64,000 nt of DNA, from positions 11,410,001 to 11,474,000 of the forward strand of contig NC_087250.1 in NCBI RefSeq assembly GCF_037042905.1. Reading direction: 5' to 3'. Positions within the stretch are counted from its first letter, which is position 1. Every line of letters starts with the position of its first letter. Both the position numbers and the translations under genes were made by a program. Source of the DNA: Lytechinus pictus (lineage: Eukaryota). A model generated the notes under the pieces. That model was given only the letters and a program-made list of their open reading frames with translations. It was not told the origin of the DNA and made no database searches. Positions 1 through 64,000 of this stretch are shown piece by piece.

Positions 1-1628
1 CAGCCAATCTGAAGTCTTCATGGGTATAGTGATTACCAATATTTACAAATTTTAAAATTCATAACTTTTTTTTTTTTTGCCCAATATTGTTCACACTTTC
101 ACCTATCAACTTGTCTGATTTTTCTTTTTCCTCTAGAAACAAGTTTATATTTGGGTTGGATTCCCATTTAACTCGTAGATTTGCCGGTGATAGAACTAAT
201 ATACTAGTGTCAGCTTCAAAATACTTGAATGATTTACCACTAAGATAGTCTCTATTACTAGCAATGTTTAGAAAGGCAATCAAAATCCCCATCTCTTTCG
301 TAGTTTTTAGTTACAGCATTATGATTCCTTTTGATTATTTCATTGTAAGCGCTTTGGGTTTTATAGGAATAAGCACACTGAATAATGATAGTAATTAGTA
401 ATAATGATAGTAATGATAATAATGATAATGATGATGATAATTTAAAAAGTAAAAAAATTTCATAGTTTAGGTTTCTTCTTCCTTTTCACGAAATGAGCAT
501 TATTGGCGAGAAAAGAAACAGTTGATAGTTGTGTATATTATATTGTGTAAAATTTTATACTGACGTCGACTGAAATCGATCAGCCATACATCTGGAATTA
601 CTTTACAAAAAAATGTTCCAAATGTGAGTGAAAAGGCGGAATAATGCAATAATGACGCGTTGGATGTTTTCATGAAATCGAGGAAAAATACTTTAAAGAT
701 CATGTTGCTAACATTACAAATACTCGTCATAATCTTGGAATTCGTTTTCATTTTTATATCGAAATCCTTGCATCTATTGCAATGCAATTAAAATTTACGA
801 AGTGTAATCTGAGAAATTATATCATTCCTCTAGGGCTATTTAAGATAACTGTGCTATCTTTTCGGGGGTTCATAAAACATATAACAATTATTTAAGAGTG
901 ATATTGTCTTTAAAAAAAATATGTATATACATTTTTTCTAGATCAATTTACATCCTAAGACTTACTACATATTATTTTTAAGAAAAAGGAAAATAATTCA
1001 TAATCAATTATATTTGCTATTTTTAAATACCCCTGTTAAAAATTTTGAACGCGGGTGACCTATATATTTTTAAGTTCGCTAAAGGTGTTTGTATAAAACA
1101 TATTTTCTTGCCAGGTCATATCTAAATAGTGTTCATTTTTAAAAAAGTTATATAAGGCGATCACTGATGAAAGTTTCACATCAATAGAAAGATTTGAACC
1201 CTTACAATAGCATCTAACTTCGTGCAAACAGATAACCTTAAAACTATCAACTTAAACCAATGAAACTTATAAGCGGCGAATGCAGCTTTTGCCAATAAGG
1301 GGGGGGGGCAAAAGTATTTTCTTCAAAATGTTCCCCGCACGGCCTCTTAATTTTAACGCGTAGTCCTAACAGTTACTACTTAGAGAGTAATAATGAACCC
1401 TAAGGCCCATGTTCTTAAAAACAATATATTTCTATCTCAATAGCCATAATTGTAACGATGCGAGCGCGACGCAAGAGCTATTTTTTTTATTTAAGTATTT
1501 TATCCTAAAATTGAATAGTCTGAGCAACGGTTTGTGATCATAAACAAGAGGCGTATATACGTACTGTGAGTGGAAAGCGCAAGCTGATATTTTCAATATG
1601 CTGGCCTGATCGAAAATGGAACTGTTAA

Positions 1629-2483
1629 AGGGGTACTCCAGGCTGAATATATTTATATCTTATTAAATAAATTCAAATCTACCGAGCGAAATGCTGAAAA
1701 ATTCATCAAAATCTAATATAATGCTGAAAATTCATCAAAATCTAACAAATAACGAAGTTATTGAATTTTAAGGTTTATGAATATTTTGTGAAAACAGTTA
1801 TATGCACATCATCATGAATATCTATTAGGTGGGGTAACGTCACATCAATACTTTCCCTTTTGTGTTATTGAATGAAATATTATTACTTCATATTTTCATA
1901 CATGCGTGTCTGATGTCTCCTTTATATTAAAATAAGTTATACCAATGTATATTTAATGCATGCATTAAATCGGTTGTCAATCTAATTTAGTGAGTTCTTG
2001 GAAGAAAAAACTTAATAAATATTAGTTTATATAACTAAATGCAAAAGAACATGTGGGGATATACGACATCATCAGTTTGCTCATTTAATAATCAGGAAGA
2101 CATGCAAGGAACAGTTTCACCGAAATAATGCAAATCTTTTAAATGGCATAACTTCGTTATTCCTCGTCCGATTTTTATGGAATTGTCAGTGTTTGTGTTT
2201 GTCTGATTTTTCTGTTCAAATCATACCATGTTCAGCCTGGGCCCCGTCTTACAAAGAGTTACGATTGATTGGATCAATCGTAACTCTTTGTAAAACGGGG
2301 CCCAGGCCTATGGAAATCCATCCATGCCATAATTTTTATACAGGAAATTTGCATAATGCCCTTTGCAAAAAAAAAGAAGCACAGTAAATTTTCAAGAAGA
2401 CGTTGCTGGTCGTCCATAGTGTTGTGATTTATCGGATCGATCGTAACTCTTTGTAAGACGGGGCCCTGAGCCTGAGTACCCCT
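1629..2483. mobile_element. TTAA-flanked non-autonomous DNA transposon (Kolobok-like) with a hairpin MITE nested in its right TIR
   Basis: TTAA|AGGGGTACTC ... GAGTACCCCT|TTAA; long internal inverted arms; insert at 2239-2467. Confidence 0.8.
2239..2467. mobile_element. Hairpin MITE with TIR GGCCCCGTCTTACAAAGAGTTACGAT (other copies about 6455-6712, 42150-42421, 55040-55220)
   Basis: Same TIR and internal sequence at four loci. Confidence 0.85.
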
Positions 2484-3137
2484 TTAAGGACTGTTCGCAG
2501 TTACCCATGAAGGCGATACATATTTCAACAATCAAATATGAAAGCGCGAGCTGAAAATTTTGGATACTCCAACCTAAAAACTGGACATTTCGTAATCCCT
2601 TTTTGTAGTCATGAACAGGATAGGTATGTAACTAAATAAGTGACGCGAGCGAAAAAATTGACATTTTGACTGAAAAAACGCTATTCATATTTTGTAATCA
2701 TGAAAAGGATGGGTATCTTCCTCCCTACATGAATAATGGGAGCACGAAGCCCGAGCAGAAATCACTGCAAACAGTCCTTAACAAGTTGTCCTTTTCGGGT
2801 TAGTAGGTGTGTAACAAAAATCGCATTTACTGGCACTCACCCCTCCCCCTCTCTATTCTCCCCTCCTACATTCATCTCCAATTGCATCACTTTCTTTTAC
2901 TTAATATCAAACCACCAAAAAACATTATCACAATTCTGTCCGTCTCTCTCTTATTCTTTTATTACCCCCCGCCCCCTCTCCCTTCGTCTCTCCTGCTCTT
3001 TCTCTCCCAATACAAATGAACATCCCCTCCTTTCATTCTCTCGTAGTTTCTCATCTTCGCATCCCCCCTCTCCAGGACCATGTTCCTTAAAGGTTACTAT
3101 TTTAGTAACTCTGCTATCCAATGGTAACTTTCCTTAA

Positions 3138-3737
3138 CCCTAAAACCACCGGGGTTGAATCAACCCCTCTTACATTTTCCGCGACCATTCCGCTGCGCGA
3201 ATTTTTTTTTTTTTTGACCGCGCCGCTCGCTGACTTTTTACTTTTAAGTCTTGGGCATCTTTTGAGACCAAATTTACGATGTCCGGTGCGCGGTTGTAAA
3301 ATTAGGCAACATTGCGTAAGTACATGTCAGACCCAAAATTTCTCAAAACCTTAATTTGTGTACAAAGTTTAAGTAAATTGAGTTTTCTCATCTTATTCAT
3401 AAAGATATGATCATATTTTATTTGATCTGCTGAACTTCATTCAAAAAGGTTCTGCTATAAATTTAGTGAAAAAACAAGAAAAACAAAAGGTCGAAAATCT
3501 AAGAAATTTTAATGAATTGGAGTAAAAAGAATAATTTACGCATAAATTAGCATAAATAATTCACTTTTTTTTAATGATTAATCAAACCATACAGCCTTGT
3601 AGATTACATCCGACACTATTATCATGCCAATTTTCACGGCGTTCGCGCGATCGGCAGCCGAGATCTCAAGGGGGGTTGATTCAACCCTCCCCCGGTTTTC
3701 TATCACCCAAAAAAGCCCGGTCTGGTTAGCCTGAGGG
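3138..3737. mobile_element. piggyBac-like MITE (TTAA|CCCT...AGGG|TTGA) nested in a short hairpin MITE spanning about 3075-3826
   Basis: Subterminal GGGGTTGA(A/T)TCAACCC palindromes at both ends. The rejoined flanks resemble the element at 6309-6452. Confidence 0.65.
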
Positions 3738-4287
3738 TTGAATACTCGATTCTGATTGACTGGTTACCATGGCAGTTACTTTTGGATGGCAAAGTTACTA
3801 CAATAGTAGCTTTTATGCATTGGGCGCAAGATAAGAATATTGAAAGCTCAACACCTGTGTGACTTTTCTGGACCAACTTCATTGAAGGCCTATGTTTGGT
3901 GCTATGCTCATTTGAAAAATATTGACTTAACACCAAACATTACGTCAACACTGAACTTGAAATCACTCAATTTATAAGCAAAGTTAATGCGAATACTCTG
4001 AGACAATAAAAACGTTTTGTATCCAACTATCAAACTTCCTTCCAATTAACACAATATTTATTTCAAATGATTCTGACAGTAATATACTGTACATAATAAC
4101 AAAACAACATCCAGATAAAAAAGGGTAACAAACGTCAACAAATGATCAAACATTCAATATTAGGCATAATCTAAATACGGTGACACGACATTAGCTACAT
4201 TTGCTCCGGCCTTAACATCTCAGAGGGCATAGGGTTAGAGTTAGAATTGCAATGGAGTTTTCGGTTCAGAAAAAGGTAGAGCATTAA

Positions 4288-4891
4288 AGGTCAAGTCCAC
4301 CCCAGAAAGATGTCAATTCGAATAAATAGAAAAAAATCAAACAAGCATAATGCTGAAAATTTGATCAAAATCGGATGTAAAATAAGAAAGTTATGACATT
4401 TTAAAATCTCGCTTATTTTTCACAATACAGTTATATGAACAACTCAGTGACATGCAAATGAAAGAGTCGATGATGTCCTTCACTCACTATTTCTTTTGTT
4501 TTTTATTGTTTGAATTATACAATATTTCAATTTTTACCAATTTGACATCAAGGACAAACTTAACTGAACAATGAAATATGCATGATAACAACTGTAATGC
4601 CACATATTCAGGTAGGAATAAAACTTTACTGAATTCACAGGACAATGAGGAGAAAATTAGAATATTTCATATAATAAAATACAAAGGAAATAGTGAGTGG
4701 ATGACGTCATCAGTCTCCTCATTAGCATACCGACCAGGATGTGCATATAACTGTTTAGTGAAATTAAGCGAAACTTAAAAATTTTATAACTTTCTTATTT
4801 TACATCCGATTTGATGAAATTTTCAGTGTTATGCTTGTTGGATTTTTCTCTTTTTATTAAAATCAACTTTTTGTTGGGGTAGACTTGTCCT
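4288..4891. mobile_element. Kolobok-like MITE, about 600 bp (TTAA TSD, TIR AGG(T/A)CAAGTCCACCCCA)
   Basis: TTAA|AGGTCAAGTCCACCCCA ... TGGGGTAGACTTGTCCT|TTAA. Further copies at 5797-6270 (partial), 32779-33369 and 61055-61618. Confidence 0.9.
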
Positions 4892-4937
4892 TTAAGGTTT
4901 ATTTAGTTTTGTAGGTGAGACTTTATGTTTGGCTTAA

Positions 4938-5330
4938 AGGTAGATTCCAGTTTTGGTAACGATCTCAAAATGACTTTTTACAGAATCTAATATAATGACC
5001 ACCCAAGTGTCTGTTTGTATGAATAAAAAATATGTGCCAAAGGATTCTGGAAGAAATTGTGTAATTGCTGAGAAATAAGCAAAATAAGCGCGGATTCGGT
5101 CACTTCCGTCGGGTCTTTATTCCAGCAATAATAATACACTGTCCCACGTGTGCCTATCTGTGTTGGCGATCTTCAGTGTGATTGTATTTCAGCTTAGATT
5201 TTATGATTTCACAAAGTTCAGTTTATGTAACTGTACCAGATCTAGATCCACGATGATATAGTCATACTTAACCTTGGTTTTACAGACTTTCTCACGAAAT
5301 TAGTGTTTTACTGCAACTACTGTAATTTAA
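4938..5330. mobile_element. Second Kolobok-like MITE family; inverted copy at 19493-21005
   Basis: Near-identical reverse complement of 19500-19840; TTAA|AGGTAGATTCCAG terminus. Confidence 0.85.
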
Positions 5331-5796
5331 CGTGCAGATTTCCATCGGAACAACAGAGCAAATGTCATGGAACCCTAAACATAGGCCTACAATGTCAATC
5401 AAGTTTAGACCGATTGTTGCTCATGAGATCGAGAGTGCACAGTGTAGAAGAGTGGGCGAGGCAGCAACCAATCATGGTAATTACTTGCTCTAATTGTTGG
5501 TTTCTAATGACAAAGCTACGTCGGGAGCAGCCTGGGTGGCGCTATGATATTTTCAAGGGCATGGAAGGGAGGGGGGGCCGGGGGGAAGACAGCCTAAAAG
5601 TGACGTCATATTCTTTCACCATTGAACAATGGGAGGATTACATGTACATGGAACAGACCTCCCATTCTGACATGCTTATTTATTTTATTCCTTCCCACTT
5701 CTCTCTCTTTTCCCATTTTTCCACTAGTCCTACTTTAAATATCATATATCATAGAGGGTTGCAAATACACAACAAAATTATGACAAACATAATTAA

Positions 5797-6270
5797 AAAG
5801 ACAAGTCCACTCCCAATAAAAAGCTGATTTGAATAAAAAGAAAAAAATCAAACTAGCATGACACTGAAAATTTCATCAAAATCGGATGTAAAATAAGAAA
5901 GTTATGACATTTTAAAGTTTCGCTTAATTTCACAAAACAGTTATATGCATAATGCACATATCCTGGTCGGTATGCAAATGAGGAGACTAATGACGTCATC
6001 CACTCATTATTTCTTTTGTATTTTGTTATATGAAACGTGAAATATTCGAATTTTCTTCTCATTGTCAAGTGAAACAATGGTTAATTTCTCCCTGAACATG
6101 TGGAATTAGCTTTTTTTTTTATACTATATGTTTCAGTCAAGTTTGTCCTCATTGTCAAATCTGTAAAAAAGGAAATATTGTACAATTCAAACAATAAAAA
6201 AAACAAAAGAAATAGTTAGTGATGGACACCATCGACTGACTCATTTGCTAGTCACTGAGTTGTGCATATC
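5797..6270. mobile_element. Truncated copy of the 4288-4891 MITE family, opposite orientation
   Basis: Sequence identity to the reverse complement of 4420-4891. Confidence 0.85.
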
Positions 6271-7175
6271 ATTCGCCCCAAGCCCTGTGTTATTTGTTTT
6301 TTCCCCATGGGTCCCATTGCATAAAAGTTACCATTATTATAACTTTTCCATCCAATGGTAACTTCCCTGAAATCCTTGATTCTGATTGGTCGATTTGCAT
6401 TGTTACAATGGTAGCTACCATTGGTTGGCAAATTTACTCTGCAATGGGGCCCTGGGCCCCCGTATTACAAAGAGTTACGATTGATCCGATCAACCTCAAG
6501 TATATGGAAATCCATTCATGTCATTTTTTTTTTCTTCAGGAAATCTGAACAATGTCCTTTGTAAACAAAGAGAAGCATACTGACATTTAAAAAATATACA
6601 TCATATTTAGAAAACATTTTAAACAAACATGTATTTTAGATGTTGACATTGCTGGCTTTCCATAGTTGTGGTTGATTGGACCAATTGCAACTCTTTGTAA
6701 GACGGGGCCCCGGATCTTTACTTTTCGACTCATATGGTAAAGGCTGCTATGTAAGAACTTTACAGGATGAAGACTATGCAATCGTCTGGTTATTAAATTC
6801 AAGCAAAGCAATTACAATAAAAACAATTTACAATAAGACTTCTTATTTTCTCATCACAAACTGACAGTTTAAAACTTTTATCAAACAATACTTAGCAAAG
6901 ATATTCAGGACACATTAAAAGAATGGCTTTGGTAATTTTTTCCTGTGCTTAATATTATCCATGCTTTGTTTTCAAATTGAATGGAAAATATTTCCCTTTA
7001 AAAAAATTCCCTTTATATTTTTCCCACAAAACCAGCAGCATCGCAGAGCACCGTCAAAGGCTGAAGTTCACCCGTTGCATTTTGAACTTCTGCAAAAATG
7101 GTATTGTTGTATTCATTTATCATCCAATATTACTCCTTTCTTAAAAAGTACTTGACTTTAAATGGCATCACAACA

Positions 7176-7610
7176 AGCCAGTTCCGAGTTCCACTCTGTG
7201 CATGATCAGAAGAAGGTCATTCGTACTATTAAAGTGACATGGTAATTTAATATTTAATGAGATAAGCACCAACTTTGAAGTCTTGATTATTCATATTTTT
7301 TTTTGTGTTTTTCATCAGATCCACAAAAAACAACAATGCGTCCCCACTAGCGACTGGTATTTCACAGTTGGCCAAGTACATTTTTATAGCAACATTCTAA
7401 TGCATTCATAGCAGAAATGCAACAAATACCTTCATGTAGTGTTAATTGGTGTGCTATTCTAGTCACTTGGTCTATTCCATTTCTTCATCCTGCTACGTAA
7501 GGCATGCTTACATAATATCTTGCTTTGAAATCTGCTTATCATAATGAAAGAAATGAAAGGTCATTTGACCAAAATTGCCCATGCCATGCGGTAACTCCGA
7601 ACTGGTCTAT
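7176..7610. mobile_element. MITE with TIR AGCCAGTTCGTAGTT; second copy 30338-30779, diverged relative 33387-33820
   Basis: Colinear similarity between 7176-7610 and 30338-30779; terminal inverted repeats. Confidence 0.8.
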
Positions 7611-8130
7611 TGAAACCTTAAAACTGCATCTTTCATACGTAACAACTGAATGAACATATCAATGTCGCTAATCAATAGTACTATATCATTTGTAGTACAT
7701 CGAACAGAATAGTTGAGCAGTACAAGTAACATCACACAATCTGAAGTACTGACACGCATACATTTATATGTAATAGTACAAAATAGTAAGTCAATTATTT
7801 TCTCTATGACCATGAAAATAATGAATGGCAATTATGGTAATAATTAGCAATAATAACAATAATACATGATCATAATGAGATTTATCTACCTAGAGTCATT
7901 AATCACTTATTCCATAATGAGCTATGTAATCTGCACCAAAATACTTGCTTTTTCCACCTTTTCATGATTTTTTTAATAACACTACAGGGTTTGCAAACAA
8001 GACTCATTTCGTCCAAAAAAATATGGAATTTCTGAGTTATTAAAGCAAATGCGAACCAGAAGGCTCGACTGCTGAAGTCTGGCCTGGTTTCTAACCCATA
8101 ATGCAACATGCTCAGCAGTGCAGTCTTGTT

Positions 8131-8527
8131 GGTAAATTGCCAATTCGTCCACTGCCAACTCGTCCACTCACCACATGGTCTAACTTCATTTAGTTTAATG
8201 CCATTCTGTCCACCTACATTTTGTCTAACAACCATTTGGTCCAATTGTCACTTCATCTAATCACCAGCTCGTCTTATAACCATTTGGTCTAATATTCATT
8301 CTATTTTCATTCATTTTACCCAAATAACACTTTGGCTAATTAGACCAAATGGTATATGGACTAATTGAATATTAGACCGACTGGTTATTAGACCAAATGG
8401 TGAGTGGACGAAATGGCACAAAATGGCAATTAGAGAATGTGGATATTGGACGAACTGATGGTAGACCAAATGATAGAAGATGAGTTGGCAATCGGACGAG
8501 TTGGCATTGGACCGAATGAAAATAACC
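8131..8527. mobile_element. Foldback MITE with 9-bp TSD (Mutator-like)
   Basis: Long inverted arms (GCCAACTCGTCC / GGACGAGTTGGC); flanks AGTCTTGTT / TGTCTTGTT. Confidence 0.85.
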
Positions 8528-10028
8528 TGTCTTGTTATGTTTGTAACTGCAAATGATAACACACTGATTTACTACACAATGCATTCATATCGCAAACAAC
8601 AATAAATTAATGGCATGTACCAAGCAGCTAAAAAGGTATCATTCCTCTCAAAATGCTTTAGTTGCTTTCAATGGGTAAAACTTCTTTCCTGAAGATGTAT
8701 ATGTACAGTTGTGCTTAAAAGTGAAGCCCACCGGAAAACGCACTCCTTCATGCTGAGAGTTGAATGTAGACAACAACGCTATAAATGTTCGGTGAGCCCA
8801 CAAGAACAAACTATATTGAATGTAACATTTTATCACCTGACTCCACAATTAAATATCTAAAACATGGCACAACTTGAACACTTGAAATATTTTCTGGTGG
8901 GAGGGGGCGGCTAGAGGTGACTTTGTCTCAATCACAATTTTTAGATATATACATGTAGATACATGTATTACTTTTATTTTTTAGGCCGACTAAAAATCAA
9001 TTATTTCCTGAACAGAGATTGTCATTGTTGGAAATTGATTGCACACCACGGGACCCATTTCATAAATCTTGTAGAATATACAAATTTGACATAACAGTTA
9101 AAAGCTACTGAAATCAAACGATCTGATTGGCTGATGGTAAATTGGTTATAGAAACTGTTCATGTGTTATCATAACTAATCCTTATGAAATGAGACCCAGG
9201 ACCCTGTTTCATAAAACTTGTTACAAAACATACTTGCAGTAATTGTTAAAGGCTACTGAAATCATGCAATATGATTGGCTGATGGTAAATTTGATATAGA
9301 AATTGTGTATTTGTTATCATTACAAGTCTACGCAACAGCACCCAGGAGAATGAAACCCAACAAACAACCTTAACTTGCATGAAAAAAAAATCAAAGAATA
9401 ACGTAAGTAAAAGTTTGAGAACAATTGGACTTACGGTATAAGAAAGTTCTGCACATTTAAATTTCATAATCACTAATGCGATGGAGATCCTCCCAATGGC
9501 AATGCGACCAAGATTTGGGATAGCAAAGTACAACTCTCCCCTTTGTACACAGAAAATACGCTCCACAACATTAACCTTTGCTCATTTTTTTAATTTCTTC
9601 GTCATTCCACGATATGATTTGAAACCTCTCATGATGTCCCTCCATGATAGTAAACACTGGGTCCCGTAACACAAAGGTTAAAATTAATCGTACACCTGAT
9701 TTTCACCATTGATTGTACACTGTAGTAAATGCAATTAATCGCAGAAAAATAATCTACGATGATTGCTAAGCTTTGTGATACAGGGATCCATATCTAGAAA
9801 CAGACTTGACCAAACTGGCGATTGAGGTAAAATATGCAGAAAATTAATTGGGGAGTTGTACAAGTGTAACGTCACACAATCAGGACACGCTGCCAATGGG
9901 ACGATGTCCACATCATCAGGGACGTCAACACTGAAATGTTCATAACTGTATTATTTGTTCTTTATTCCTCAAACTTTTAAACTTGTTCCCAGGGTTTCAT
10001 TCTCCTTTAAAGCACACATACATTACGA

Positions 10029-11195
10029 TCAAACTCCATCGCATTGGAATTTCTTATGTTTTGTGAGCGCACTGGTTTTGATGAAGCCTTTTCCACATCC
10101 ACTACACAAGAATGGTCTCTCGCCACTGTGTATACGCTTGTGAACCACCCGATCACTGCTAGTACGGAATGCTTTCCCGCAGATGTCACAGGCATATGGT
10201 TTGCTGCCAGTATGCAGCCGGACATGTTGCTTGAGGCGAGTGCTGGAGTTGAACGTCTTCATGCAGTAGTTACAGGCGAAGGGACGCTCCCCAGTGTGCA
10301 GGCGCCGGTGCTGGATGAGGGACGCACGATGCTGAAGCTCCTTCCCGCATATGTCGCAGGTGAACTTTAACCCCAGGTGGAGGCGTTCGTGGGCACGGAG
10401 GTTGGACTTGACGTTGAAGCGCATCCCGCACTGCTCGCACTGGAAAGGTTTCTCCTTCGTGTGGATGATGGCGTGGCGTTTCAGGTGCGTATCTTGGAGG
10501 AACGTCTTCCCGCATTCCTTGCAGTGGTATGGACGGAGGCCTGTGTGGATAAGCTGGTGCCGAATCAGAATCGGTCGTCTCGTGAACGACTTGTTACAGA
10601 CAGAGCACGGGAAAGGTCGTTCCCCAGTATGGACGCGCATGTGCGCCTTCAGGTCCGCATTCTGTGTGAAGGACTTACCGCACTGCTCGCACTTAAACGG
10701 ACGGAAACCCGTGTGAAAGCGTTCATGGGCACACACGTGGGACCTATGCCGGAAAGTCCTTGGGCAATACTTGCACGCGTAAGGTCGGGAATTGGAATGA
10801 ATCCTCTCGTGGTTTGCCAGCCCTTCCTTGCGGGAAAATGTTTTCCCGCACTCGTCGCATTTAAATGGCTTCAGTCCCGCGTGGCCGTTTTCGTGTCTTG
10901 TCCTGTTGGCCTCGTTGGTAAATTTCTTCTGGCATTGTTGGCAAGGGAATGGCTTCTCACCTGTATGGACTCTCTTATGCCTCTTCAGGTTAGTGTGAAT
11001 AGAAAAATCCACCCCACAAACACTGCAATGAGAAGATCTCTTCTTAACTTTTCTAACAACCTTTGGCTTTTTCGGAGTGGCCTTCACGTCAGGTTCGCGA
11101 CAGCAAGGGCAAACAGACTTGTGGATGGACTTGCGCTTTACCCTTGAAGTTCCTGTAACAGTTGGTTTGGTATTGCTACTACGCGTTATAATCAT
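10029..11195 (-). CDS. C2H2 zinc-finger protein, 388 aa, single coding exon, 11 C2H2 fingers plus a terminal C2HC finger
   Basis: The ORF contains 12 consecutive Cx2C-x12-Hx3H/C units joined by TGEKP/TGERP-like linkers. The first in-frame ATG is at 11195 (MIITRSS...). The N-terminus is basic (NLS-like); no KRAB or SET domain was recognised. Confidence 0.95.
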   Translation of the reverse strand: MIITRSSNTKPTVTGTSRVKRKSIHKSVCPCCREPDVKATPKKPKVVRKVKKRSSHCSVCGVDFSIHTNLKRHKRVHTGEKPFPCQQCQKKFTNEANRTRHENGHAGLKPFKCDECGKTFSRKEGLANHERIHSNSRPYACKYCPRTFRHRSHVCAHERFHTGFRPFKCEQCGKSFTQNADLKAHMRVHTGERPFPCSVCNKSFTRRPILIRHQLIHTGLRPYHCKECGKTFLQDTHLKRHAIIHTKEKPFQCEQCGMRFNVKSNLRAHERLHLGLKFTCDICGKELQHRASLIQHRRLHTGERPFACNYCMKTFNSSTRLKQHVRLHTGSKPYACDICGKAFRTSSDRVVHKRIHSGERPFLCSGCGKGFIKTSALTKHKKFQCDGV

Positions 11196-11923
11196 GATTG
11201 ACCCGTAATGCAAAGTGTATGTACTTTCTTCAAAATGGTATACAGCTGTATACAAAACAATGTCAAAATTTATAAAGGGCACAATAAAAGCAATATTCAA
11301 TGGCAATTAATTAGCAGATTATTCTCAATAGTACCATATTACACGTAAACAAGCGATACAAATGCAAATTGGCAATACCATAGTACTGAACGTTTCACAT
11401 TTCTTTGTGAATTGCTACATTCTTCAAATCAAAATGACTATTTCATAAAGAATTGTAGTTTTAAATGGTATACAAGCTGCCGTTGGTTGTAATTATTCAA
11501 TATTCTGCACCAGCAGTGTGGCAAGGATGCCTGGCTCACTCACTAGACTGTAATACCTGTACAGAGTTGATTGTTATCAACACACTACGTTTTCTATATG
11601 CGCATTCGGCAACGAAGGAAATTTTTGTCTGAGATTTCTGCGATCCGTTGAAGGACTGAGGGAAACTGTTGGGGCACTCGGCAATTCTTTTTGGCTGGAA
11701 TGTTGCGGAGAGGTTACCATAGATAAGTTTGCTGATAGTAATGATCATCAAAAGCATTCATAACAGGAAAAGATGTACCTGTAGTTCAGCTGCAATCAGA
11801 TTCCAATCTGCAGAAAAGACAAACAAAATACACAGCGTATGTTAATATCTTGACAGCTTCACCTACATCTGTTTATTTTCTTAATCTTATTTCATTTAAT
11901 CTGTACTATTATGTTCATTTTTA

Positions 11924-12396
11924 TGCTTTTCACACTGCATTTCCTTAAACCCATACTATCCTTAACCCCGGACTATCCTTAACCCCATACTATCCTTTTT
12001 TCGATTCACACTGTCTTTCTTAACCCCGTACTATTGCTTAGCCGCGGTTAAGGCCTTAACCCCGGGCAATCACACAGCTCATAAATATCGATGATTTTAC
12101 CATACAGAGCGCGATTAACGTGCAATTTCGACTTCTGTGATTGGCTATTGCTTAGCCCTGTTTCGTTTCACACTGCATCTCTTAGCACAGCAATTGTGGT
12201 GCTAGCACCACAATAAGCCGGCTAACCCTGCTTTTTTGCAGGGCCAGATAGTACTGTACTATTTACCGTGCTAGCCCACTTTGCTAAAACGTAGTGTCAA
12301 AACAAAGTGGGCTAAGCTTAACCCCGGGAAATTGGTGGGGCTAAGACCCCCCCTTAGCCCCACCAATTTAGGACAAAAAGTGCAGTGTGAAAAGCA
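11924..12396. mobile_element. MITE with TIR TGCTTTTCACACTGCA and TA TSD
   Basis: TA|TGCTTTTCACACTGCA ... TGCAGTGTGAAAAGCA|TA; internal CTTAACCCC/CTTAGCCC subrepeats. Confidence 0.85.
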
Positions 12397-12468
12397 TATT
12401 TCAGGACTAAAGTCACTTGCAAATATTCGTGTTTTTTATCGCAATGGGTGGTCAACAAGGATATTGTG

Positions 12469-12511
12469 ATCACAACGTTTCGTGTGCTACGGCTACACTT
12501 CATCAGGTGAT
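12469..12511 (-). ncRNA. Minimal type I hammerhead ribozyme motif (Penelope-like element type)
   Basis: Minus strand reads AUCAC-CUGAUGA-A-GUGU(AGCCGUAGC)ACAC-GAA-ACGU-U-GUGAU: stem I AUCAC/GUGAU, conserved core, stem II GUGU/ACAC, palindromic stem III ACGU, NUH triplet GUU. Confidence 0.7.
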
Positions 12512-12600
12512 ATAGAAGACATTGCGAGTGGTGGTATATACATGTACACCCTGCAGTCGAGACGGCTTGCCGGGCGACCTCCACTTGCGATGTTTTCCGT

Positions 12601-12643
12601 ATCACCTGATGAAATGTAGCAGTAGCACAGGAAAGGTTGTGAT
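12601..12643 (+). ncRNA. Degenerate second hammerhead motif, inverted copy
   Basis: AUCAC-CUGAUGA-A-AUGU(AGCAGUAGC)ACAG-GAA-AGGU-U-GUGAU; the stem II closing pair and the stem III palindrome are mutated. Confidence 0.55.
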
Positions 12644-13628
12644 CACCATATCCATTCCAAGTATCATTATCCTCAATGAATAATATCTTTAGCCTTGTTA
12701 ATAAAATCATAATAACACAGATTAGTCCGACAATAGATACAAAATGCAAAAAAAGAGATCTACAGGGAAAAAAACGGTGCCCTGCAGAAAACCTTGTCTT
12801 TAGACAAATTGCTTCAACAATATAATGCATCATTATAGGAATTTCTTTGGAAAAAAATATATTCCTAATGTCTAAGCTTTTTGCATCATTTCGAATCCTG
12901 ATAATATTAGTACAGAAAAGTTTTTAAATATCCCAAGGGAATAATATTTGAGTATTTGTGTCAATGATATTATCCATTCCAATATTTGGAACCAATTCAC
13001 TTAGAATTTGATAGAAATTGATGCAGCAGAGGAATAAACAGACCCTACCTTATTACAAGTTTACAAATTCATCTTTTCTTCAAAGCAACAAGGGCATTAG
13101 CACAGCACACCAATAATTAGAAATGCCCTGGATATGTCCATACAGACAAAATTATGTTACCTATATCTCTAGATATGGGAGATCATGAGATCTTATCCAT
13201 TTTTTCCAAGAAATAAAATGGATATCGAATACCGCCCTGGTACAGCAAAGGTTAAAAAAGTATGATAAAAAATAACCATAATAAGATGGGTGTTTCATAA
13301 TGCTATTCGTAAGTTGCGAAAGACTTTAAGCTAAACTGGTGACCCTTTCTTGAGCTATGTGATATATTCTTACGTAGTTGACTTTCTACCTAAGAACATG
13401 TTCCAGTCTTATGTCATGCATTACTTTAACTTAAGAACATCTTTATAAAACACCCACCAAGGCCCTGAACCAAAAAAATCAGTGATTAATTGCTAAATGA
13501 AGCGGCCTATCAAGATCATCCTTGGATGCACATTTTGCTCAGTTGAATGACTAGGAACCAATCAGAATTGTTATTATTAACCGCTAACTTTTGTGTTTCC
13601 GGCCCAGGTCTATTGAAGAAGTACTTAC

Positions 13629-13792
13629 CAAGGACTAAGACCCACTACTGGGTGGACTATGTACACACTCGGAAGAGCAGTAAGGTCAAGGTTCTCTGTG
13701 GATGAATTGTAGTTCACTGCAAGAAAAGTTCATCCCTAATATATCAGTCTCTAGATTGATGCATCTTACAAAATCTACTGCTCAAGAGATTT
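13629..13792 (-). other. Probable 5'UTR exon of the zinc-finger gene
   Basis: Minus strand has a polypyrimidine tract + TGCAG acceptor at 13793-13795 and a TTG|GTAAGT donor at 13628. The exon holds only short ATG-stop uORFs. Confidence 0.6.
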
Positions 13793-13896
13793 CTGCAAAA
13801 AAGGTAAAGAAGAAATGAAAATTGATTTGTCAAGTTGATCAGCTTTGAGATGTATTATGATGGGAAGAGGACGGGATACAAAGCTATGCAAATGAT

Positions 13897-14902
13897 AACA
13901 AGTGGAACGCCTCTGGCAGTCTCGCCTGCATTACGCGATTTTAATATTGCAGCAGTGCTAACTTTGAAAACTACTATAAAATAATCATTCACAAAAACAC
14001 CATTCATATAATGACATAATATCACGTTCATTGACCATAAATGACATTTGAACGGTGACTTAACTACACCCATGTCCACATTTCATTCACTCTATCTATA
14101 AACTTTCAAAGTTATGATGGCAATTCAACAATTACCCCAACATGGCCTCAGTTTATTGACCTTAACTGACCTTTGACCTTAGTTTTGTGACCTGAAACTC
14201 ACAGGGGATGTTCAGTGATACTTGATTACTCTTATATCTCAAGTTTTATGAACTAGATCCATAAACTTTCAGAGTTAGGATGGTAATTTAACAAATACCC
14301 CCAACACGGCCAAAGTTCAATGACCTTAAATGACCATTGACCATGGTCATTTGACCTGAAACTCGCACAGGATATTCAGTGGGACTTAATTAACCTAATG
14401 TCCAAGTTTCATGAACTAGATCTATGAATTTTCAAAGTTATGATGGTAATTCAACAAATACCCCCAACTTGGCCAAAGTTCATTGACCCTAAATGACCTT
14501 TGACCTTGGTCATGTGACCTGAAACGCAGGCAGGATGTTCACTAATACTTGATTAACCTTATGTCCAAGTTTCATGAACTAGGTCCATATACTTTTTAAG
14601 TTATGATGTCATTTCTAAAACTTAACCTTTGGTTAAGATTTTGAAAATAATTCTCCCAACATGGTCAAAGTTCATTGACCCTAAATGACCTTTGACTTTG
14701 GTCATGTGACCTGAAACTCAGGCAGGATGTTCACTAATACTTGATTAACCTTATGTCCAAGTTTCATGAACTAGGTCCATATACTTTTTAAGTTATGATG
14801 TCATTTCTAAAACTTAACCTTTGGTTAAGATTTGATGTTGACGCCGCCGCCGTCAGAAAAGCGGCGCCTATAGTCTCGCTCTGCTATGCAGGCGAGACAA
14901 AA
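13897..14902 (-). mobile_element. HINE/DINE-1-like (Helentron-associated) element with about 163-bp internal tandem repeats
   Basis: subTIR GTCTCGCCTGCA at both ends, adjacent short IR, (GCC)n microsatellite, 4 tandem units, T-rich insertion site. Confidence 0.75.
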
Positions 14903-15599
14903 CTATGACAGTTTGAATATTAGAACTTGTCTTACCGCCCTTTCACCTAATAAAAAATCGCAATTCATGGTTAGAAAGTGGTAACACTGACGTGATTTAC
15001 TGGTGCGTTCATACATGTACGCTTAAGCTGTATAACATTGTATAAACATGACGACCACCGATCAAAGAAAAAACCTGACCATTTGTGTTTTTCATCAAAA
15101 TTCTCTATTTTCCAGCATATATTTTGGAAAGGTGATAAGCTGATTATATTAAGCATTATTTGTTTTGAATTCTTGCACCCTTTTTCGCTCAACAAAAGGG
15201 GGAATTAAGCAGTTATCAAAGAGAGTGCGCTAGCGCACCCTTTTTCTCCATAGATGCTGTAGTTAAGCGTCATGCGAACCTCCACCATCACAAGCCCTAT
15301 GGCAGTCATCCGTCTGTGTTGGAGGAGGACAACAGAAATAAGAAAACTTTTTAAAACTCCTCCGAAACAGCTATATCAATCTAATCATAACCTTATTCAT
15401 TGAATGAATGGTCTAAAGAAGGTCTAGATCTACATAGATCTACAAAGATTCCTGGTAAATTCATGATTGTTTTACTACACATGTACATCTACCACCCTCC
15501 TAAAACCCACACCTTAATGAATCGATAATTCCTATGGATTGACCCTGATGATGGTAGTGTAGCGGTAGTGAAGTGTATCAGTCCAGCGTACACGAGCCA

Positions 15600-16285
15600 T
15601 CACCCGAGGTATGATTTCTAAAACATCAAAGATATTTTCAAATCGCCAATTCAATCCAATAACGTTAAAATGTATCTCAACAGTAAGAAAATTTAACATA
15701 CATCTTATACAAAATTTCTTGGCATCCAACTTGACAATAAACTCTCCTGGTCCAATCATTTTAATTATTTATGTTAGGTTATTTGAAGAAATATACATGC
15801 AATAAAAAAATTTAATTTCCTTCCACAAAACATAGTACTCAAACTTTATTATCCAATGGTTTATCAATATTTAACCTATTTTATTGCAATGTTGTATAGG
15901 CCACTGCAGCTAATAATAACCTAAAGATAAGATTATTTAAATTACAGAAACAGCCATGAGAATAATATGTAAAACTTCATTTTAATGCCCACACTAGTGT
16001 CCTTTTTAAAAGATTAAAACTTCTGAGTGTATTTGACCTAAATTTTCCCTTGGATCATAAATGTACTCAAGTCACAAAAAGAAAAAAGATAATTCCTGAA
16101 TCAATAAGCAGATATTTTTTGTCTCAATACTACTTCCCATTCCCACCAAACCCGTAGTCAACTCAATTTTCACATATGCCCTCCGTCCGTACTACTTCTA
16201 TTAAAATCACTACAATGTGTTCCGGTTCCAAATTATGGAACTCTCTTCCCCCTACACTTAAAAACAGTTCATCCCTTACGGTAAT
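15600..16285 (+). mobile_element. Decayed CR1/L2-type LINE ORF2 3' fragment
   Basis: Remnant peptide ...GSKLWNSLPPTLKNSSSL resembles the C-terminal WN.LP motif of CR1/L2 ORF2. Confidence 0.55.
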
Positions 16286-17327
16286 AGTTTTCAACTTTAG
16301 TACTAAGGAATTTGGTTAACCACGTTCCCACTCAATAACAACTAAGTAACTGCAACGTGTGTTACGGTCTTAAACTGTAAAATCCTGCTATAGTGTAACT
16401 CGCTCCCTAGCTTATTGAAAATGTGTCCAGTGTGTGCGCGCACTGCCTCTGTGTTGTTTGGTACCATCGCCTATGACTTGCTCTAAATGAAAAATATGCT
16501 GCAGTTTTTACCAGGTTATTATATGTATTAAATCTCTTTTATTTTGTGATGAGAAAGATGTGTTTTTTTAGAACGGACAACAACCCCCCACCCCAAAAGA
16601 AAAACTTAAGTAGTTGGAAAAGGAAACATACAGAGTGTTTGTGCGTGAATATTTTGTACTGAAGTGATTTTTTCGCATAAACTCCCCATTCACTGTGCAC
16701 TCGTACATTATATTTGCAATAGAACACTTTTACACGAACTTACCCGGCGAGTTACACTATAAGCATGATTCGCTTATAAGATCCTAACAAACGTGACTAA
16801 TAATGTCTATATTTGTCTTCTCCTACACTTCTTCTCACTAATTTCAATTTTCTGTGACTCTCCACACATGCTAGTCCTTTACCTTTTAGTTTTATCTATC
16901 ATTTTTTCTAGAAAGGCAAAACTTCATTTCCACTTTGTTAATGCTTGTTTTTTCCAATGTTTTGTTTTTGTCTTTGTATGTTCTATTTTGCAGCCCTTCT
17001 CTTTCTTCCTTTACTGGGCTGGAACTTCTAAGATCCAACAGGTCTTTAGTGCCAGTTCACATTCAAAGCCCGTTTTGTGCATTATTTTACTCATTATCAT
17101 TTCCATTAACTTTGTATTGTTCTTTCTTGCCATTATGTAATTTCTTATTTACCTGTATAGGCCTACATGTATTTTTATCAAGTGAAAATAGATGAATTGA
17201 AAAAAAAAAGGTCCTCCAAGTCCACGCAGTCCCCCTTGTCTGCGCACACGCGTATCTGCGCCATTCTAGACAAAGATGCACAATGCACACAAATTTCACA
17301 CTGCAATACATAGAAAGATATTAAATA

Positions 17328-18309
17328 AACAAGTGGAATGCCTCTGGCCGTCTCACCTGCATCACGCAATTCAATATAGCAGCAGTGCTGATTTTGAAAA
17401 CTACTATAACTCGCACAAGATGTTCAGTGATACTTGGTTACTCTTATTTCCACATTTTATGAACTAGACCAATACACTTATAGAGATATGATGGCAATTC
17501 AACAAATACCCCCAACGTGGCCAAAGTTCTTTGACCTTACATGACCTTTGACCTTGATCATGTGACCTAAAACTCGCACAGGATGTTCAGTGATACTTGA
17601 TTACTCTTATGTCCAAGTTTTATGAACTAGACCAACACACTTTCAAATTTATGGCTGTAATTCAACAAATACCCCAATTTGGCCAAAGTTCATTGACCCT
17701 AAATGACCTTTGACCTTGATCATGTGACCTGAAACTTGCACAGGATGTTCAGTAATACTTGATTACTATTATGTCCAAGTTTCATGAATCAGATCCATAA
17801 ACTTTCAAAGTTATGATGGTAATTCAACAGATACCCCCAATTCGGCCAAAGTTCATTGACCCTAAATGACCTTTGACCTTGGTCATGTGACGTGAAACTC
17901 ATGCAGGATGTTCAGTGATACTTGATTAACCTTATGTATAAGTTTCATGAACTAGGTCCATATATTTTCTAAGTTATGATGACATTTCAAAAACTTAACC
18001 TTGGGTTAAGATTTTGATGTTGATTCCCCCAACATGGTCTAAGTTCATTGACCCTAAATGACCTTTGACCTTGGTCATGTGACATGAAACTCAGGCAGGA
18101 TGTTCAGTAATACTTGATTAACCTTATGGCCAAGTTTCATGAACTAGGTCCATATACTTTCTAAGTTATGCTGTCATTTCAAAAATTTAACCTCAGGTTA
18201 AGATTTGGTGTTGACGCCGCCGCCGCCGCCGCCGTCGCCGTCGCCGTCGCCGCCGCCGTCGGAAAAGCGGCGCCTATAGTCTCACTCTGCTATGCAGGTG
18301 AGACAAAAA
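17328..18309 (-). mobile_element. Second HINE/DINE-1-like element, same orientation
   Basis: Colinear with 13897-14902; longer (GCC/GTC)n tract at 18215-18260. Confidence 0.75.
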
Positions 18310-18743
18310 TCTGACTTGCAACACAATGGTGAAATTGAAAAAAAAAACAATGAATTTCAGGCAATTCATATTCATGTGACGCCGGCCTCGAAACGCAGCC
18401 TCTCATCAAATCCCAGAATCGCGTGTAGAGTGCGTGCATGGGTGCACAGACATGAGGCACCATTGTTTTTCAAAACATGACTGGCCAAGTTTTTCAGAGA
18501 AAGTCTTAGGTCAGGGCACTCCTAGTACCAATGAGGTCCAAACATTAACATGTATGGACCTCATAGGCGACAATGCGTTAAAAACAGGTTAGAAGTCCTG
18601 CACCCAAGTATTTTTATGATATTAGTGATTATTACTCGAAAAATGCAAGCTTTGTCCTCATTTGTTTAGCATTTATTAAAAAATTACCCATTAACTATAA
18701 TCCTACTCATACTTTAAATGTTATAAAATAAAGGGAAACTTAC

Positions 18744-18870
18744 AATTGAGTCCTTTTTCGATCTTTTCTTGGCAGTCAGTCCGGTCCCGTCGAGTGCGAT
18801 CAAAGCGGTACGAAGCTGATTTTCAGATCACGTGATACGAGTAGTCATCACCTGATCGATCGACTATCCT
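18744..18870 (-). promoter_or_regulatory. Probable first exon and promoter of the zinc-finger gene
   Basis: CpG-rich patch, GTAAGT donor on the minus strand at 18743, and a TCACGTGA E-box near 18828. The next acceptor (TTTTCTGCAG) after the 13629 exon is at 11808. Confidence 0.5.
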
Positions 18871-19842
18871 TTTTTAAAGACCGCAACAATTATAAATTTT
18901 ATTATAAAATATATATAGAATAAATAATTGCATGATTTTATATATATTTCTACAATTAAAAATATTTTGTGATATGAATTTAATATTTGACGTAAAAATC
19001 GCTATTTAGCAAAATATTTATTAAAAAATAAAAAATAAAACAAAATAAAAACGCCTTGGACACAGTGCAAAAAACCTAACAATTTGGCCGCGTTCTTAAC
19101 AACTATCGTAAGGGGCGCTCTATTTATAAATAAAAAAGAATGTACAGCTGTCTACCGCGACGTGGTTTGTCGCAAGATTTGGGACAAATCCGTGGGAATT
19201 CTTGAGAAAATACATCAAAAGAACTGGTGAGTACCGATTAAACATTATCAAAGTAGTAAATAGGTTATACATAACTTGTAGATATATATTTTAAATTGAT
19301 ATTGATGCTTAGTTCCAAGCTAGGGCGGCCCAAATGTGCGTGAGTGGAGTCCCAGTTTATTAACACGGGTAAGTATTGGGGTGTCGCCTAGAGTGGGTCA
19401 GGGTCTAATAAATGTAATGCTACTAAGAAATCTATTAAGTATTTTTCTCTCAAAAATTAGAATTTCTGCCCTTACTCATGACATAAGATTAAAGAGAAAT
19501 GCCAGTAGTTGCAGTAGACACTGATTTCATGAGAAAGTCTGTAAGCCAGGCTTAATTGTCAGTATATCATCGAGGATCTAGATCTGGTACAGTTACATAA
19601 ACTGAACTTTGTGAAATCTTGAAATCTACGCTGAAAAATGTTCACACTGAAGATCACCAACACAGATAAGCGCACGTGGGACAGTGTATTATTATTGCTG
19701 GAATAAAGACCCGACGGAAGTGACCGAATCCGCGCTTATTTTGCTTATTTCTCAGCAATTACACAATTTCTTCCAGAATCTTTGGGCACATATTTTTTAT
19801 TCATACAATTACAAACAGACACTTTGGTGATCATTATATTAA

Positions 19843-20956
19843 GGACGTTCCACAGTTATGTTTGTGCGCATTATGATCTGCGCATATTTAACACTCCGCG
19901 CGCTGACGTCACAATGGATGAACAGGTGATTAATTAGATGTGGGTATGAGCTGATTTTTCTCATCATCTGCTTCCTAACTGCAGATCCGATGCATTATTT
20001 TATGAAGCTAAAAAAATGGAATTATTCCATGGACCATTTAAAAAAATTTCTCTACAATTTCAAAATACTTTACTCTGCAGTACTGCCAAGAATCACGAAT
20101 ATGACTTCTTCTTCTTCTTCTTAATTTGGTTTGAGTGGCGATTAGTCATATTTGACTATTGTCGCCATTGACTCTATTAATAAAAAATCTCACTTCTCAC
20201 ATAATGATATTATTACCAATATGATGTATACATATATGAAATATTATTCTTGTGTATCCTTCTAATATGAAAAAGGATAAATGACCCCGAGTTTGAATAA
20301 ATGGTAGAGTGGTTTTGATTTTTCTTCACATAGATACAAAGCATTTGGCGCATTTTTGGTGTTTTAAAAAGCACGTTTGCTCTAATAAAAATGCTGATAG
20401 TTTGAAAACAAGCACATGAACCCCTATTTTTTAATGTTTGTACCTCTTAAGTATAGCTTCCTCTACAACTTTGCAAATTTTGGTGAAAATGACATGGATT
20501 TTGAATAAAGTGCAGCATTTATTGTACTTTTGTAGTCTGTTATTGAAATTTCACATTTTTTAGATTGGGTTTTTGTCATCTTTTACGCCATTTTTAAGAA
20601 CTGACTGTGCTGTTAGACTTAAAGTTGCAAACACATAGCACAATAATTAGATTCTCTATTCTAACGATACAATTATTAATTCTCTTGCAAAATTTGAAGT
20701 TTTTTTCATGTATTTTGACTGAGTAATAGAGGTTTAAACTCATTGTAGTATTCTTGCGAGGTCTAAAAATGCAAAATCTTTTGAATGCGCAATTCTTAAA
20801 AACATCAATTTGGGTGAACTTTGAAGCTCTATAGCAAAAAATCAAGCACATGGACCTATGTAAATTTTTGCATATTTCAAATATTAAGGTTTAAAAGTAT
20901 CTATGTGCAAAGTTTGGTGAAAATGACATGGATTTCACTTTAACTGTGGAACGTCC
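19843..20956. mobile_element. 1.1-kb non-autonomous DNA transposon, perfect 16-bp TIR GGACGTTCCACAGTTA, TTAA TSD, nested in the 19493-21005 MITE
   Basis: TIR and TSD read directly; host sequence resumes after 20960. Confidence 0.9.
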
Positions 20957-22190
20957 TTAAATTCATTTTGTCTTTTTTGAGATCGTTCCCACAACTGGAA
21001 TTTATCTAAATCTTGGATTCTAGGGAACATTATCAACTTGAAGATTTTCTGAAATAAAATAAACCCATGTTGTTAAATCTTAACTTAAAAGGTTAGGTGC
21101 ACAGACATGGGACCCCTTTCATAAATGAAGCAAATGTCAATTGTCATGATGGGGAACAATGTGTGGTTCCCATATATAGATTTTCGTGTTGGTACTTCAA
21201 ACTACGAATCATCAATTTGTACGGTAGATTATCAGAATACCGTTCGCATATTTCTTTTTTCAATATTGGAAGTCTTGCCTACAGCTCGACTCACCTTTAG
21301 AATACAACCATCCGATTAGAACCTTCTTCATTTCTTTCCTTTCCGTGGTGTTAACTGTTATGTCGAGGCCAGCAGGCGATTAGCGATTTGTAAATTAACT
21401 TTTGCGTGACACCAGTACCGTACTACGTATACACGTACACCACGGCTAGCGTTTTCGTCTATGGTACGCATGCGTGGCAGCTGCTTGCTGGGGTTGTGAA
21501 GGGGGGGGGGGGTGGTGATCGGAGAGAGAGGCCTGGAGGGGGTTACAATGAAGCTTCTATCTCACCTTTCCCAGAATCTTCAAGGATATGGATCAATCAT
21601 AGAGGTGGATAATTAAAGCTTATTTTATTTACCTCTTTGATTTCCGGGGAGGGGTCAGCATTTATTGAAAACAAATTAAGTTGTCAAAATATTAAAATTG
21701 CATTGATTGGCACCGCCCTGGCCAAGCTAGTGTATTTGGCTGAAAAATTCTTCCTAGTTCTAAATTTGGAATGCCATTCTCAAGGCTATCTGGATTTTGT
21801 TTTAATAGACTTGCGCATGTATCTTCTCAAACCATATTACGTACGTGACTTCTTTCGACCTCGTGCGAATCTCAGAACTGAGAATTTCAGATTTTTGTGT
21901 ACAAACAAATATAGGCCAAGATGAATTCAGATTTTTCATGATATAATTCAGTAATGAAAGTCAAAAATTTATTGTTTTTTTTTCTTCGTAAAAGGCTTGG
22001 AAACAAACATTGAAACTATGATTAAAAAAAAACTAGGTAATATATACAAATATATGATTATTATTTTAATGTATTCTATAATTGTTTCACACATTTCTTA
22101 TGTATTTTTCTTTTTGCTTACTCAAATTTAATTTATTTACCCTATTTTTTTTTCAAGTTTCATGTTTTTATCCTAACCATTATTATATGT

Positions 22191-22470
22191 GGGCGCGTCG
22201 TGGTCTAGTGGTTCTGACTCTCGCCTTTCAAACAGAGGGTCGTGGGTTCGAATCCTAGCCATGGCGTGTTTTCCTTCAGCAAGAAATTTATCCACACTGT
22301 GCTGCACTCGATCGACCCAGGTGAGGTGAATGGGTACCCGGCAGGATTATTTCCTTGAATGCACTGAGCGCCAGTGCAGTGGTAGCTCGAGCTAAAGCCT
22401 GGGTAATAATAGCAGCGCTTTGTATCCTCAGGCAAAAAGCGCTCATTTATAAATCCAGCTATTATTATTT
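22191..22470 (+). mobile_element. tRNA-derived SINE with L2-like 3' tail
   Basis: A box TGGTCTAGTGG, B box GGTTCGAATCC, body CCCAGGTG...AATGGGTACC, tail GCGCTTTG...AAGCGCT...ATAAAT(TAT)n. Confidence 0.85.

Positions 22471-22474
<4 letters not shown>

Positions 22475-22536
<62 letters not shown>
22475..22536. repeat. (TA)n microsatellite
   Basis: Perfect AT dinucleotide run. Confidence 0.98.
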
Positions 22537-22539
<3 letters not shown>

Positions 22540-23682
22540 ATGGAAGACTAATACAAATGCCTAATTCTCCCATACGCTTTAAATATAAAACTGCAGCTGA
22601 GAAATCCTCCGTTTTCAACGTCAATGGTACGGTGGGGGCATAATGGCCCCTATAAGGCTTTAAAGGGTTAAAAATCAAAATGGCCCTGTTTCAATACATT
22701 TTTAAATATTTTAAGCAGTTATGGTAATGCCAAAGGATTTATCAGGCTATAATAACTAACATATAAATGGACACCAGAATGAGCTTAATAGGCTATCAAA
22801 TAAGAAATGGATGAATTTTTCATTATCAAGTCTACTGAGAGAATGACTCAGCACTTTTAGGCCACACCCTTCAAAACCGGTGTTTTTTTTTTTGGGGGGG
22901 GGGCCGCACTGTCCCATTTTTCAACAGATTTTCTTTAAATCAATCAGCAAAAGCAATCTGCTTCAAATGAGGTATGCAGAATTTGGTTTTTAGATATCAC
23001 TCATTTATAGCCCACCTCCATTATCATTATAATATCATCATAATCAACGGCGGCGAATGATAATCCTCTGCTCCACCGCCCAATATGTTATAGGCCTACG
23101 GTTGAGATATGTTTTCCAATCCCAAAATTCCACTATTAATCTCATTGTTATCTCAGGTCATCAACAAAAAATTCAGGGGGGTCGTCCCCCCACCTAAAAT
23201 TTAGGGGGGACACGTCCCCCCCCCCCCCGCTTCCGCCGCCTATGCGTGCCCCCCCCCCCCCTCGATCCGCCAGTGATTGATATAACAAATGCCCACCATT
23301 CGTAGTCCAAAATGCGCGCTGTTGATTGGTTAAAAACGAAGTTGCGCATGATTTTTAAAGATGCGTTTGATTGCATCTCTTTCTGCAACGGGCCCCTGGG
23401 ACGACCCCCCCCCCCTAAATCTCATGTCATGAGATTGATTCCGCTCTCTAATTATGATGGTGTAGGAGCAAAAAAATTATAATCCTTCAATCGTGGGTGA
23501 TAAAATTTTTTGAGGGGTCATTAGCGAGTTTTCGCAGTAGAACGGGGATGGATTCTACAATGTCGTAAATCTGTTGCAAATACATGTCAAATCACAATGA
23601 AAAAAATGACTCTATGTCGAATATTGGTAACCCGGGCAGCCGATCGTCGGGTGTTTCGGAGCTGACGGAACATTGATCAATA

Positions 23683-24468
23683 TATGAGCTCACTTGCAAA
23701 AGGGGTTAGGTCCATTTTTCATCATTTTTTTGTCTCTATGTATAGATATTTAGTAGCTCTATAAGCATGATAAGGTGATACCATAGAAAAGTTGAAATTC
23801 CCATAAAAAGTGATTTAAAATGGCAAAGTAAAACTCACTTTTTTTTTCAAAAGGGTTTAGGTCCATTTCAGTTTTGTTGCAAATATTTTTTTTAAATATG
23901 AAGACAGTTAGATTTCTTTTATACCTAACTTTATGTTTTCATGGTAGGGTATCATGAAAATTTAATTTCGCATAAGAATATCAATATGGGAGAGTAAAAA
24001 ATGATTTTCTTGGAGTGGACCTAACTCTTTTGCAAACAAATTCTTCTGAGAAGCTCATTTGTCAAAAAGGGGTTAGATCCATTGTTCATAAATTTTATTG
24101 TTTTCTGTCTCAAAACCTCTAAATTTTTGGTCGCTGTGATGAAAACAAAGAAAATTAGAAATTTACATGAAAACGTGAATAAAAGTGGCAAAAAATCACC
24201 TTTTTAAGCAAAATAGATTGGATTCATTTCAGTTTACTTGCAAAAGGGGCTAGGTCCACAATGATAATTTTTAAAAGAATATATAGGAAAAAAAATGAAG
24301 ACAGGTAGATTTCTTTTATACCCAATTTTATGTTCACATGATAGGGTAGTACATCACGACAATTTAGTTTCTCATAAGAATATTGCAGAAAGTGAAAATA
24401 AAAAACAAGGTTTTTCTCGGAATGGTCGAAAGTGGACCTAATCCCTTTGGCAACTAAACTCTTCATGT
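23683..24468. mobile_element. Two tandem units of a MITE with TTGCAAAAGGGGTTAGGTCCA terminal/subterminal motif
   Basis: Motif is direct at about 23694, 23848, 24060, 24238 and inverted at about 24016, 24433. Confidence 0.65.
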
Positions 24469-26422
24469 GTAGTTTTTCCAAAGTCACGTACGACATGCTG
24501 TTTTGATTTACGGATTTTCGATAAAGACCGTTTTGTCATGAAAGACGATTGACAATGGTTTTTGTACGTTCGGACATATTTCCCCATACTGTTTTGCACT
24601 TTACAATTACTGCGATTTCCCTCCCTTATTATCTGAAAGTTCTGTGTCACACATGCTTGACATTTTTATTAACATCTCAGTAGAAATCCAATTAAAATAA
24701 GTATAAACTATGGAGGGACAAATTTAAGAATCATAAAAAAACAAGTGTTAAAGGGTACTGGGCTTTTCCCTATTTTTCTTGTCGTATTGATATTTTTATG
24801 GGACTCTCACTGCATATTCTTTGGAGCCTTCAACCAACAAGCTCTGCTTTTACTTTTGGCTCCCTCATATCCACATCTCCCATTTTCTTTCTTTGTCATT
24901 ATTTTAAAACCAATTTCAGGAATACATTATATTACTTTTTTCTATCGTTATATTAGGTATACATTTCATATTTTACGATATTTATATATGCTTATCTATG
25001 GCAATTTGTATTGTATAATATTATTGTTTGTGTTGAGTTGTTGATTTGTTGAAAATGTGAAATGTTGATGTGAATAAACCTTGAACCTTAGCTATCTAAA
25101 TAAATGAAATAGATTTCATTGAGGATGTTAAGCGAAATGCTGAAAATTTCAAATAACAAATAAATTTTTAAGATTAGTAATAGCTTGTGAAAAAAGAGTT
25201 ATATGCCCACCACTTGCGGATCCATGGGGGGGGTGCACATCCGGCCCGTGCCCCCCCCCCCCCTTGAGAGGCATATTCTATATTCTACATTTTCATGTAA
25301 ATATGCCGTTCTAACACATATGTCCCCCCCCCCCCCTTCAAAGCGAGGACGCGTTTTTTTTTCTTGTTTTTTTTTTTTTTTTGGCTTGTTTGCTTGTGAA
25401 ATTTTCTCTGGATGAAATTACCAAAAACAAATTAGGTATAAAGTTACCTTTTTTGCTTATCAAATTTTCCCCAGAAATTGTCCCCCCCCCCCTTGGAAAA
25501 TCCTCGATCCGCCCCTGTTGCCCACCGTCATGAATATGCAATTAGTGGGCTGATGATCACTGTCCCCATCCCATTTTAATTTCTATAATGTTAGGGCCTA
25601 TTCCACAAAATCTTAATTATTTCACACTTTCATGATATAGGCCTATGTGTATGATATGTCTCTTTTCTCTATGCACAGCATTGATTATCTTATACATTAA
25701 ATCAGTAGTTCCATTTTTTCTTCTGGCGGACAAAGTAATAATGAAAATTATGATGATAATTTTTAGTATTGTTGTTGTTATTATTATCATTATTATTATT
25801 AATCTTATCAATGTTGTTGTATACAAAATATAAGTTGAAATATGACATCATCAGCTTGATCATTGCATAGTCCAGTTCATGAGAATATGGATAGAACTTT
25901 CAAGAAATAGTGCAAATAATTTTCAGCTTTTCGTTTAATATATTTTGCTTTATCTGTTCAAATCTAGGTAGGACAAAAGAAAAACAGCATTTCTACTAAA
26001 AACCATTACCTTAATATAGCATTATTATCACAGATATTGCTCAAAACTTACCTCAAAATTTCCTAAATAGTGAAAAATGAGGCTTAGATACTCAATAAAA
26101 TCATGCAATATTGGTCCGTCCCTATATGCTATACTGTGTGGGCTAGTGGCAAAAAAATAGGCATTTTAAAGTCTTTGTGCTGACCTAGGACTGTGTGAGC
26201 CACTGAGAGGAGCCGTGGAAATATGTCACATCAATAGATAATCAAATTGGCTGCCAGAAAATTCGAAGATGTCGCTTAGTCGCTATGTTGTTCACTTTAG
26301 GTATGGCAAGAAAATTTGAGGCCAACTAATTGACTTATTGGACACAATCTATACAGCACAAATCTAGTGCGATTGCCTAGCCTATCGAATCATGTTATTT
26401 TCAGATTGGAGTACCCCTCTTA

Positions 26423-26683
26423 CACAGTGAAAACAAATTATACAACGCTGTTTACTATATGAACCTTACAGTAATTGTTTAAACAGTTTAAACAACTGTT
26501 TAACTTTGTTGCTTAAGATTTAAACAGTTTAAACAACTGTTTAAATCTTAAGCAACAAAGTTTAATTTTCAATATCTAATTGTCAATAAATTAAACATGA
26601 TTGTTTAAACAGTTAAACAAATACTGTAAGGTTCATATAGTAAACAACGTTGTATAAAATCTTAAACAGCGTTTTTTTCTGTG
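26423..26683. mobile_element. Palindromic MITE (CACAGTAAAAAC.../GTTTAAAC-rich); second copy 28027-28231
   Basis: Near-complete inverted repeat; shared ACAACGCTGTTTACTATATGAACCTTACAG arm. Confidence 0.85.
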
Positions 26684-27269
26684 ACGAGGATGATATCCAC
26701 CAGAATTGTTATTTTAACACATTTCAATGATCGAATATTAAGCGCCAAACGCTAAAAATATGCATAAATTGCCTATAACTTCTGTATAGTAAAAGGCGAG
26801 ATATGGATCGGAGAGTGACGTAATAAAAAGGTACCTTGAGATGTTTGCCTTCAATTTTTTTGCGGCCAATCCCTCCTTAACCTAAAAATAATCTTGAAAA
26901 AAGCACGTTTCATTGAAGTGATGAAGTATAGGGTGCGGCGTTTTCACAGTATTGGTATGTAGCCTATTTAGCTCTTTGTGGCGTCACAATGGCAAATTGA
27001 ACGCGGTTGAGCGGAGCTAAATGCACATTGGATAAAAGTAATATACACACATTTATCCCCGATGTAGTTGTGTGTATGTGTTGGATGAGTATAATATGTG
27101 TCATGCTTTCTGTGTGTGTGTTTAGAACACGGCTGGGTGGGAAATAACAAAGACTGTCGGCTGACGAGATTATTTTTTCTTTCTAAATCAGAGCAGAGGG
27201 GAGAAAAAAGGGGACGAATTAAATCTGCGGCATTTGTGTATGTGTGTCTGCCGATAGAAGAGTTTTAGG

Positions 27270-27489
27270 CCTATAATATAATCTCACGTAGTACATCGGC
27301 TTCGCAGAATTTCTAATCTCTCACTTTCATACTCTCCGGATGTGAGTTGCAAACTTTCGGAAACCCATGATTCATAAATATTTCATAAATTGATGATCAC
27401 TTCGTCACGGATAGGACATACATGTAGGCATATCAAAGCCGCTCTGTCAACTCCTGCGTGAATATCAGACTTTTTGGCCAGGTTAATTG
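27270..27489 (+). promoter_or_regulatory. Candidate TATA promoter and non-coding first exon of the four-TM gene
   Basis: CCTATATAATA at about 27270 in unique sequence, followed by a strong TTG|GTAAGT donor at 27490. The link to the 36996 acceptor is inferred. Confidence 0.45.
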
Positions 27490-28282
27490 GTAAGTTGTGA
27501 TCATGGTATGCATTTGGTAATTTCTTTTAAAGGGCACTGTGAGACGTGTGTCTTTTAGTAATAACTTTAAATTGCTTGTGCAGTTGCAATTTCAATGATA
27601 ACCTCTTTAATGAAAAAGACAAGATGCTTCAGTATGGCTATCGATTATTATCAAATTGAAGGCTGCTGGACTTGCACAGATTGTTATATTCATAATTTGT
27701 AATGATAAATTCCTTTACCCCGATACGTCTTGTAGTCTTTAGCTTCACGTGCCTGCTTTCTGGCAGTGTCTTCTCTACCGTTCTTCTGCTTCTGTTGTAA
27801 TCTCCAAAGGGCTCTGCAGCCTACCTCGAAGATATAGGCTGCAAGAGATAGATTATATCTTGTGGAAGAGTTTATGATGCTAGGGTTCTGTTCCCTCCAT
27901 TAAAATTGAAACAAATATGTATGCATACTGTATATATAAATATATATTTGGGCCAAATTAACGAATATCACCAGCCTTTATTGTATGGCCCAAGTATTCT
28001 TTATCATCATCGTTGTCATGGCCATACACAGTAAAAACGCTGTTTAAGATTTTATACAACGCTGTTTACTATATGAGCCTTACAGTATTTGTTTAACCGT
28101 TTAAAAAATCATGTTAAATTAATCGAAGATTAGATATTGAGATATTAAGATTTAAACACTTGTTTAAACTGTTTAAATAATTACTGTAAGGTTCATACAG
28201 TAAACAGCGTTGTATATTTGTTTTACCGTGTATAATAGTCGTCGCAAAACTTATCACAATCAAGTCGCTGCTGTCCTTACCG

Positions 28283-28860
28283 CCGCCACCACCACCACCA
28301 TCATCATCACCACCACCACCATCATTAAAAGGTGTCATCATCATTGCTCCACATCATCATCCCATAATTACCACAGTCATCACAATATCACCACCGTCAT
28401 CATCATCATCATCACCACCATCATCATCACATTCACCACCATCATCATTATCATCACGACCATCATCATTATCATCACGACCATCATCATTATCATCGTC
28501 ATCACAGTCATAATCACTACCACTATCATTATCATTGCCATTATCATGAACATCACCATCATTATCACAATTTCACCACCATGCACTGTCATCAACATTA
28601 CCAACACCACCATCCTCATCGTCATCTTCTTCTTCTTCACCTGCCATTATCATCATCATCACCATTATCATCATCATCTCCATCACCATTATCATCGAAA
28701 TCATCATCATTGTCACAACCACCACAGTCATCAACATTACCATCATCATCCACATCAGCGCCTATCATCAACAACGTTAACATCATCATCATGTCATCGT
28801 CATCATGATGATAATTACAGTCGCCCTCATCAACATCAACCTAAAAATATTTCGCAGCAA
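28283..28860. repeat. Imperfect (CAT/CAC)n microsatellite
   Basis: Read directly. Confidence 0.95.
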
Positions 28861-29779
28861 CAGCATTCTACTCATTATTGACGGATCGAGGGAGGGGAGC
28901 AAATCCGGGCCGTATCCCTCCCCCCTCCCCTTGAGAGGCATAAAGAACATTTATAGTGGAAATCTTTGCACACAGGCAAGCGATAACTTTTTTCTTTTTG
29001 CTTGTCAGATTTTTCCGAACAGAATTGCCCCCCTTGCAAAAAATCTACCCATAACTGGTATCATCATCGTCATCATGAGCAATCAATAGTTTTGCCATTA
29101 TTGTCATCACCTCATCATTAAAACAGTATTTTTTTCTTTATAGGTTTCTTCTTCGTCCGTTATTTGCTATATTTTTCCACTTAAAAGATGGTCTCTAAAA
29201 TCCCGAAGAAAATTATCACCCAACGTTTTTAAAACGAATTCACTCTTGTTGGAATGTTGCTACTGTATCTATCTTCATGTATCATGATCATAGTTCTTGC
29301 ACAAATTATTGCTTTTATAGGGTCTGTGAAAAGGAGATGAAAAAATCGTGATTAAAAAAAAGGAATAAATACTGAATCGTCAACGGGGTCTTAATAAGAT
29401 GTAGAAAAGGGGGACAGGGAAGACAGATCTGAAAGGGGACGAATCAGAGTTGAGATATTCCCGTATTCTGAAGTCTTGTTTATTATGGCCTAAAGTTGTA
29501 GTTTAACTTCGGGATGCTTATGTGGCAACAATATCTAGAATTCAGGTCTTCAATGCATTATCTGACACTAAGCAACATTTGAGCCCTAAATGAAACACTT
29601 TTACCAACTTTATGGGGTATGATCTTGCACCCTAAGTGGAATAAAGCTGCCAATATGTACCTTTTTATCATTATCATTTGCACCCCGAAATGTTCGTTTG
29701 CACCCTAAAAGGTTCAACTTTACACATTTTAAGATGGATAATACTTAACATTATAAGAAAGTTCATATTGGTATATAAT

Positions 29780-30240
29780 GTACATGTAATGTAATTTATA
29801 ATTGGCAATATATGGCCATTATTCTTTCTCAAACAACATATTTGTATGTAGGGGTCCCATTATTTGGAATAAGATCCCTCAAAATATTAAGCAGTGCAAA
29901 ACACTTCAAAGCTTTAAAAGACATTTAAAAATACATGTACATTTCATGCAGAAAGTCTCATACTAATAGTAATACTGATATAGATACAATTGTATACTTT
30001 TGTTATGTTTGTTTGTTTCTGTATTTCCTTACTGCATTTGTTTTTTAATTGTGTTGTTTTGTGTTGATTTCAGTATCACTAATCTATAAGTTCCTTGTAA
30101 CTTTTCAGTGATCCTTCCACTATTCTTAAATACACTCACTTTTATTATAATGTATTTTATTGAAAAATGTATACTTCTTGATTTGTATGTTTTTTATGAA
30201 GATTGTTGTAAATAAAGTTTCAATTTCAGTTTCAATATTT
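29780..30240 (+). mobile_element. CR1/L2 (Crack-like) LINE 3' end fragment
   Basis: Remnant FVCRGPIIWNKIPQNIKQCKTLQSFKRHLK, T-rich 3'UTR, AATAAA and (TTTCAA)n tail. Confidence 0.7.
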
Positions 30241-30860
30241 GAACCTTTATTGTATGGTTCAACTCTGCACCCTATGTCTGTATATGGTGCTTAATTCAGC
30301 TACACTTCACCCTTAAAGGGGCACATTTTGAGCTTAGTAAGCCAGTTCGTAGTTCCACTCTGCGCATGATCAGAAGATTCTGCACATCAGAGGAAGGTCA
30401 TTTGTACTAAAGTGACAAGGTGGTTTAAACTTTAATGAGATGAGCACCAACCTCGATGTCTTGATTATTCATATATTCTTTTGAATAGTGTTTTTCATTC
30501 ACATCCACAAAAAACAATGCGTCCACGAATGACTGGTATATTTCACAGTTTGCCAAGTACATTGTACAACATTCTCTAATATGCATTCAAAGTAGAAATG
30601 CAACAGATACCTTCATAGAGTGCTCATTGATGTGCTATTATAGTCACCTGGTCTATTCAATTTCTTCATCCCGATATGTAAGGCATACATACTTAATATC
30701 TTGCTTTGAAATCTCAATGAAAGAAATAAAAGGTCATTTGACCAAAATTGTCCATGAAGTAACTACGAACTGGTCTATTGCACCCAGCACCGTTATAGGG
30801 GTGCTGCTATTGTACCGACCCTTTGGGTTCATATTTGGACCCTTATTTCTTATACATGTA

Positions 30861-31017
30861 CCTTGGTCACATTTGCTCTACGGCGGCCGTACGGCGAGTC
30901 GAAAACAGCCGTTTTAATAATTTTAATTCAAACCACCTATATGTAGTTGGTACAAAAAATGTTAAACGGCTGTTTTCGACTCGCCGTACGGCCGCCGTAG
31001 AGCAAATGTGACCAAGG
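30861..31017. mobile_element. Young hairpin MITE with perfect about 54-bp TIRs and TA TSD; partial extra arm at 31033-31061
   Basis: CCTTGGTCACATTTGCTCTACGGCGGCCGTACGGCGAGTCGAAAACAGCCGTTT and its exact reverse complement. Confidence 0.92.
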
Positions 31018-31969
31018 TACTGCATAAGACATTGGTCACATTTGCTCTACGGCGGCCGTACATACGGCATTTGCGTGTAAATCATTAGGCCTACAAAAAA
31101 ATCAATGATCAATACACAATTTTTTTTTCTTCAAATCATGGAAGGAATCCAGTTAATACAAGAAGAATTACAGTTTAGATTCTTGTCAATCACTTCTCAT
31201 GAAATGTACTGTAGTTGATGAGGTTATACGTATACCTACCTTTTTTATTCATGTAGGCCTATCTATTTTTTTTACATTAATAATAACATGATCAATAGTG
31301 TTTCCATGTTTTTGTATTACGCTGATATGTTTATGTCTTACCCTGTTTTTCGATATATGCCTGTTATTATATGCCAATTATTGTAATTACAATTTTATCA
31401 TGTTTTTAATACACCAGGACCAAGATGCAAATTAGTAATTTTATCTATGATCTTGTGAACCTGTTTAAATATGTTTGAATAAATAAATAAATAATTCAGC
31501 CCAGACAACAGACCATGTCCTAATTAAGTTAATAAACCAGACTCCCGATTACGGGCAATAGAATTAAATTGCATTCACAAATTATGTAAAACTGTCTGTT
31601 CATATCAACAAGTTCTTCAATTGTTTCTTTGACTGCATGGTTATGGGGTCATTTCAATTTTCTGTAATCTTTACTTGTTGATCTATGATACACACATGAA
31701 ATTCTAAATGGAATCACCAGAGGAAAAAAAAGCATATGCAGTGGCCTTGTTGTGGATTCCATTGGTTGATGTACCGTAAAGGGAAACCATCGTTTTCTAT
31801 TCCTTAGAAATATAGAAAGGAAGTGCTATAGATTAGTGAATATTCTCCGAAATCGTAAAAAATATCGATTTTTTTTGATAGGCCAAATAACATGTAGAAG
31901 AAAATAACCTTGGTTTTTCAGCGCTTGAATGTCTGAATAAACCTTTTACTGGGTCTCTCACTATTTTAA

Positions 31970-32535
31970 AGGGATGGTCCAGGCCGGAAGAAGTTTATAT
32001 CTCAATAAATAGAGTAAAATTCACAAAGCAAAATGCTGAAAATTGATCAAAATCGGATAACAAATAACGAAGTAATTAAACTTTAAAGATTTGCATTATT
32101 CCGGTGAAACAGTTCTAGTCATGTCTTCATGAATATTCATTGGTTGGGCTGATGATGTCCTATCCCCACTTTTTATTTTGTATTTTATTATATAGATTCA
32201 GATTTTTCAAAATCTTTCTACCAAGAACTAAAATAATTGGATTGACTTATATCATCATAAAAGAGACGCATCATTTGCTCATGTATGAAAAAATGAAACA
32301 GTTATTATTTCATGTAATAAAATAAGAAAAAGAGAAGTGGGGATATGACATCATCAGCCCACCTAATAAATATTCATGACAATGTGCATTTAACTCTTTT
32401 CACAAAATATTGATAAATTTTGAAATTCAATAACTTCGTTATTTGTTATCTAATTTTGATGAAATTTTCAGCATTTTGCTTTGTGAATTTTACTCTATTT
32501 ATTAGATATAACTATTTTCAGCGCGGACCATCCCT
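31970..32535. mobile_element. Kolobok-like MITE related to 1629-2483
   Basis: TTAA|AGGGATGGTCC ... GGACCATCCCT|TTAA. Confidence 0.88.
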
Positions 32536-32778
32536 TTAAGGGTAGGTAATTGGCAACGAAACTTAAGTAAAGTACTAAGAGGCCTCAAAGCATTTCAGGA
32601 ATGGACGAAAATAGTCATTGTTATAGGAAAATCGTAATGATAAAACGTTTCAAGTCTTACACTACATTATATTGTCCAGGGGAATAGCTGTTCTCAGCAT
32701 AAATGGGGGAAATAATTAAAATGGCATGAATATTCATGAGGGCATCCAAAGGCACTGTATTCGGTACCCTCGGGTTAA

Positions 32779-33369
32779 ATGTCTAGTCCATCCCAGATAA
32801 AGAATGATTTGAATAAAAAAAAAATCAAAGAAACATAACTCTGAACATTTCATCGAATTCGGATGTAAAATAAGGAAGTTATGACATTTTAAAGTTTCAC
32901 TTATTTTTCACAAAACAGTTATGTGCACAACTCAGTGATATGCAAATGAGAGAGTCGATGATGTCCCTCACTATTTCTTTTTTATTGTTTAAAGTGTACA
33001 ACATTTCAATTTTTACAGATTTGACAATAAGGACCCTCTTTCTTGAACCACACAATGTTATACAGTTATAATCACACATTTTCATGTAGGATTCAAACTT
33101 CGTCTCACATGACAGTGAGGAGAAAATTACAATATTTCATATTCCATGTAATGAAATACAAAATAAAAAGTGAGTGGATGATGTCATCAGTTTCTTCATT
33201 TGCAGACCGACCAGGATGTGAATATAACTATTTTGTGAAATCAAACAAAACTTTAAAACGTCATAACTTTCTCATTTTACATCCGATTGTAATGAAATTC
33301 TCTGGGCTATATTTGTTTCATATTTATCTTTTTATTCAAACCAACTTTTTGGTGGGGTGGACTTGTCCT
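32779..33369. mobile_element. Copy of the 4288-4891 MITE family
   Basis: Colinear similarity; right end TGGGGTGGACTTGTCCT|TTAA. Confidence 0.88.
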
Positions 33370-34829
33370 TTAATCTTATCAGCGAATAAGCCAGTTCACG
33401 GTTAGCTCATGATCAACTTTTCTCAAATGACCTTTGTGATTTTTCATTAGGATAAGCACTATCATTTCCAAATGTAGATGTTGCGTAAGCTTTACCGGTA
33501 GAGTATTCAAATTCTAAGAACAAAGGCATTGTATAGACCAGGTGACTAGAATAGTACATCAGGGATAAAGTTTGGAAATCTGTTTTATTGTCTGCCTTTG
33601 GCACATTTGACTATTGTTTAGGCTACTGTCAAATACCAGTGATTATGAAGGCTCTATTTATAACTCTTCAGCTTGGATGTGATAAATATTTTGAAAGGAA
33701 TACATGAATAATCATCAAATCACAAATGCCTATGTCAGTGAATTTGAAAGCCACCTTCGTGGTTGTCTCCAATGCCCTTTTTCTGCTCGTGCGCAGTTTA
33801 CAACCGTGAACAGGCTTATTGCGTGTGTATGTTCTCTCGTACTTCAGAGGAAACAACTTGAATAGCAAAATAGTATTTCATTCAAAAGACCATTATTTTC
33901 GTTATTTCTGTTTGTTCAATTTCATCAATAGCTACGTCATTTAAAAGGATAAACATTGAACTTTCATTTTATCTTCTTAATTTATTGGTATCTCTACAAA
34001 TCCTCAGGTTATTTACTCTTTGAAATGTTCATGAAATTATAATTTCTAGGTTTTACTTATTGAAAAAAAAAACACTATGTAAAATATTAAATTGCGTTAT
34101 GCAGACACACTGGTAGGGCAGTTTTCTAGCTGAAGTGGCTACCCTGGGTAAATAAAACGTAAATTAGTATCGCTTCATTTTTATTCATTGATACGGCATA
34201 CATATTTTAACAATTACATTATCTGCACGATAATATTATCTGCCTTCTTGATAAATCTTAGTAAACATACTTGCCCTTTAAGTTTTATGTCGTGGGTTAT
34301 CAATAAACATTAGTGCGTCAAGGAGAACTCAAATATATTTGCTTGAATCATTGGAAGTGTATTATTGCAGAGTAAATATGATCAGCAAAAGAAGAATAGG
34401 TTACAAGAAATACCATACGCCCGTGACATTTTGAACTGCTTAGCTCAACCATGTCAATATGCTTTCTTTACATTTGAAATGCATTTAGTGAGGAAAAATG
34501 GATTCCAGGTAAATTAGAAAAGGCTTCATGCAAATTAGAACACAAGCAAAAAAAAATAAAGCTGAAGAAATAATAAACAAAATTGATTAATAACAGAAAG
34601 TGAACTATCCAGTCTTGGAGGGGTTAGATGTGCATGCGTCTGTGGGTGAGTGAGGGTTTGTGTGTGTTTAGGGGAAGGGTGCACATCTTAAAGACCAAAT
34701 ATTACTACATCTTTCCTATTTATATATCTAATTTTTATTTTTTTGTTAATTGCATACAAGGCACTAATTGGCCAAGCCCCCAGTAATATTTGGGAGCAAA
34801 ATATACATAAACATCAACAACATACACAG

Positions 34830-35125
34830 TTCTCAATTTTAATTTGCTGCTCAAAATCCCCACTTGTAAAACAAAGATTATTTTAGGAGTACGTGTATTC
34901 GCATTGACAGCCACTACATTTTTTGATAACTTGCCACATGAAATTAGATCTTCTCCATCAGTAGAAACATTTAAACTTAGATTAAAGACGCATCTTCGCC
35001 AATTTCCATACATTTCCTTTCCTTTTTTAAATTTGGTTTGCCAAGCATTTCAGGAGCTCTTACTGCCCAGAGGAATGTATTTACAACAATTTTGCGCTGT
35101 ATAAATCAGTACATTTATTATCATC
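34830..35125 (+). mobile_element. L2-clade LINE 3' end
   Basis: LLKIPTCKTKIILGVRVFALTATTFFDNLPHEIRSSPSVETFKLRLKTHL matches the L2 ORF2 C-terminus pattern; GCGCTGTATAAAT tail runs into (ATT)n. Confidence 0.85.
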
Positions 35126-35154
35126 AGTATTATTATCATTATTACTAATTGTTG

Positions 35155-35226
<72 letters not shown>

Positions 35227-35335
35227 ATAATATTATTATTATTAGTAGTAGTATTATCATTATTGTTGTTATTATTATTACTATTATTATTGTCGTTCAC
35301 GGTTGCTGTTGTTGTTAATATCATTATTATAAATA
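35115..35335. repeat. (ATT)n microsatellite expanded from the LINE tail
   Basis: Read directly. Confidence 0.95.
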
Positions 35336-36289
35336 GTTATTTAAAGTGCACTAGGTGAAGTCATATAAGCAATATTGTGTAATGATTCTGAGATCTTAAA
35401 TCTACCAGAACAGAAAATGTAATAATTCGCCATGGTTCAACTTTTCCCAGGGATATTCAACAAACGTACAATATGTGTACCCTGGGTTGTCGATCAATCT
35501 GTACATAAACTGCAATGATCCATGCCTTATTCATATTCATCATTTTGATGGGCAATTCACTTTGATACAGTCCATATCACAACAATGCCCTTTCTGCAAT
35601 AATGGCTCAGTTTGAAGTCACAATAAGAAATCAGATCAAGTGCGTGAATAAATACCGAGAACAAATAACGCCACAGGTTATTGAAACGGTCCCACCGTCT
35701 GGGCTTTCGAAGTGTTGATACATGCTCGTCGATTGCTTTGTGCATTCACATGTAATGTGTTTAACTGGTATACCTTTTGGTAAAAAATACTGGAATTCTG
35801 TAAATGGACAGATAATTATGTAACAGTGTAATATTAAAATCTGTATAAAGCATTAGAACTAAAATCCGTTAAGAGTAATCAAATGAAGGATACATTGAAT
35901 TATCATTTTATATTTCAATGCCAGATACATGTATATGCTGTTGCCGTTTATCATCTCAAATCTATTGATTCCCTTGTGAAAATAGGAATTTTAGTATATA
36001 TCACGCCCTCTCGCTATTGTTTTAATTTCCTTTAAATTGGCGACGGGAAAATCGCCCCTTCTCAATCATAATACTTATAAAATGATATATCTCGAATTAT
36101 ATGTCATTGTGTTCTTAGTATTCATCAACGATTTTTCCTTATTAGTGCCTCCATTTCGCGCTCACGGTGGTCAGCAATACATATTTATTCGTTCACAAAA
36201 CAAGTATCGAAGGATTGCTGCTAATACTTGTAGTAATACCCGTCCTTGTGGATCATTGTATTTAAAGTTGTGACAGTGGAAGTATTTTA

Positions 36290-36469
36290 TGCTGCTGGTG
36301 GTAGTAAATCTAAAGGAGCAGTAGTGGTGGTAGTAGTGGTAGCAATATCAGTAGAAGTAGTAGTAGTAGTAGTAGTAGTACGTAGTAGTACGTAGTAGTA
36401 GTAGGAGTAGAAGTAGTAGTAGTGGTAGTTGTTGTGGTAGTTGTTGTAGTAGCAGTAGTTAGTAGTAGC

Positions 36470-36522
<53 letters not shown>

Positions 36523-36757
36523 GAGGAGGGGGAGGAGGAGTGGTGGTAGTAGTAGTATCAACACCAGCTTCCTTTCCTTGTCTGCCACACTCTTTAGTCA
36601 TCATGTGGAAGTCTTGAAGGTGATGTATCTTCGTTTGGCATACAGGTTGGCATAGTTAAAGGGTGAAGAGCAGTGGAAACAAAAAGTGTAGTAGAAGAAG
36701 GAGGTGGAGAAGAAGAAGTAGTAGTAGTAGTAGTAGTAATAGTAGTAGTAATAGTAA

Positions 36758-36791
<34 letters not shown>

Positions 36792-36816
36792 GGTGGTGGT
36801 GGTGGTGGTGTTGGTG

Positions 36817-36847
<31 letters not shown>

Positions 36848-36960
36848 AAGTAGTAGTAGTAGTAGTAGTAGTACATGTTGTAGTAATAGTAGAAGTATTG
36901 TCAACAACAGCAGAAGTAATCATTATTATCATAATAATGTTTACTTCTGCTGTTGTTGAT
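36290..36960. repeat. Compound (GTA/GTG)n microsatellite in two blocks
   Basis: Read directly. Confidence 0.95.
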
Positions 36961-37014
36961 ACTAATTCTATGGTACGCCTTTCCATTCTCTTCAGGCACA
37001 AACCTTTCTCAACC

Positions 37015-37236
37015 ATGTGCAAGTGTTGCAAGTGCTGCAGCTTCGATTCGCTAGGATGCAGACTTCGGACCCTCAAGGCCTTTGGCGCCATCCTCTTCGT
37101 CTTTGGGACGTTGTTCGCCCTGGCCGGAATCACCATCGGGTTTCTCTCCGACCTATACTTTAACGTCATCTCTCTACCGGATGTCTTCCCTGAATACATC
37201 CTCTATTCTTACCTGGTGGTGTCTACAGGTGTAGTG
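37015..37236 (+). CDS. Four-TM (MS4A/tetraspan-like topology) membrane glycoprotein, coding exon 1 (MCKCCKCC..., TM1, start of TM2)
   Basis: Acceptor TTCTCTTCAG at 36995, branch-point-like CTAAT at 36962, ACCATG Kozak context, 74 codons, GTG|GTAAGT donor in phase 0. Confidence 0.88.
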
Positions 37237-37321
37237 GTAAGTTTCCCTAGGACCTGTAAGAAGCTGTTTTCAGCGCCTCCGTCGGCACTAAATGTCTTTG
37301 GCAGTGACCCCAATCTGGAAG

Positions 37322-37589
37322 AAAAATGTTTCTGTTTCTGTTTATGGTGACTCCCGTAGGAACTCGGCAGGGAAGCATGTTGCTGGTAAACGCCAAGCTG
37401 GTATATAACCAATTACCTAAGAAACATTTTACGTCTAGGTTAATCAGTCATAATTGCTGACCTTGTAGCTAGACGACAGATATTACTCTCGGGCCTTTTT
37501 AACAAAGTGGAGACAATGGCTGAGTGGGGATTCGAACTCACAAGTCACAACCTTGCGACTATAAGTCCAATGCTCTAACCACTGGACCA
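37322..37589 (-). mobile_element. tRNA-derived SINE
   Basis: Minus strand GGTCCAGTGGTTAGAGC...AGTTCGAATCCCC; body matches 44542-44793; (GAAACA)n tail. Confidence 0.85.
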
Positions 37590-37661
37590 GTAGTAGTCAC
37601 TGAAGCAGCTCTTCCAAGCTAAACTGGGATTGGATGTGATGTGACGGCAGGTGGTCATTAT

Positions 37662-38088
37662 GTCACCCTGACAAGGTTTATTGTGAAAATAGCAGAAAAA
37701 ATCCATCAAAGAATTAAAAAGTTATTAGAATTTAAAATATTTGATTTGTGACATTATATGCCAACATCATTCCTACATAGCGAATGGTAAACAAAAATAA
37801 ATGAAATGTAATTTTTTCAGAAAATTAAAAATGGTTTTTACTACACCTTTTTTATATCATTATACAAATATTTCACACCCGATCATGAATAGAGAGCAAA
37901 AATAAGTCATCTGAAACCATTTGAAAAAATAAAAAATTCAAGCATTATTATTTCAAATAACATGTGGGTCAGTTGCTCGTTTATGACGTCACAAATCAAA
38001 AACTTGAAATTATAATAACTTTCTTAATCTTTAACCGATATTCCTCACACCTTCACCAATATAGATTTCTTCAGGGTGAACTTCCCCT
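37662..38088. mobile_element. Kolobok-like MITE ending CAGGGTGAACTTCCCCT|TTAA; related fragment about 55500-55912
   Basis: Shared right end and internal similarity. Confidence 0.65.
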
Positions 38089-38107
38089 TTAATCATTTTT
38101 TTTTCAG

Positions 38108-38167
38108 GCAGTGGGTACCGGAGTCGTTGCTATATACATCGCCAAGACAATGACTGACGATGACTGG
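38108..38167 (+). CDS. Four-TM membrane glycoprotein, coding exon 2 (AVGTGVVAIYIAKTMTDDDW)
   Basis: Poly-T CAG acceptor, 60 nt in phase 0/0, TGG|GTAAGT donor; completes TM2. Confidence 0.85.
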
Positions 38168-39602
38168 GTAAGTACAGTATTTCCTTAGCTTTTATTTTCT
38201 TAATATATTTCGCCTCTTATAGCAGGGGTATCAGAACAGCGGGGGCTATGGGGTCTTCGGCCCCTGACCTGTTTTTTATTAAACCTGTAGAAAATTAAAC
38301 TGTTGACATCTTATTGGTATTTTTAGCATTGTCAACCCACAAGTTTTAAACCCCTTCTTTCCTATGGTGTAGTGTTTGTTTAATCCTATTTATTGTTTCA
38401 AATCAAAGCAAAGCACAAAATAATTGGCGGTCTTTTGAAGGAAAAAAAGGGTGACAAGACCCTATTCAAGTACTAATACACAGCATACAAATTCGATGAA
38501 TAAGATACTAAATACATAATGACTACATAATAAAGAGTTTGAAGAGGCATGCATGTAAATCGAGTATAAAAATCAGATTACAACTTGTAAGTCACATATC
38601 AAAATGCAATTTCTTACAATGTAAAGCTTATTCTACCTCTTGGCCTTGCCCAATGGTATTCAATATCAATCTGCTTTTTATAATATAGTGTCAGTTCTTA
38701 ATATTTCACCTCCCTCATTCTCCAAAGTACTCAAATTTCACTTATTTGGCCTATATCTCGCTTTTTATTTTTTCATTTTGGAAGAACTTAAAGGTCTGTC
38801 ACACTTGAAGGTATTAGCCAACGACGTACAAGCCGTTTCGGAATCCCATTTATTTATATCAAGTATCAGTGGCGCTTATCCCCTCCCCAACCTTTTCCCA
38901 TTTTTTTCACGACCAAGAAAATAAAAATAAAAGGAAAGAGAAAATGGTGATATATATTATTCTGTGAAAATCTATCACAAAATTAGATTATTTTTTTATA
39001 AATAGGTCGAAATTTTCGCTCGTTTGCAACTTTTCATAAATGTTCCCCGATACGCAAGATCTCGCCCTTCAAAATTGTTGGCTCAATTAGACACTGTCAA
39101 GAATTACATTTTCTTCAGAACACAATTTTTTTCTTAACAATGGACTTCATGCGAACAAAAAAGGTAATGCTAGCAAGAATTGAATGATTGGTTACAACAG
39201 TTGCAGTAATCTTCATTATAACATTTTGTGTTATATTGATTTAATTGAAAAGGTATTTTTAAAGTAATTTTACTTCCACAAAATAACTTCACATCTCGAT
39301 TCATTCATTGCAATCAAACTTTATTTCGGCTCAATTCGAATCTACCATCACAAAGGATAGAGCCTGGATATCAAAGCATATCCCATATAAAATTGGTATA
39401 AAATACTCTTTCAGTATGTCTACAGTTACAATATCTCCTTTTCATTATTATTTCAACTGAGTTGACAAGTTTATAGGTGTAAAGTTTTTGTTTGCTCACA
39501 CACGGTACAAGCGGAGTGGTATGATCTGTAAACGTTTAAAATATTGAAACTATGACAAGAAAAATTCATAGAATAACAATCATTTTCGAAATTTCTTTAC
39601 AG

Positions 39603-40298
39603 AGTACTCGCGGCCTGGCTATCTTAGCACTTCTCACGATCGTGTGCTCATTGGCTAGCGTTGGAGTCCCAGCATGGCCACTCTACGAAAACGGATATTT
39701 CTTTGGCATTCCACCCCAGACATCGACAAATATGACGCCCTCTACGGCCATCATGACAACTCCATTGGCTGTGACAACGGTACCGATGACTACGGTCGAA
39801 AGTGACATGGCGACCAATGCGACTGTCACAAATGGGACATCGAATGATACAAATGGGACTGCAGATAACTCGACAGCATCAGGTGGTGCCAATATGACGT
39901 CACCCAATGTGACAGCACCCAATGTGACGGCAGAAAATATGACGACACCGAATGTGGTGACGCCAAATGTGACGTCGCCAAATGTGACGTCGCCAAATGC
40001 GACGACGCCAAATGTGACGTCACCGAATGTGACGTCACCAAATGTGACTTCCTCAAATATGACATCAGACAATAGCAGCTCATCAGGGATGATGACAACA
40101 CCGGAAGTTACGTCAGGAACTGTGATGGATACCACCGGAAATTCGACTGTTCTTCCAACCACTCGAGAACCGATTAACTTTGATGAGTGGTTATTGCTGA
40201 TGGCACCCTTTGGGATAGTTAGTTTCTTCGCCTTTATATTTATTCTTCTCAGTCTATTCATATGCTGTATAGCATGCTGTTGTCCGGAGCGATCAGAG
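39603..40298 (+). CDS. Four-TM membrane glycoprotein, coding exon 3 (TM3, mucin-like N-x-T repeat loop, TM4, CCIACCC)
   Basis: TTTCTTTACAG acceptor, 696 nt open in phase 0, GAG|GTAAGA donor; lies within ORF 39552-40382. Confidence 0.9.
39891..40070 (+). repeat. Coding 15-bp minisatellite, 12 units (consensus AATGTGACGTCACCA = NVTSP)
   Basis: Read directly: NMTSP NVTAP NVTAE NMTTP NVVTP NVTSP NVTSP NATTP NVTSP NVTSP NVTSS NMTSD. Confidence 0.95.
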
Positions 40299-40377
40299 GT
40301 AAGACTTTCAGAAAATTCCTTTCTCTCTATCTCTCTCTCTTTCTTTTTCTTTTATCAACTTTTTCATTCAGATTTCT

Positions 40378-40589
40378 GGTGACACGACAGTTGCTCCTGC
40401 GACAATTGCTCTGGAATTAATTTAGCCTAAGATGTAGGGTTAGTGTTAGGGTTGCAATAGGGTTTTATATTAGGTTTCGGGTAGGGTATAGTGTTAAACC
40501 CAGTGTTAAAAGTTGGTAATTCGATTAGTGTGTGAAAATTAGAGCGGGGGAACTGTTGCCGGAGCAAATGTCACGGTCCTCACGGAACC
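40378..40589. mobile_element. Short element with internal TAGGGT telomere-like repeats (Tsp-like); split copy at 4179-5374
   Basis: GGTGACACGACA...TTGCTC left end, GAGCAAATGTCA...GGAACC right end at both loci. Confidence 0.7.
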
Positions 40590-41207
40590 AATTTTCTACC
40601 TCCGCCGCGCCGGTTTGCCTGGATCTGCCACTGCCCAAAAAGACAAAATTTCATAGGATTCTTTTCTCAACCCAAACCTGATGACTGCTATTTTGAATAA
40701 TTAATTAAAGATCCATTAAACCGAAATGTCATTTGGGCCTAAACTTACATGTTGTCACACCTGGACGATCAGTTCCCTTGTTTCTCTTTTTTTTTATTGT
40801 TCCACGACCGGTTTTTATTGTCCACAGAATAGTTTTTCATTAGATTTGTTTCATGACTATGACCTGAATTTCCAGGGTCCGTTGCAGAAAGAGTTGCGTT
40901 TAAACGCAAGTCAACAAATCAATCGCAAGTCGATTATTATTCTCTCTTAGCCTCATATTTCATCCATTGTTTGTGCGTTGATAATGTCCTATTGGATAAA
41001 TCATAATGCAGTTTGATTCTGTCTGATGACGTCCAATATACACTGTAAAAAACATCCATTGGTGTCCATGGCGGGCCACACCCTTGGGGATGGTGTTAAG
41101 CCTACACCCTAGAGATTTGACATAACACCAAAGAGTGTAAAACTCCATGTTTCAACCAAAGGTGCTAAAATAACACCCACAGTTACTGAATAATCCCAAC
41201 AATTTAA

Positions 41208-41763
41208 AGGAAAATGAAACCTTCGGAACAAGATAGCTTGTGCAAAAACACAAAAAAAACTAAGAAACAGATCAACGAAAGTTTGAGAAAAATTGAATAA
41301 ATACTAAGAAATATTAGAAATTTAGATTATTGTAATATTGGCAATATGTGTGATGACACCTGTGAACTACTTTCTCATTACTTTTGTATATATTTCACTC
41401 AAACTGCCCCCTTGTCACATCTATCAGTAAATTATGTATTCTTTCTATATAAGGGCATGTAAAACAGATCTTCTAAGAATACATTATGTATATGAAGAGT
41501 TTGTATCATCATAAGAAAGAGCAAAAAGAGACATTTTGGAGGTACATAGTCCATCAAAGGGAAGGTCGTTCACGTGTGAGATCACACATCTTTGTTGCAT
41601 TGCCAATGAGGAGATCTCCATAGCATTAGTGACTGCAGTATTCAAATGCTCATAACTTTCTCATTACCATGTCTTGTCCGATTTTTCTCAAACTTTCTTT
41701 TATTTTATTCTTTGATTTTTCTGTTTTCACACAAGCTCACTTGTTCCAAAGTTTTATTCCCCT
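41208..41763. mobile_element. Kolobok-like MITE (AGGAAAATGAAACCTTCGGAACAAG TIR)
   Basis: TTAA left flank, TTAG right flank, imperfect TIR. Confidence 0.7.
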
Positions 41764-44541
41764 TTAGGTATTTGTGTGGTGTCGTCTGCAACCACACGTT
41801 TTGCTGTGCATTCGAAACTTGTGAATATTCTCTACCTCATGGTTATTTTATATTTATTATTGGTTATTTATGATGTTATTATGGTTATTTATATATCTGT
41901 AAAGCGCTTAGAGACGTCGTTCCGATGTGTTAAGCGCTATATAAATGCGGAATATTATTTATATTTTTTTTCTTCACAAAGTGTAACATTTTTTTTCCTA
42001 TGTCAAAACTACTTTTAGTTTCCATCAGACGAGGAATGGGTAAGACTGTGTATACTGATCGTGCTAATGCTCTTTAATGCCAGTGCATCGAATTACAAAA
42101 GAGAAAATAAATCTATTCATCTGGACGTACTATTATTGAAACGGAGAGCAGTTTTACAAAGAGTTACGATGATCCAATCAATCGTAGCTCTATTGAAATC
42201 CATCAGTGTCATATTTTTTCTTACAGGAAATTTGCAAAATGTCCTTTGCAAACAAATGAGATCACACCCAATTGTCAAGAAATAAATGAATTTATGGATA
42301 TACATTCATATCTATAAAAAAGTTAAAATAAACATGCATTTCATTAATTATGTTGACTTTGCTGGCTTTCCATAGTTGCGATTGATTGGATCAATCGCAA
42401 CTCTTTGTAAGACGAGGCCCTGATCCGGGACGCTTCTTCAGCTCGTCTGAGTTTCCGTTTCAATAAGAGTAGCTCCCGGCCCCCGTTTCATAAAAACTTA
42501 TTTAAAAAAATGCAGTAACAGTTAAAAGCTACTGTAATCCTTCAATCTGATTGGCTGGTAGTAAATTTGCTATAGAATTTGTGCATCTGTTCTCAAAACA
42601 AGTCTTTGTGAAACGGGACATAAATTGATTTATTTTCTCTTTTGTAATTTGACTCTCTTCGTGGAGGAATCAAAACGTACATCAGTTAAATGCTTGTGCA
42701 TGTTATTTCTACTACTGTTAATAAGTGAAATAGATGAGGGGCTTGTATACTTTTTTTCAAATTCAAAGAAAGCTCAGCGGTCGAGCCATCGCACGATAAG
42801 GTAAAATCCTTGTAATCCGGCCTTTCATAATAATATCCAATTTTGTTTGCTAATAAAGGTATCTTACACTAGTTTGAAGTAAACCCCTAATTCGTGTCAA
42901 TAAATGATGCTAATTGTCAAGAATACATTTCGTTTGGCGAATGTTACGACTATCGTGAAGGAAAAAAAGGTAGTCTTGTCAATTACTGTTCAAAAGGTTC
43001 TGAAGCCGTTCACAAAAACGTAAATATCGAGGGGTTTTCTTATCATGTTGAACTGCAAAACGATCAATTTGTGGTGTCAAACCCCTTCTTTCTTTGTTAA
43101 AGCAACAATTACGAATGTTGGATATGTTTATATGCTTGTATCCTTAACAAATGATAATAATACATGTGACTTTACAAAGCGCGAAATCCACTTTGTAGAG
43201 GAGTGCGTTAGGCGAATATACAATTGGAAAGTGAATAGAAAGGTTTAACAACATTTATAAAGACTCAACAGAGATAGAAATCATCTTGTGTCCATTGAAA
43301 ACCGCACTCTTTATCTCCTGATTTTCCCTTTATTTTTAATAATTTGGCGATGTTTTAATTTTTCCATGAGAGGTCGGGAAACGCGATGGTTTGACTCAAG
43401 CCTTTTCTAGATGGTGATATAGTTGCATGGGGATTTTCTTCCTTAGTCATATCAGATAATTTCTGCTATGATTTTGCTATATATTATCTGTAACTATAGT
43501 GATTTAGGGGATGGATCCAACGTCTATTAATTCCAAAGTTATACCGATTAGAATTTTTAAGATGCAAACATGTCTTCCAAGTTTCCTTTTTCCCTTTCAT
43601 TGGGCATTGCTTGAAACTTGGAATCACTTGCATGTTAAGTTTAGGTGAAAAGAGAAAAATCAAACTTAGAGTTTGGCAAATTTTTTTCACTCGTTTGCTA
43701 GTCTGCCTCAGTCTTATAACATACCATAGAAATAAAGTTGCTCTAGTTATAACTGATATATCAATTGTAAATTTGCATCACTAATTGCAGTTGATTGCAA
43801 ATATTTTCTTGCAACACCCCTTAAGTTTTACGCTATGGGTATATAGGTTTTCCGTTTAGTTTTGGTATAATTTGGTTTGGCTTTGCACGTGCCTTCCTTG
43901 ACGTTGCTTTAGTGTTATTAAAGACGATTCTTAAAAAAAAATATTTTTAATATATATTTTTTTGAGTATTACAATCGCTAAACGTAGTTTTTTGGAGACG
44001 GCATGGTAGAAAAAAAGCTTGGTCGCATATTTCAAAATTATTTATTTAAAGGTAAAGATAACCCCAACACGACTGGAATAACACAAACATGAAAGAAACG
44101 TTACAATGTAAGTTTCACTGAAGTGGAAACAGATATTTTAAAAAATTTCCTTACATTTGGAGCCTTGAAATTAGTTAACTTTTTTTAGATGTCATGGTGA
44201 AAAAAAATGTATCTCGTTATTTTTTTTTTTATATCAAGTCAACCCCACTATAAACAAAAATGAAACAAGCATTAAAAGATTTGCTGAAGTGGAAAGTGAA
44301 TCATATGATTATAGAGTACTATTAATGATTACATATTCATTTCTCTTGTGTTCTTTCACTTTGAATGTTTAATTTGTTAAATATGATGACAAAAAGAAAT
44401 TTATTACAATGTTTACCATACGTTAGAAGTAAACATGATAATGTAAATTCCAGCTAATTGATTCATTTGAAAATTCAAATTATCTCACATTTCACATAAA
44501 AAAACTAATTAAATAATGCGCGTGTTGTCATTAGTTCCCTC

Positions 44542-44793
44542 TTTGTTTCTGTTTATGGTAACTCCCGTAGAAATCGGCAGGACAGCGTTTTGCTGGTAAA
44601 CGCCAAGCTGGTATATAACCAATTGTACGTAGGAAACATTTTACGTCTAGGTTAATCAGTCATAATGGCTGACCTTATAGACGAGAGATGTTACTCTCTG
44701 GCCTTTTTATCAAAGTGGAGACAATGGCAGAGTGGGGATTCGAACTCACAACCTTGCGATTATTAGTCCAATGCTCTAACCACTGGACCACAC
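44542..44793 (-). mobile_element. tRNA-derived SINE, same family as 37322-37589
   Basis: Intact A and B boxes; colinear body. Confidence 0.88.
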
Positions 44794-45030
44794 TTTATGT
44801 TTATTTTTTATTGTTCTATTTCTCCCATTTTCTCTAGTTATATATATCAAATGGGGTGGATTTGGCCCTTAAAAAAACAAAAACGTTGGTGCATGTAGTG
44901 TAATGTGATATTACTCTCATGCAATAGGATCACTCTGTTTTTGCCGTATTATCATTTCCCTTTATATCATTCCTACTCACCGCTCCACTTTTCATTCATT
45001 CGTGTTTTTTTTTAATATCCGTTTTAACAG

Positions 45031-45063
45031 ATCGTGGATGACATGGAATTGTATAAGACTTAG
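45031..45063 (+). CDS. Four-TM membrane glycoprotein, last coding exon (IVDDMELYKT*)
   Basis: Long pyrimidine tract + AACAG acceptor at 45030, phase 0, stop TAG; AATAAA at about 45178. The joined protein is 336 aa. Confidence 0.7.
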   Translation: MVDDMELYKT

Positions 45064-45909
45064 AATGGTGATTTGGCGCAGATGTTTACTCAAACGTGGA
45101 GTCTGGGTGATAGACTACGTAGGCCTACTGTTGACGTCATCGTTTGGTCTCCCTCCGCCGATACCAGCAAGTGACTAAATAAACAACAACTAACCTTCCT
45201 TCTTTAAACAAAATTTTTGTTTCCTTTACTGTAAAACCTGGGGTATCAAACCAGCCCCAATTGGTGTCGGACCACATCTAAAGGTGTTAAAGTTACGCCG
45301 TAGATATTGAACTTAACACCAAAGAGTATCGACTAAACTAAATGTGTCGTAATAAGACCAATGCATGTTAAGCCAACGCTGTAATTTTAACCCCACATGG
45401 TTTGCTTTTTAGCATTATCGTTCTGAATAGAACATATTATGCCCCCTTTTGGATCTAACTGCTGTATATTTTCTCTTTTAGCAGCCAAGCCAAAGTATTA
45501 TTGTTTTACACTTATTGTACTTCCCTGCAATTATATCAAAAGCATTGAACATTGTAGAAACATTATTATGTAATCCGAAAGCCATTCGAAAAAATGGCAT
45601 TGATTGTATATCGTAAGGATGGAGCTCCAACATGATATCATTACGAGCATTGAAAATGTGCAAAATTCAAATGTCTTTTTTTCGGTAGTGGGGTCACTTT
45701 TAGTGATTTTAATTCGTATTTTGAGGAATTTTACTATTGTAACAATTCCTCAATCCATGTTTATCTGAAATTGCAATTTTAAATTTTATCAGAATCCTTA
45801 TGCTTCCAATATCTCATGCTAGATATAAAATGATTTACATTATTTCATATTGATGCTCATGTTGGCTATGATGTACACGTGGATGCATGCCCTGTGTACC
45901 TTATTTCTG

Positions 45910-46165
45910 AAGAGTCAAATTTGACTCGGAATGGCGTCAGTTGGGAGTCAATTGTGTTTCGAGTCAAAGTGACTCCTTTCCAATATATTTTTACTGGGAG
46001 TTGAGTGATATTTTAAAGCTAATGTCACACCATTTGACTGGGAATTGACTTGACCCACTACTGACACCATTCCGAGCCAACTTCATTCAGAGTCTGAGTC
46101 AATTGCACTCGAACTAAAGTTGTTTTGACTCACAGCTGACACAATTCTGGGTCAAAGTTGAATCA
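45910..46165. repeat. Palindromic MITE-like element built of GAGTCAA/TTGACTC motifs
   Basis: Multiple nested inverted motifs. Confidence 0.6.
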
Positions 46166-49100
46166 GCAATAATAAGTGATTTGATATGATTAGATACTGC
46201 AGGATACAGGGTATATAGAGCGTTCTCAGAAGTTTAAAAATGTGTTGATTCATTGTTTATGGTCTGATGCGCAGGTTAATTGTTATGCCATCCACTGTGA
46301 CGTCACCTGAAAAAACGTTTTATAGATTCACTATTTTGGTAAACTAATCAATATTTATGCTGCATACGACAAGAGGTGTGGGCTATATTGATTATAAATA
46401 TGTAATTTTCTGCAAGCAGTCGAGGCGGCGATGGATCGGAAGTTTGTTCAAAGTTCAAGTGCACCAATGAGCGGAATCAGGATCATGAATTCAATGAGGG
46501 AGCGGCTAAGTAGGGGCCTAAGATTGACGTCCTATAACCTTCTCAAATGAATTAAAGCGGTATGTCGGGATCTCTCAAATTTGTTGTTTTCTTCCGCTTT
46601 CTTCCCTTTTTAAAATTTAACTACTGGGCAATTCCATAAAATATGTACGTCCGACCCCATATAAATTATGTGGAACCTTCATGAAATATTCTGTCTCTGA
46701 TTTCTGGTTCCTTTGACAGTCTGTAACGCTCTTAAAGTTAAGGTGGCGTTCGGACCATCCTCCCCCCCCCCCCACAATAGCTCTAGTGCCGCCCCTGAGT
46801 CCATCCCAAAAATAAGTTGATTTGAACAAAATAAGCGATGAGTGATAAAAATCAACCAAGCATAACACCAAAAATATCGACTAATTTGCATATATACATG
46901 TACCAAGAGAGCTATGACATTTGTTTTCTTTATGTTTAGCTAATTTTTACGAAAAGGGTTACATGCACGTCCTAGGGCCACGTGATATAAAGCTTAGTAA
47001 CTGATCGTGGGTTAATTGTTACCATTGATCATACACAACGATTAATTCAATCAATTGTAAAATATAGCATACGATCTACCGCTAAAGCTTTATGTAATAT
47101 GGGCCGGGCGGGTGTTTCATAAAGCTGTTCGTAAGAAGAGCGACTTTAACTACGACTGGTAATAGAACGCACCATTTGCGATGATTTAGCGCGCAAGAAA
47201 GGATCACCAGCTGTTCTTAAAGTCGCCCTTAACTTACGAACAGCTTTATGAATCGGCCCCCTAAAAGCATAGAATTTCTAGCACTTTGGGGTTTCAATTT
47301 AGTTTAATTTCTCATCAGAGTATATATATAGACCATGCCAAAATTGTGAATGAAAAGTATCTTCCTCATGGTAGGTTCATATCAACTGAAAAAATATTAA
47401 TATAACAATTTTGAATTATTGCAAGCCTTAGTTTGGAGTAAATGCCAAATTTGTTTCAAATCGTAGCCAATCGTACGATTGCTATGACGTAATTACGACT
47501 AGATATTGAATTCGCTTTTATTCCGATAAGGACGAGAGCAAAGTCACAGATTTTAGCGTAGGTATTGGCACGATGATCTAGAACATTGCGCAGTCAGATA
47601 TTCCATGTTTCATTATTAGCATTAAATTTTACGTTTTATTCCAAAATCGGTTCGCAGAGCAATTGTAAGGTGCACAGTGGTCATTAAACATAACTTAATC
47701 AGTTCAATGATGGTTTGCATGGTTAGTTATTATATTGTTATCTCCATCAACAGCATATAAATGGCAAGGACACTAAAATCTCTCATAGTTAATGATCTGT
47801 GCAATGGCATGAAAATATGGATAGACATATAACCATGATTTTTATGTTAAATAATTTTTTAGCATGGACTTTTATCTCAAATTTCGTTTTTTCTTTCTTT
47901 GTTGTTTGAGTAATCCGTATTAGTAATCACAACTTGTAAGGATGGACTTTATGCCATATTGAAACCTTATATTTTACCGAGATATTCTTTAATTGATATG
48001 TTTGTATTATTATTCATGAACTGTTTTTTTTTTTCATTTATTCTTTTATTGTATTAGTGAGGAATATGTTTTTCTCATGAGTTGAGTCCTGAGTAGACCT
48101 ATGTAAATACGAATTTGAAATTGAATTTGAATGTCGGAAAGCTTACGGCAAATTGTATCACTTTTTTATCATTATACATTACAATTTTCTTTTCACAGTT
48201 CTTAAGAAAGAACTTGATCTTATTCATTAAGAATACATGTCGACATTTCTTCAAACAGTAACGTCGTTTCATTAATGACAGTTAGTAAATAACAGTCGAA
48301 TAATCTCGCGCAGCTCATTTATTGAACTCGACAGTATACCAAATTTGAACATACAATCGATGGCCCAATGATCACGTGATTAATAACACGTGACAGACCA
48401 ACTGTAAAAAGATATTATGAAAGCGGCATTCTTTGTTTATCTTATATCTTCTTTAGGCCAGACTTGCAATAATTAATTAATTGGACATTCATAGCACTAT
48501 GCCGACACTCGTCTTAAATCTCTGTAACTTTGATTTATCATGTTTTGACATTTTATAAGTTTTAAGGGGTGCACGGTTTCGACTCTTATGTGGGAAAAGG
48601 GAAGTGAAACGAAATGGGCGAAGGGCTTCTCTATTTCACTGAGCGCTGATACGAGCTATTCAGCCACAATACTAAAATGATATATCTAACAATGATTTTT
48701 TTTATTTGATTCTTGAGGAAAAACTTTTTTTAAGTCAATGTTTATTCACTAATGAGGTTTAAAGTGTTTTATGATAACTCATATTATGGCTGTAAATCAA
48801 TTGATTTAATGCCCATAAAAAGTGGTGGTTTTGATATTCACGTAGTTGAGAGTGAATCCAGTTTAAAAATTCGGATATTGATCATATTGTGTGGTGCTAT
48901 CATCCTGTATTAACTACTAGTAATTCATCTCAGCTTATTCACCAGATTTGGTGATTTTTCATAGTTCTATTTTTAATGTATAAGAAGACGCAATAATAAG
49001 CTTTTAATACTTATCAGTCACGGTGTTACATTTATTTCATTTGGGCTTTTAAAGCCACGATGACATAGATCATGTTAGAACTTTTTTTTAGAACTCTCTT

Positions 49101-49452
49101 ATTTTGTAGACATTATGATGTTGTGAAAATGACGAGGTGAAATCAAGAGAAAGGAAGAACAAACTGAAAGGGTATGACTCTGCAGACTTCCTGTAGGCAA
49201 TGCGCAATGCGACTTTACAAAAGTTAGATATTTTTCGTTTCTTTTCCAATAGCCTACTTAGGTGAATTGTTTGTTTACATGCCGGGTACGTCGAAATTCT
49301 GATTATACTTCCGATTTTTTCCCCATCGATGGAGTACTCTATGTATTCAAATGGTATTATATTTCTTTAAAGCAAACATAATATTGAATTTGTTATATAG
49401 GAATTGGATCGCGGTATGATCACATCGTCAGCCATGTGAATACGCTGTGAAT

Positions 49453-49888
49453 CGGGGGGGGGGGCAGTCAAATGTATTGCTGTACACATTCGTGACAAAC
49501 TTATTTCCAAACACCCCCTAAACGAGTTTTTTCTCTGTCTGCAAAATATTCCCTTAAACAAGTTTTTCGCGGTTTTTTTTTAACACAATTTGGCCCCTAA
49601 ACAAGTTGTCGCCAGAATATGACCTCGGGGGAAAAGCTAGGGGGAAAAACTCGCCCAAAACACGTTTGGATAGTTTGTAAAAAAAAAATTTGGAAAAAAA
49701 CATACCCTAAATACGTTTGACCCTGCGATTGACCATTGACCAGTTTTTCAAAACCACCCTTTTTCTTGAAAATCTGTGTTTTTTATACCCTTAACGAGTG
49801 CACGTGCGTCCAAAACTGGAAAAAACACCCCTTTAAACGCGTTTTTTTTTGGTCTCACATGTGTACAGCAATATTTGACTGCCCCCAC
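49453..49888. mobile_element. MITE with TIR GGGGGCAGTCAAAT(G)TATTGCTGTACACAT
   Basis: Inverted repeat of about 30 bp at both ends; internal CCCCTAAAC subrepeats. Confidence 0.8.
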
Positions 49889-51697
49889 ACCTCCACACTG
49901 TTTAATTTGAGTTTGATGTCTGTGAATTTTTTTTCTTCACATATGTGAATACACTGATCCTTTGATTGTGTGAGCAGGTTGCATTAATATTTTGCTAAGG
50001 GGTCGTTCACATATGGACGATACAGTAAGTGAATGCCGACATACCTTGGCCAAACTTTTAATCAACTATATTTCTTGATATCAAGTGCTTAACTCTTGAT
50101 ATCAATCATTGCCGTTCGTTATTGCACAAAATTAGTTCTTGATGACAAAGAAATTAAGATCTCTATATAAAGAATTCGAGTTATTTTTTAGCGTATTGAT
50201 AAAGAAATAAGATTATAAAAAAACAGGGCGCCATAATTATTATACCTATACGTCGGCATAATATGCTGGCTGAAGCGTCCATGTATGTGAAGGCCCTGTT
50301 TTTAATTTCTATTTTTGTTGCTTAAAGTTATGTTCAAATGGCTAAATAATGAACCTTTGGGGTGATTTCCGACGAGTTAAGTGTGACTAAATGAAAATAT
50401 TGAACTATTATTCATATTTATTGATTATGAAATTGCAACATAACGGGCCTATTTGCAATTTATTGCAAATACTTTCTTGCAACAGTGCACCCCTCAGTCA
50501 ACCTTAAATCTTTGTGACACACCCGCCAGAATATGAAGTCTTCGAAATGAACGATATTATCAAGATATCTATATGACTGAATAGACCAAGTGTCATTCAT
50601 GAATTCCGTATAAAATATGTACTATTTTAAGCAGTATTCTATGAATGTGAAAAATTTCATGTGTTATTCTATTTTCTTAGGCGGTAATTAACTGTTGGAT
50701 AAAACCAGACTTTTGGCGAAAAAAACCTCAGACAATTCCTTTCATGAAAAGGTGATAGGTTAAACGGGGCATGCTGAGAATTTCCCCGAGCTTCTGCTCT
50801 CTTTCATGTGCTGCCTTTTAAAAAGAATGATTACAATTGGTAATGTTTTGAGGAAAAAAACCTGATAAGCTTGAGGTTTCTGCTATAAAGGCATGTTATT
50901 TCTCGTAATGAAACAAGCAAGTGAAAACCTATATTCGAACCATATACTTTATCCATCAGAATCTCGTTTTTTCCAACAGTTACTGTGATAACCATCGGAC
51001 TCAGCTGCTTCCTAGCCAAAGATTTGTCAGATAAAACAACTTTTTAGAAGACAAATGTTGATCAATAAAACGACTTCTGAAATATTTGAGATCAGTCAGG
51101 AGCGAATTTGAATTTTTCATAGGTCGCAGATGTTGTCACTTCATGTTTATATATCTAATGTTTTTTAAAGAAATGTTTTAACTTTATATCAGACATGTCT
51201 CTATTTTCACAAATCAAAATTTATATTTAAGGCCATATTGTATGTTTCATAATGTCTTTCAACATCTAAAACAATTACATTTTAACTTTGGTAGGATATA
51301 ATTTAGCATCTTTAGGACTTTCAAGAAATCAAATTGTATTTTGCATTATTTGAAAAATATATATTGTGAGTTTTTATCGTGAATGGTTGGTGAATGTTTT
51401 AGCTGTAATAAAATGTATAAATATGTATGCATATTGATTGTATCTTTGGTTAAGGGAATGAATAAATGCTCGAATTTTCTGGGAAAATTTTTAATCGTTT
51501 TCGTCAATTTATTGAATAGAGATGAATGTAGACGTTGTGTTGACATACGCATTTTGTTTTTGTTTTTCTTTAAAAACATGGCTACACAGAGTTATAGTTC
51601 ACCCCAACTACGAAGTTCGTATGGATGAAAAGAGAAAAATAAGATAAACATAAGGCAGAGTGGAAATGATATATGCTGCAAGAATCCTCAGCAGAGA

Positions 51698-52112
51698 GGT
51701 AAATTGCCAATTCGTCTACTGCCAACTCGTCCACTCACCAACTGGTCTTTTATTTAGTCTTATGCCATTCCGTCCATCAACATTTTGTCTAACAACCATC
51801 TGGTCCAATAACCAATTGGTCCAATCATCACTTCGTCTAATCACCACTTCGCATATGACCATTTCGTCTCATTACCAGTAGGTCTAATATCCATTTTATT
51901 TTCATTCATGTTGCACAATGAACACCAAGTCAAATTATACCAAGTGGTATATGGACTAAATGGCTATTGGACCAACTGGCTATTAGACGAAATGGTGAGT
52001 TGACGAATTGGCATTTAGACCACGTGGATAGTGGACGTACTGATGGTAGACCAAATGATAGTCGACGAGTTGGCAATTGGACGAATTGGCATTGGACGAA
52101 TCGGAGATAAAT
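51698..52112. mobile_element. Second copy of the Mutator-like foldback MITE
   Basis: Colinear with 8131-8527; perfect 9-bp TSD CAGCAGAGA. Confidence 0.9.
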
Positions 52113-52589
52113 CAGCAGAGAAGGGGGCATAATATTCCACACAAGAAGAAGAGGTGGAGATTTTATTATACATTGATAGGGATGGGATACGCGTGTGCGT
52201 GTGTGTGTGTGTGCGAGGGTGATCGTGTGTGGGTGGGTGTGTGTGTGTGGAATTGGGTTACACTGGGAGAAGGGGAGAGAGTGAGCTAGAAATATGCACG
52301 GAAAGGAGAGGGAAGTATTGGCGGGTACATGTATGTGTGTACAGCGCTCTGTAACTTTTGAAAAGGCGCTTAATAAGAAGTAATTATTGCTATTATCATT
52401 ATTATGAGATGTGTCAGGAGATTCTGCCCCTGGGTTTATATGTCTATAAAGTTATTCCTGGAAATATGGATTTTAGGAATAACGATTCTACTAATCCTAG
52501 AGATATCAATACCATGATTGAAAGTGATAACAATGATAATAGTAATCACGATGGCTGCACAAGTGTGTACCTTAGTGTTGAAATCATGC

Positions 52590-54010
52590 TACGTAGTAAA
52601 GAAAGTGTGTAACATGGTACAGAAAGTATGTTACATAGTGATGAAAGTATGTTACATAGTGAGGAAGGGTGTAACATAGTGATGAAAGTGTGTTACACAG
52701 AAGTGACGGTGTGTTACACCGTGATGAAAGCGTGTAACGTAGTAATAAATGTGTTTAACATAGGATGCAATTGTATAACATAGTAATGAAAATAAAGTGT
52801 TACATAGTGATGAAAGTGTGTAACATTGTGATGCAAGTTTGTAACATAGTGATGAAATGGTGTAACGTTGTGGGGAAAGTGTTCTACATAGTGATGGAAG
52901 TGTGTAACATAGCGGTGACAGCGTGTTACATAATTAAGATATTAACATAATGATTATGGTAATGATACTGATTCAACCAATGATGATGGTGATAATGGTA
53001 CTGATGAGTAACTGCTTTATTTCTTGCAGTATGTTGAATAGGCTTGAAAGAGAAAATATTTGTTGGGAGAAAATGACAAAGTGAATTTCATCACGATGAA
53101 ACAAGATTTTCATCACTATTCTTACTTGCTTTCATCAGTATGTAACACATTAGTCACTATATAACAAGTTTTCATCACTAGGTACCACACTTCCATCATA
53201 AAAAAGATTTTCATCACAAAGTAACACACTTTCATTACTCTTCAACACTATATTAAGCGCTATAACATGCTTTCATCACGATGCAACATGCTTATATCAC
53301 TATGCACACTTTCATCATAACGGAGCATGTTCTTAGCATGATGCCACACACTTTCATCACTATGTGACATGCTTTCATCACTATATTACATGCTTTCATC
53401 ACTAACACACTTTCATCATGATGTAACACATTTTCATCACTATGTTACACACATTCATCACTATGTGGCATGCTTTGATCACTGTATTACATGCTTTGAT
53501 CACTATATTACACACTTTCATCACTATGCAACTCACTTTCATCATGATGTCACACACTTTCATCATTAGTTACACACTTTCATCATTAGTTACACACTTT
53601 CATCACTATGTGACATGCTTTGATCACTATATTACACACTTTCATCACTATGCAACTCACTTTCATCATGATGCAACTCACTTTCATCATGATGAAACAC
53701 ATTTTCATCATAATGTAGCACACTTTCATCACTAGAGTTACACGCTTTCATCACTATGTGACATGCTTTGATCACTATATTACACACTTTCATCACTATG
53801 CAACTCACTTTCATCATGATGCAACTCACTTTCATCATGATGAAACACATTTTCATCATAATGTAGCACACTTTCATCACTAGAGTTACACGCTTTCATT
53901 ACTATGTAACACATTTTCATCACTCACTATGTTTCTAGGTGTCAGCACTATTCATCAAACTCTTCACTGTGTTACAAACCTTCATAAACATACGTAACAC
54001 ACTTTGTAAC
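52590..54010. repeat. Two oppositely oriented arrays of a 21-22 bp minisatellite (ATAGTGATGAAAGTGTGTAAC)
   Basis: Forward array 52590-52930, reverse array 53085-54010, with an exact 148-bp duplication at 53597/53745. Confidence 0.9.
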
Positions 54011-56074
54011 ATCACTCAAAAGAGTATATACTGAAGACCCAGTTTTACTTCAGTTAGTACGCCTAAATCAAGCTTTATTGTAGATATGATAAACTCAAAC
54101 ATGAAAATGAAGGTAAAAATTGATACACAGATATGATTATTTCATAATTATTTCTATGTAATCATTATCCTTTAAAATATTACAAAGGCATTATTTCTTC
54201 CATAAAAAATAAGATATTTAAAGAGATTGAATTCTTGTTTTTGTATTTCATTCGTCAAAGCAAATGAAATATATCTTGTCACCAACCTGTAAATAATCTT
54301 ATCGCTTTTAAATGATTCTTTTTATAAGTTTAAAAAAAAAGAATGAAATAATTCAAACATGATGAGAAAATATAATTTGAAAGTGAAATTGCTATTAAAA
54401 CATAACATGAAAATGATAATAAAAAAACATAAGCATAACAAGCTCAATACATATATGGAGCTTTGATTCTACACATAAATCTACCTATACAAATGTCACC
54501 TGCATTTCAAACTTAGGATCTAGAAAGCAATATGTATAATGATCATTTTTCGCTCACAAAGCAAAATATTGTAATAATTTTCCTGCTAGTATTAAAATAA
54601 CACCTTAAGGGGTTTTCACAATTGCTCGTTCGATCGTTTGCGATCACTTGGTCACAATATATGTTGCACAGAATCGCAACGGTCGTAAGCAGTTGTACCA
54701 CCAATCGTGAAAGGGGCTTAAAAGAGCCAGTGCATCTATTTAATAATTCCTGTAAAAGGTTAGCAATGTCAAATGCAATTCAGTTACCAAACATGCAGTG
54801 ATTTTGATTAATCTTACGATGTACATGTACAGGATTGTTTGGTCTAGAGCGCAAGTTCAACCAGCATGACTAAAGTCTTGACCTACCACAAATTAGGGGT
54901 TGGCTTCAGGTGTGCATTTCATGAAACAAACTGTCACTGACTATTGTTATAAGCTACTGAAATCCTTGCATCTGATTGGCTGAGATCAAATTAGTCAGTG
55001 ATTTGAACTGATAAAAACTTTTCATGAAATGCTCCCCTGGGCACTGTCTTACAAAGAGTTACGATTGATCCAATCAATCGTAGCTGTATGGAAATCCATC
55101 AGTATCAGTTTTTTCTACAGGAAATTTGCAAAATGTCCATTGTAAACAAAGGCAAACACACCAAATTGTCAAGAAATCAATGAATTTATGGATACACGTT
55201 CATATGTAGAATTTTTTTGTCAGACAGGCCACAGGACTCCAATCAGAGAAAATAATATAGATAACACATTATAAATATACATTTGAGAGCAGAAAACGGC
55301 ATTTCTTATACTCAATGCAAGAAGGAGAATCTTCGAGTGCCGTCACTAGAATTACCATAATATTCTTGTTATTGACATATTATCTAGATATTTCATTTCA
55401 ATAAATGTAAACATCATGAACTGTACACAAGTTCTTTTTGTGCCTTAATTGTGCCGGGGAAGTTCATTTTGATGATAAGTTGGCTTTAATACAAAATGAT
55501 TTTTGTAAAATTAATATTGGCAGAGGTTTGAATAAAAATGCATCGAATAAGAGGGATAAGAATTTTTTACGTTTTCAATTTGAGACATCATAATTATGTG
55601 AGCAGCTCTCCCATATATCATGTAATAATTTTTTTTTTTTTCATAGGAATGGAGGGGTATGATAATATATGTCTGATGATATGTCCACCAAATAAATCAA
55701 ATAACTTTCTATTTCTTGAGAAAATGGCATTTTTGAGAATTTATATCACACGACATGTGGAGGAGCTGCTCGTCTGTGATGCCACAAACCAAAACTTTAA
55801 ACATGCATAAACCCTATTGTTCTTTAACGGCTTTCCATCAAACATTCACCAATATTTTTTTCTTTAATTTGTCTTTTTTTTAACCAACTTATCCTCAGGG
55901 TGAAACTCCCCTTTAATACTGGCAAAAAGAAAAATGCATTTAGATCTGACATCAACACGTTTTTTCATTTTTTTTTCTTCACCAACAACAAATGTACACA
56001 ACAATATCAAATCCAGGAAAGAAATGATTATGTTTCTATTCTAATAATGAGCAGAAGACAAAATATGCAGTTAT

Positions 56075-56840
56075 CCCTGCTGGATGGAACAGTGTCCCAC
56101 AGTGTATTCAGTGTGTTCACAGTGTGTTAACAGTGTGTTTACAGTGTGTTCAGTGTGTTTACAGTGTATTCACAGTGTGCTCACGGTGTGATCACAGTGT
56201 GCTAACAGTGTGTCCACCGTATATTGTGTGTCCACCGTATATTTAGTGTTTTTTCAGGGTATGTTCACAGTGTGTTTGCAGTGTGTTCACAGTATGTTAA
56301 CAGTGTGTCCACCGTATGTTCAGTGTATTCAGGGTGTGTTCAGTGTGTTCACAGAATGTTCAGTGTATTCACAGTGTGTTCACAGGGTGTTCACAGTGTA
56401 CTCATGGTGTGTTCACATAGTGTTCACAATGTTTTCACGGTAAATTCAGAGAGGAACAGTGTGGAGTGCAGTATGTTCAGTGTGTTCATGGTGCATTTAA
56501 AGTGTGTGTTCAAAGTATCATCAGAATATTTAGTGTGGAACACAGCGCGATGACAGAGTGTTTATAGTATGGAACAGAGTGAAACTGCCTTCACACTATT
56601 AGAATGCTCAAATTGAACATTATGAACCTCATATTCACAAAGTCCACTACTTGAACACGCTATAAACCCTCAATGTCGAGTGTGAAAACTTCTTCACACG
56701 TTCCACTTTGAGTACTTTCACACTGTGGGACACATCTTCACATAGCGAACTATGTGAACACACTGAACACACACACTATCAAGGACTCCAAAGTGTGAAA
56801 TCATGTTCACATTGTGCTCCAAACCTCATATTTACAGGGG
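56075..56840. repeat. 11-bp (CACAGTGTGTT) minisatellite with an inverted degenerate array, bounded by CCCTG...CAGGG
   Basis: Forward array 56088-56560; reverse-type units 56590-56815. Confidence 0.75.
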
Positions 56841-57056
56841 GCTCCATGCGAATCACACCTGTAATCTTTCTAGCAGGGATATTGCATGTATTTCCCTTCT
56901 TTTTCTGAGTCTGCTGTTGGAATTATGATCTATTTTTCAGGAAAGCTCAATACACACTGGGTTTTGAAATAAAATATCTATATATCAAGAAATTATAAAA
57001 TGCTATTATTCGGCAGAAATTCAATATTCCACTCCCATCGCACAGTCAAGCTTTTC

Positions 57057-57264
57057 TTAGCGAGCTTTCATCCGGCCGCTTCGTCGTCTCTCCGGTTCAG
57101 GTTCATTTTCAGAAGGACCTCTTCGTCTACTTCGTCGTCCTCCTGGTTCCGCCTTGTCAGAGGAGGTCGATGATGTCGGCTGGGAATCAACCGGTGGTCG
57201 ACGACTAACCGGTTTCTGGTCGACCTGGGGCGAGGTGATATTCCAGAGCCTAGGTTTCGGAGCT
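57057..57264 (-). CDS. NCAPD3: NCAPD3 terminal coding exon (APKPRLWNITSP...GRMKAR*)
   Basis: TTTTTCCAG acceptor in phase 2, WNITSP resembles vertebrate WNVRSP, stop TAA at 57059-57057. Confidence 0.88.
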
Positions 57265-57847
57265 CTGGAAAAAGGAACATTCAGGAGAAAAACAGAACAT
57301 AACAAAATGTTAAACATTTGATAACACACAAAGAAATCTCCAAGAGTCACCTCAAATGTTTGGCTACTGACTACAGCCGTTCTCAGCGATGTGACCCGAT
57401 TTGAACTTAGTGACGTAGTGATTGATGATTAGGTCACAGAATTTTGGAAGCTTTTATCACCCTCTGTCCCTGTTGGGAGGAGGTTTGAATGCCCGGATGT
57501 AGACTGCTTCTTTTATGCTTCTCTTTTAGTACTGCGGTTCTCTGTCCAACAAATGAACTGTCATGATCGCATAACAAAACATGTTGCAGAGTCAATTTTG
57601 CTCTCAACACACTGACAAAACCTCAAACCTCTCAACAAAGACAAAGGGCAGTATGAGCTTCCAAAAGTCAAGTTCTTCAATATCCACGTATCAAACTCCA
57701 CTATGTATATGTGAATACATGAGCTGTTTATGAACCAAATTTTTAAATGAAGTGGAAATTAGAACAACTGGTATTAGCCTAAATGAGAATTAGACTATGA
57801 AGGTATTGGATTAGTTAGAGTGTAGACCAATGGAATTATTCCAATTT

Positions 57848-58105
57848 ACTGGTGTGTTGGCTCAGTAGAGCGTCCGTCTCACAACCGAGAGATCCAGAGT
57901 TCCAACCCCAGCTTCGTCAGACCAAAAGACGTTAAAAGAAGGGAGTTTCTGCTACCCTGTTTGGCGTTCAATCATTCAAGGGATTGAGCTACCTGGATCC
58001 GGCACTGCACAGCGGCTGCCCGGCCCACGATCAATTGAGCATAACAATTTTGAACAATTTCTAATTCAGATTTCATTTCTGACAATAAAATATGGGTTTT
58101 CGTTT
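57848..58105 (+). mobile_element. tRNA-derived SINE, third family
   Basis: TGGCTCAGTAGAGCG A box, degenerate GAGTTCCAACC B box, (TTTTCA)n tail. Confidence 0.7.
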
Positions 58106-58139
58106 TTCATTTTCATTTGATAGTACACCAATAGACCAA

Positions 58140-58507
58140 GGGTGTGTTCAATGTCGGTTTCAAAATCTAAATGGCAACAAGTATCATGATTTAAAACATG
58201 ATTACAAAATGCAGATATGAGAAACAAAGGGCGTGTTCAATGTCCATTATTCCGGGTCATAAAAGTAAACGTCTTTCAAATCACGATTCTGAGGAAAATT
58301 TGAACGTCGAAGAAGATGCGTTTGTAAACACGATCAGCTCATATTTACGACCTTAAACATCGCGAATGCGACATGTATGCTGGAAATTTAAAACAATCAA
58401 CATATAACGGTACACTGCTGATCGTGTTTGTGTTTGGTGTTTTGGAATTGAGTTTTCAATCATGATTCATGTTGCTGTTTAAATTTGAAAATCGACATTG
58501 AACACGA
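58140..58507. mobile_element. MITE with about 50-bp TIR (GTGTTCAATGTCG...) in the last NCAPD3 intron
   Basis: Inverted ends GTGTTCAATGTCG / CGACATTGAACAC. Confidence 0.75.
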
Positions 58508-58534
58508 ATTGTGGGAAGGATAGAAGCTACTCAC

Positions 58535-58625
58535 GGTTGTTCTGGTGAGAACATGAGAACCAGATTTTCTTTCTTGATCTGAATTTCTTCATGCGAGTCC
58601 AGCTGGGGTACCCAACTCTTAGTAC
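58535..58625 (-). CDS. NCAPD3: NCAPD3 exon (GTKSWVPQLDSHEEIQIKKENLVLMFSPEQP)
   Basis: TAG acceptor, GTGAGT donor, phase 1/2. Confidence 0.85.
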
Positions 58626-58800
58626 CTAGAATGGAAAAAAAAAAATATATATATATATGTACATGTCTGACAGTTAACAGTGGAAGCAGTCAGTATCAAT
58701 CGATCAAAATCATTGTGATAGCACCCCACCCCCCCTTACTCAGCAAGAGCCAAGTTAAAATAGGTTACGATAAGCCAACTCAGAGAATTTGATGACAAAC

Positions 58801-58960
58801 CTTTTGAAGGGCGTTGGTCACTGTAGACCCTGATCGGTAGTGATGTCGGGATCGGGGACGAGAGAGGAATGATGCTCATATCCATTGGAGCTTGGAAAGT
58901 TATGTTCGCAATTGTCTTATCGGGTGTGCTGATAGCTCGTTGGATATCTGGCTCGCTCTC
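58801..58960 (-). CDS. NCAPD3: NCAPD3 exon (ESEPDIQRAISTPDKTIANITF...)
   Basis: CAG acceptor, AAG|GTTTGT donor, phase 0/1; contains the conserved RAISTP motif. Confidence 0.9.
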
Positions 58961-59213
58961 CTGTTTACCCCCGAAAAATAAGAAAAATTAAAATAATTGT
59001 GACAATATAAACTCTATTTCATAACAAGGAAATTTGTAAGCAAATTTCTCCATTATTATTTTCAATACAATTCACTTATTTCTCAAGTAAAGATATTAAA
59101 ACAACACAAGATGCATAAATTATCCATGACCAATTCAACCAATAGCATTTCTGATTGGTATCATTTACACAATCGAGTTCTTTGTTCATACATTTTGACA
59201 AAAGTTTGGTCAC

Positions 59214-59604
59214 CTTTGACGTATTCTGATCACACGACTCCCTGAGCGGCGATCGCAGACTGGACTCCGGAGAGGTGTCCTCGCTGACCCGTACACGTCG
59301 TACCCTCTCCTCGATTCCCGTACTGGCCCCGCCCTCGTCCTCCACCACTCCATCTTTCGCCCCTCCAGGTAGGGGCCTAGCCGGTGGAGGGGTACCATCA
59401 CTCCCCCTTCTAGCCTGGGGCCTACGCGGTGGAGGGGTACCATCGCTCGCCCCTCCAGCTTGGGGCCGTGGAGGGGTGCCACCCTGCACCCTCGGGCTGG
59501 CGTTGGCACCAGGCGTGTTGCTCCCGGGGGTGTTGGCACGCCTGGCGGTCGCAAAGGCTCGCCGGGCAGAGTTCACTATGGCCTGGGCAGCAAGGAGTCT
59601 CTCT
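59214..59604 (-). CDS. NCAPD3: NCAPD3 exon (ERLLAAQAIVNSARRA... low-complexity tail)
   Basis: TTCTTCTAG acceptor, AAG|GTGACC donor, phase 2/0; within ORF 59076-59684. Confidence 0.85.
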
Positions 59605-60492
59605 CTAGAAGAAGAAAAAAATGGAGATGAGGATGAGAACAAGAACATCTTATGGAGGACCAGGGAACTAGGAAACTGTTTCATAAAGAGTTAAAACAAC
59701 TATGGTAACTTTGCCATAAAGGCAAACAATATGGTAATATGGCTCAAGGTTTGCATGATACTTTGCGTTGTGGCATAGTAATTGAAGTAAGCATCAAATA
59801 CAAGGATTCCCAACGAGGCCGGAGCCGGAACGATAACTAAAGCCCAGGTAAAGGCATCCTGCTCTTAAAAATATTAGGCACATTCAGACCAACTCGAGGT
59901 TCAAGAATACCAGATATTCCCTGATCGGGAAATATACCCCGATCTACCCCGATCAGAAAATACCAGGCTATTTTTGGCAGTGTGAAAGCAATATATTTGT
60001 AATATTCTTGAAAGTAAATGCCCGTTAAGTCACAGGTACTTTTCCAAATTACAAGAACTTTTGCAGGCATTTTTCCAAGGTCATAGGATATCTTGCAGTG
60101 TGAAAGAAAATAAAGAGAACTTTATCAACCCCGCAAGTAGTTTGGTACGGGTGTCATTGGGCTGTTGAACTTCCAATTTTGAATCCATTGCCTCTCCTAA
60201 TTCGACCATACAACTCATGCTCGTATCTTTGAGAACTAACCCTGAGATGTTCTACTTGGAGTCGGTGTAATCGAGTAAAATAATGTTAGCCAGGATAAGT
60301 TCTTGTAATTCCATGGGTATGATGATCAAGGTCTGAATATGCTATATTCTATTACGTGTTACATAAACGTTATATTAAATATTATTACAATTATTAATTC
60401 AAAAAGATCAAGGGGGTTGGATTTATACTTTATGGAATTGGCCAGATCCAATTGAAGCCACTCTCCCGCTGATAATTTCACGGAAAACTTAC

Positions 60493-60590
60493 TTGGTCGG
60501 GGCAACCTTGCTTGTCGGTGTCTTAGGGCTCTGTCCAGCAACCCTTGGCGAACGGCCTGCCACGGACCTTGGTGAAAGAAGCTGTGGTGT
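60493..60590 (-). CDS. NCAPD3: NCAPD3 exon (TPQLLSPRSVAGRSPRVAGQSPKTPTSKVAPT)
   Basis: Pyrimidine tract + AAG acceptor, GTAAGT donor, phase 0/2 compatible with neighbours; S/T-P rich. Confidence 0.8.
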
Positions 60591-61054
60591 CTTAAAAATT
60601 GAAGCAAAAATAAGAAATGCAATGTGAAATCAATACTTAGGACATGTTCAACTTTTTAAATTGAAACCTATTTCATTTATTTTTTATCATTTTTTTTTTC
60701 ATTGAACTATTTAATATCAAGCTCATTTCGTTTTTTATTCCTTATTTCTTTGAAAAGGGGCAGGTTTATGCAATCATTTAAAAAAATGATGATTTACAAT
60801 GATGGCAATATGACCAGTTATTCCTCTGAAATTGTTATTACAATATTCTTGTTAAATGACACATTAAAAAATTTAAAGCACACAATTTTTACTTGCCATG
60901 ATTCATATAACAGGATTTTCCCCTCAATTAGGTGCCTAAAATAATAGGGGTTAAAGTTTACCTTAGATGATAGAGATTGCATTCATTCAATCTTTCCCAT
61001 GAACATACTCTACTCCCTGAGGAGTAATAGGAGCTAGTTTACCTAAGCCATCAA

Positions 61055-61618
61055 AGAACAAGTCCACCCAAACAAAAAGTTGATTTGAATTAAAAAAGAG
61101 AAAAATCCAACAAGCATAACACTGAAAATTTCATCAAAATCGGAAGTAAAATAAAAAAGTTATGACATTTTAAAGTTTATCTTAGTTTCACAAAATAGTT
61201 ATATGCACACCCCGGTCAGTATGCAAATGAGGAGACCGATGACGTCATCCACTCACTATCTCTTTTGTATTTTATTATATGAAATACGAAATATTCTAAT
61301 TTTCTCCTCATTGTCAAGTGAAACAACGATTAATTACTCCTGAACATGTGGAATTAGCATTGTTTAATACTACATGGTTAAATAAAATATAAAATAAAAA
61401 TAAAAAACAAAAGAAATAGTGAGTGGTAGACATCATGGACTGTCTCATTTGCATGCCACTGGGTTGTGCATATCACTGTTTAGTGAAAAATAAGTGAAAT
61501 TTTAAAACGCCATAACTTTCTTATTTTACATCTGATTTTGATGAAATTTTCAGCATTATGCTAGTTTGATTTTTCTCTATTTATTCCAATCAACATTTTT
61601 CTGGGGTGTACTTGACCT
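61055..61618. mobile_element. Copy of the 4288-4891 MITE family in an NCAPD3 intron
   Basis: Colinear similarity; TGGGGTGTACTTGACCT|TTAA end. Confidence 0.9.
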
Positions 61619-61798
61619 TTAATAATTACATTCAATAGATCTTTACTATGAAGAATGCATGCACATACTTCACTCACTGAGGAGTAGTCGGAGCGAGTTT
61701 ACCTTGGGTGTTGGTAATTAGATCTAACCAGTCTTGACTGCATTACATGTATGCACATTCTCCGCCCCCTGGGGAAGAGTACCACAGTTGATGTTTAC

Positions 61799-61989
61799 CT
61801 TGGTTAGTCCTGGAGTAGCTGGTTTCTGCACCCCTTCTGCCGTGGGCGCCTCCTTTCCGGCCTTGCCTGGCGTATTGGCCTTGTCTTTCTCCTGGACGGC
61901 TTGCTTGGCGGCTTCCGCCTGCTGTTCATCAAACTTGCGAAGGTCAAACTCGATCTCCGAGGCCAGCTGACGATCGGCCGCAAGAATGT
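61799..61989 (-). CDS. NCAPD3: NCAPD3 exon (DILAADRQLASEIEFDLRKFDEQQ...)
   Basis: CAG acceptor, AAG|GTAAAC donor, phase 1/0; matches the DKQLASELEYDMKKY motif. Confidence 0.92.
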
Positions 61990-62482
61990 CTGTAAGGAGA
62001 AAGGACAGGGTCCCGTAACACAAAGATTAGCGATTAATCAATGCTTGATTTCTTATGATTAATTGCACATTGTAGTCAATGCAATCAATCGTAAAAAAAT
62101 GTTATACAATGATTGCTAAGCTTTGTGTCACAGCCACCAGGTGAAAACTGTGGTCAGATAGAATTACCAATTTGACTTGTGCACTATGAAGCCCATGGCA
62201 GGTGGATTATATTAAAAGATGACTTGGAAACCATTCAGTTATGGCAATTATTTTGAAAGCCAAATGAAACCCGTGTCTAACCCGTTAATTTTACTTTTTC
62301 TTTAACAAAATACTCACCTGTCAAGAGGTAGCTTATACATGTATAGTTCCCGATTGTCAATTTCACTGTATCTTTATGAATTCACAGTAAAGGATTAAAG
62401 TGGGAATGTGATAAGATAGGCGTCAGGATCATTTGGCCCAATAAATTTGATACATGAGGAATATAAAGACATGAAGAAATAC

Positions 62483-62567
62483 CTTTGATTTCATTGCGAT
62501 ACTCCTTCATCAGTTCCTTCAAATAGAGCATCAGGTCACCTAGCAGCGGAGAATGCTTCTCCTCCAG
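62483..62567 (-). CDS. NCAPD3: NCAPD3 exon (LEEKHSPLLGDLMLYLKELMKEYRNEIK)
   Basis: TAG acceptor, AAG|GTATTT donor, phase 0/1; matches the [20 protein letters not shown] region. Confidence 0.92.
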
Positions 62568-62619
62568 CTAATAGGATATGGAGTAAAAAAGAGGATTCCA
62601 ATTTTCAGCATTTCAAAAA

Positions 62620-63185
62620 AATCACCATCCTCATCATCAACACTATGATAATCATCATCTTCAATATAATCACCATGATAATCATCACCATCCTCCTCCT
62701 CTTTCTCCTCCTCCTCATCACCATCATCATCCTCATCATCATCATCACCACCATCATTATCACCATCCTCCTATTCTTCATCATCTTTACCATAATCATC
62801 ATCATCAATTACTCTGCTTCTTTACCATCATCATCACCATCATCATCAACATCATCATCATCATCATCATAATCACCACCACCACCATCATCATCATCAT
62901 CACCACCATCATCACCATCCTCCTATTCTTCATCATCTTTTCCATAATCATCATCATCAATTCACCATCATCATCTGATTCTTCTTTACCATCATCATGG
63001 TCATCATCATCATTATCACCATCATCATTATCATCATTATCACCATCATCATCATCACCATCTCCATCATCTTCATCGTCGGCTTCTTCTTTACCATCAT
63101 CATGGTCATCATCATCATTATCACCCTCATCATTATCATCATTATCATCATAATCATCATCATGAAATCATCATTATCATCATCG
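62620..63185. repeat. (CAT)n microsatellite in an NCAPD3 intron
   Basis: Read directly. Confidence 0.95.
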
Positions 63186-63533
63186 TCAGTTCATTTCAAG
63201 AACGGGACTAATAAGCTGAGGGACAGACAACAAAACACAATGAGACCGCCATCAATTTCCAGCTTAACGGCTCACGATGTCTGTCTCCTGTGTTCATCAA
63301 TTACATGTGTTTGTTATACATAAAAGTGAAGTTTAGGCTCACAAATGTTATTTTCTATTCATTATGTATTATGACTATATTGTGGATTATTTTGTATATT
63401 GTCTGAGTAAGCATGTTCTACATGATGTATTGTACTATTTTGAAAGCAGAAATAAAAGCGAACAAGCTACCAATGCCTAAGATAGACCCGAGGTATAAAA
63501 AAATTAAGCTAAAAACATGTCAGTTCATCTTAC

Positions 63534-63707
63534 CATGTGCTTGAGGGCGATGATAACGGGGATGATGTTCTCGATGACGTTCTTCTTGACGACCTGGGAG
63601 ATGAGTTTGGTCTTCGCCTGGGCCATGACGGCTTCGGCCATCTGCATCTCCTCAACGATGTCATCAGGGTTTGCTTGCTTGGAGTGGAGGGAGGCTAGCT
63701 TGATCTC
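63534..63707 (-). CDS. NCAPD3: Condensin-2 complex subunit D3, exon (EIKLASLHSK...KLISQVVKKNVIENIIPVIIALKHM); gene continues beyond the window
   Basis: AG/GT bounded, 58 codons; resembles vertebrate CAP-D3 [24 protein letters not shown] as recalled. Confidence 0.93.
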
Positions 63708-64000
63708 CTGTTAAACAAAATAATGTTGTAATTTAGACAATGCACTACACATCCTATTCAATTTCAGAGCTATTTAAACTATTCATTCTTTCAATTCATT
63801 CATTCAAGACTTTATTATGTATTGAAAGTAGAGAGTAGAACAAGGGATGAAATAATCACACTAAAATTATACTAGAAATAGACAATGAATACACAAAACA
63901 AAATGACAGCAATGCATGAAAATGCAATGGAGATATTTACAAATGGCAATATTAGTAACTTGTTTCAACATAGGAGAAAGATCGCCAGCAAAAAGAAGAA

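Follow-up and report, generated by a model that had tools for sequence, protein, structure and literature searches.

Analysis of a 64,000-nucleotide stretch of Lytechinus pictus DNA (the window, meaning throughout the whole stretch that was analysed) identified a head-to-head pair of Penelope-type minimal type I hammerhead ribozyme motifs within an intron of a C2H2 zinc-finger gene. The motif on the minus strand is complete and lies in the sense orientation relative to the gene; that on the plus strand is degenerate. It is highly probable that the locus represents an old insertion unit, now dead, of a Penelope-like element (PLE), in which two tail-end copies, each 5'-truncated and each with a hammerhead, are joined head to head. 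The features of the locus are the following, with the evidence for each in brackets.

12469 to 12511, minus strand: complete minimal type I hammerhead motif, arm A (sequence reading, pattern match L046, stem table)
12410 to 12576, minus strand: copy A, a 5'-truncated tail-end fragment of the element (shared 3' region, BLAST to L070, sequence reading)
12577 to 12653, plus strand: arm B, a more 5'-truncated inverted copy (sequence, inverted-repeat search, arm comparison)
12658 to 12719, plus strand: 3' extension, on the copy-B side of the unit only (conserved in L004-L006, L007, L069 and L070)
11808 to 13628, minus strand: intron holding the whole unit (RNA contig X17 record 10, canonical splice sites)
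9981 to 11807, minus strand: last exon of the zinc-finger gene (RNA contig, ORF, Pfam)
13629 to 13792, minus strand: upstream exon, as far as the contig reaches (X17 record 10)

The arms of the inverted repeat, 12459-12535 and 12577-12653, are 77 nt long and 86% complementary, with 41 nt between them, and they differ at 11 of 77 positions. An earlier reading of this DNA, made from its letters alone (the sequence-only reading), had described an inverted repeat with a hammerhead motif in each arm, and this description is confirmed. When positions 12400-12720 were compared by BLAST with the whole window, nothing was returned beyond the self match and the inverted arm. No direct (tandem) copy of the unit was found in the window or in 12000-13100; the only second copy is the inverted one.

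Arm A was examined by reading the minus strand. Stem I is formed by AUCAC (12511-12507) paired with GUGAU (12473-12469), and at 5 bp it is the longest among the 30 motif loci tabulated. The core CUGAUGA (12506-12500) is followed by an extra A at 12499 and by stem II (12498-12482), which comprises GUGU/ACAC, a bulged A, GC/GC and the loop CGUA, i.e., 4+2 bp. The 3' part of the core consists of GAAA (12481-12478), the palindromic ACGU (12478-12475) and U17 at 12474, and the predicted cleavage site lies between 12474 and 12473. The sequence-only reading had assigned precisely these coordinates, stems, core and cut site to the minus copy. The critical bases C3, U4, G5, A6, N7, G8, A9, G12, A13 and A14, the A15.1-U16.1 pair and H17 are all present in arm A, and arm B keeps these too. 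Position 17 is U in arm A, and 36 of the 43 matches to the genome-wide pattern described below end in GTC; U17 is a poorer cleavage-site base than C17.

The minimal hammerheads (min-HHRs) of PLEs are described in the available text of Cervera and de la Pena (2014; PMC4209133) as having a helix I of 4-5 bp, a long helix II, a base between positions 9 and 10.1, a G10.1-C11.1 pair and a palindromic 15.2-16.2. Arm A displays the corresponding elements, namely A12499, the G12498-C12482 pair and the C12477/G12476 palindrome, and has no stable helix III. Four features were not imposed by those authors' descriptor, according to the same text: the inserted base, G10.1-C11.1, the palindrome and covarying consensus families. 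All four are present for arm A. The extra A before stem II had been listed in the sequence-only reading as a caveat; judged by the available text of PMC4209133, this base after A9 is a conserved hallmark of the class and not a defect.

The degenerate hammerhead of arm B (12601-12643, plus strand) keeps CUGAUGA and GAAA. Here, A.G replaces the G10.1-C11.1 closing pair of helix II, and AGGU replaces ACGU, with loss of the 15.2/16.2 palindrome; the plus copy had indeed been described as lacking the stem II closing pair and the stem III palindrome. Model R1, a covariance model trained on 22 other loci, gave 36.3 bits for arm A (12514-12466, E 5.7e-10) and only 16.3 bits for arm B (12598-12646, E 0.005). 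The score of arm A is partly circular, as the training loci and the candidate were chosen by one core pattern, and it adds little independent weight because most of it comes from the core that defined the training set.

Two other readings of the same letters were considered and rejected. A 189-codon open frame (12354-12923, minus strand) crosses both arms inside the intron, and its length is unusual for DNA of 38% G+C. As a coding sequence of 189 aa, 12923-12354 gave only a sub-threshold Pfam match (DUF1397, 18.5 bits vs. a cut-off of 25.7), and a 1-nt indel among relatives speaks against a coding role; the frame is probably fortuitous. A box C/D snoRNA reading of UGAUGA was set aside, as judged by eye, since there is no D box and the motif is too short.

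The anatomy of the unit extends beyond the two arms. In copy A, the hammerhead is preceded by an upstream part (12576-12512, within which the 41-nt spacer occupies 12536-12576) and followed by a 3' region from 12468 to about 12410, of which 12415-12458 is common to L003-L007. Another locus in the genome, L070, has a single copy of the motif, and its BLAST alignment spans window positions 12539-12415 with 72.8% identity over 125 nt. Read by eye, the stretch upstream of the motif in L070 also parallels window positions 12532-12567; therefore, the 41-nt spacer looks like the 5' continuation of copy A. On the copy-B side, the unit continues into the 3' extension at 12658-12719. A terminal piece of this kind is present on one side only of each unit, and the label of PLE tail, or 3' end of the element, that we propose for it derives from the available text of PMC8557442. 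Copy B lacks about 50 nt that in L070 separate the hammerhead from the terminal piece. On the opposite side, a different, high-copy repeat begins at 12405, abutting the 3' end of copy A. The segment 12372-12405 is the end of this repeat, which recurs with 97-100% identity at 9 other loci among the matches listed and has a read depth of 30-75. The region 12000-12405 holds a cluster of short palindromic repeats, such as the perfect 17-nt inverted repeat 12329-12345 / 12353-12369.

The motif was then sought across the 811-Mb genome with the core pattern CTGATGANGN{8,24}CGAAACGTH, which specifies CUGAUGA, one extra base, G...C, GAAACGU and H, and leaves stems I and II unspecified. This search gave 43 matches (20 + 23), and the reversed control gave 0 + 0. 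Arithmetic from base composition sets the chance expectation at about 3 matches genome-wide, and L037 looks like one of these. Six versions of the helix II sequence occur among the 30 loci that were returned, and all of them pair. A second small family, consisting of L049, L057, L061 and L067, has its own pattern, with 5 matches including arm A vs. 0 in the control. It has in common with arm A the extra A and a stem II of 4 bp, a bulged A and 2 bp; at one stem II pair both sides have changed, C-G against G-C. The match between arm A and L057 extends over 34 nt at 88% (E 1.6e-5).

Pairing was also assessed in an alignment (A1) of arm A, arm B, four relatives and the four members of this second family. 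The share of paired cells is 91% for helix II and 74% for helix I, compared with 12-53% when the partners are slid by 1-3 columns. At the stem II pair 20-33, four rows have G-C, three have C-G and one has A-U. Covariation scored 0.283 against 0.215 for shuffles, with 8 of the 500 shuffles scoring as high. The sequence-only reading had named a lack of covariation in stems I/II among genomic copies as counting against its interpretation; compensatory change at pair 20-33 shows that such a lack does not apply.

Searches with Rfam returned no hammerhead. The whole window gave no match at the gathering score, and positions 12350-12750, searched at E up to 10, gave 7 weak matches, none of them a hammerhead. 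When the Rfam hammerhead families were applied with E up to 10 to five control loci of the same class (L047, L049, L056, L041 and L035), none of the five was matched, and one of these missed loci adjoins an RT plus GIY-YIG ORF. In a genome scan with RF00163, the best score was 25.7 bits vs. a cut-off of 34, among the 73 of 115,913 candidates that were scored. Because the five control loci were also missed, the blank result in the window weighs little; the Rfam hammerhead models miss the whole class, and an Rfam blank should not be taken as the absence of a hammerhead.

The arm belongs to a small subfamily with about five other independent places in the genome, including L003-L006 as one group, L007, L069 and L070. 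A 21-nt word from the arm has 6 exact matches in the genome, two of which are the arms themselves. With up to 2 mismatches, there are 15 matches vs. 3 in the control, and the 9 inexact ones do not extend; on this ground, a high-copy MITE or SINE was rejected. L003-L006 are four copies of one multi-kb duplicated block, in which copy A begins exactly at core C3 and the start of its partner falls within the 3' region. Of the inverted partner in L007, just the terminal piece is left, and L069 has two copies whose truncation falls inside or beyond the motif. L070 has one long copy, made up of an upstream part, a hammerhead-like motif, the 3' region and then a piece equal to window positions 12658-12719. 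Shared intron homology of zinc-finger paralogues was rejected as the source of these resemblances: when the 5 kb flanking each side of five related loci were searched by tblastn, nothing matched a zinc finger. Nor do these flanks hold an ORF longer than 161 aa. A block of non-coding DNA, at least 6-8 kb in length, carries one copy of the unit and is itself present in four copies (L029-L032, on C4, C16 and at two places on C2) that are 83-97% identical; on one contig, two of these are separated by 37 kb and point in opposite directions.

L070 and L007 align to the arm through the entire motif. Arm A keeps all critical bases, while every relative has lost some. The core of L003-6 reads CACAAAAG vs. 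CACGAAAC in arm A, with loss of G12. L007 (L007:1524-1569) has the core CUGACAA, in which G8 is changed (C3...A8). L070 (L070:1406-1457) has UUGACAA, i.e., U3 with A8, and its stem II is preserved by an A-U pair in the place of G-C in arm A. A U3-A8 core covariation is reported for a Cercyon Penelope-like element in the available text of PMC4209133. Model R1 picked up just one of the relatives' copies, L003 (11.3 bits, E 0.3), and not L004, L007 or L070. Between the two arms in the window, 4 of 43 positions differ within the hammerhead and 7 of 34 outside it. Together with the retention of the critical bases in arm A, these figures lean toward weak selection, though the numbers are too small to tell.

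The link to Penelope is provided in the genome by the dominant family of the 43 matches, which adjoins PLE genes. At L047/L048, RVT_1 (32.8 bits vs. a cut-off of 29.6) and GIY-YIG (25.1 bits vs. 22.6) lie in the same frame of an ORF; two further motif loci of this main family adjoin GIY-YIG (L054) and RVT_1 (L040). The pattern count, these RT plus GIY-YIG neighbours and the stems uphold the class assigned in the sequence-only reading, namely a Penelope-type minimal type I hammerhead. That reading had further pointed to BLAST of the arm for Penelope parents or a MITE-like family. Such searches recovered the small subfamily of relatives described above; they gave no RT-bearing parent of the arm's subfamily, also when the long copy of L070 was used as query, and a high-copy MITE was rejected. 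In the L070 search, the hammerhead-bearing part matched known loci only, and the other matches belong to a different upstream repeat. No RT or GIY-YIG remnant was detected in the window by tblastn with three PLE ORFs of this genome (best E 3.2). Because no RT-bearing parent was found, the link of this subfamily to PLEs rests on the ribozyme type, the architecture and the 34-nt match to another short family. From its letters, 12410-12719 reads as a terminal PLE fragment and not as an autonomous element, there being no RT plus GIY-YIG ORF.

The architecture is that of a known form of PLE insertion. As stated in the available text of Craig et al. (2021; PMC8557442), PLE insertions are highly 5'-truncated, a 5'-truncated copy in inverted orientation "often" lies next to them, and a tail of 30 to 40 bp is frequently seen at just one end. 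The available text of PMC4209133 also reports dual min-HHRs in opposite strands, 100-700 bp apart. In the present genome, an inverted partner was found within 1.5 kb at 15 of 29 other motif loci (L034, L035, L042, L044, L045, L047, L048, L052-L057, L061 and L062), which, counted as independent places, make 13 of 27, because both sides of a single pair were matched at L047/L048 and again at L054/L055. At these 15 loci, the partner is always on the 5' side, head to head, and it is often truncated inside or beyond the hammerhead.

The transcriptional setting of the unit is defined by a 1,991-nt RNA contig (X17 record 10), which joins 13792-13629 to 11807-9981 with 0 and 3 other letters in the two exons, respectively. 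The intron between them, 11808-13628, has canonical splice sites on the minus strand (GT...AG; CCTTG|GTAAGT and TTCTGCAG|ATTGG). The ORF 11306-10029 (minus strand) encodes 12 C2H2 fingers (Pfam zf-C2H2, E 1.8e-53, 12 stretches). This spliced contig bears out the earlier placement of the pair in an intron, with the intact copy in sense to the zinc-finger pre-mRNA. However, the sense orientation carries no weight here, because an inverted pair always puts one arm in sense.

RNA-seq runs X21 and X22 are unstranded, with equal depth in both mate directions, and were evaluated in 333-nt bins at 90% likeness. The bin 12340-12673 has a depth of 7-14, inseparable from reads of the adjacent repeats; the neighbouring repeat-rich bins have 30-75 and the zinc-finger exon bins 0-4. 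No read ends are listed at 12473/12474, at a resolution of 333-nt bins in unstranded libraries that would leave room for ends there. Elsewhere in the window, two arrays of 163/192-nt tandem repeats (14057-14833 and 17408-18214) are each followed by a CGC run and a conserved 68-nt piece (14842-14909 and 18248-18315). Their RNA-seq depth rises to about 3,700 per bin, and joints that go back, e.g., from 17856 to 17542, are seen in about 960-1,245 reads per run. This signal reflects either abundant repeat-derived RNA or differences in array copy number. A relaxed core scan of the arrays found no hammerhead core.

Folding predictions were carried out for arm A alone and in the context of the pair. 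For the isolated 52-mer of arm A, the hammerhead stems amount to -9.4 kcal/mol vs. a minimum of -10.0. When 78 nt of context are included, the fold of lowest energy (-15.0 kcal/mol, z -1.44) is something other than the hammerhead. For a 231-nt minus-strand RNA that covers both arms, the predicted minimum-energy fold is a long hairpin of -112.2 kcal/mol, and the lowest energy among folds in which hammerhead stems I and II are retained is -60.4 kcal/mol; the hairpin is thus favoured by about 52 kcal/mol. These values lend support to the suggestion, made in the sequence-only reading, that the second arm could zip the ribozyme into a hairpin. In the zinc-finger pre-mRNA, the antisense arm (B) is transcribed before arm A.

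Our proposed account of the locus is as follows. Two truncated PLE copies are joined head to head, each with the minimal type I hammerhead that PLEs carry near their 3' end, both arms probably deriving from one insertion event. The unit would have landed in, or been inherited in, the intron of the C2H2 zinc-finger gene, and would be transcribed only as part of that intron. In the pre-mRNA, the arms would pair into the long hairpin, so that the ribozyme fold would not form. Copy A (about 12576-12410, minus strand) is the copy that keeps the core and both stems, and copy B (12577 to about 12719, plus strand) the degenerate one. The motif presumably no longer does anything. Given the hairpin fold, the published inactivity of monomers and low activity of dimers, and the lack of a second sense copy in the same RNA, arm A is most likely an inert relic. 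An inert Penelope remnant was also the alternative that the sequence-only reading itself had put forward, and it appears to be the best reading of the locus.

That reading had raised a possible built-in self-cleavage switch. In its general form, this explanation holds that the locus is a working cis-regulatory ribozyme/hairpin switch, in which the sense hammerhead stays silent unless a helicase, editing, co-transcriptional timing or the like holds off the antisense arm, and then cuts the zinc-finger pre-mRNA. The complete core and stems of the sense arm would fit such a role, as would the predicted masking hairpin, and at the four hammerhead positions that differ between the arms, arm A has the majority letter of the relatives. 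Intronic hammerheads in sense to host genes do exist in amniotes (Rfam HH9/HH10), which also counts for a switch. Nonetheless, transcription reaches the antisense arm first, and the hairpin is the more stable fold by the margin given above; U17 is the poorer cleavage-site base; and all relatives have decayed. Furthermore, single min-HHRs did not cleave in vitro and dimers had low activity, as reported in the available text of PMC4209133, and here the second copy is antisense, which leaves no tandem dimer. The inverted pair is moreover the usual form of PLE insertion, with one arm always in sense: an ordinary head-to-head insertion, as seen at the 15 of 29 loci and as described in the available text of PMC8557442, explains it. 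The switch is therefore not supported, and we regard it as very unlikely. A more specific version would be a conditional device, in which the hairpin masks the ribozyme, and unwinding or editing lets two pre-mRNAs, or a factor-aided monomer, cleave at 12474/12473 and lower zinc-finger output; this appears exceedingly improbable.

Two further explanations would make the hammerhead accidental or incidental. A chance hammerhead-like string, inside an unrelated low-copy inverted repeat, was what we first suspected from the Rfam blank and the small copy number. The family is indeed tiny, as reflected in the 6 exact matches of the 21-nt word, and about 3 chance matches to the core are expected. The count of 43 core matches vs. 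0 for the pattern read backwards overturned this view. Against it also stand the presence of stems I and II, which the pattern does not contain, the stem II design common to the second small family with one pair changed on both sides, the alignment of L070 and L007 through the motif, and the PLE head-to-head form of the unit. We conclude that chance is close to refuted as an explanation. Alternatively, the hairpin itself might be what matters: a 77-bp imperfect intronic fold-back could feed small-RNA or RNA-editing pathways, with the hammerhead incidental. The predicted -112.2 kcal/mol is compatible with this idea, and other palindromic hammerhead pairs score as microRNA-like hairpins, below the gathering cut-offs (L035 and L056, 41.9 bits vs. 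83 and 34.8 vs. 75, respectively). By contrast, the hairpin in the window has no match to a microRNA family in Rfam, either in the window search or in 12350-12750, and the depth over 12340-12673 is low and inseparable from repeat-derived reads. A role of the hairpin seems very improbable to us. The preferred reading remains that of a dead PLE insertion unit.

Compared with systems described previously, the motif resembles the min-HHRs in the available text of PMC4209133 in being of type I, with a helix II longer than the 5-bp helix I, a base left unpaired between A9 and G10.1, a G10.1-C11.1 pair and only the palindromic ACGU for helix III; the single and opposite-strand dual motifs described there are likewise probably truncated PLEs. 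It differs from PLE min-HHRs, as portrayed in that text, in that no RT/GIY-YIG ORF adjoins it and in that it has U17 where most copies in this genome have C. The unit as a whole corresponds to the PLE insertion unit of PMC8557442, in its available text, with two 5'-truncated copies head to head and a one-sided 3' extension, and this design recurs in the arm's own family (L003-6, L007 and L069) and in the RT-bearing family. Unlike the canonical unit of that source, which has pseudo-LTRs, its copies are only about 170 and 140 nt long, the extension is 45-60 nt, and copy B has a deletion of ~50 nt. The locus also shares with non-LTR retrozymes (PMC7229834; bioRxiv 10.64898/2026.07.22.740005, each in its available text) a type I hammerhead, a short non-autonomous form and a relationship to PLE pseudo-LTRs. 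Retrozymes, in the same texts, are direct tandem repeats with two ribozymes per RNA, whereas the present repeat is inverted, with one ribozyme and its antisense. In addition, a vertebrate survey covered in these available texts (PMC7229834 / bioRxiv 10.64898/2026.07.22.740005) found retrozymes to be excluded from introns, whereas the copy in the window is intronic.

The locus is a decayed Penelope-type hammerhead pair of a kind already described in print and, as one more such pair, is of little consequence alone. The intronic hammerheads of amniotes (Rfam Hammerhead_HH9 and HH10) are single, conserved, fold as monomers and have a full helix III. The motif analysed here is like them in being intronic and in sense to the host pre-mRNA, and no Rfam hammerhead family matches it. 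Should the sense copy cleave in vivo, the amniote intronic hammerheads would have a counterpart in an invertebrate.

What the first reader, a model, noticed from the sequence alone, without database searches (positions are those of the whole stretch)
37015..45063. Unrecognised four-TM protein with a very large N-glycan brush loop
Seen: four phase-0 exons join to 336 aa with four hydrophobic helices, Cys clusters at both cytoplasmic ends (MCKCCKCC and CCIACCC), and a loop of about 165 aa between TM3 and TM4 that is Thr/Ser-rich, Cys-free and carries 19 N-x-S/T sequons by my count. Known: MS4A/CD20-like proteins share this topology but have short loops; tetraspanins need a CCG motif, absent here; juxtamembrane Cys clusters are typical palmitoylation sites. 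Inference: a palmitoylated tetraspan presenting a dense N-glycan loop tethered at both ends, a candidate glycocalyx, gamete-surface or immune-recognition protein.
Basis: partly seen in the sequence, partly recalled or inferred. Interest (0 to 1): 0.7.

Follow-up and report, generated by a model that had tools for sequence, protein, structure and literature searches.

The report
Urchin MS4A-like protein with glycan brush
A spliced, expressed sea-urchin gene encodes a predicted four-pass membrane protein, likely a distant CD20/MS4A relative, whose second loop is 169 residues long with 19 N-glycosylation signals (20-35 residues in its sea-star and feather-star relatives), so it likely displays a dense sugar brush on the cell surface.

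Summary
Four phase-0 coding exons give 336 aa, identical to Lytechinus pictus LOC129263819 (RefSeq, uncharacterized). RNA reads confirm all three junctions and reveal an upstream untranslated exon. The TM3-TM4 loop (169 aa, no Cys) carries 19 sequons, 18 of them NxT, against 7.0 expected. The protein is not unrecognisable. A profile of its first three helices finds 168-189 aa relatives in sea stars and crinoids with 20-35 aa loops. Six of seven full-length ones hit Pfam CD20 (below the curated cut-off), and a model of the sea-star one matches IgE-receptor chains (taken as MS4A2) best among solved structures. The brush occurs in every full-length urchin ortholog found (13-26 sequons), is built from three different repeat units (Lytechinus, Strongylocentrotus, Diadema), and varies in length within the species, while the membrane core is conserved. 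Best reading: a likely palmitoylated CD20/MS4A-type scaffold whose outer loop became, in sea urchins, an N-glycan brush selected for glycan density rather than sequence. Location, tissue and partners are untested; a LAMP-like endolysosomal coat is the main rival. New variant of a known kind, moderate interest.

The parts
27277..27489 (+). 5' untranslated exon (start approximate), followed by a 9.5-kb intron 27490-36995
   Evidence: A loose 5' end of 111 reads in X19 and of contig X1 (212 nt) at 36995 matches window 27460-27489, which ends at a GT donor. In-frame stops lie upstream of the ATG, and there are 4 upstream ATGs.
36996..37236 (+). First coding exon (CDS from 37015): Cys-rich N-tail, TM1, short outer loop, first half of TM2
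37018..37059 (+). N-terminal Cys cluster (C2, C4, C5, C7, C8, C15), candidate palmitoylation sites
   Evidence: 5-6 Cys in this region in 16 of 16 full-length family members; C15 invariant; palmitoylation inferred
38108..38167 (+). 60-nt phase 0/0 exon: second half of TM2 and the inner loop
   Evidence: A sea-star read-through record (P0023) leaves the alignment at the same upstream boundary.
39603..40298 (+). 696-nt exon: TM3, the glycan loop, TM4 and the C-terminal Cys cluster
39681..40187 (+). Second outer loop, residues 121-289: 19 sequons (18 NxT), 36% Ser+Thr, no Cys
   Evidence: predicted disordered, pLDDT under 50 for residues 115-288
39891..40070 (+). 12 x 15-nt tandem repeat coding N-[VMA]-T-[STA]-P; a 10-unit allele exists
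   Evidence: Asn codon in 12 of 12 units, Thr in 11 of 12. 30 nt are absent in contigs X1, X2 and X15.
40263..40283 (+). Cys cluster at the cytoplasmic end of TM4 (residues 315-321)
   Evidence: 3-5 Cys in 16 of 16 members; C319 and C321 invariant
45031..47135 (+). Last exon: 10 codons plus stop (45031-45063) and a 3' UTR of about 2.1 kb (end not fixed)
   Evidence: contig X1, 3328 nt; stranded read depth

Best explanation
This spliced, expressed gene encodes a predicted four-helix membrane protein, likely of the CD20/MS4A fold, whose second loop holds 19 N-glycosylation signals and likely acts as a dense sugar brush on the cell surface. The predicted topology puts both ends in the cytoplasm, where conserved Cys clusters would be palmitoylated and would hold the protein in ordered membrane patches, as for other tetraspans. 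The TM3-TM4 loop would face the ER lumen during synthesis and receive up to 19 N-glycans, probably with O-glycans too. That would roughly double the 35.5-kDa polypeptide (estimate). Tethered at both ends, the loop would work as a hydrated steric coat and multivalent glycan display that spaces membranes apart or shields and clusters neighbouring proteins. The ancestor was likely a short-loop MS4A-like protein, as still seen in crinoids and sea stars. In sea urchins the loop expanded by tandem repeats that have turned over in sequence, and selection appears to keep glycan density rather than a fold or binding site. Shown: transcript, sequence, sequon excess, homology, loop lengths. Predicted: fold, topology. 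Inferred: glycosylation, palmitoylation, surface location, function.
For: Transcript and strand; roughly 60-90 reads per kb per million records in three runs of one study. Short-loop relatives found at E 3.6e-18 to 3.9e-11 among 1.84 billion proteins. They align over all four helices, with anchors (L-Y-E-x-x-Y-F, then W) on both sides of the insertion. Pfam CD20 is hit by 6 of 7 full-length short-loop relatives, E 4.5e-6 to 0.025. The MS4A TM2 pattern W-[AG]-G-x6-G is in 7 of 7 of them (pattern as in the PMC2826416 Fig. S1 rows). Sea-star model (pLDDT 73, pTM 0.67): the top four Foldseek rows are three IgE-receptor chains and CD20 (best E 4.5e-3, TM 0.66/0.73); the top two VIA rows are IgE-receptor chains (Z 15.7, rmsd 3.2 over 153; Z 14.5). 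Loop and sequons: 146-212 aa and 13-26 in 10 urchin records, against 20-35 aa and 0-2 in 7 others. NxT bias is 18/19, 25/26 and 11/13, even where Ser is nearly as common as Thr (Strongylocentrotus, 45 Thr and 42 Ser). Repeat periods are 5, 36 and 8 aa in three genera. Core identity is 148/177 to Strongylocentrotus and 102/177 to Diadema. First and last sequons lie 15-17 residues from the helix anchors in four orthologs, which fits the recalled 12+14 distance rule.
Against: No urchin protein itself hits Pfam CD20 (0 of 10), and the TM2 Trp is lost in 9 of 9. All CD20 scores of the relatives are under the cut-off (best 27.2 against 27.9 bits), and 4 of 10 short-loop records have no hit (P0014 and three partial ones). 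No Foldseek row reaches E 0.001. Sarcospan-complex (Z 14.0) and uroplakin (13.4) chains lie close behind, and helical bundles can reach about Z 13-14 by arrangement alone. The urchin protein's own model is poor and its fold searches are undecided. ESM feature hits are only 0.78-0.82, within chance range. Repeat units are not independent, so shuffle tests overstate significance. No tissue, location, glycan or lipid data. A relaxed acidic-dileucine pattern in 12 of 16 tails (canonical in 1) is compatible with an endosomal location instead.
Confidence: 0.5

Rival explanations
1. Endolysosomal coat protein: the same fold and glycans, but sorted to endosomes, lysosomes or secretory granules. There the brush would line the lumen and protect the membrane from hydrolases, as LAMPs and CD63 are known to do (recalled).
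For: An N-glycan count like that of LAMPs (recalled, about 16-20). An invariant S-E just after TM4 sits in a relaxed [DE]xxx[LI][LIV] pattern in 12 of 16 tails, a canonical one in the crinoid P0016, and YxxPhi in 4 of 4 sea-star-like tails. Fairly high expression in three runs.
Against: Urchin tails have neither a canonical dileucine nor a YxxPhi motif (0 of 9), and the Diadema tails lack even the relaxed pattern. MS4A proteins are described as surface and raft proteins (PMC11663944 passages).
Confidence: 0.2
2. Accessory subunit: like the IgE-receptor beta chain or MS4A4A, the helices bind a receptor or channel and control its traffic or signalling. The glycan loop only tunes the partner's spacing or stability.
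For: The closest solved folds are IgE-receptor chains. MS4A proteins act as receptor chaperones and modulators (PMC11663944 passages). The membrane core is conserved across three echinoderm classes, with or without the brush.
Against: The tails are very short (21 and 15 aa) with no ITAM-like spacing (sequence). No partner is known. This reading does not explain why sequon density is kept while the sequence turns over.
Confidence: 0.15
3. Recognition ligand: a gamete- or coelomocyte-specific glycan display whose repeat number and spacing differ between species or individuals and are read by lectins.
For: The loop diverges fast and differs in repeat unit between genera. Length variants occur within L. 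pictus and among L. variegatus records. Urchin sperm rafts carry heavily glycosylated proteins such as flagellasialin (PMC9630641 passage).
Against: One copy in the 64-kb window and one or two near-identical loci per named genome, unlike diversified recognition families. No tissue data. Repeat slippage alone gives length variation.
Confidence: 0.1
4. Neutral expansion: the loop is tolerated repeat slippage in a dispensable region, and the sequons are by-products.
For: Length polymorphism and repeat turnover; short loops suffice in sea stars and crinoids.
Against: Three different repeat units all encode NxT. The Asn codon is fixed in 12 of 12 units while positions 4-5 vary. Non-repeat parts are also enriched. 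All 26 Asn of the Strongylocentrotus loop are in sequons.
Confidence: 0.05

Closest known systems
CD20-like family (Pfam PF04103) / MS4A proteins, above all the IgE-receptor beta chain (MS4A2) and CD20 (MS4A1)
   Same: Four helices with both ends inside and a short inner loop; TM1 glycine heptad; TM2 W-G-x7-G pattern in the short-loop orthologs; best fold match of the sea-star ortholog. By my recall, vertebrate MS4A genes also have a phase-0 intron in mid-TM2 followed by a 57-nt exon; this was not verified in a paper.
   Different: The second outer loop is 146-212 aa and sequon-dense, against a short MS4A loop (PMC11663944 prints the range as '1046', which I read as 10-46 aa). It lacks the loop Cys pair. 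Tails are very short and Cys-rich. The TM2 Trp is lost in urchins. PMC2826416 does not count invertebrate look-alikes as MS4A proper.
Tetraspanins (CD9, CD81, CD63, uroplakin I)
   Same: Short first and large second outer loop; glycine heptads in TM1 and TM2 (G24-G31-G38, G72-G79-A86; compare NGG7 and GGA7 in PMC1190194); juxtamembrane Cys; uroplakin Z 13.4.
   Different: No CCG or any Cys in the loop; Gly in place of the TM1 Asn; the loop is predicted disordered, not a helical disulfide-bonded domain.
LAMPs, endolyn/CD164 and membrane mucins (recalled)
   Same: Dense glycan coat on a membrane anchor; Ser/Thr/Pro-rich tandem repeats of variable number.
   Different: Those are single-pass with a free N-terminal ectodomain, and mucin repeats are mainly O-glycosylated. 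Here the repeat unit itself is an N-glycan sequon and the loop is tethered at both ends.
Flagellasialin (sea-urchin sperm glycoprotein)
   Same: Urchin membrane glycoprotein with heavy glycosylation, concentrated in rafts (PMC9630641 passage).
   Different: It carries sulfated alpha2,9-polysialic acid and, by my recall, is a small single-pass O-glycoprotein. I did not compare the sequences.

Membership tests
CD20-like / MS4A-like (broad sense, PF04103) | Four TM helices, N- and C-termini cytoplasmic, two outer loops and one inner loop | tested here: met
   Hydropathy, AlphaFold helices, charge bias; prediction only
CD20-like / MS4A-like (broad sense, PF04103) | Match to the PF04103 profile at the curated cut-off | tested here: inconclusive
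   Urchin proteins 0 of 10. Short-loop orthologs: 6 of 7 full-length hit at E 4.5e-6 to 0.025, best 27.2 bits against a cut-off of 27.9.
CD20-like / MS4A-like (broad sense, PF04103) | MS4A helix-bundle fold | tested here: met
   Met for the sea-star ortholog's model: IgE-receptor chains rank first in Foldseek and VIA, with sarcospan-complex and uroplakin chains 1.7-2.3 Z behind. Undecided for the urchin protein's own low-confidence model.
MS4A proper (jawed-vertebrate family) | TM2 motif GYPFWG...FIISGSLS | tested here: inconclusive
   W-[AG]-G-x6-G in 7 of 7 short-loop orthologs and 0 of 9 urchin proteins, where only the two Gly remain (motif)
MS4A proper (jawed-vertebrate family) | TM3 motifs SLx2Nx2 and Sx3Ax2G | tested here: not met
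   TM3 has no Asn in the urchin proteins; only A-x2-G is present (alignment; motifs)
MS4A proper (jawed-vertebrate family) | Short second outer loop, mostly with two Cys | tested here: not met
   169 aa and 0 Cys. The short-loop orthologs also lack loop Cys.
MS4A proper (jawed-vertebrate family) | Shared intron positions (phase-0 intron in mid-TM2, then a 57-nt exon) | tested here: inconclusive
   The window has a phase-0 intron two codons after the TM2 Gly72 and a 60-nt exon, shared with a sea-star record. The vertebrate side is recalled only; searches did not supply it.
MS4A proper (jawed-vertebrate family) | Branching within the vertebrate MS4A clade, or synteny | not testable with these tools
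   No vertebrate MS4A sequence was returned by any search; no genome is held
Tetraspanins | CCG motif and 4-8 Cys in the large outer loop | tested here: not met
   No Cys in the loop; CCG is absent from 15 of 16 members, and in P0014 it lies at TM1
Tetraspanins | NGG7 in TM1 and GGA7 in TM2 | tested here: inconclusive
   GGA7 is present (G72, G79, A86); TM1 has GGG7 without the Asn, in 16 of 16
Claudin/PMP22 superfamily | Large first outer loop with W-GLW-C-C (motif recalled) | tested here: not met
   The first outer loop is about 18 aa with no Trp or Cys; claudin-15 Z 11.6, below the MS4A rows
Palmitoylated tetraspan glycoproteins (functional class) | S-acylation and N-glycan occupancy | not testable with these tools
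   Needs acyl-biotin exchange and PNGase F or glycoproteomics

The most novel reading that the evidence does not exclude
Sea urchins have built an 'N-glycan mucin' on an MS4A scaffold: a doubly tethered, variable-number repeat loop whose unit is a sequon. It has been re-evolved with different repeat units in each lineage and serves as a species- or individual-specific glycan code at the gamete or coelomocyte surface. This would be an MS4A-type protein that works through a glycan ectodomain rather than through its helices and tails.
Probability: 0.12. Interest if true: 0.7.

Novelty: new variant of a known kind. Interest (0 to 1): 0.38.

Why it matters
It assigns an uncharacterized urchin gene, mislabelled 'mucin-5B' in S. 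purpuratus, to the CD20/MS4A fold and traces the family through three echinoderm classes. It is also a clean natural comparison: the same membrane core carries a 20-35 aa loop in crinoids and sea stars and a 146-212 aa loop with 13-26 sequons in urchins. That makes it easy to ask what a dense N-glycan brush adds to a tetraspan (loop swaps, Asn-to-Gln series) in a genetically tractable urchin. It also shows selection on sequon density while the repeat sequence turns over. It does not yet bear on a long-standing question, since tissue, location and phenotype are unknown.

Tried and rejected
No genome is held for the window, so paralogs beyond 64 kb and synteny were not checked. Pfam on the urchin proteins gave only low-complexity or generic membrane hits (Extensin_1, SOG2, Sigma_M_inh, Claudin_3 at E 0.064, BCLP at 0.2, Tetraspanin at 0.75); all rejected. 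PDB sequence searches gave nothing under E 0.16. ESM Atlas: no usable hit for exon 1; the full-length feature hits (CD20, BCLP, L6; 0.78-0.82) are leads only and the structure rows are all TM 0.40 or less. Fold searches with the urchin model were undecided. No sea-cucumber, cidaroid, irregular-urchin or non-echinoderm member appeared among named hits; these searches see cluster representatives only and one search scored only 7,998 candidates, so absence is not shown. No holder run was on record as RNA; raw RNA runs of the same species label were laid instead. Contig depths cannot rank expression and tissues are not given. The first 27-nt search for the upstream exon failed because reads and window differ by one T and one substitution; shorter patterns found it. 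An assembly-collapse origin of the 30-nt shorter allele is unlikely: the longest run identical at lag 15 is 24 nt, under the 31-nt word, and its linked base changes appear in 17 of 112, 24 of 133 and 22 of 79 raw reads. However, 0 raw reads were listed with the gap itself. mis-set the loop end of P0014 (53 aa; corrected to 35) and its N-terminal Cys column was faulty (redone). P0010 was left out of loop counts because it lacks most of TM4; P0008 and P0021-P0023 are partial and were left out of the tree and. Paper searches: 0 papers for 13 accession or locus terms; 2 papers for urchin plus four-TM plus N-glycosylation terms, neither on this protein by title and abstract start; MS4A plus sea urchin gave 18 listed, one relevant; one search was uninformative. 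No complex prediction was run. Earlier scan findings: nothing in three look-ups.

Full report
Observation. The four coding exons are 37015-37236, 38108-38167, 39603-40298 and 45031-45063, all phase 0, and give 336 aa. Stranded RNA reads from three runs of one study span each GT..AG junction (80/104/37, 85/108/44, 69/99/34 reads), with first mates on the minus strand, which in most such libraries means a plus-strand RNA. One 3328-nt contig holds the whole mRNA. Contigs from four studies and two species leave the large exon at both ends into the neighbouring exons. A loose 5' end maps to a non-coding exon that ends at 27489. The protein reads the same as RefSeq's uncharacterized LOC129263819 of Lytechinus pictus, and there is one copy in the window.

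The loop. Residues 121-289 (169 aa) have 36% Ser+Thr, no Cys and one basic residue. They hold 19 sequons from 22 Asn, 18 of them NxT, and none lies elsewhere in the protein. Shuffles give a mean of 7.0, and 0 of 20,000 reach 19. Repeat units are not independent, so I removed the repeat: 9 sequons remain against 3.6 expected (8 of 20,000). The repeat is 12 units of 15 nt, with Asn fixed in 12 of 12, Thr in 11 of 12, and positions 4 and 5 free to vary. A 10-unit allele is in three of three same-species contig runs laid. Charge distribution, hydropathy and AlphaFold (four helices, disordered loop, mean pLDDT 41) agree on both ends inside and the loop outside. This is prediction.

Relatives in urchins. 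Orthologs occur in L. variegatus, S. purpuratus, Diadema antillarum and D. setosum. Ten records (nine full-length, one partial; P0010 left out because it lacks most of TM4) have loops of 146-212 aa with 13-26 sequons. The repeat period is 5 aa in Lytechinus, 36 in Strongylocentrotus and 8 in Diadema, while the loop-less core is 148/177 and 102/177 identical to the latter two. All 26 loop Asn of the Strongylocentrotus protein are in sequons, and 25 are NxT although Thr and Ser are about equally common. Density of N-glycan sites, not sequence, is what is kept (inference).

Family. No urchin protein matches a Pfam family at threshold. A profile of TM1-TM3 run over 1.84 billion representatives gave 6 hits, three of them new short proteins: a sea star (Patiria), a crinoid (Anneissia) and an unnamed record. 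A second search added Acanthaster, Asterias, Antedon, another full-length unnamed record and three partial ones. They align through all four helices and both Cys clusters, and differ only in having 20-35 aa and 0-2 sequons where urchins have the brush. Six of the seven full-length ones hit Pfam CD20 (E 4.5e-6 to 0.025, all under the 27.9-bit cut-off). All seven keep W-[AG]-G-x6-G in TM2, the pattern seen in the MS4A rows of PMC2826416 Fig. S1 (supplement search). Urchins have lost that Trp, which probably explains their missing hit. The Patiria model (pLDDT 73, pTM 0.67) finds three IgE-receptor chains and CD20 as its top four Foldseek rows (best E 4.5e-3, TM 0.66/0.73; none at E 0.001 or below). 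It finds IgE-receptor chains at ranks 1 and 2 of 48,161 in VIA (Z 15.7, rmsd 3.2 over 153; Z 14.5), ahead of a dystrophin-complex chain (14.0, taken as sarcospan), uroplakin (13.4), claudin-15 (11.6) and CD20 (10.6). I take the 157-160-residue IgE-receptor chains to be the beta chain, MS4A2; the rows do not say so. Sequence profile, motif and fold therefore agree on CD20/MS4A-like in the broad sense (about 85-90%). It is not MS4A proper: the TM3 motifs and loop Cys pair are absent, and PMC2826416 (passages and one part of the text) restricts the family to jawed vertebrates while noting invertebrate look-alikes. It is not a tetraspanin (no CCG or loop Cys), though it shares glycine heptads (PMC1190194 passages).

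History. The core tree has three supported groups: crinoids, sea stars plus one long-branch unnamed record, and urchins (midpoint root for drawing only). Crinoids are the earliest-branching living echinoderms (recalled), so the short loop is likely ancestral, and the brush was likely gained before Diadema and camarodont urchins split. Sea cucumbers, cidaroids and irregular urchins did not appear among named hits, so the branch is not fixed. Read-through records leave the alignment at the same phase-0 introns (mid-TM2 in P0023; after S-E in P0008, P0021 and P0022), which supports orthology. By my recall vertebrate MS4A genes share the mid-TM2 intron and a 57-nt exon. Two searches and one passage did not confirm this.

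Mechanism. The most likely reading (0.5 as a whole) is a palmitoylated MS4A-type anchor in ordered membrane patches that carries a doubly tethered N-glycan brush at the cell surface, acting as a steric coat and multivalent glycan display. MS4A proteins are described as raft-resident homo- and heteromers that modulate receptors (PMC11663944 passages), and juxtamembrane Cys palmitoylation is known for tetraspanins. Nineteen glycans would about double the 35.5-kDa chain (glycan mass estimated). Rivals: an endolysosomal coat of LAMP type (0.2; relaxed dileucine-like pattern in 12 of 16 tails, but no canonical signal in 9 of 9 urchin tails); an accessory subunit of a receptor (0.15); a gamete or immune recognition ligand (0.1; compare flagellasialin, PMC9630641 passage); neutral expansion (0.05). 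Expression is about 60-90 reads per kb per million records in three runs, tissue not given.

Novelty. Thirteen accession and locus terms gave no paper in the full-text library, and topic searches gave none on this protein (listings only). Supplementary tables and subscription journals were not searched, and I do not have the S. purpuratus gene symbol, so it may sit in published marker or proteome lists. The gene model is already in RefSeq. What is new is the family assignment and the urchin-specific, repeat-built N-glycan loop. Verdict: new variant of a known kind, interest 0.38.

Noticed in passing
window 10029-11306, minus strand: Exon of a C2H2 zinc-finger gene with 11-12 fingers; ordinary.
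   Followed up: partly
window 57057-62026, minus strand: Several open frames with Pro/Arg/Gly-rich low-complexity sequence that look like exons of one gene; no Pfam match under E 0.04. Not identified.
   Followed up: partly
window 37333-37589 and 44544-44790: Two copies (91-94% alike in blocks) of an interspersed repeat of about 260 nt in the gene's introns, with reads on both strands. SINE-like by eye; ARAGORN finds no tRNA.
   Followed up: partly
window 41891-41960: Hundreds of stranded reads (420-848) share a loose end at 41891 and 73-162 molecules begin at 41950. Probably an abundant transcript from elsewhere that shares a repeat.
   Followed up: no
window 27277-27489: The 5' UTR has four upstream ATGs, including uORFs of 8 and 22 codons; possible translational control.
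   Followed up: no
window 37162: A common allele changes Asn50 to Asp in the first outer loop (90 of 159, 102 of 211, 70 of 70 reads); S. purpuratus has Asp here.
   Followed up: partly
window 39749: A 3-nt in-frame deletion in the loop in 13 of 60 reads of X21 and in both contig runs of the second species.
   Followed up: no
P0004/P0005 versus P0011/P0012; P0006 versus P0007: L. variegatus has two near-identical loci and S. purpuratus two near-identical records: tandem duplicates or uncollapsed haplotypes. L. variegatus isoforms differ by a 17-aa duplicated stretch in the loop.
   Followed up: no
P0009, P0010: The D. antillarum records look mis-predicted: P0009 has a 25-aa insert at the intron after the inner loop, and P0010 lacks most of TM4.
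   Followed up: partly
window 28200-28900, 36300-36900, 62500-63300: Long trinucleotide microsatellites (CAT/CAC and GTA/GTG types) that create spurious low-complexity ORFs.
   Followed up: no
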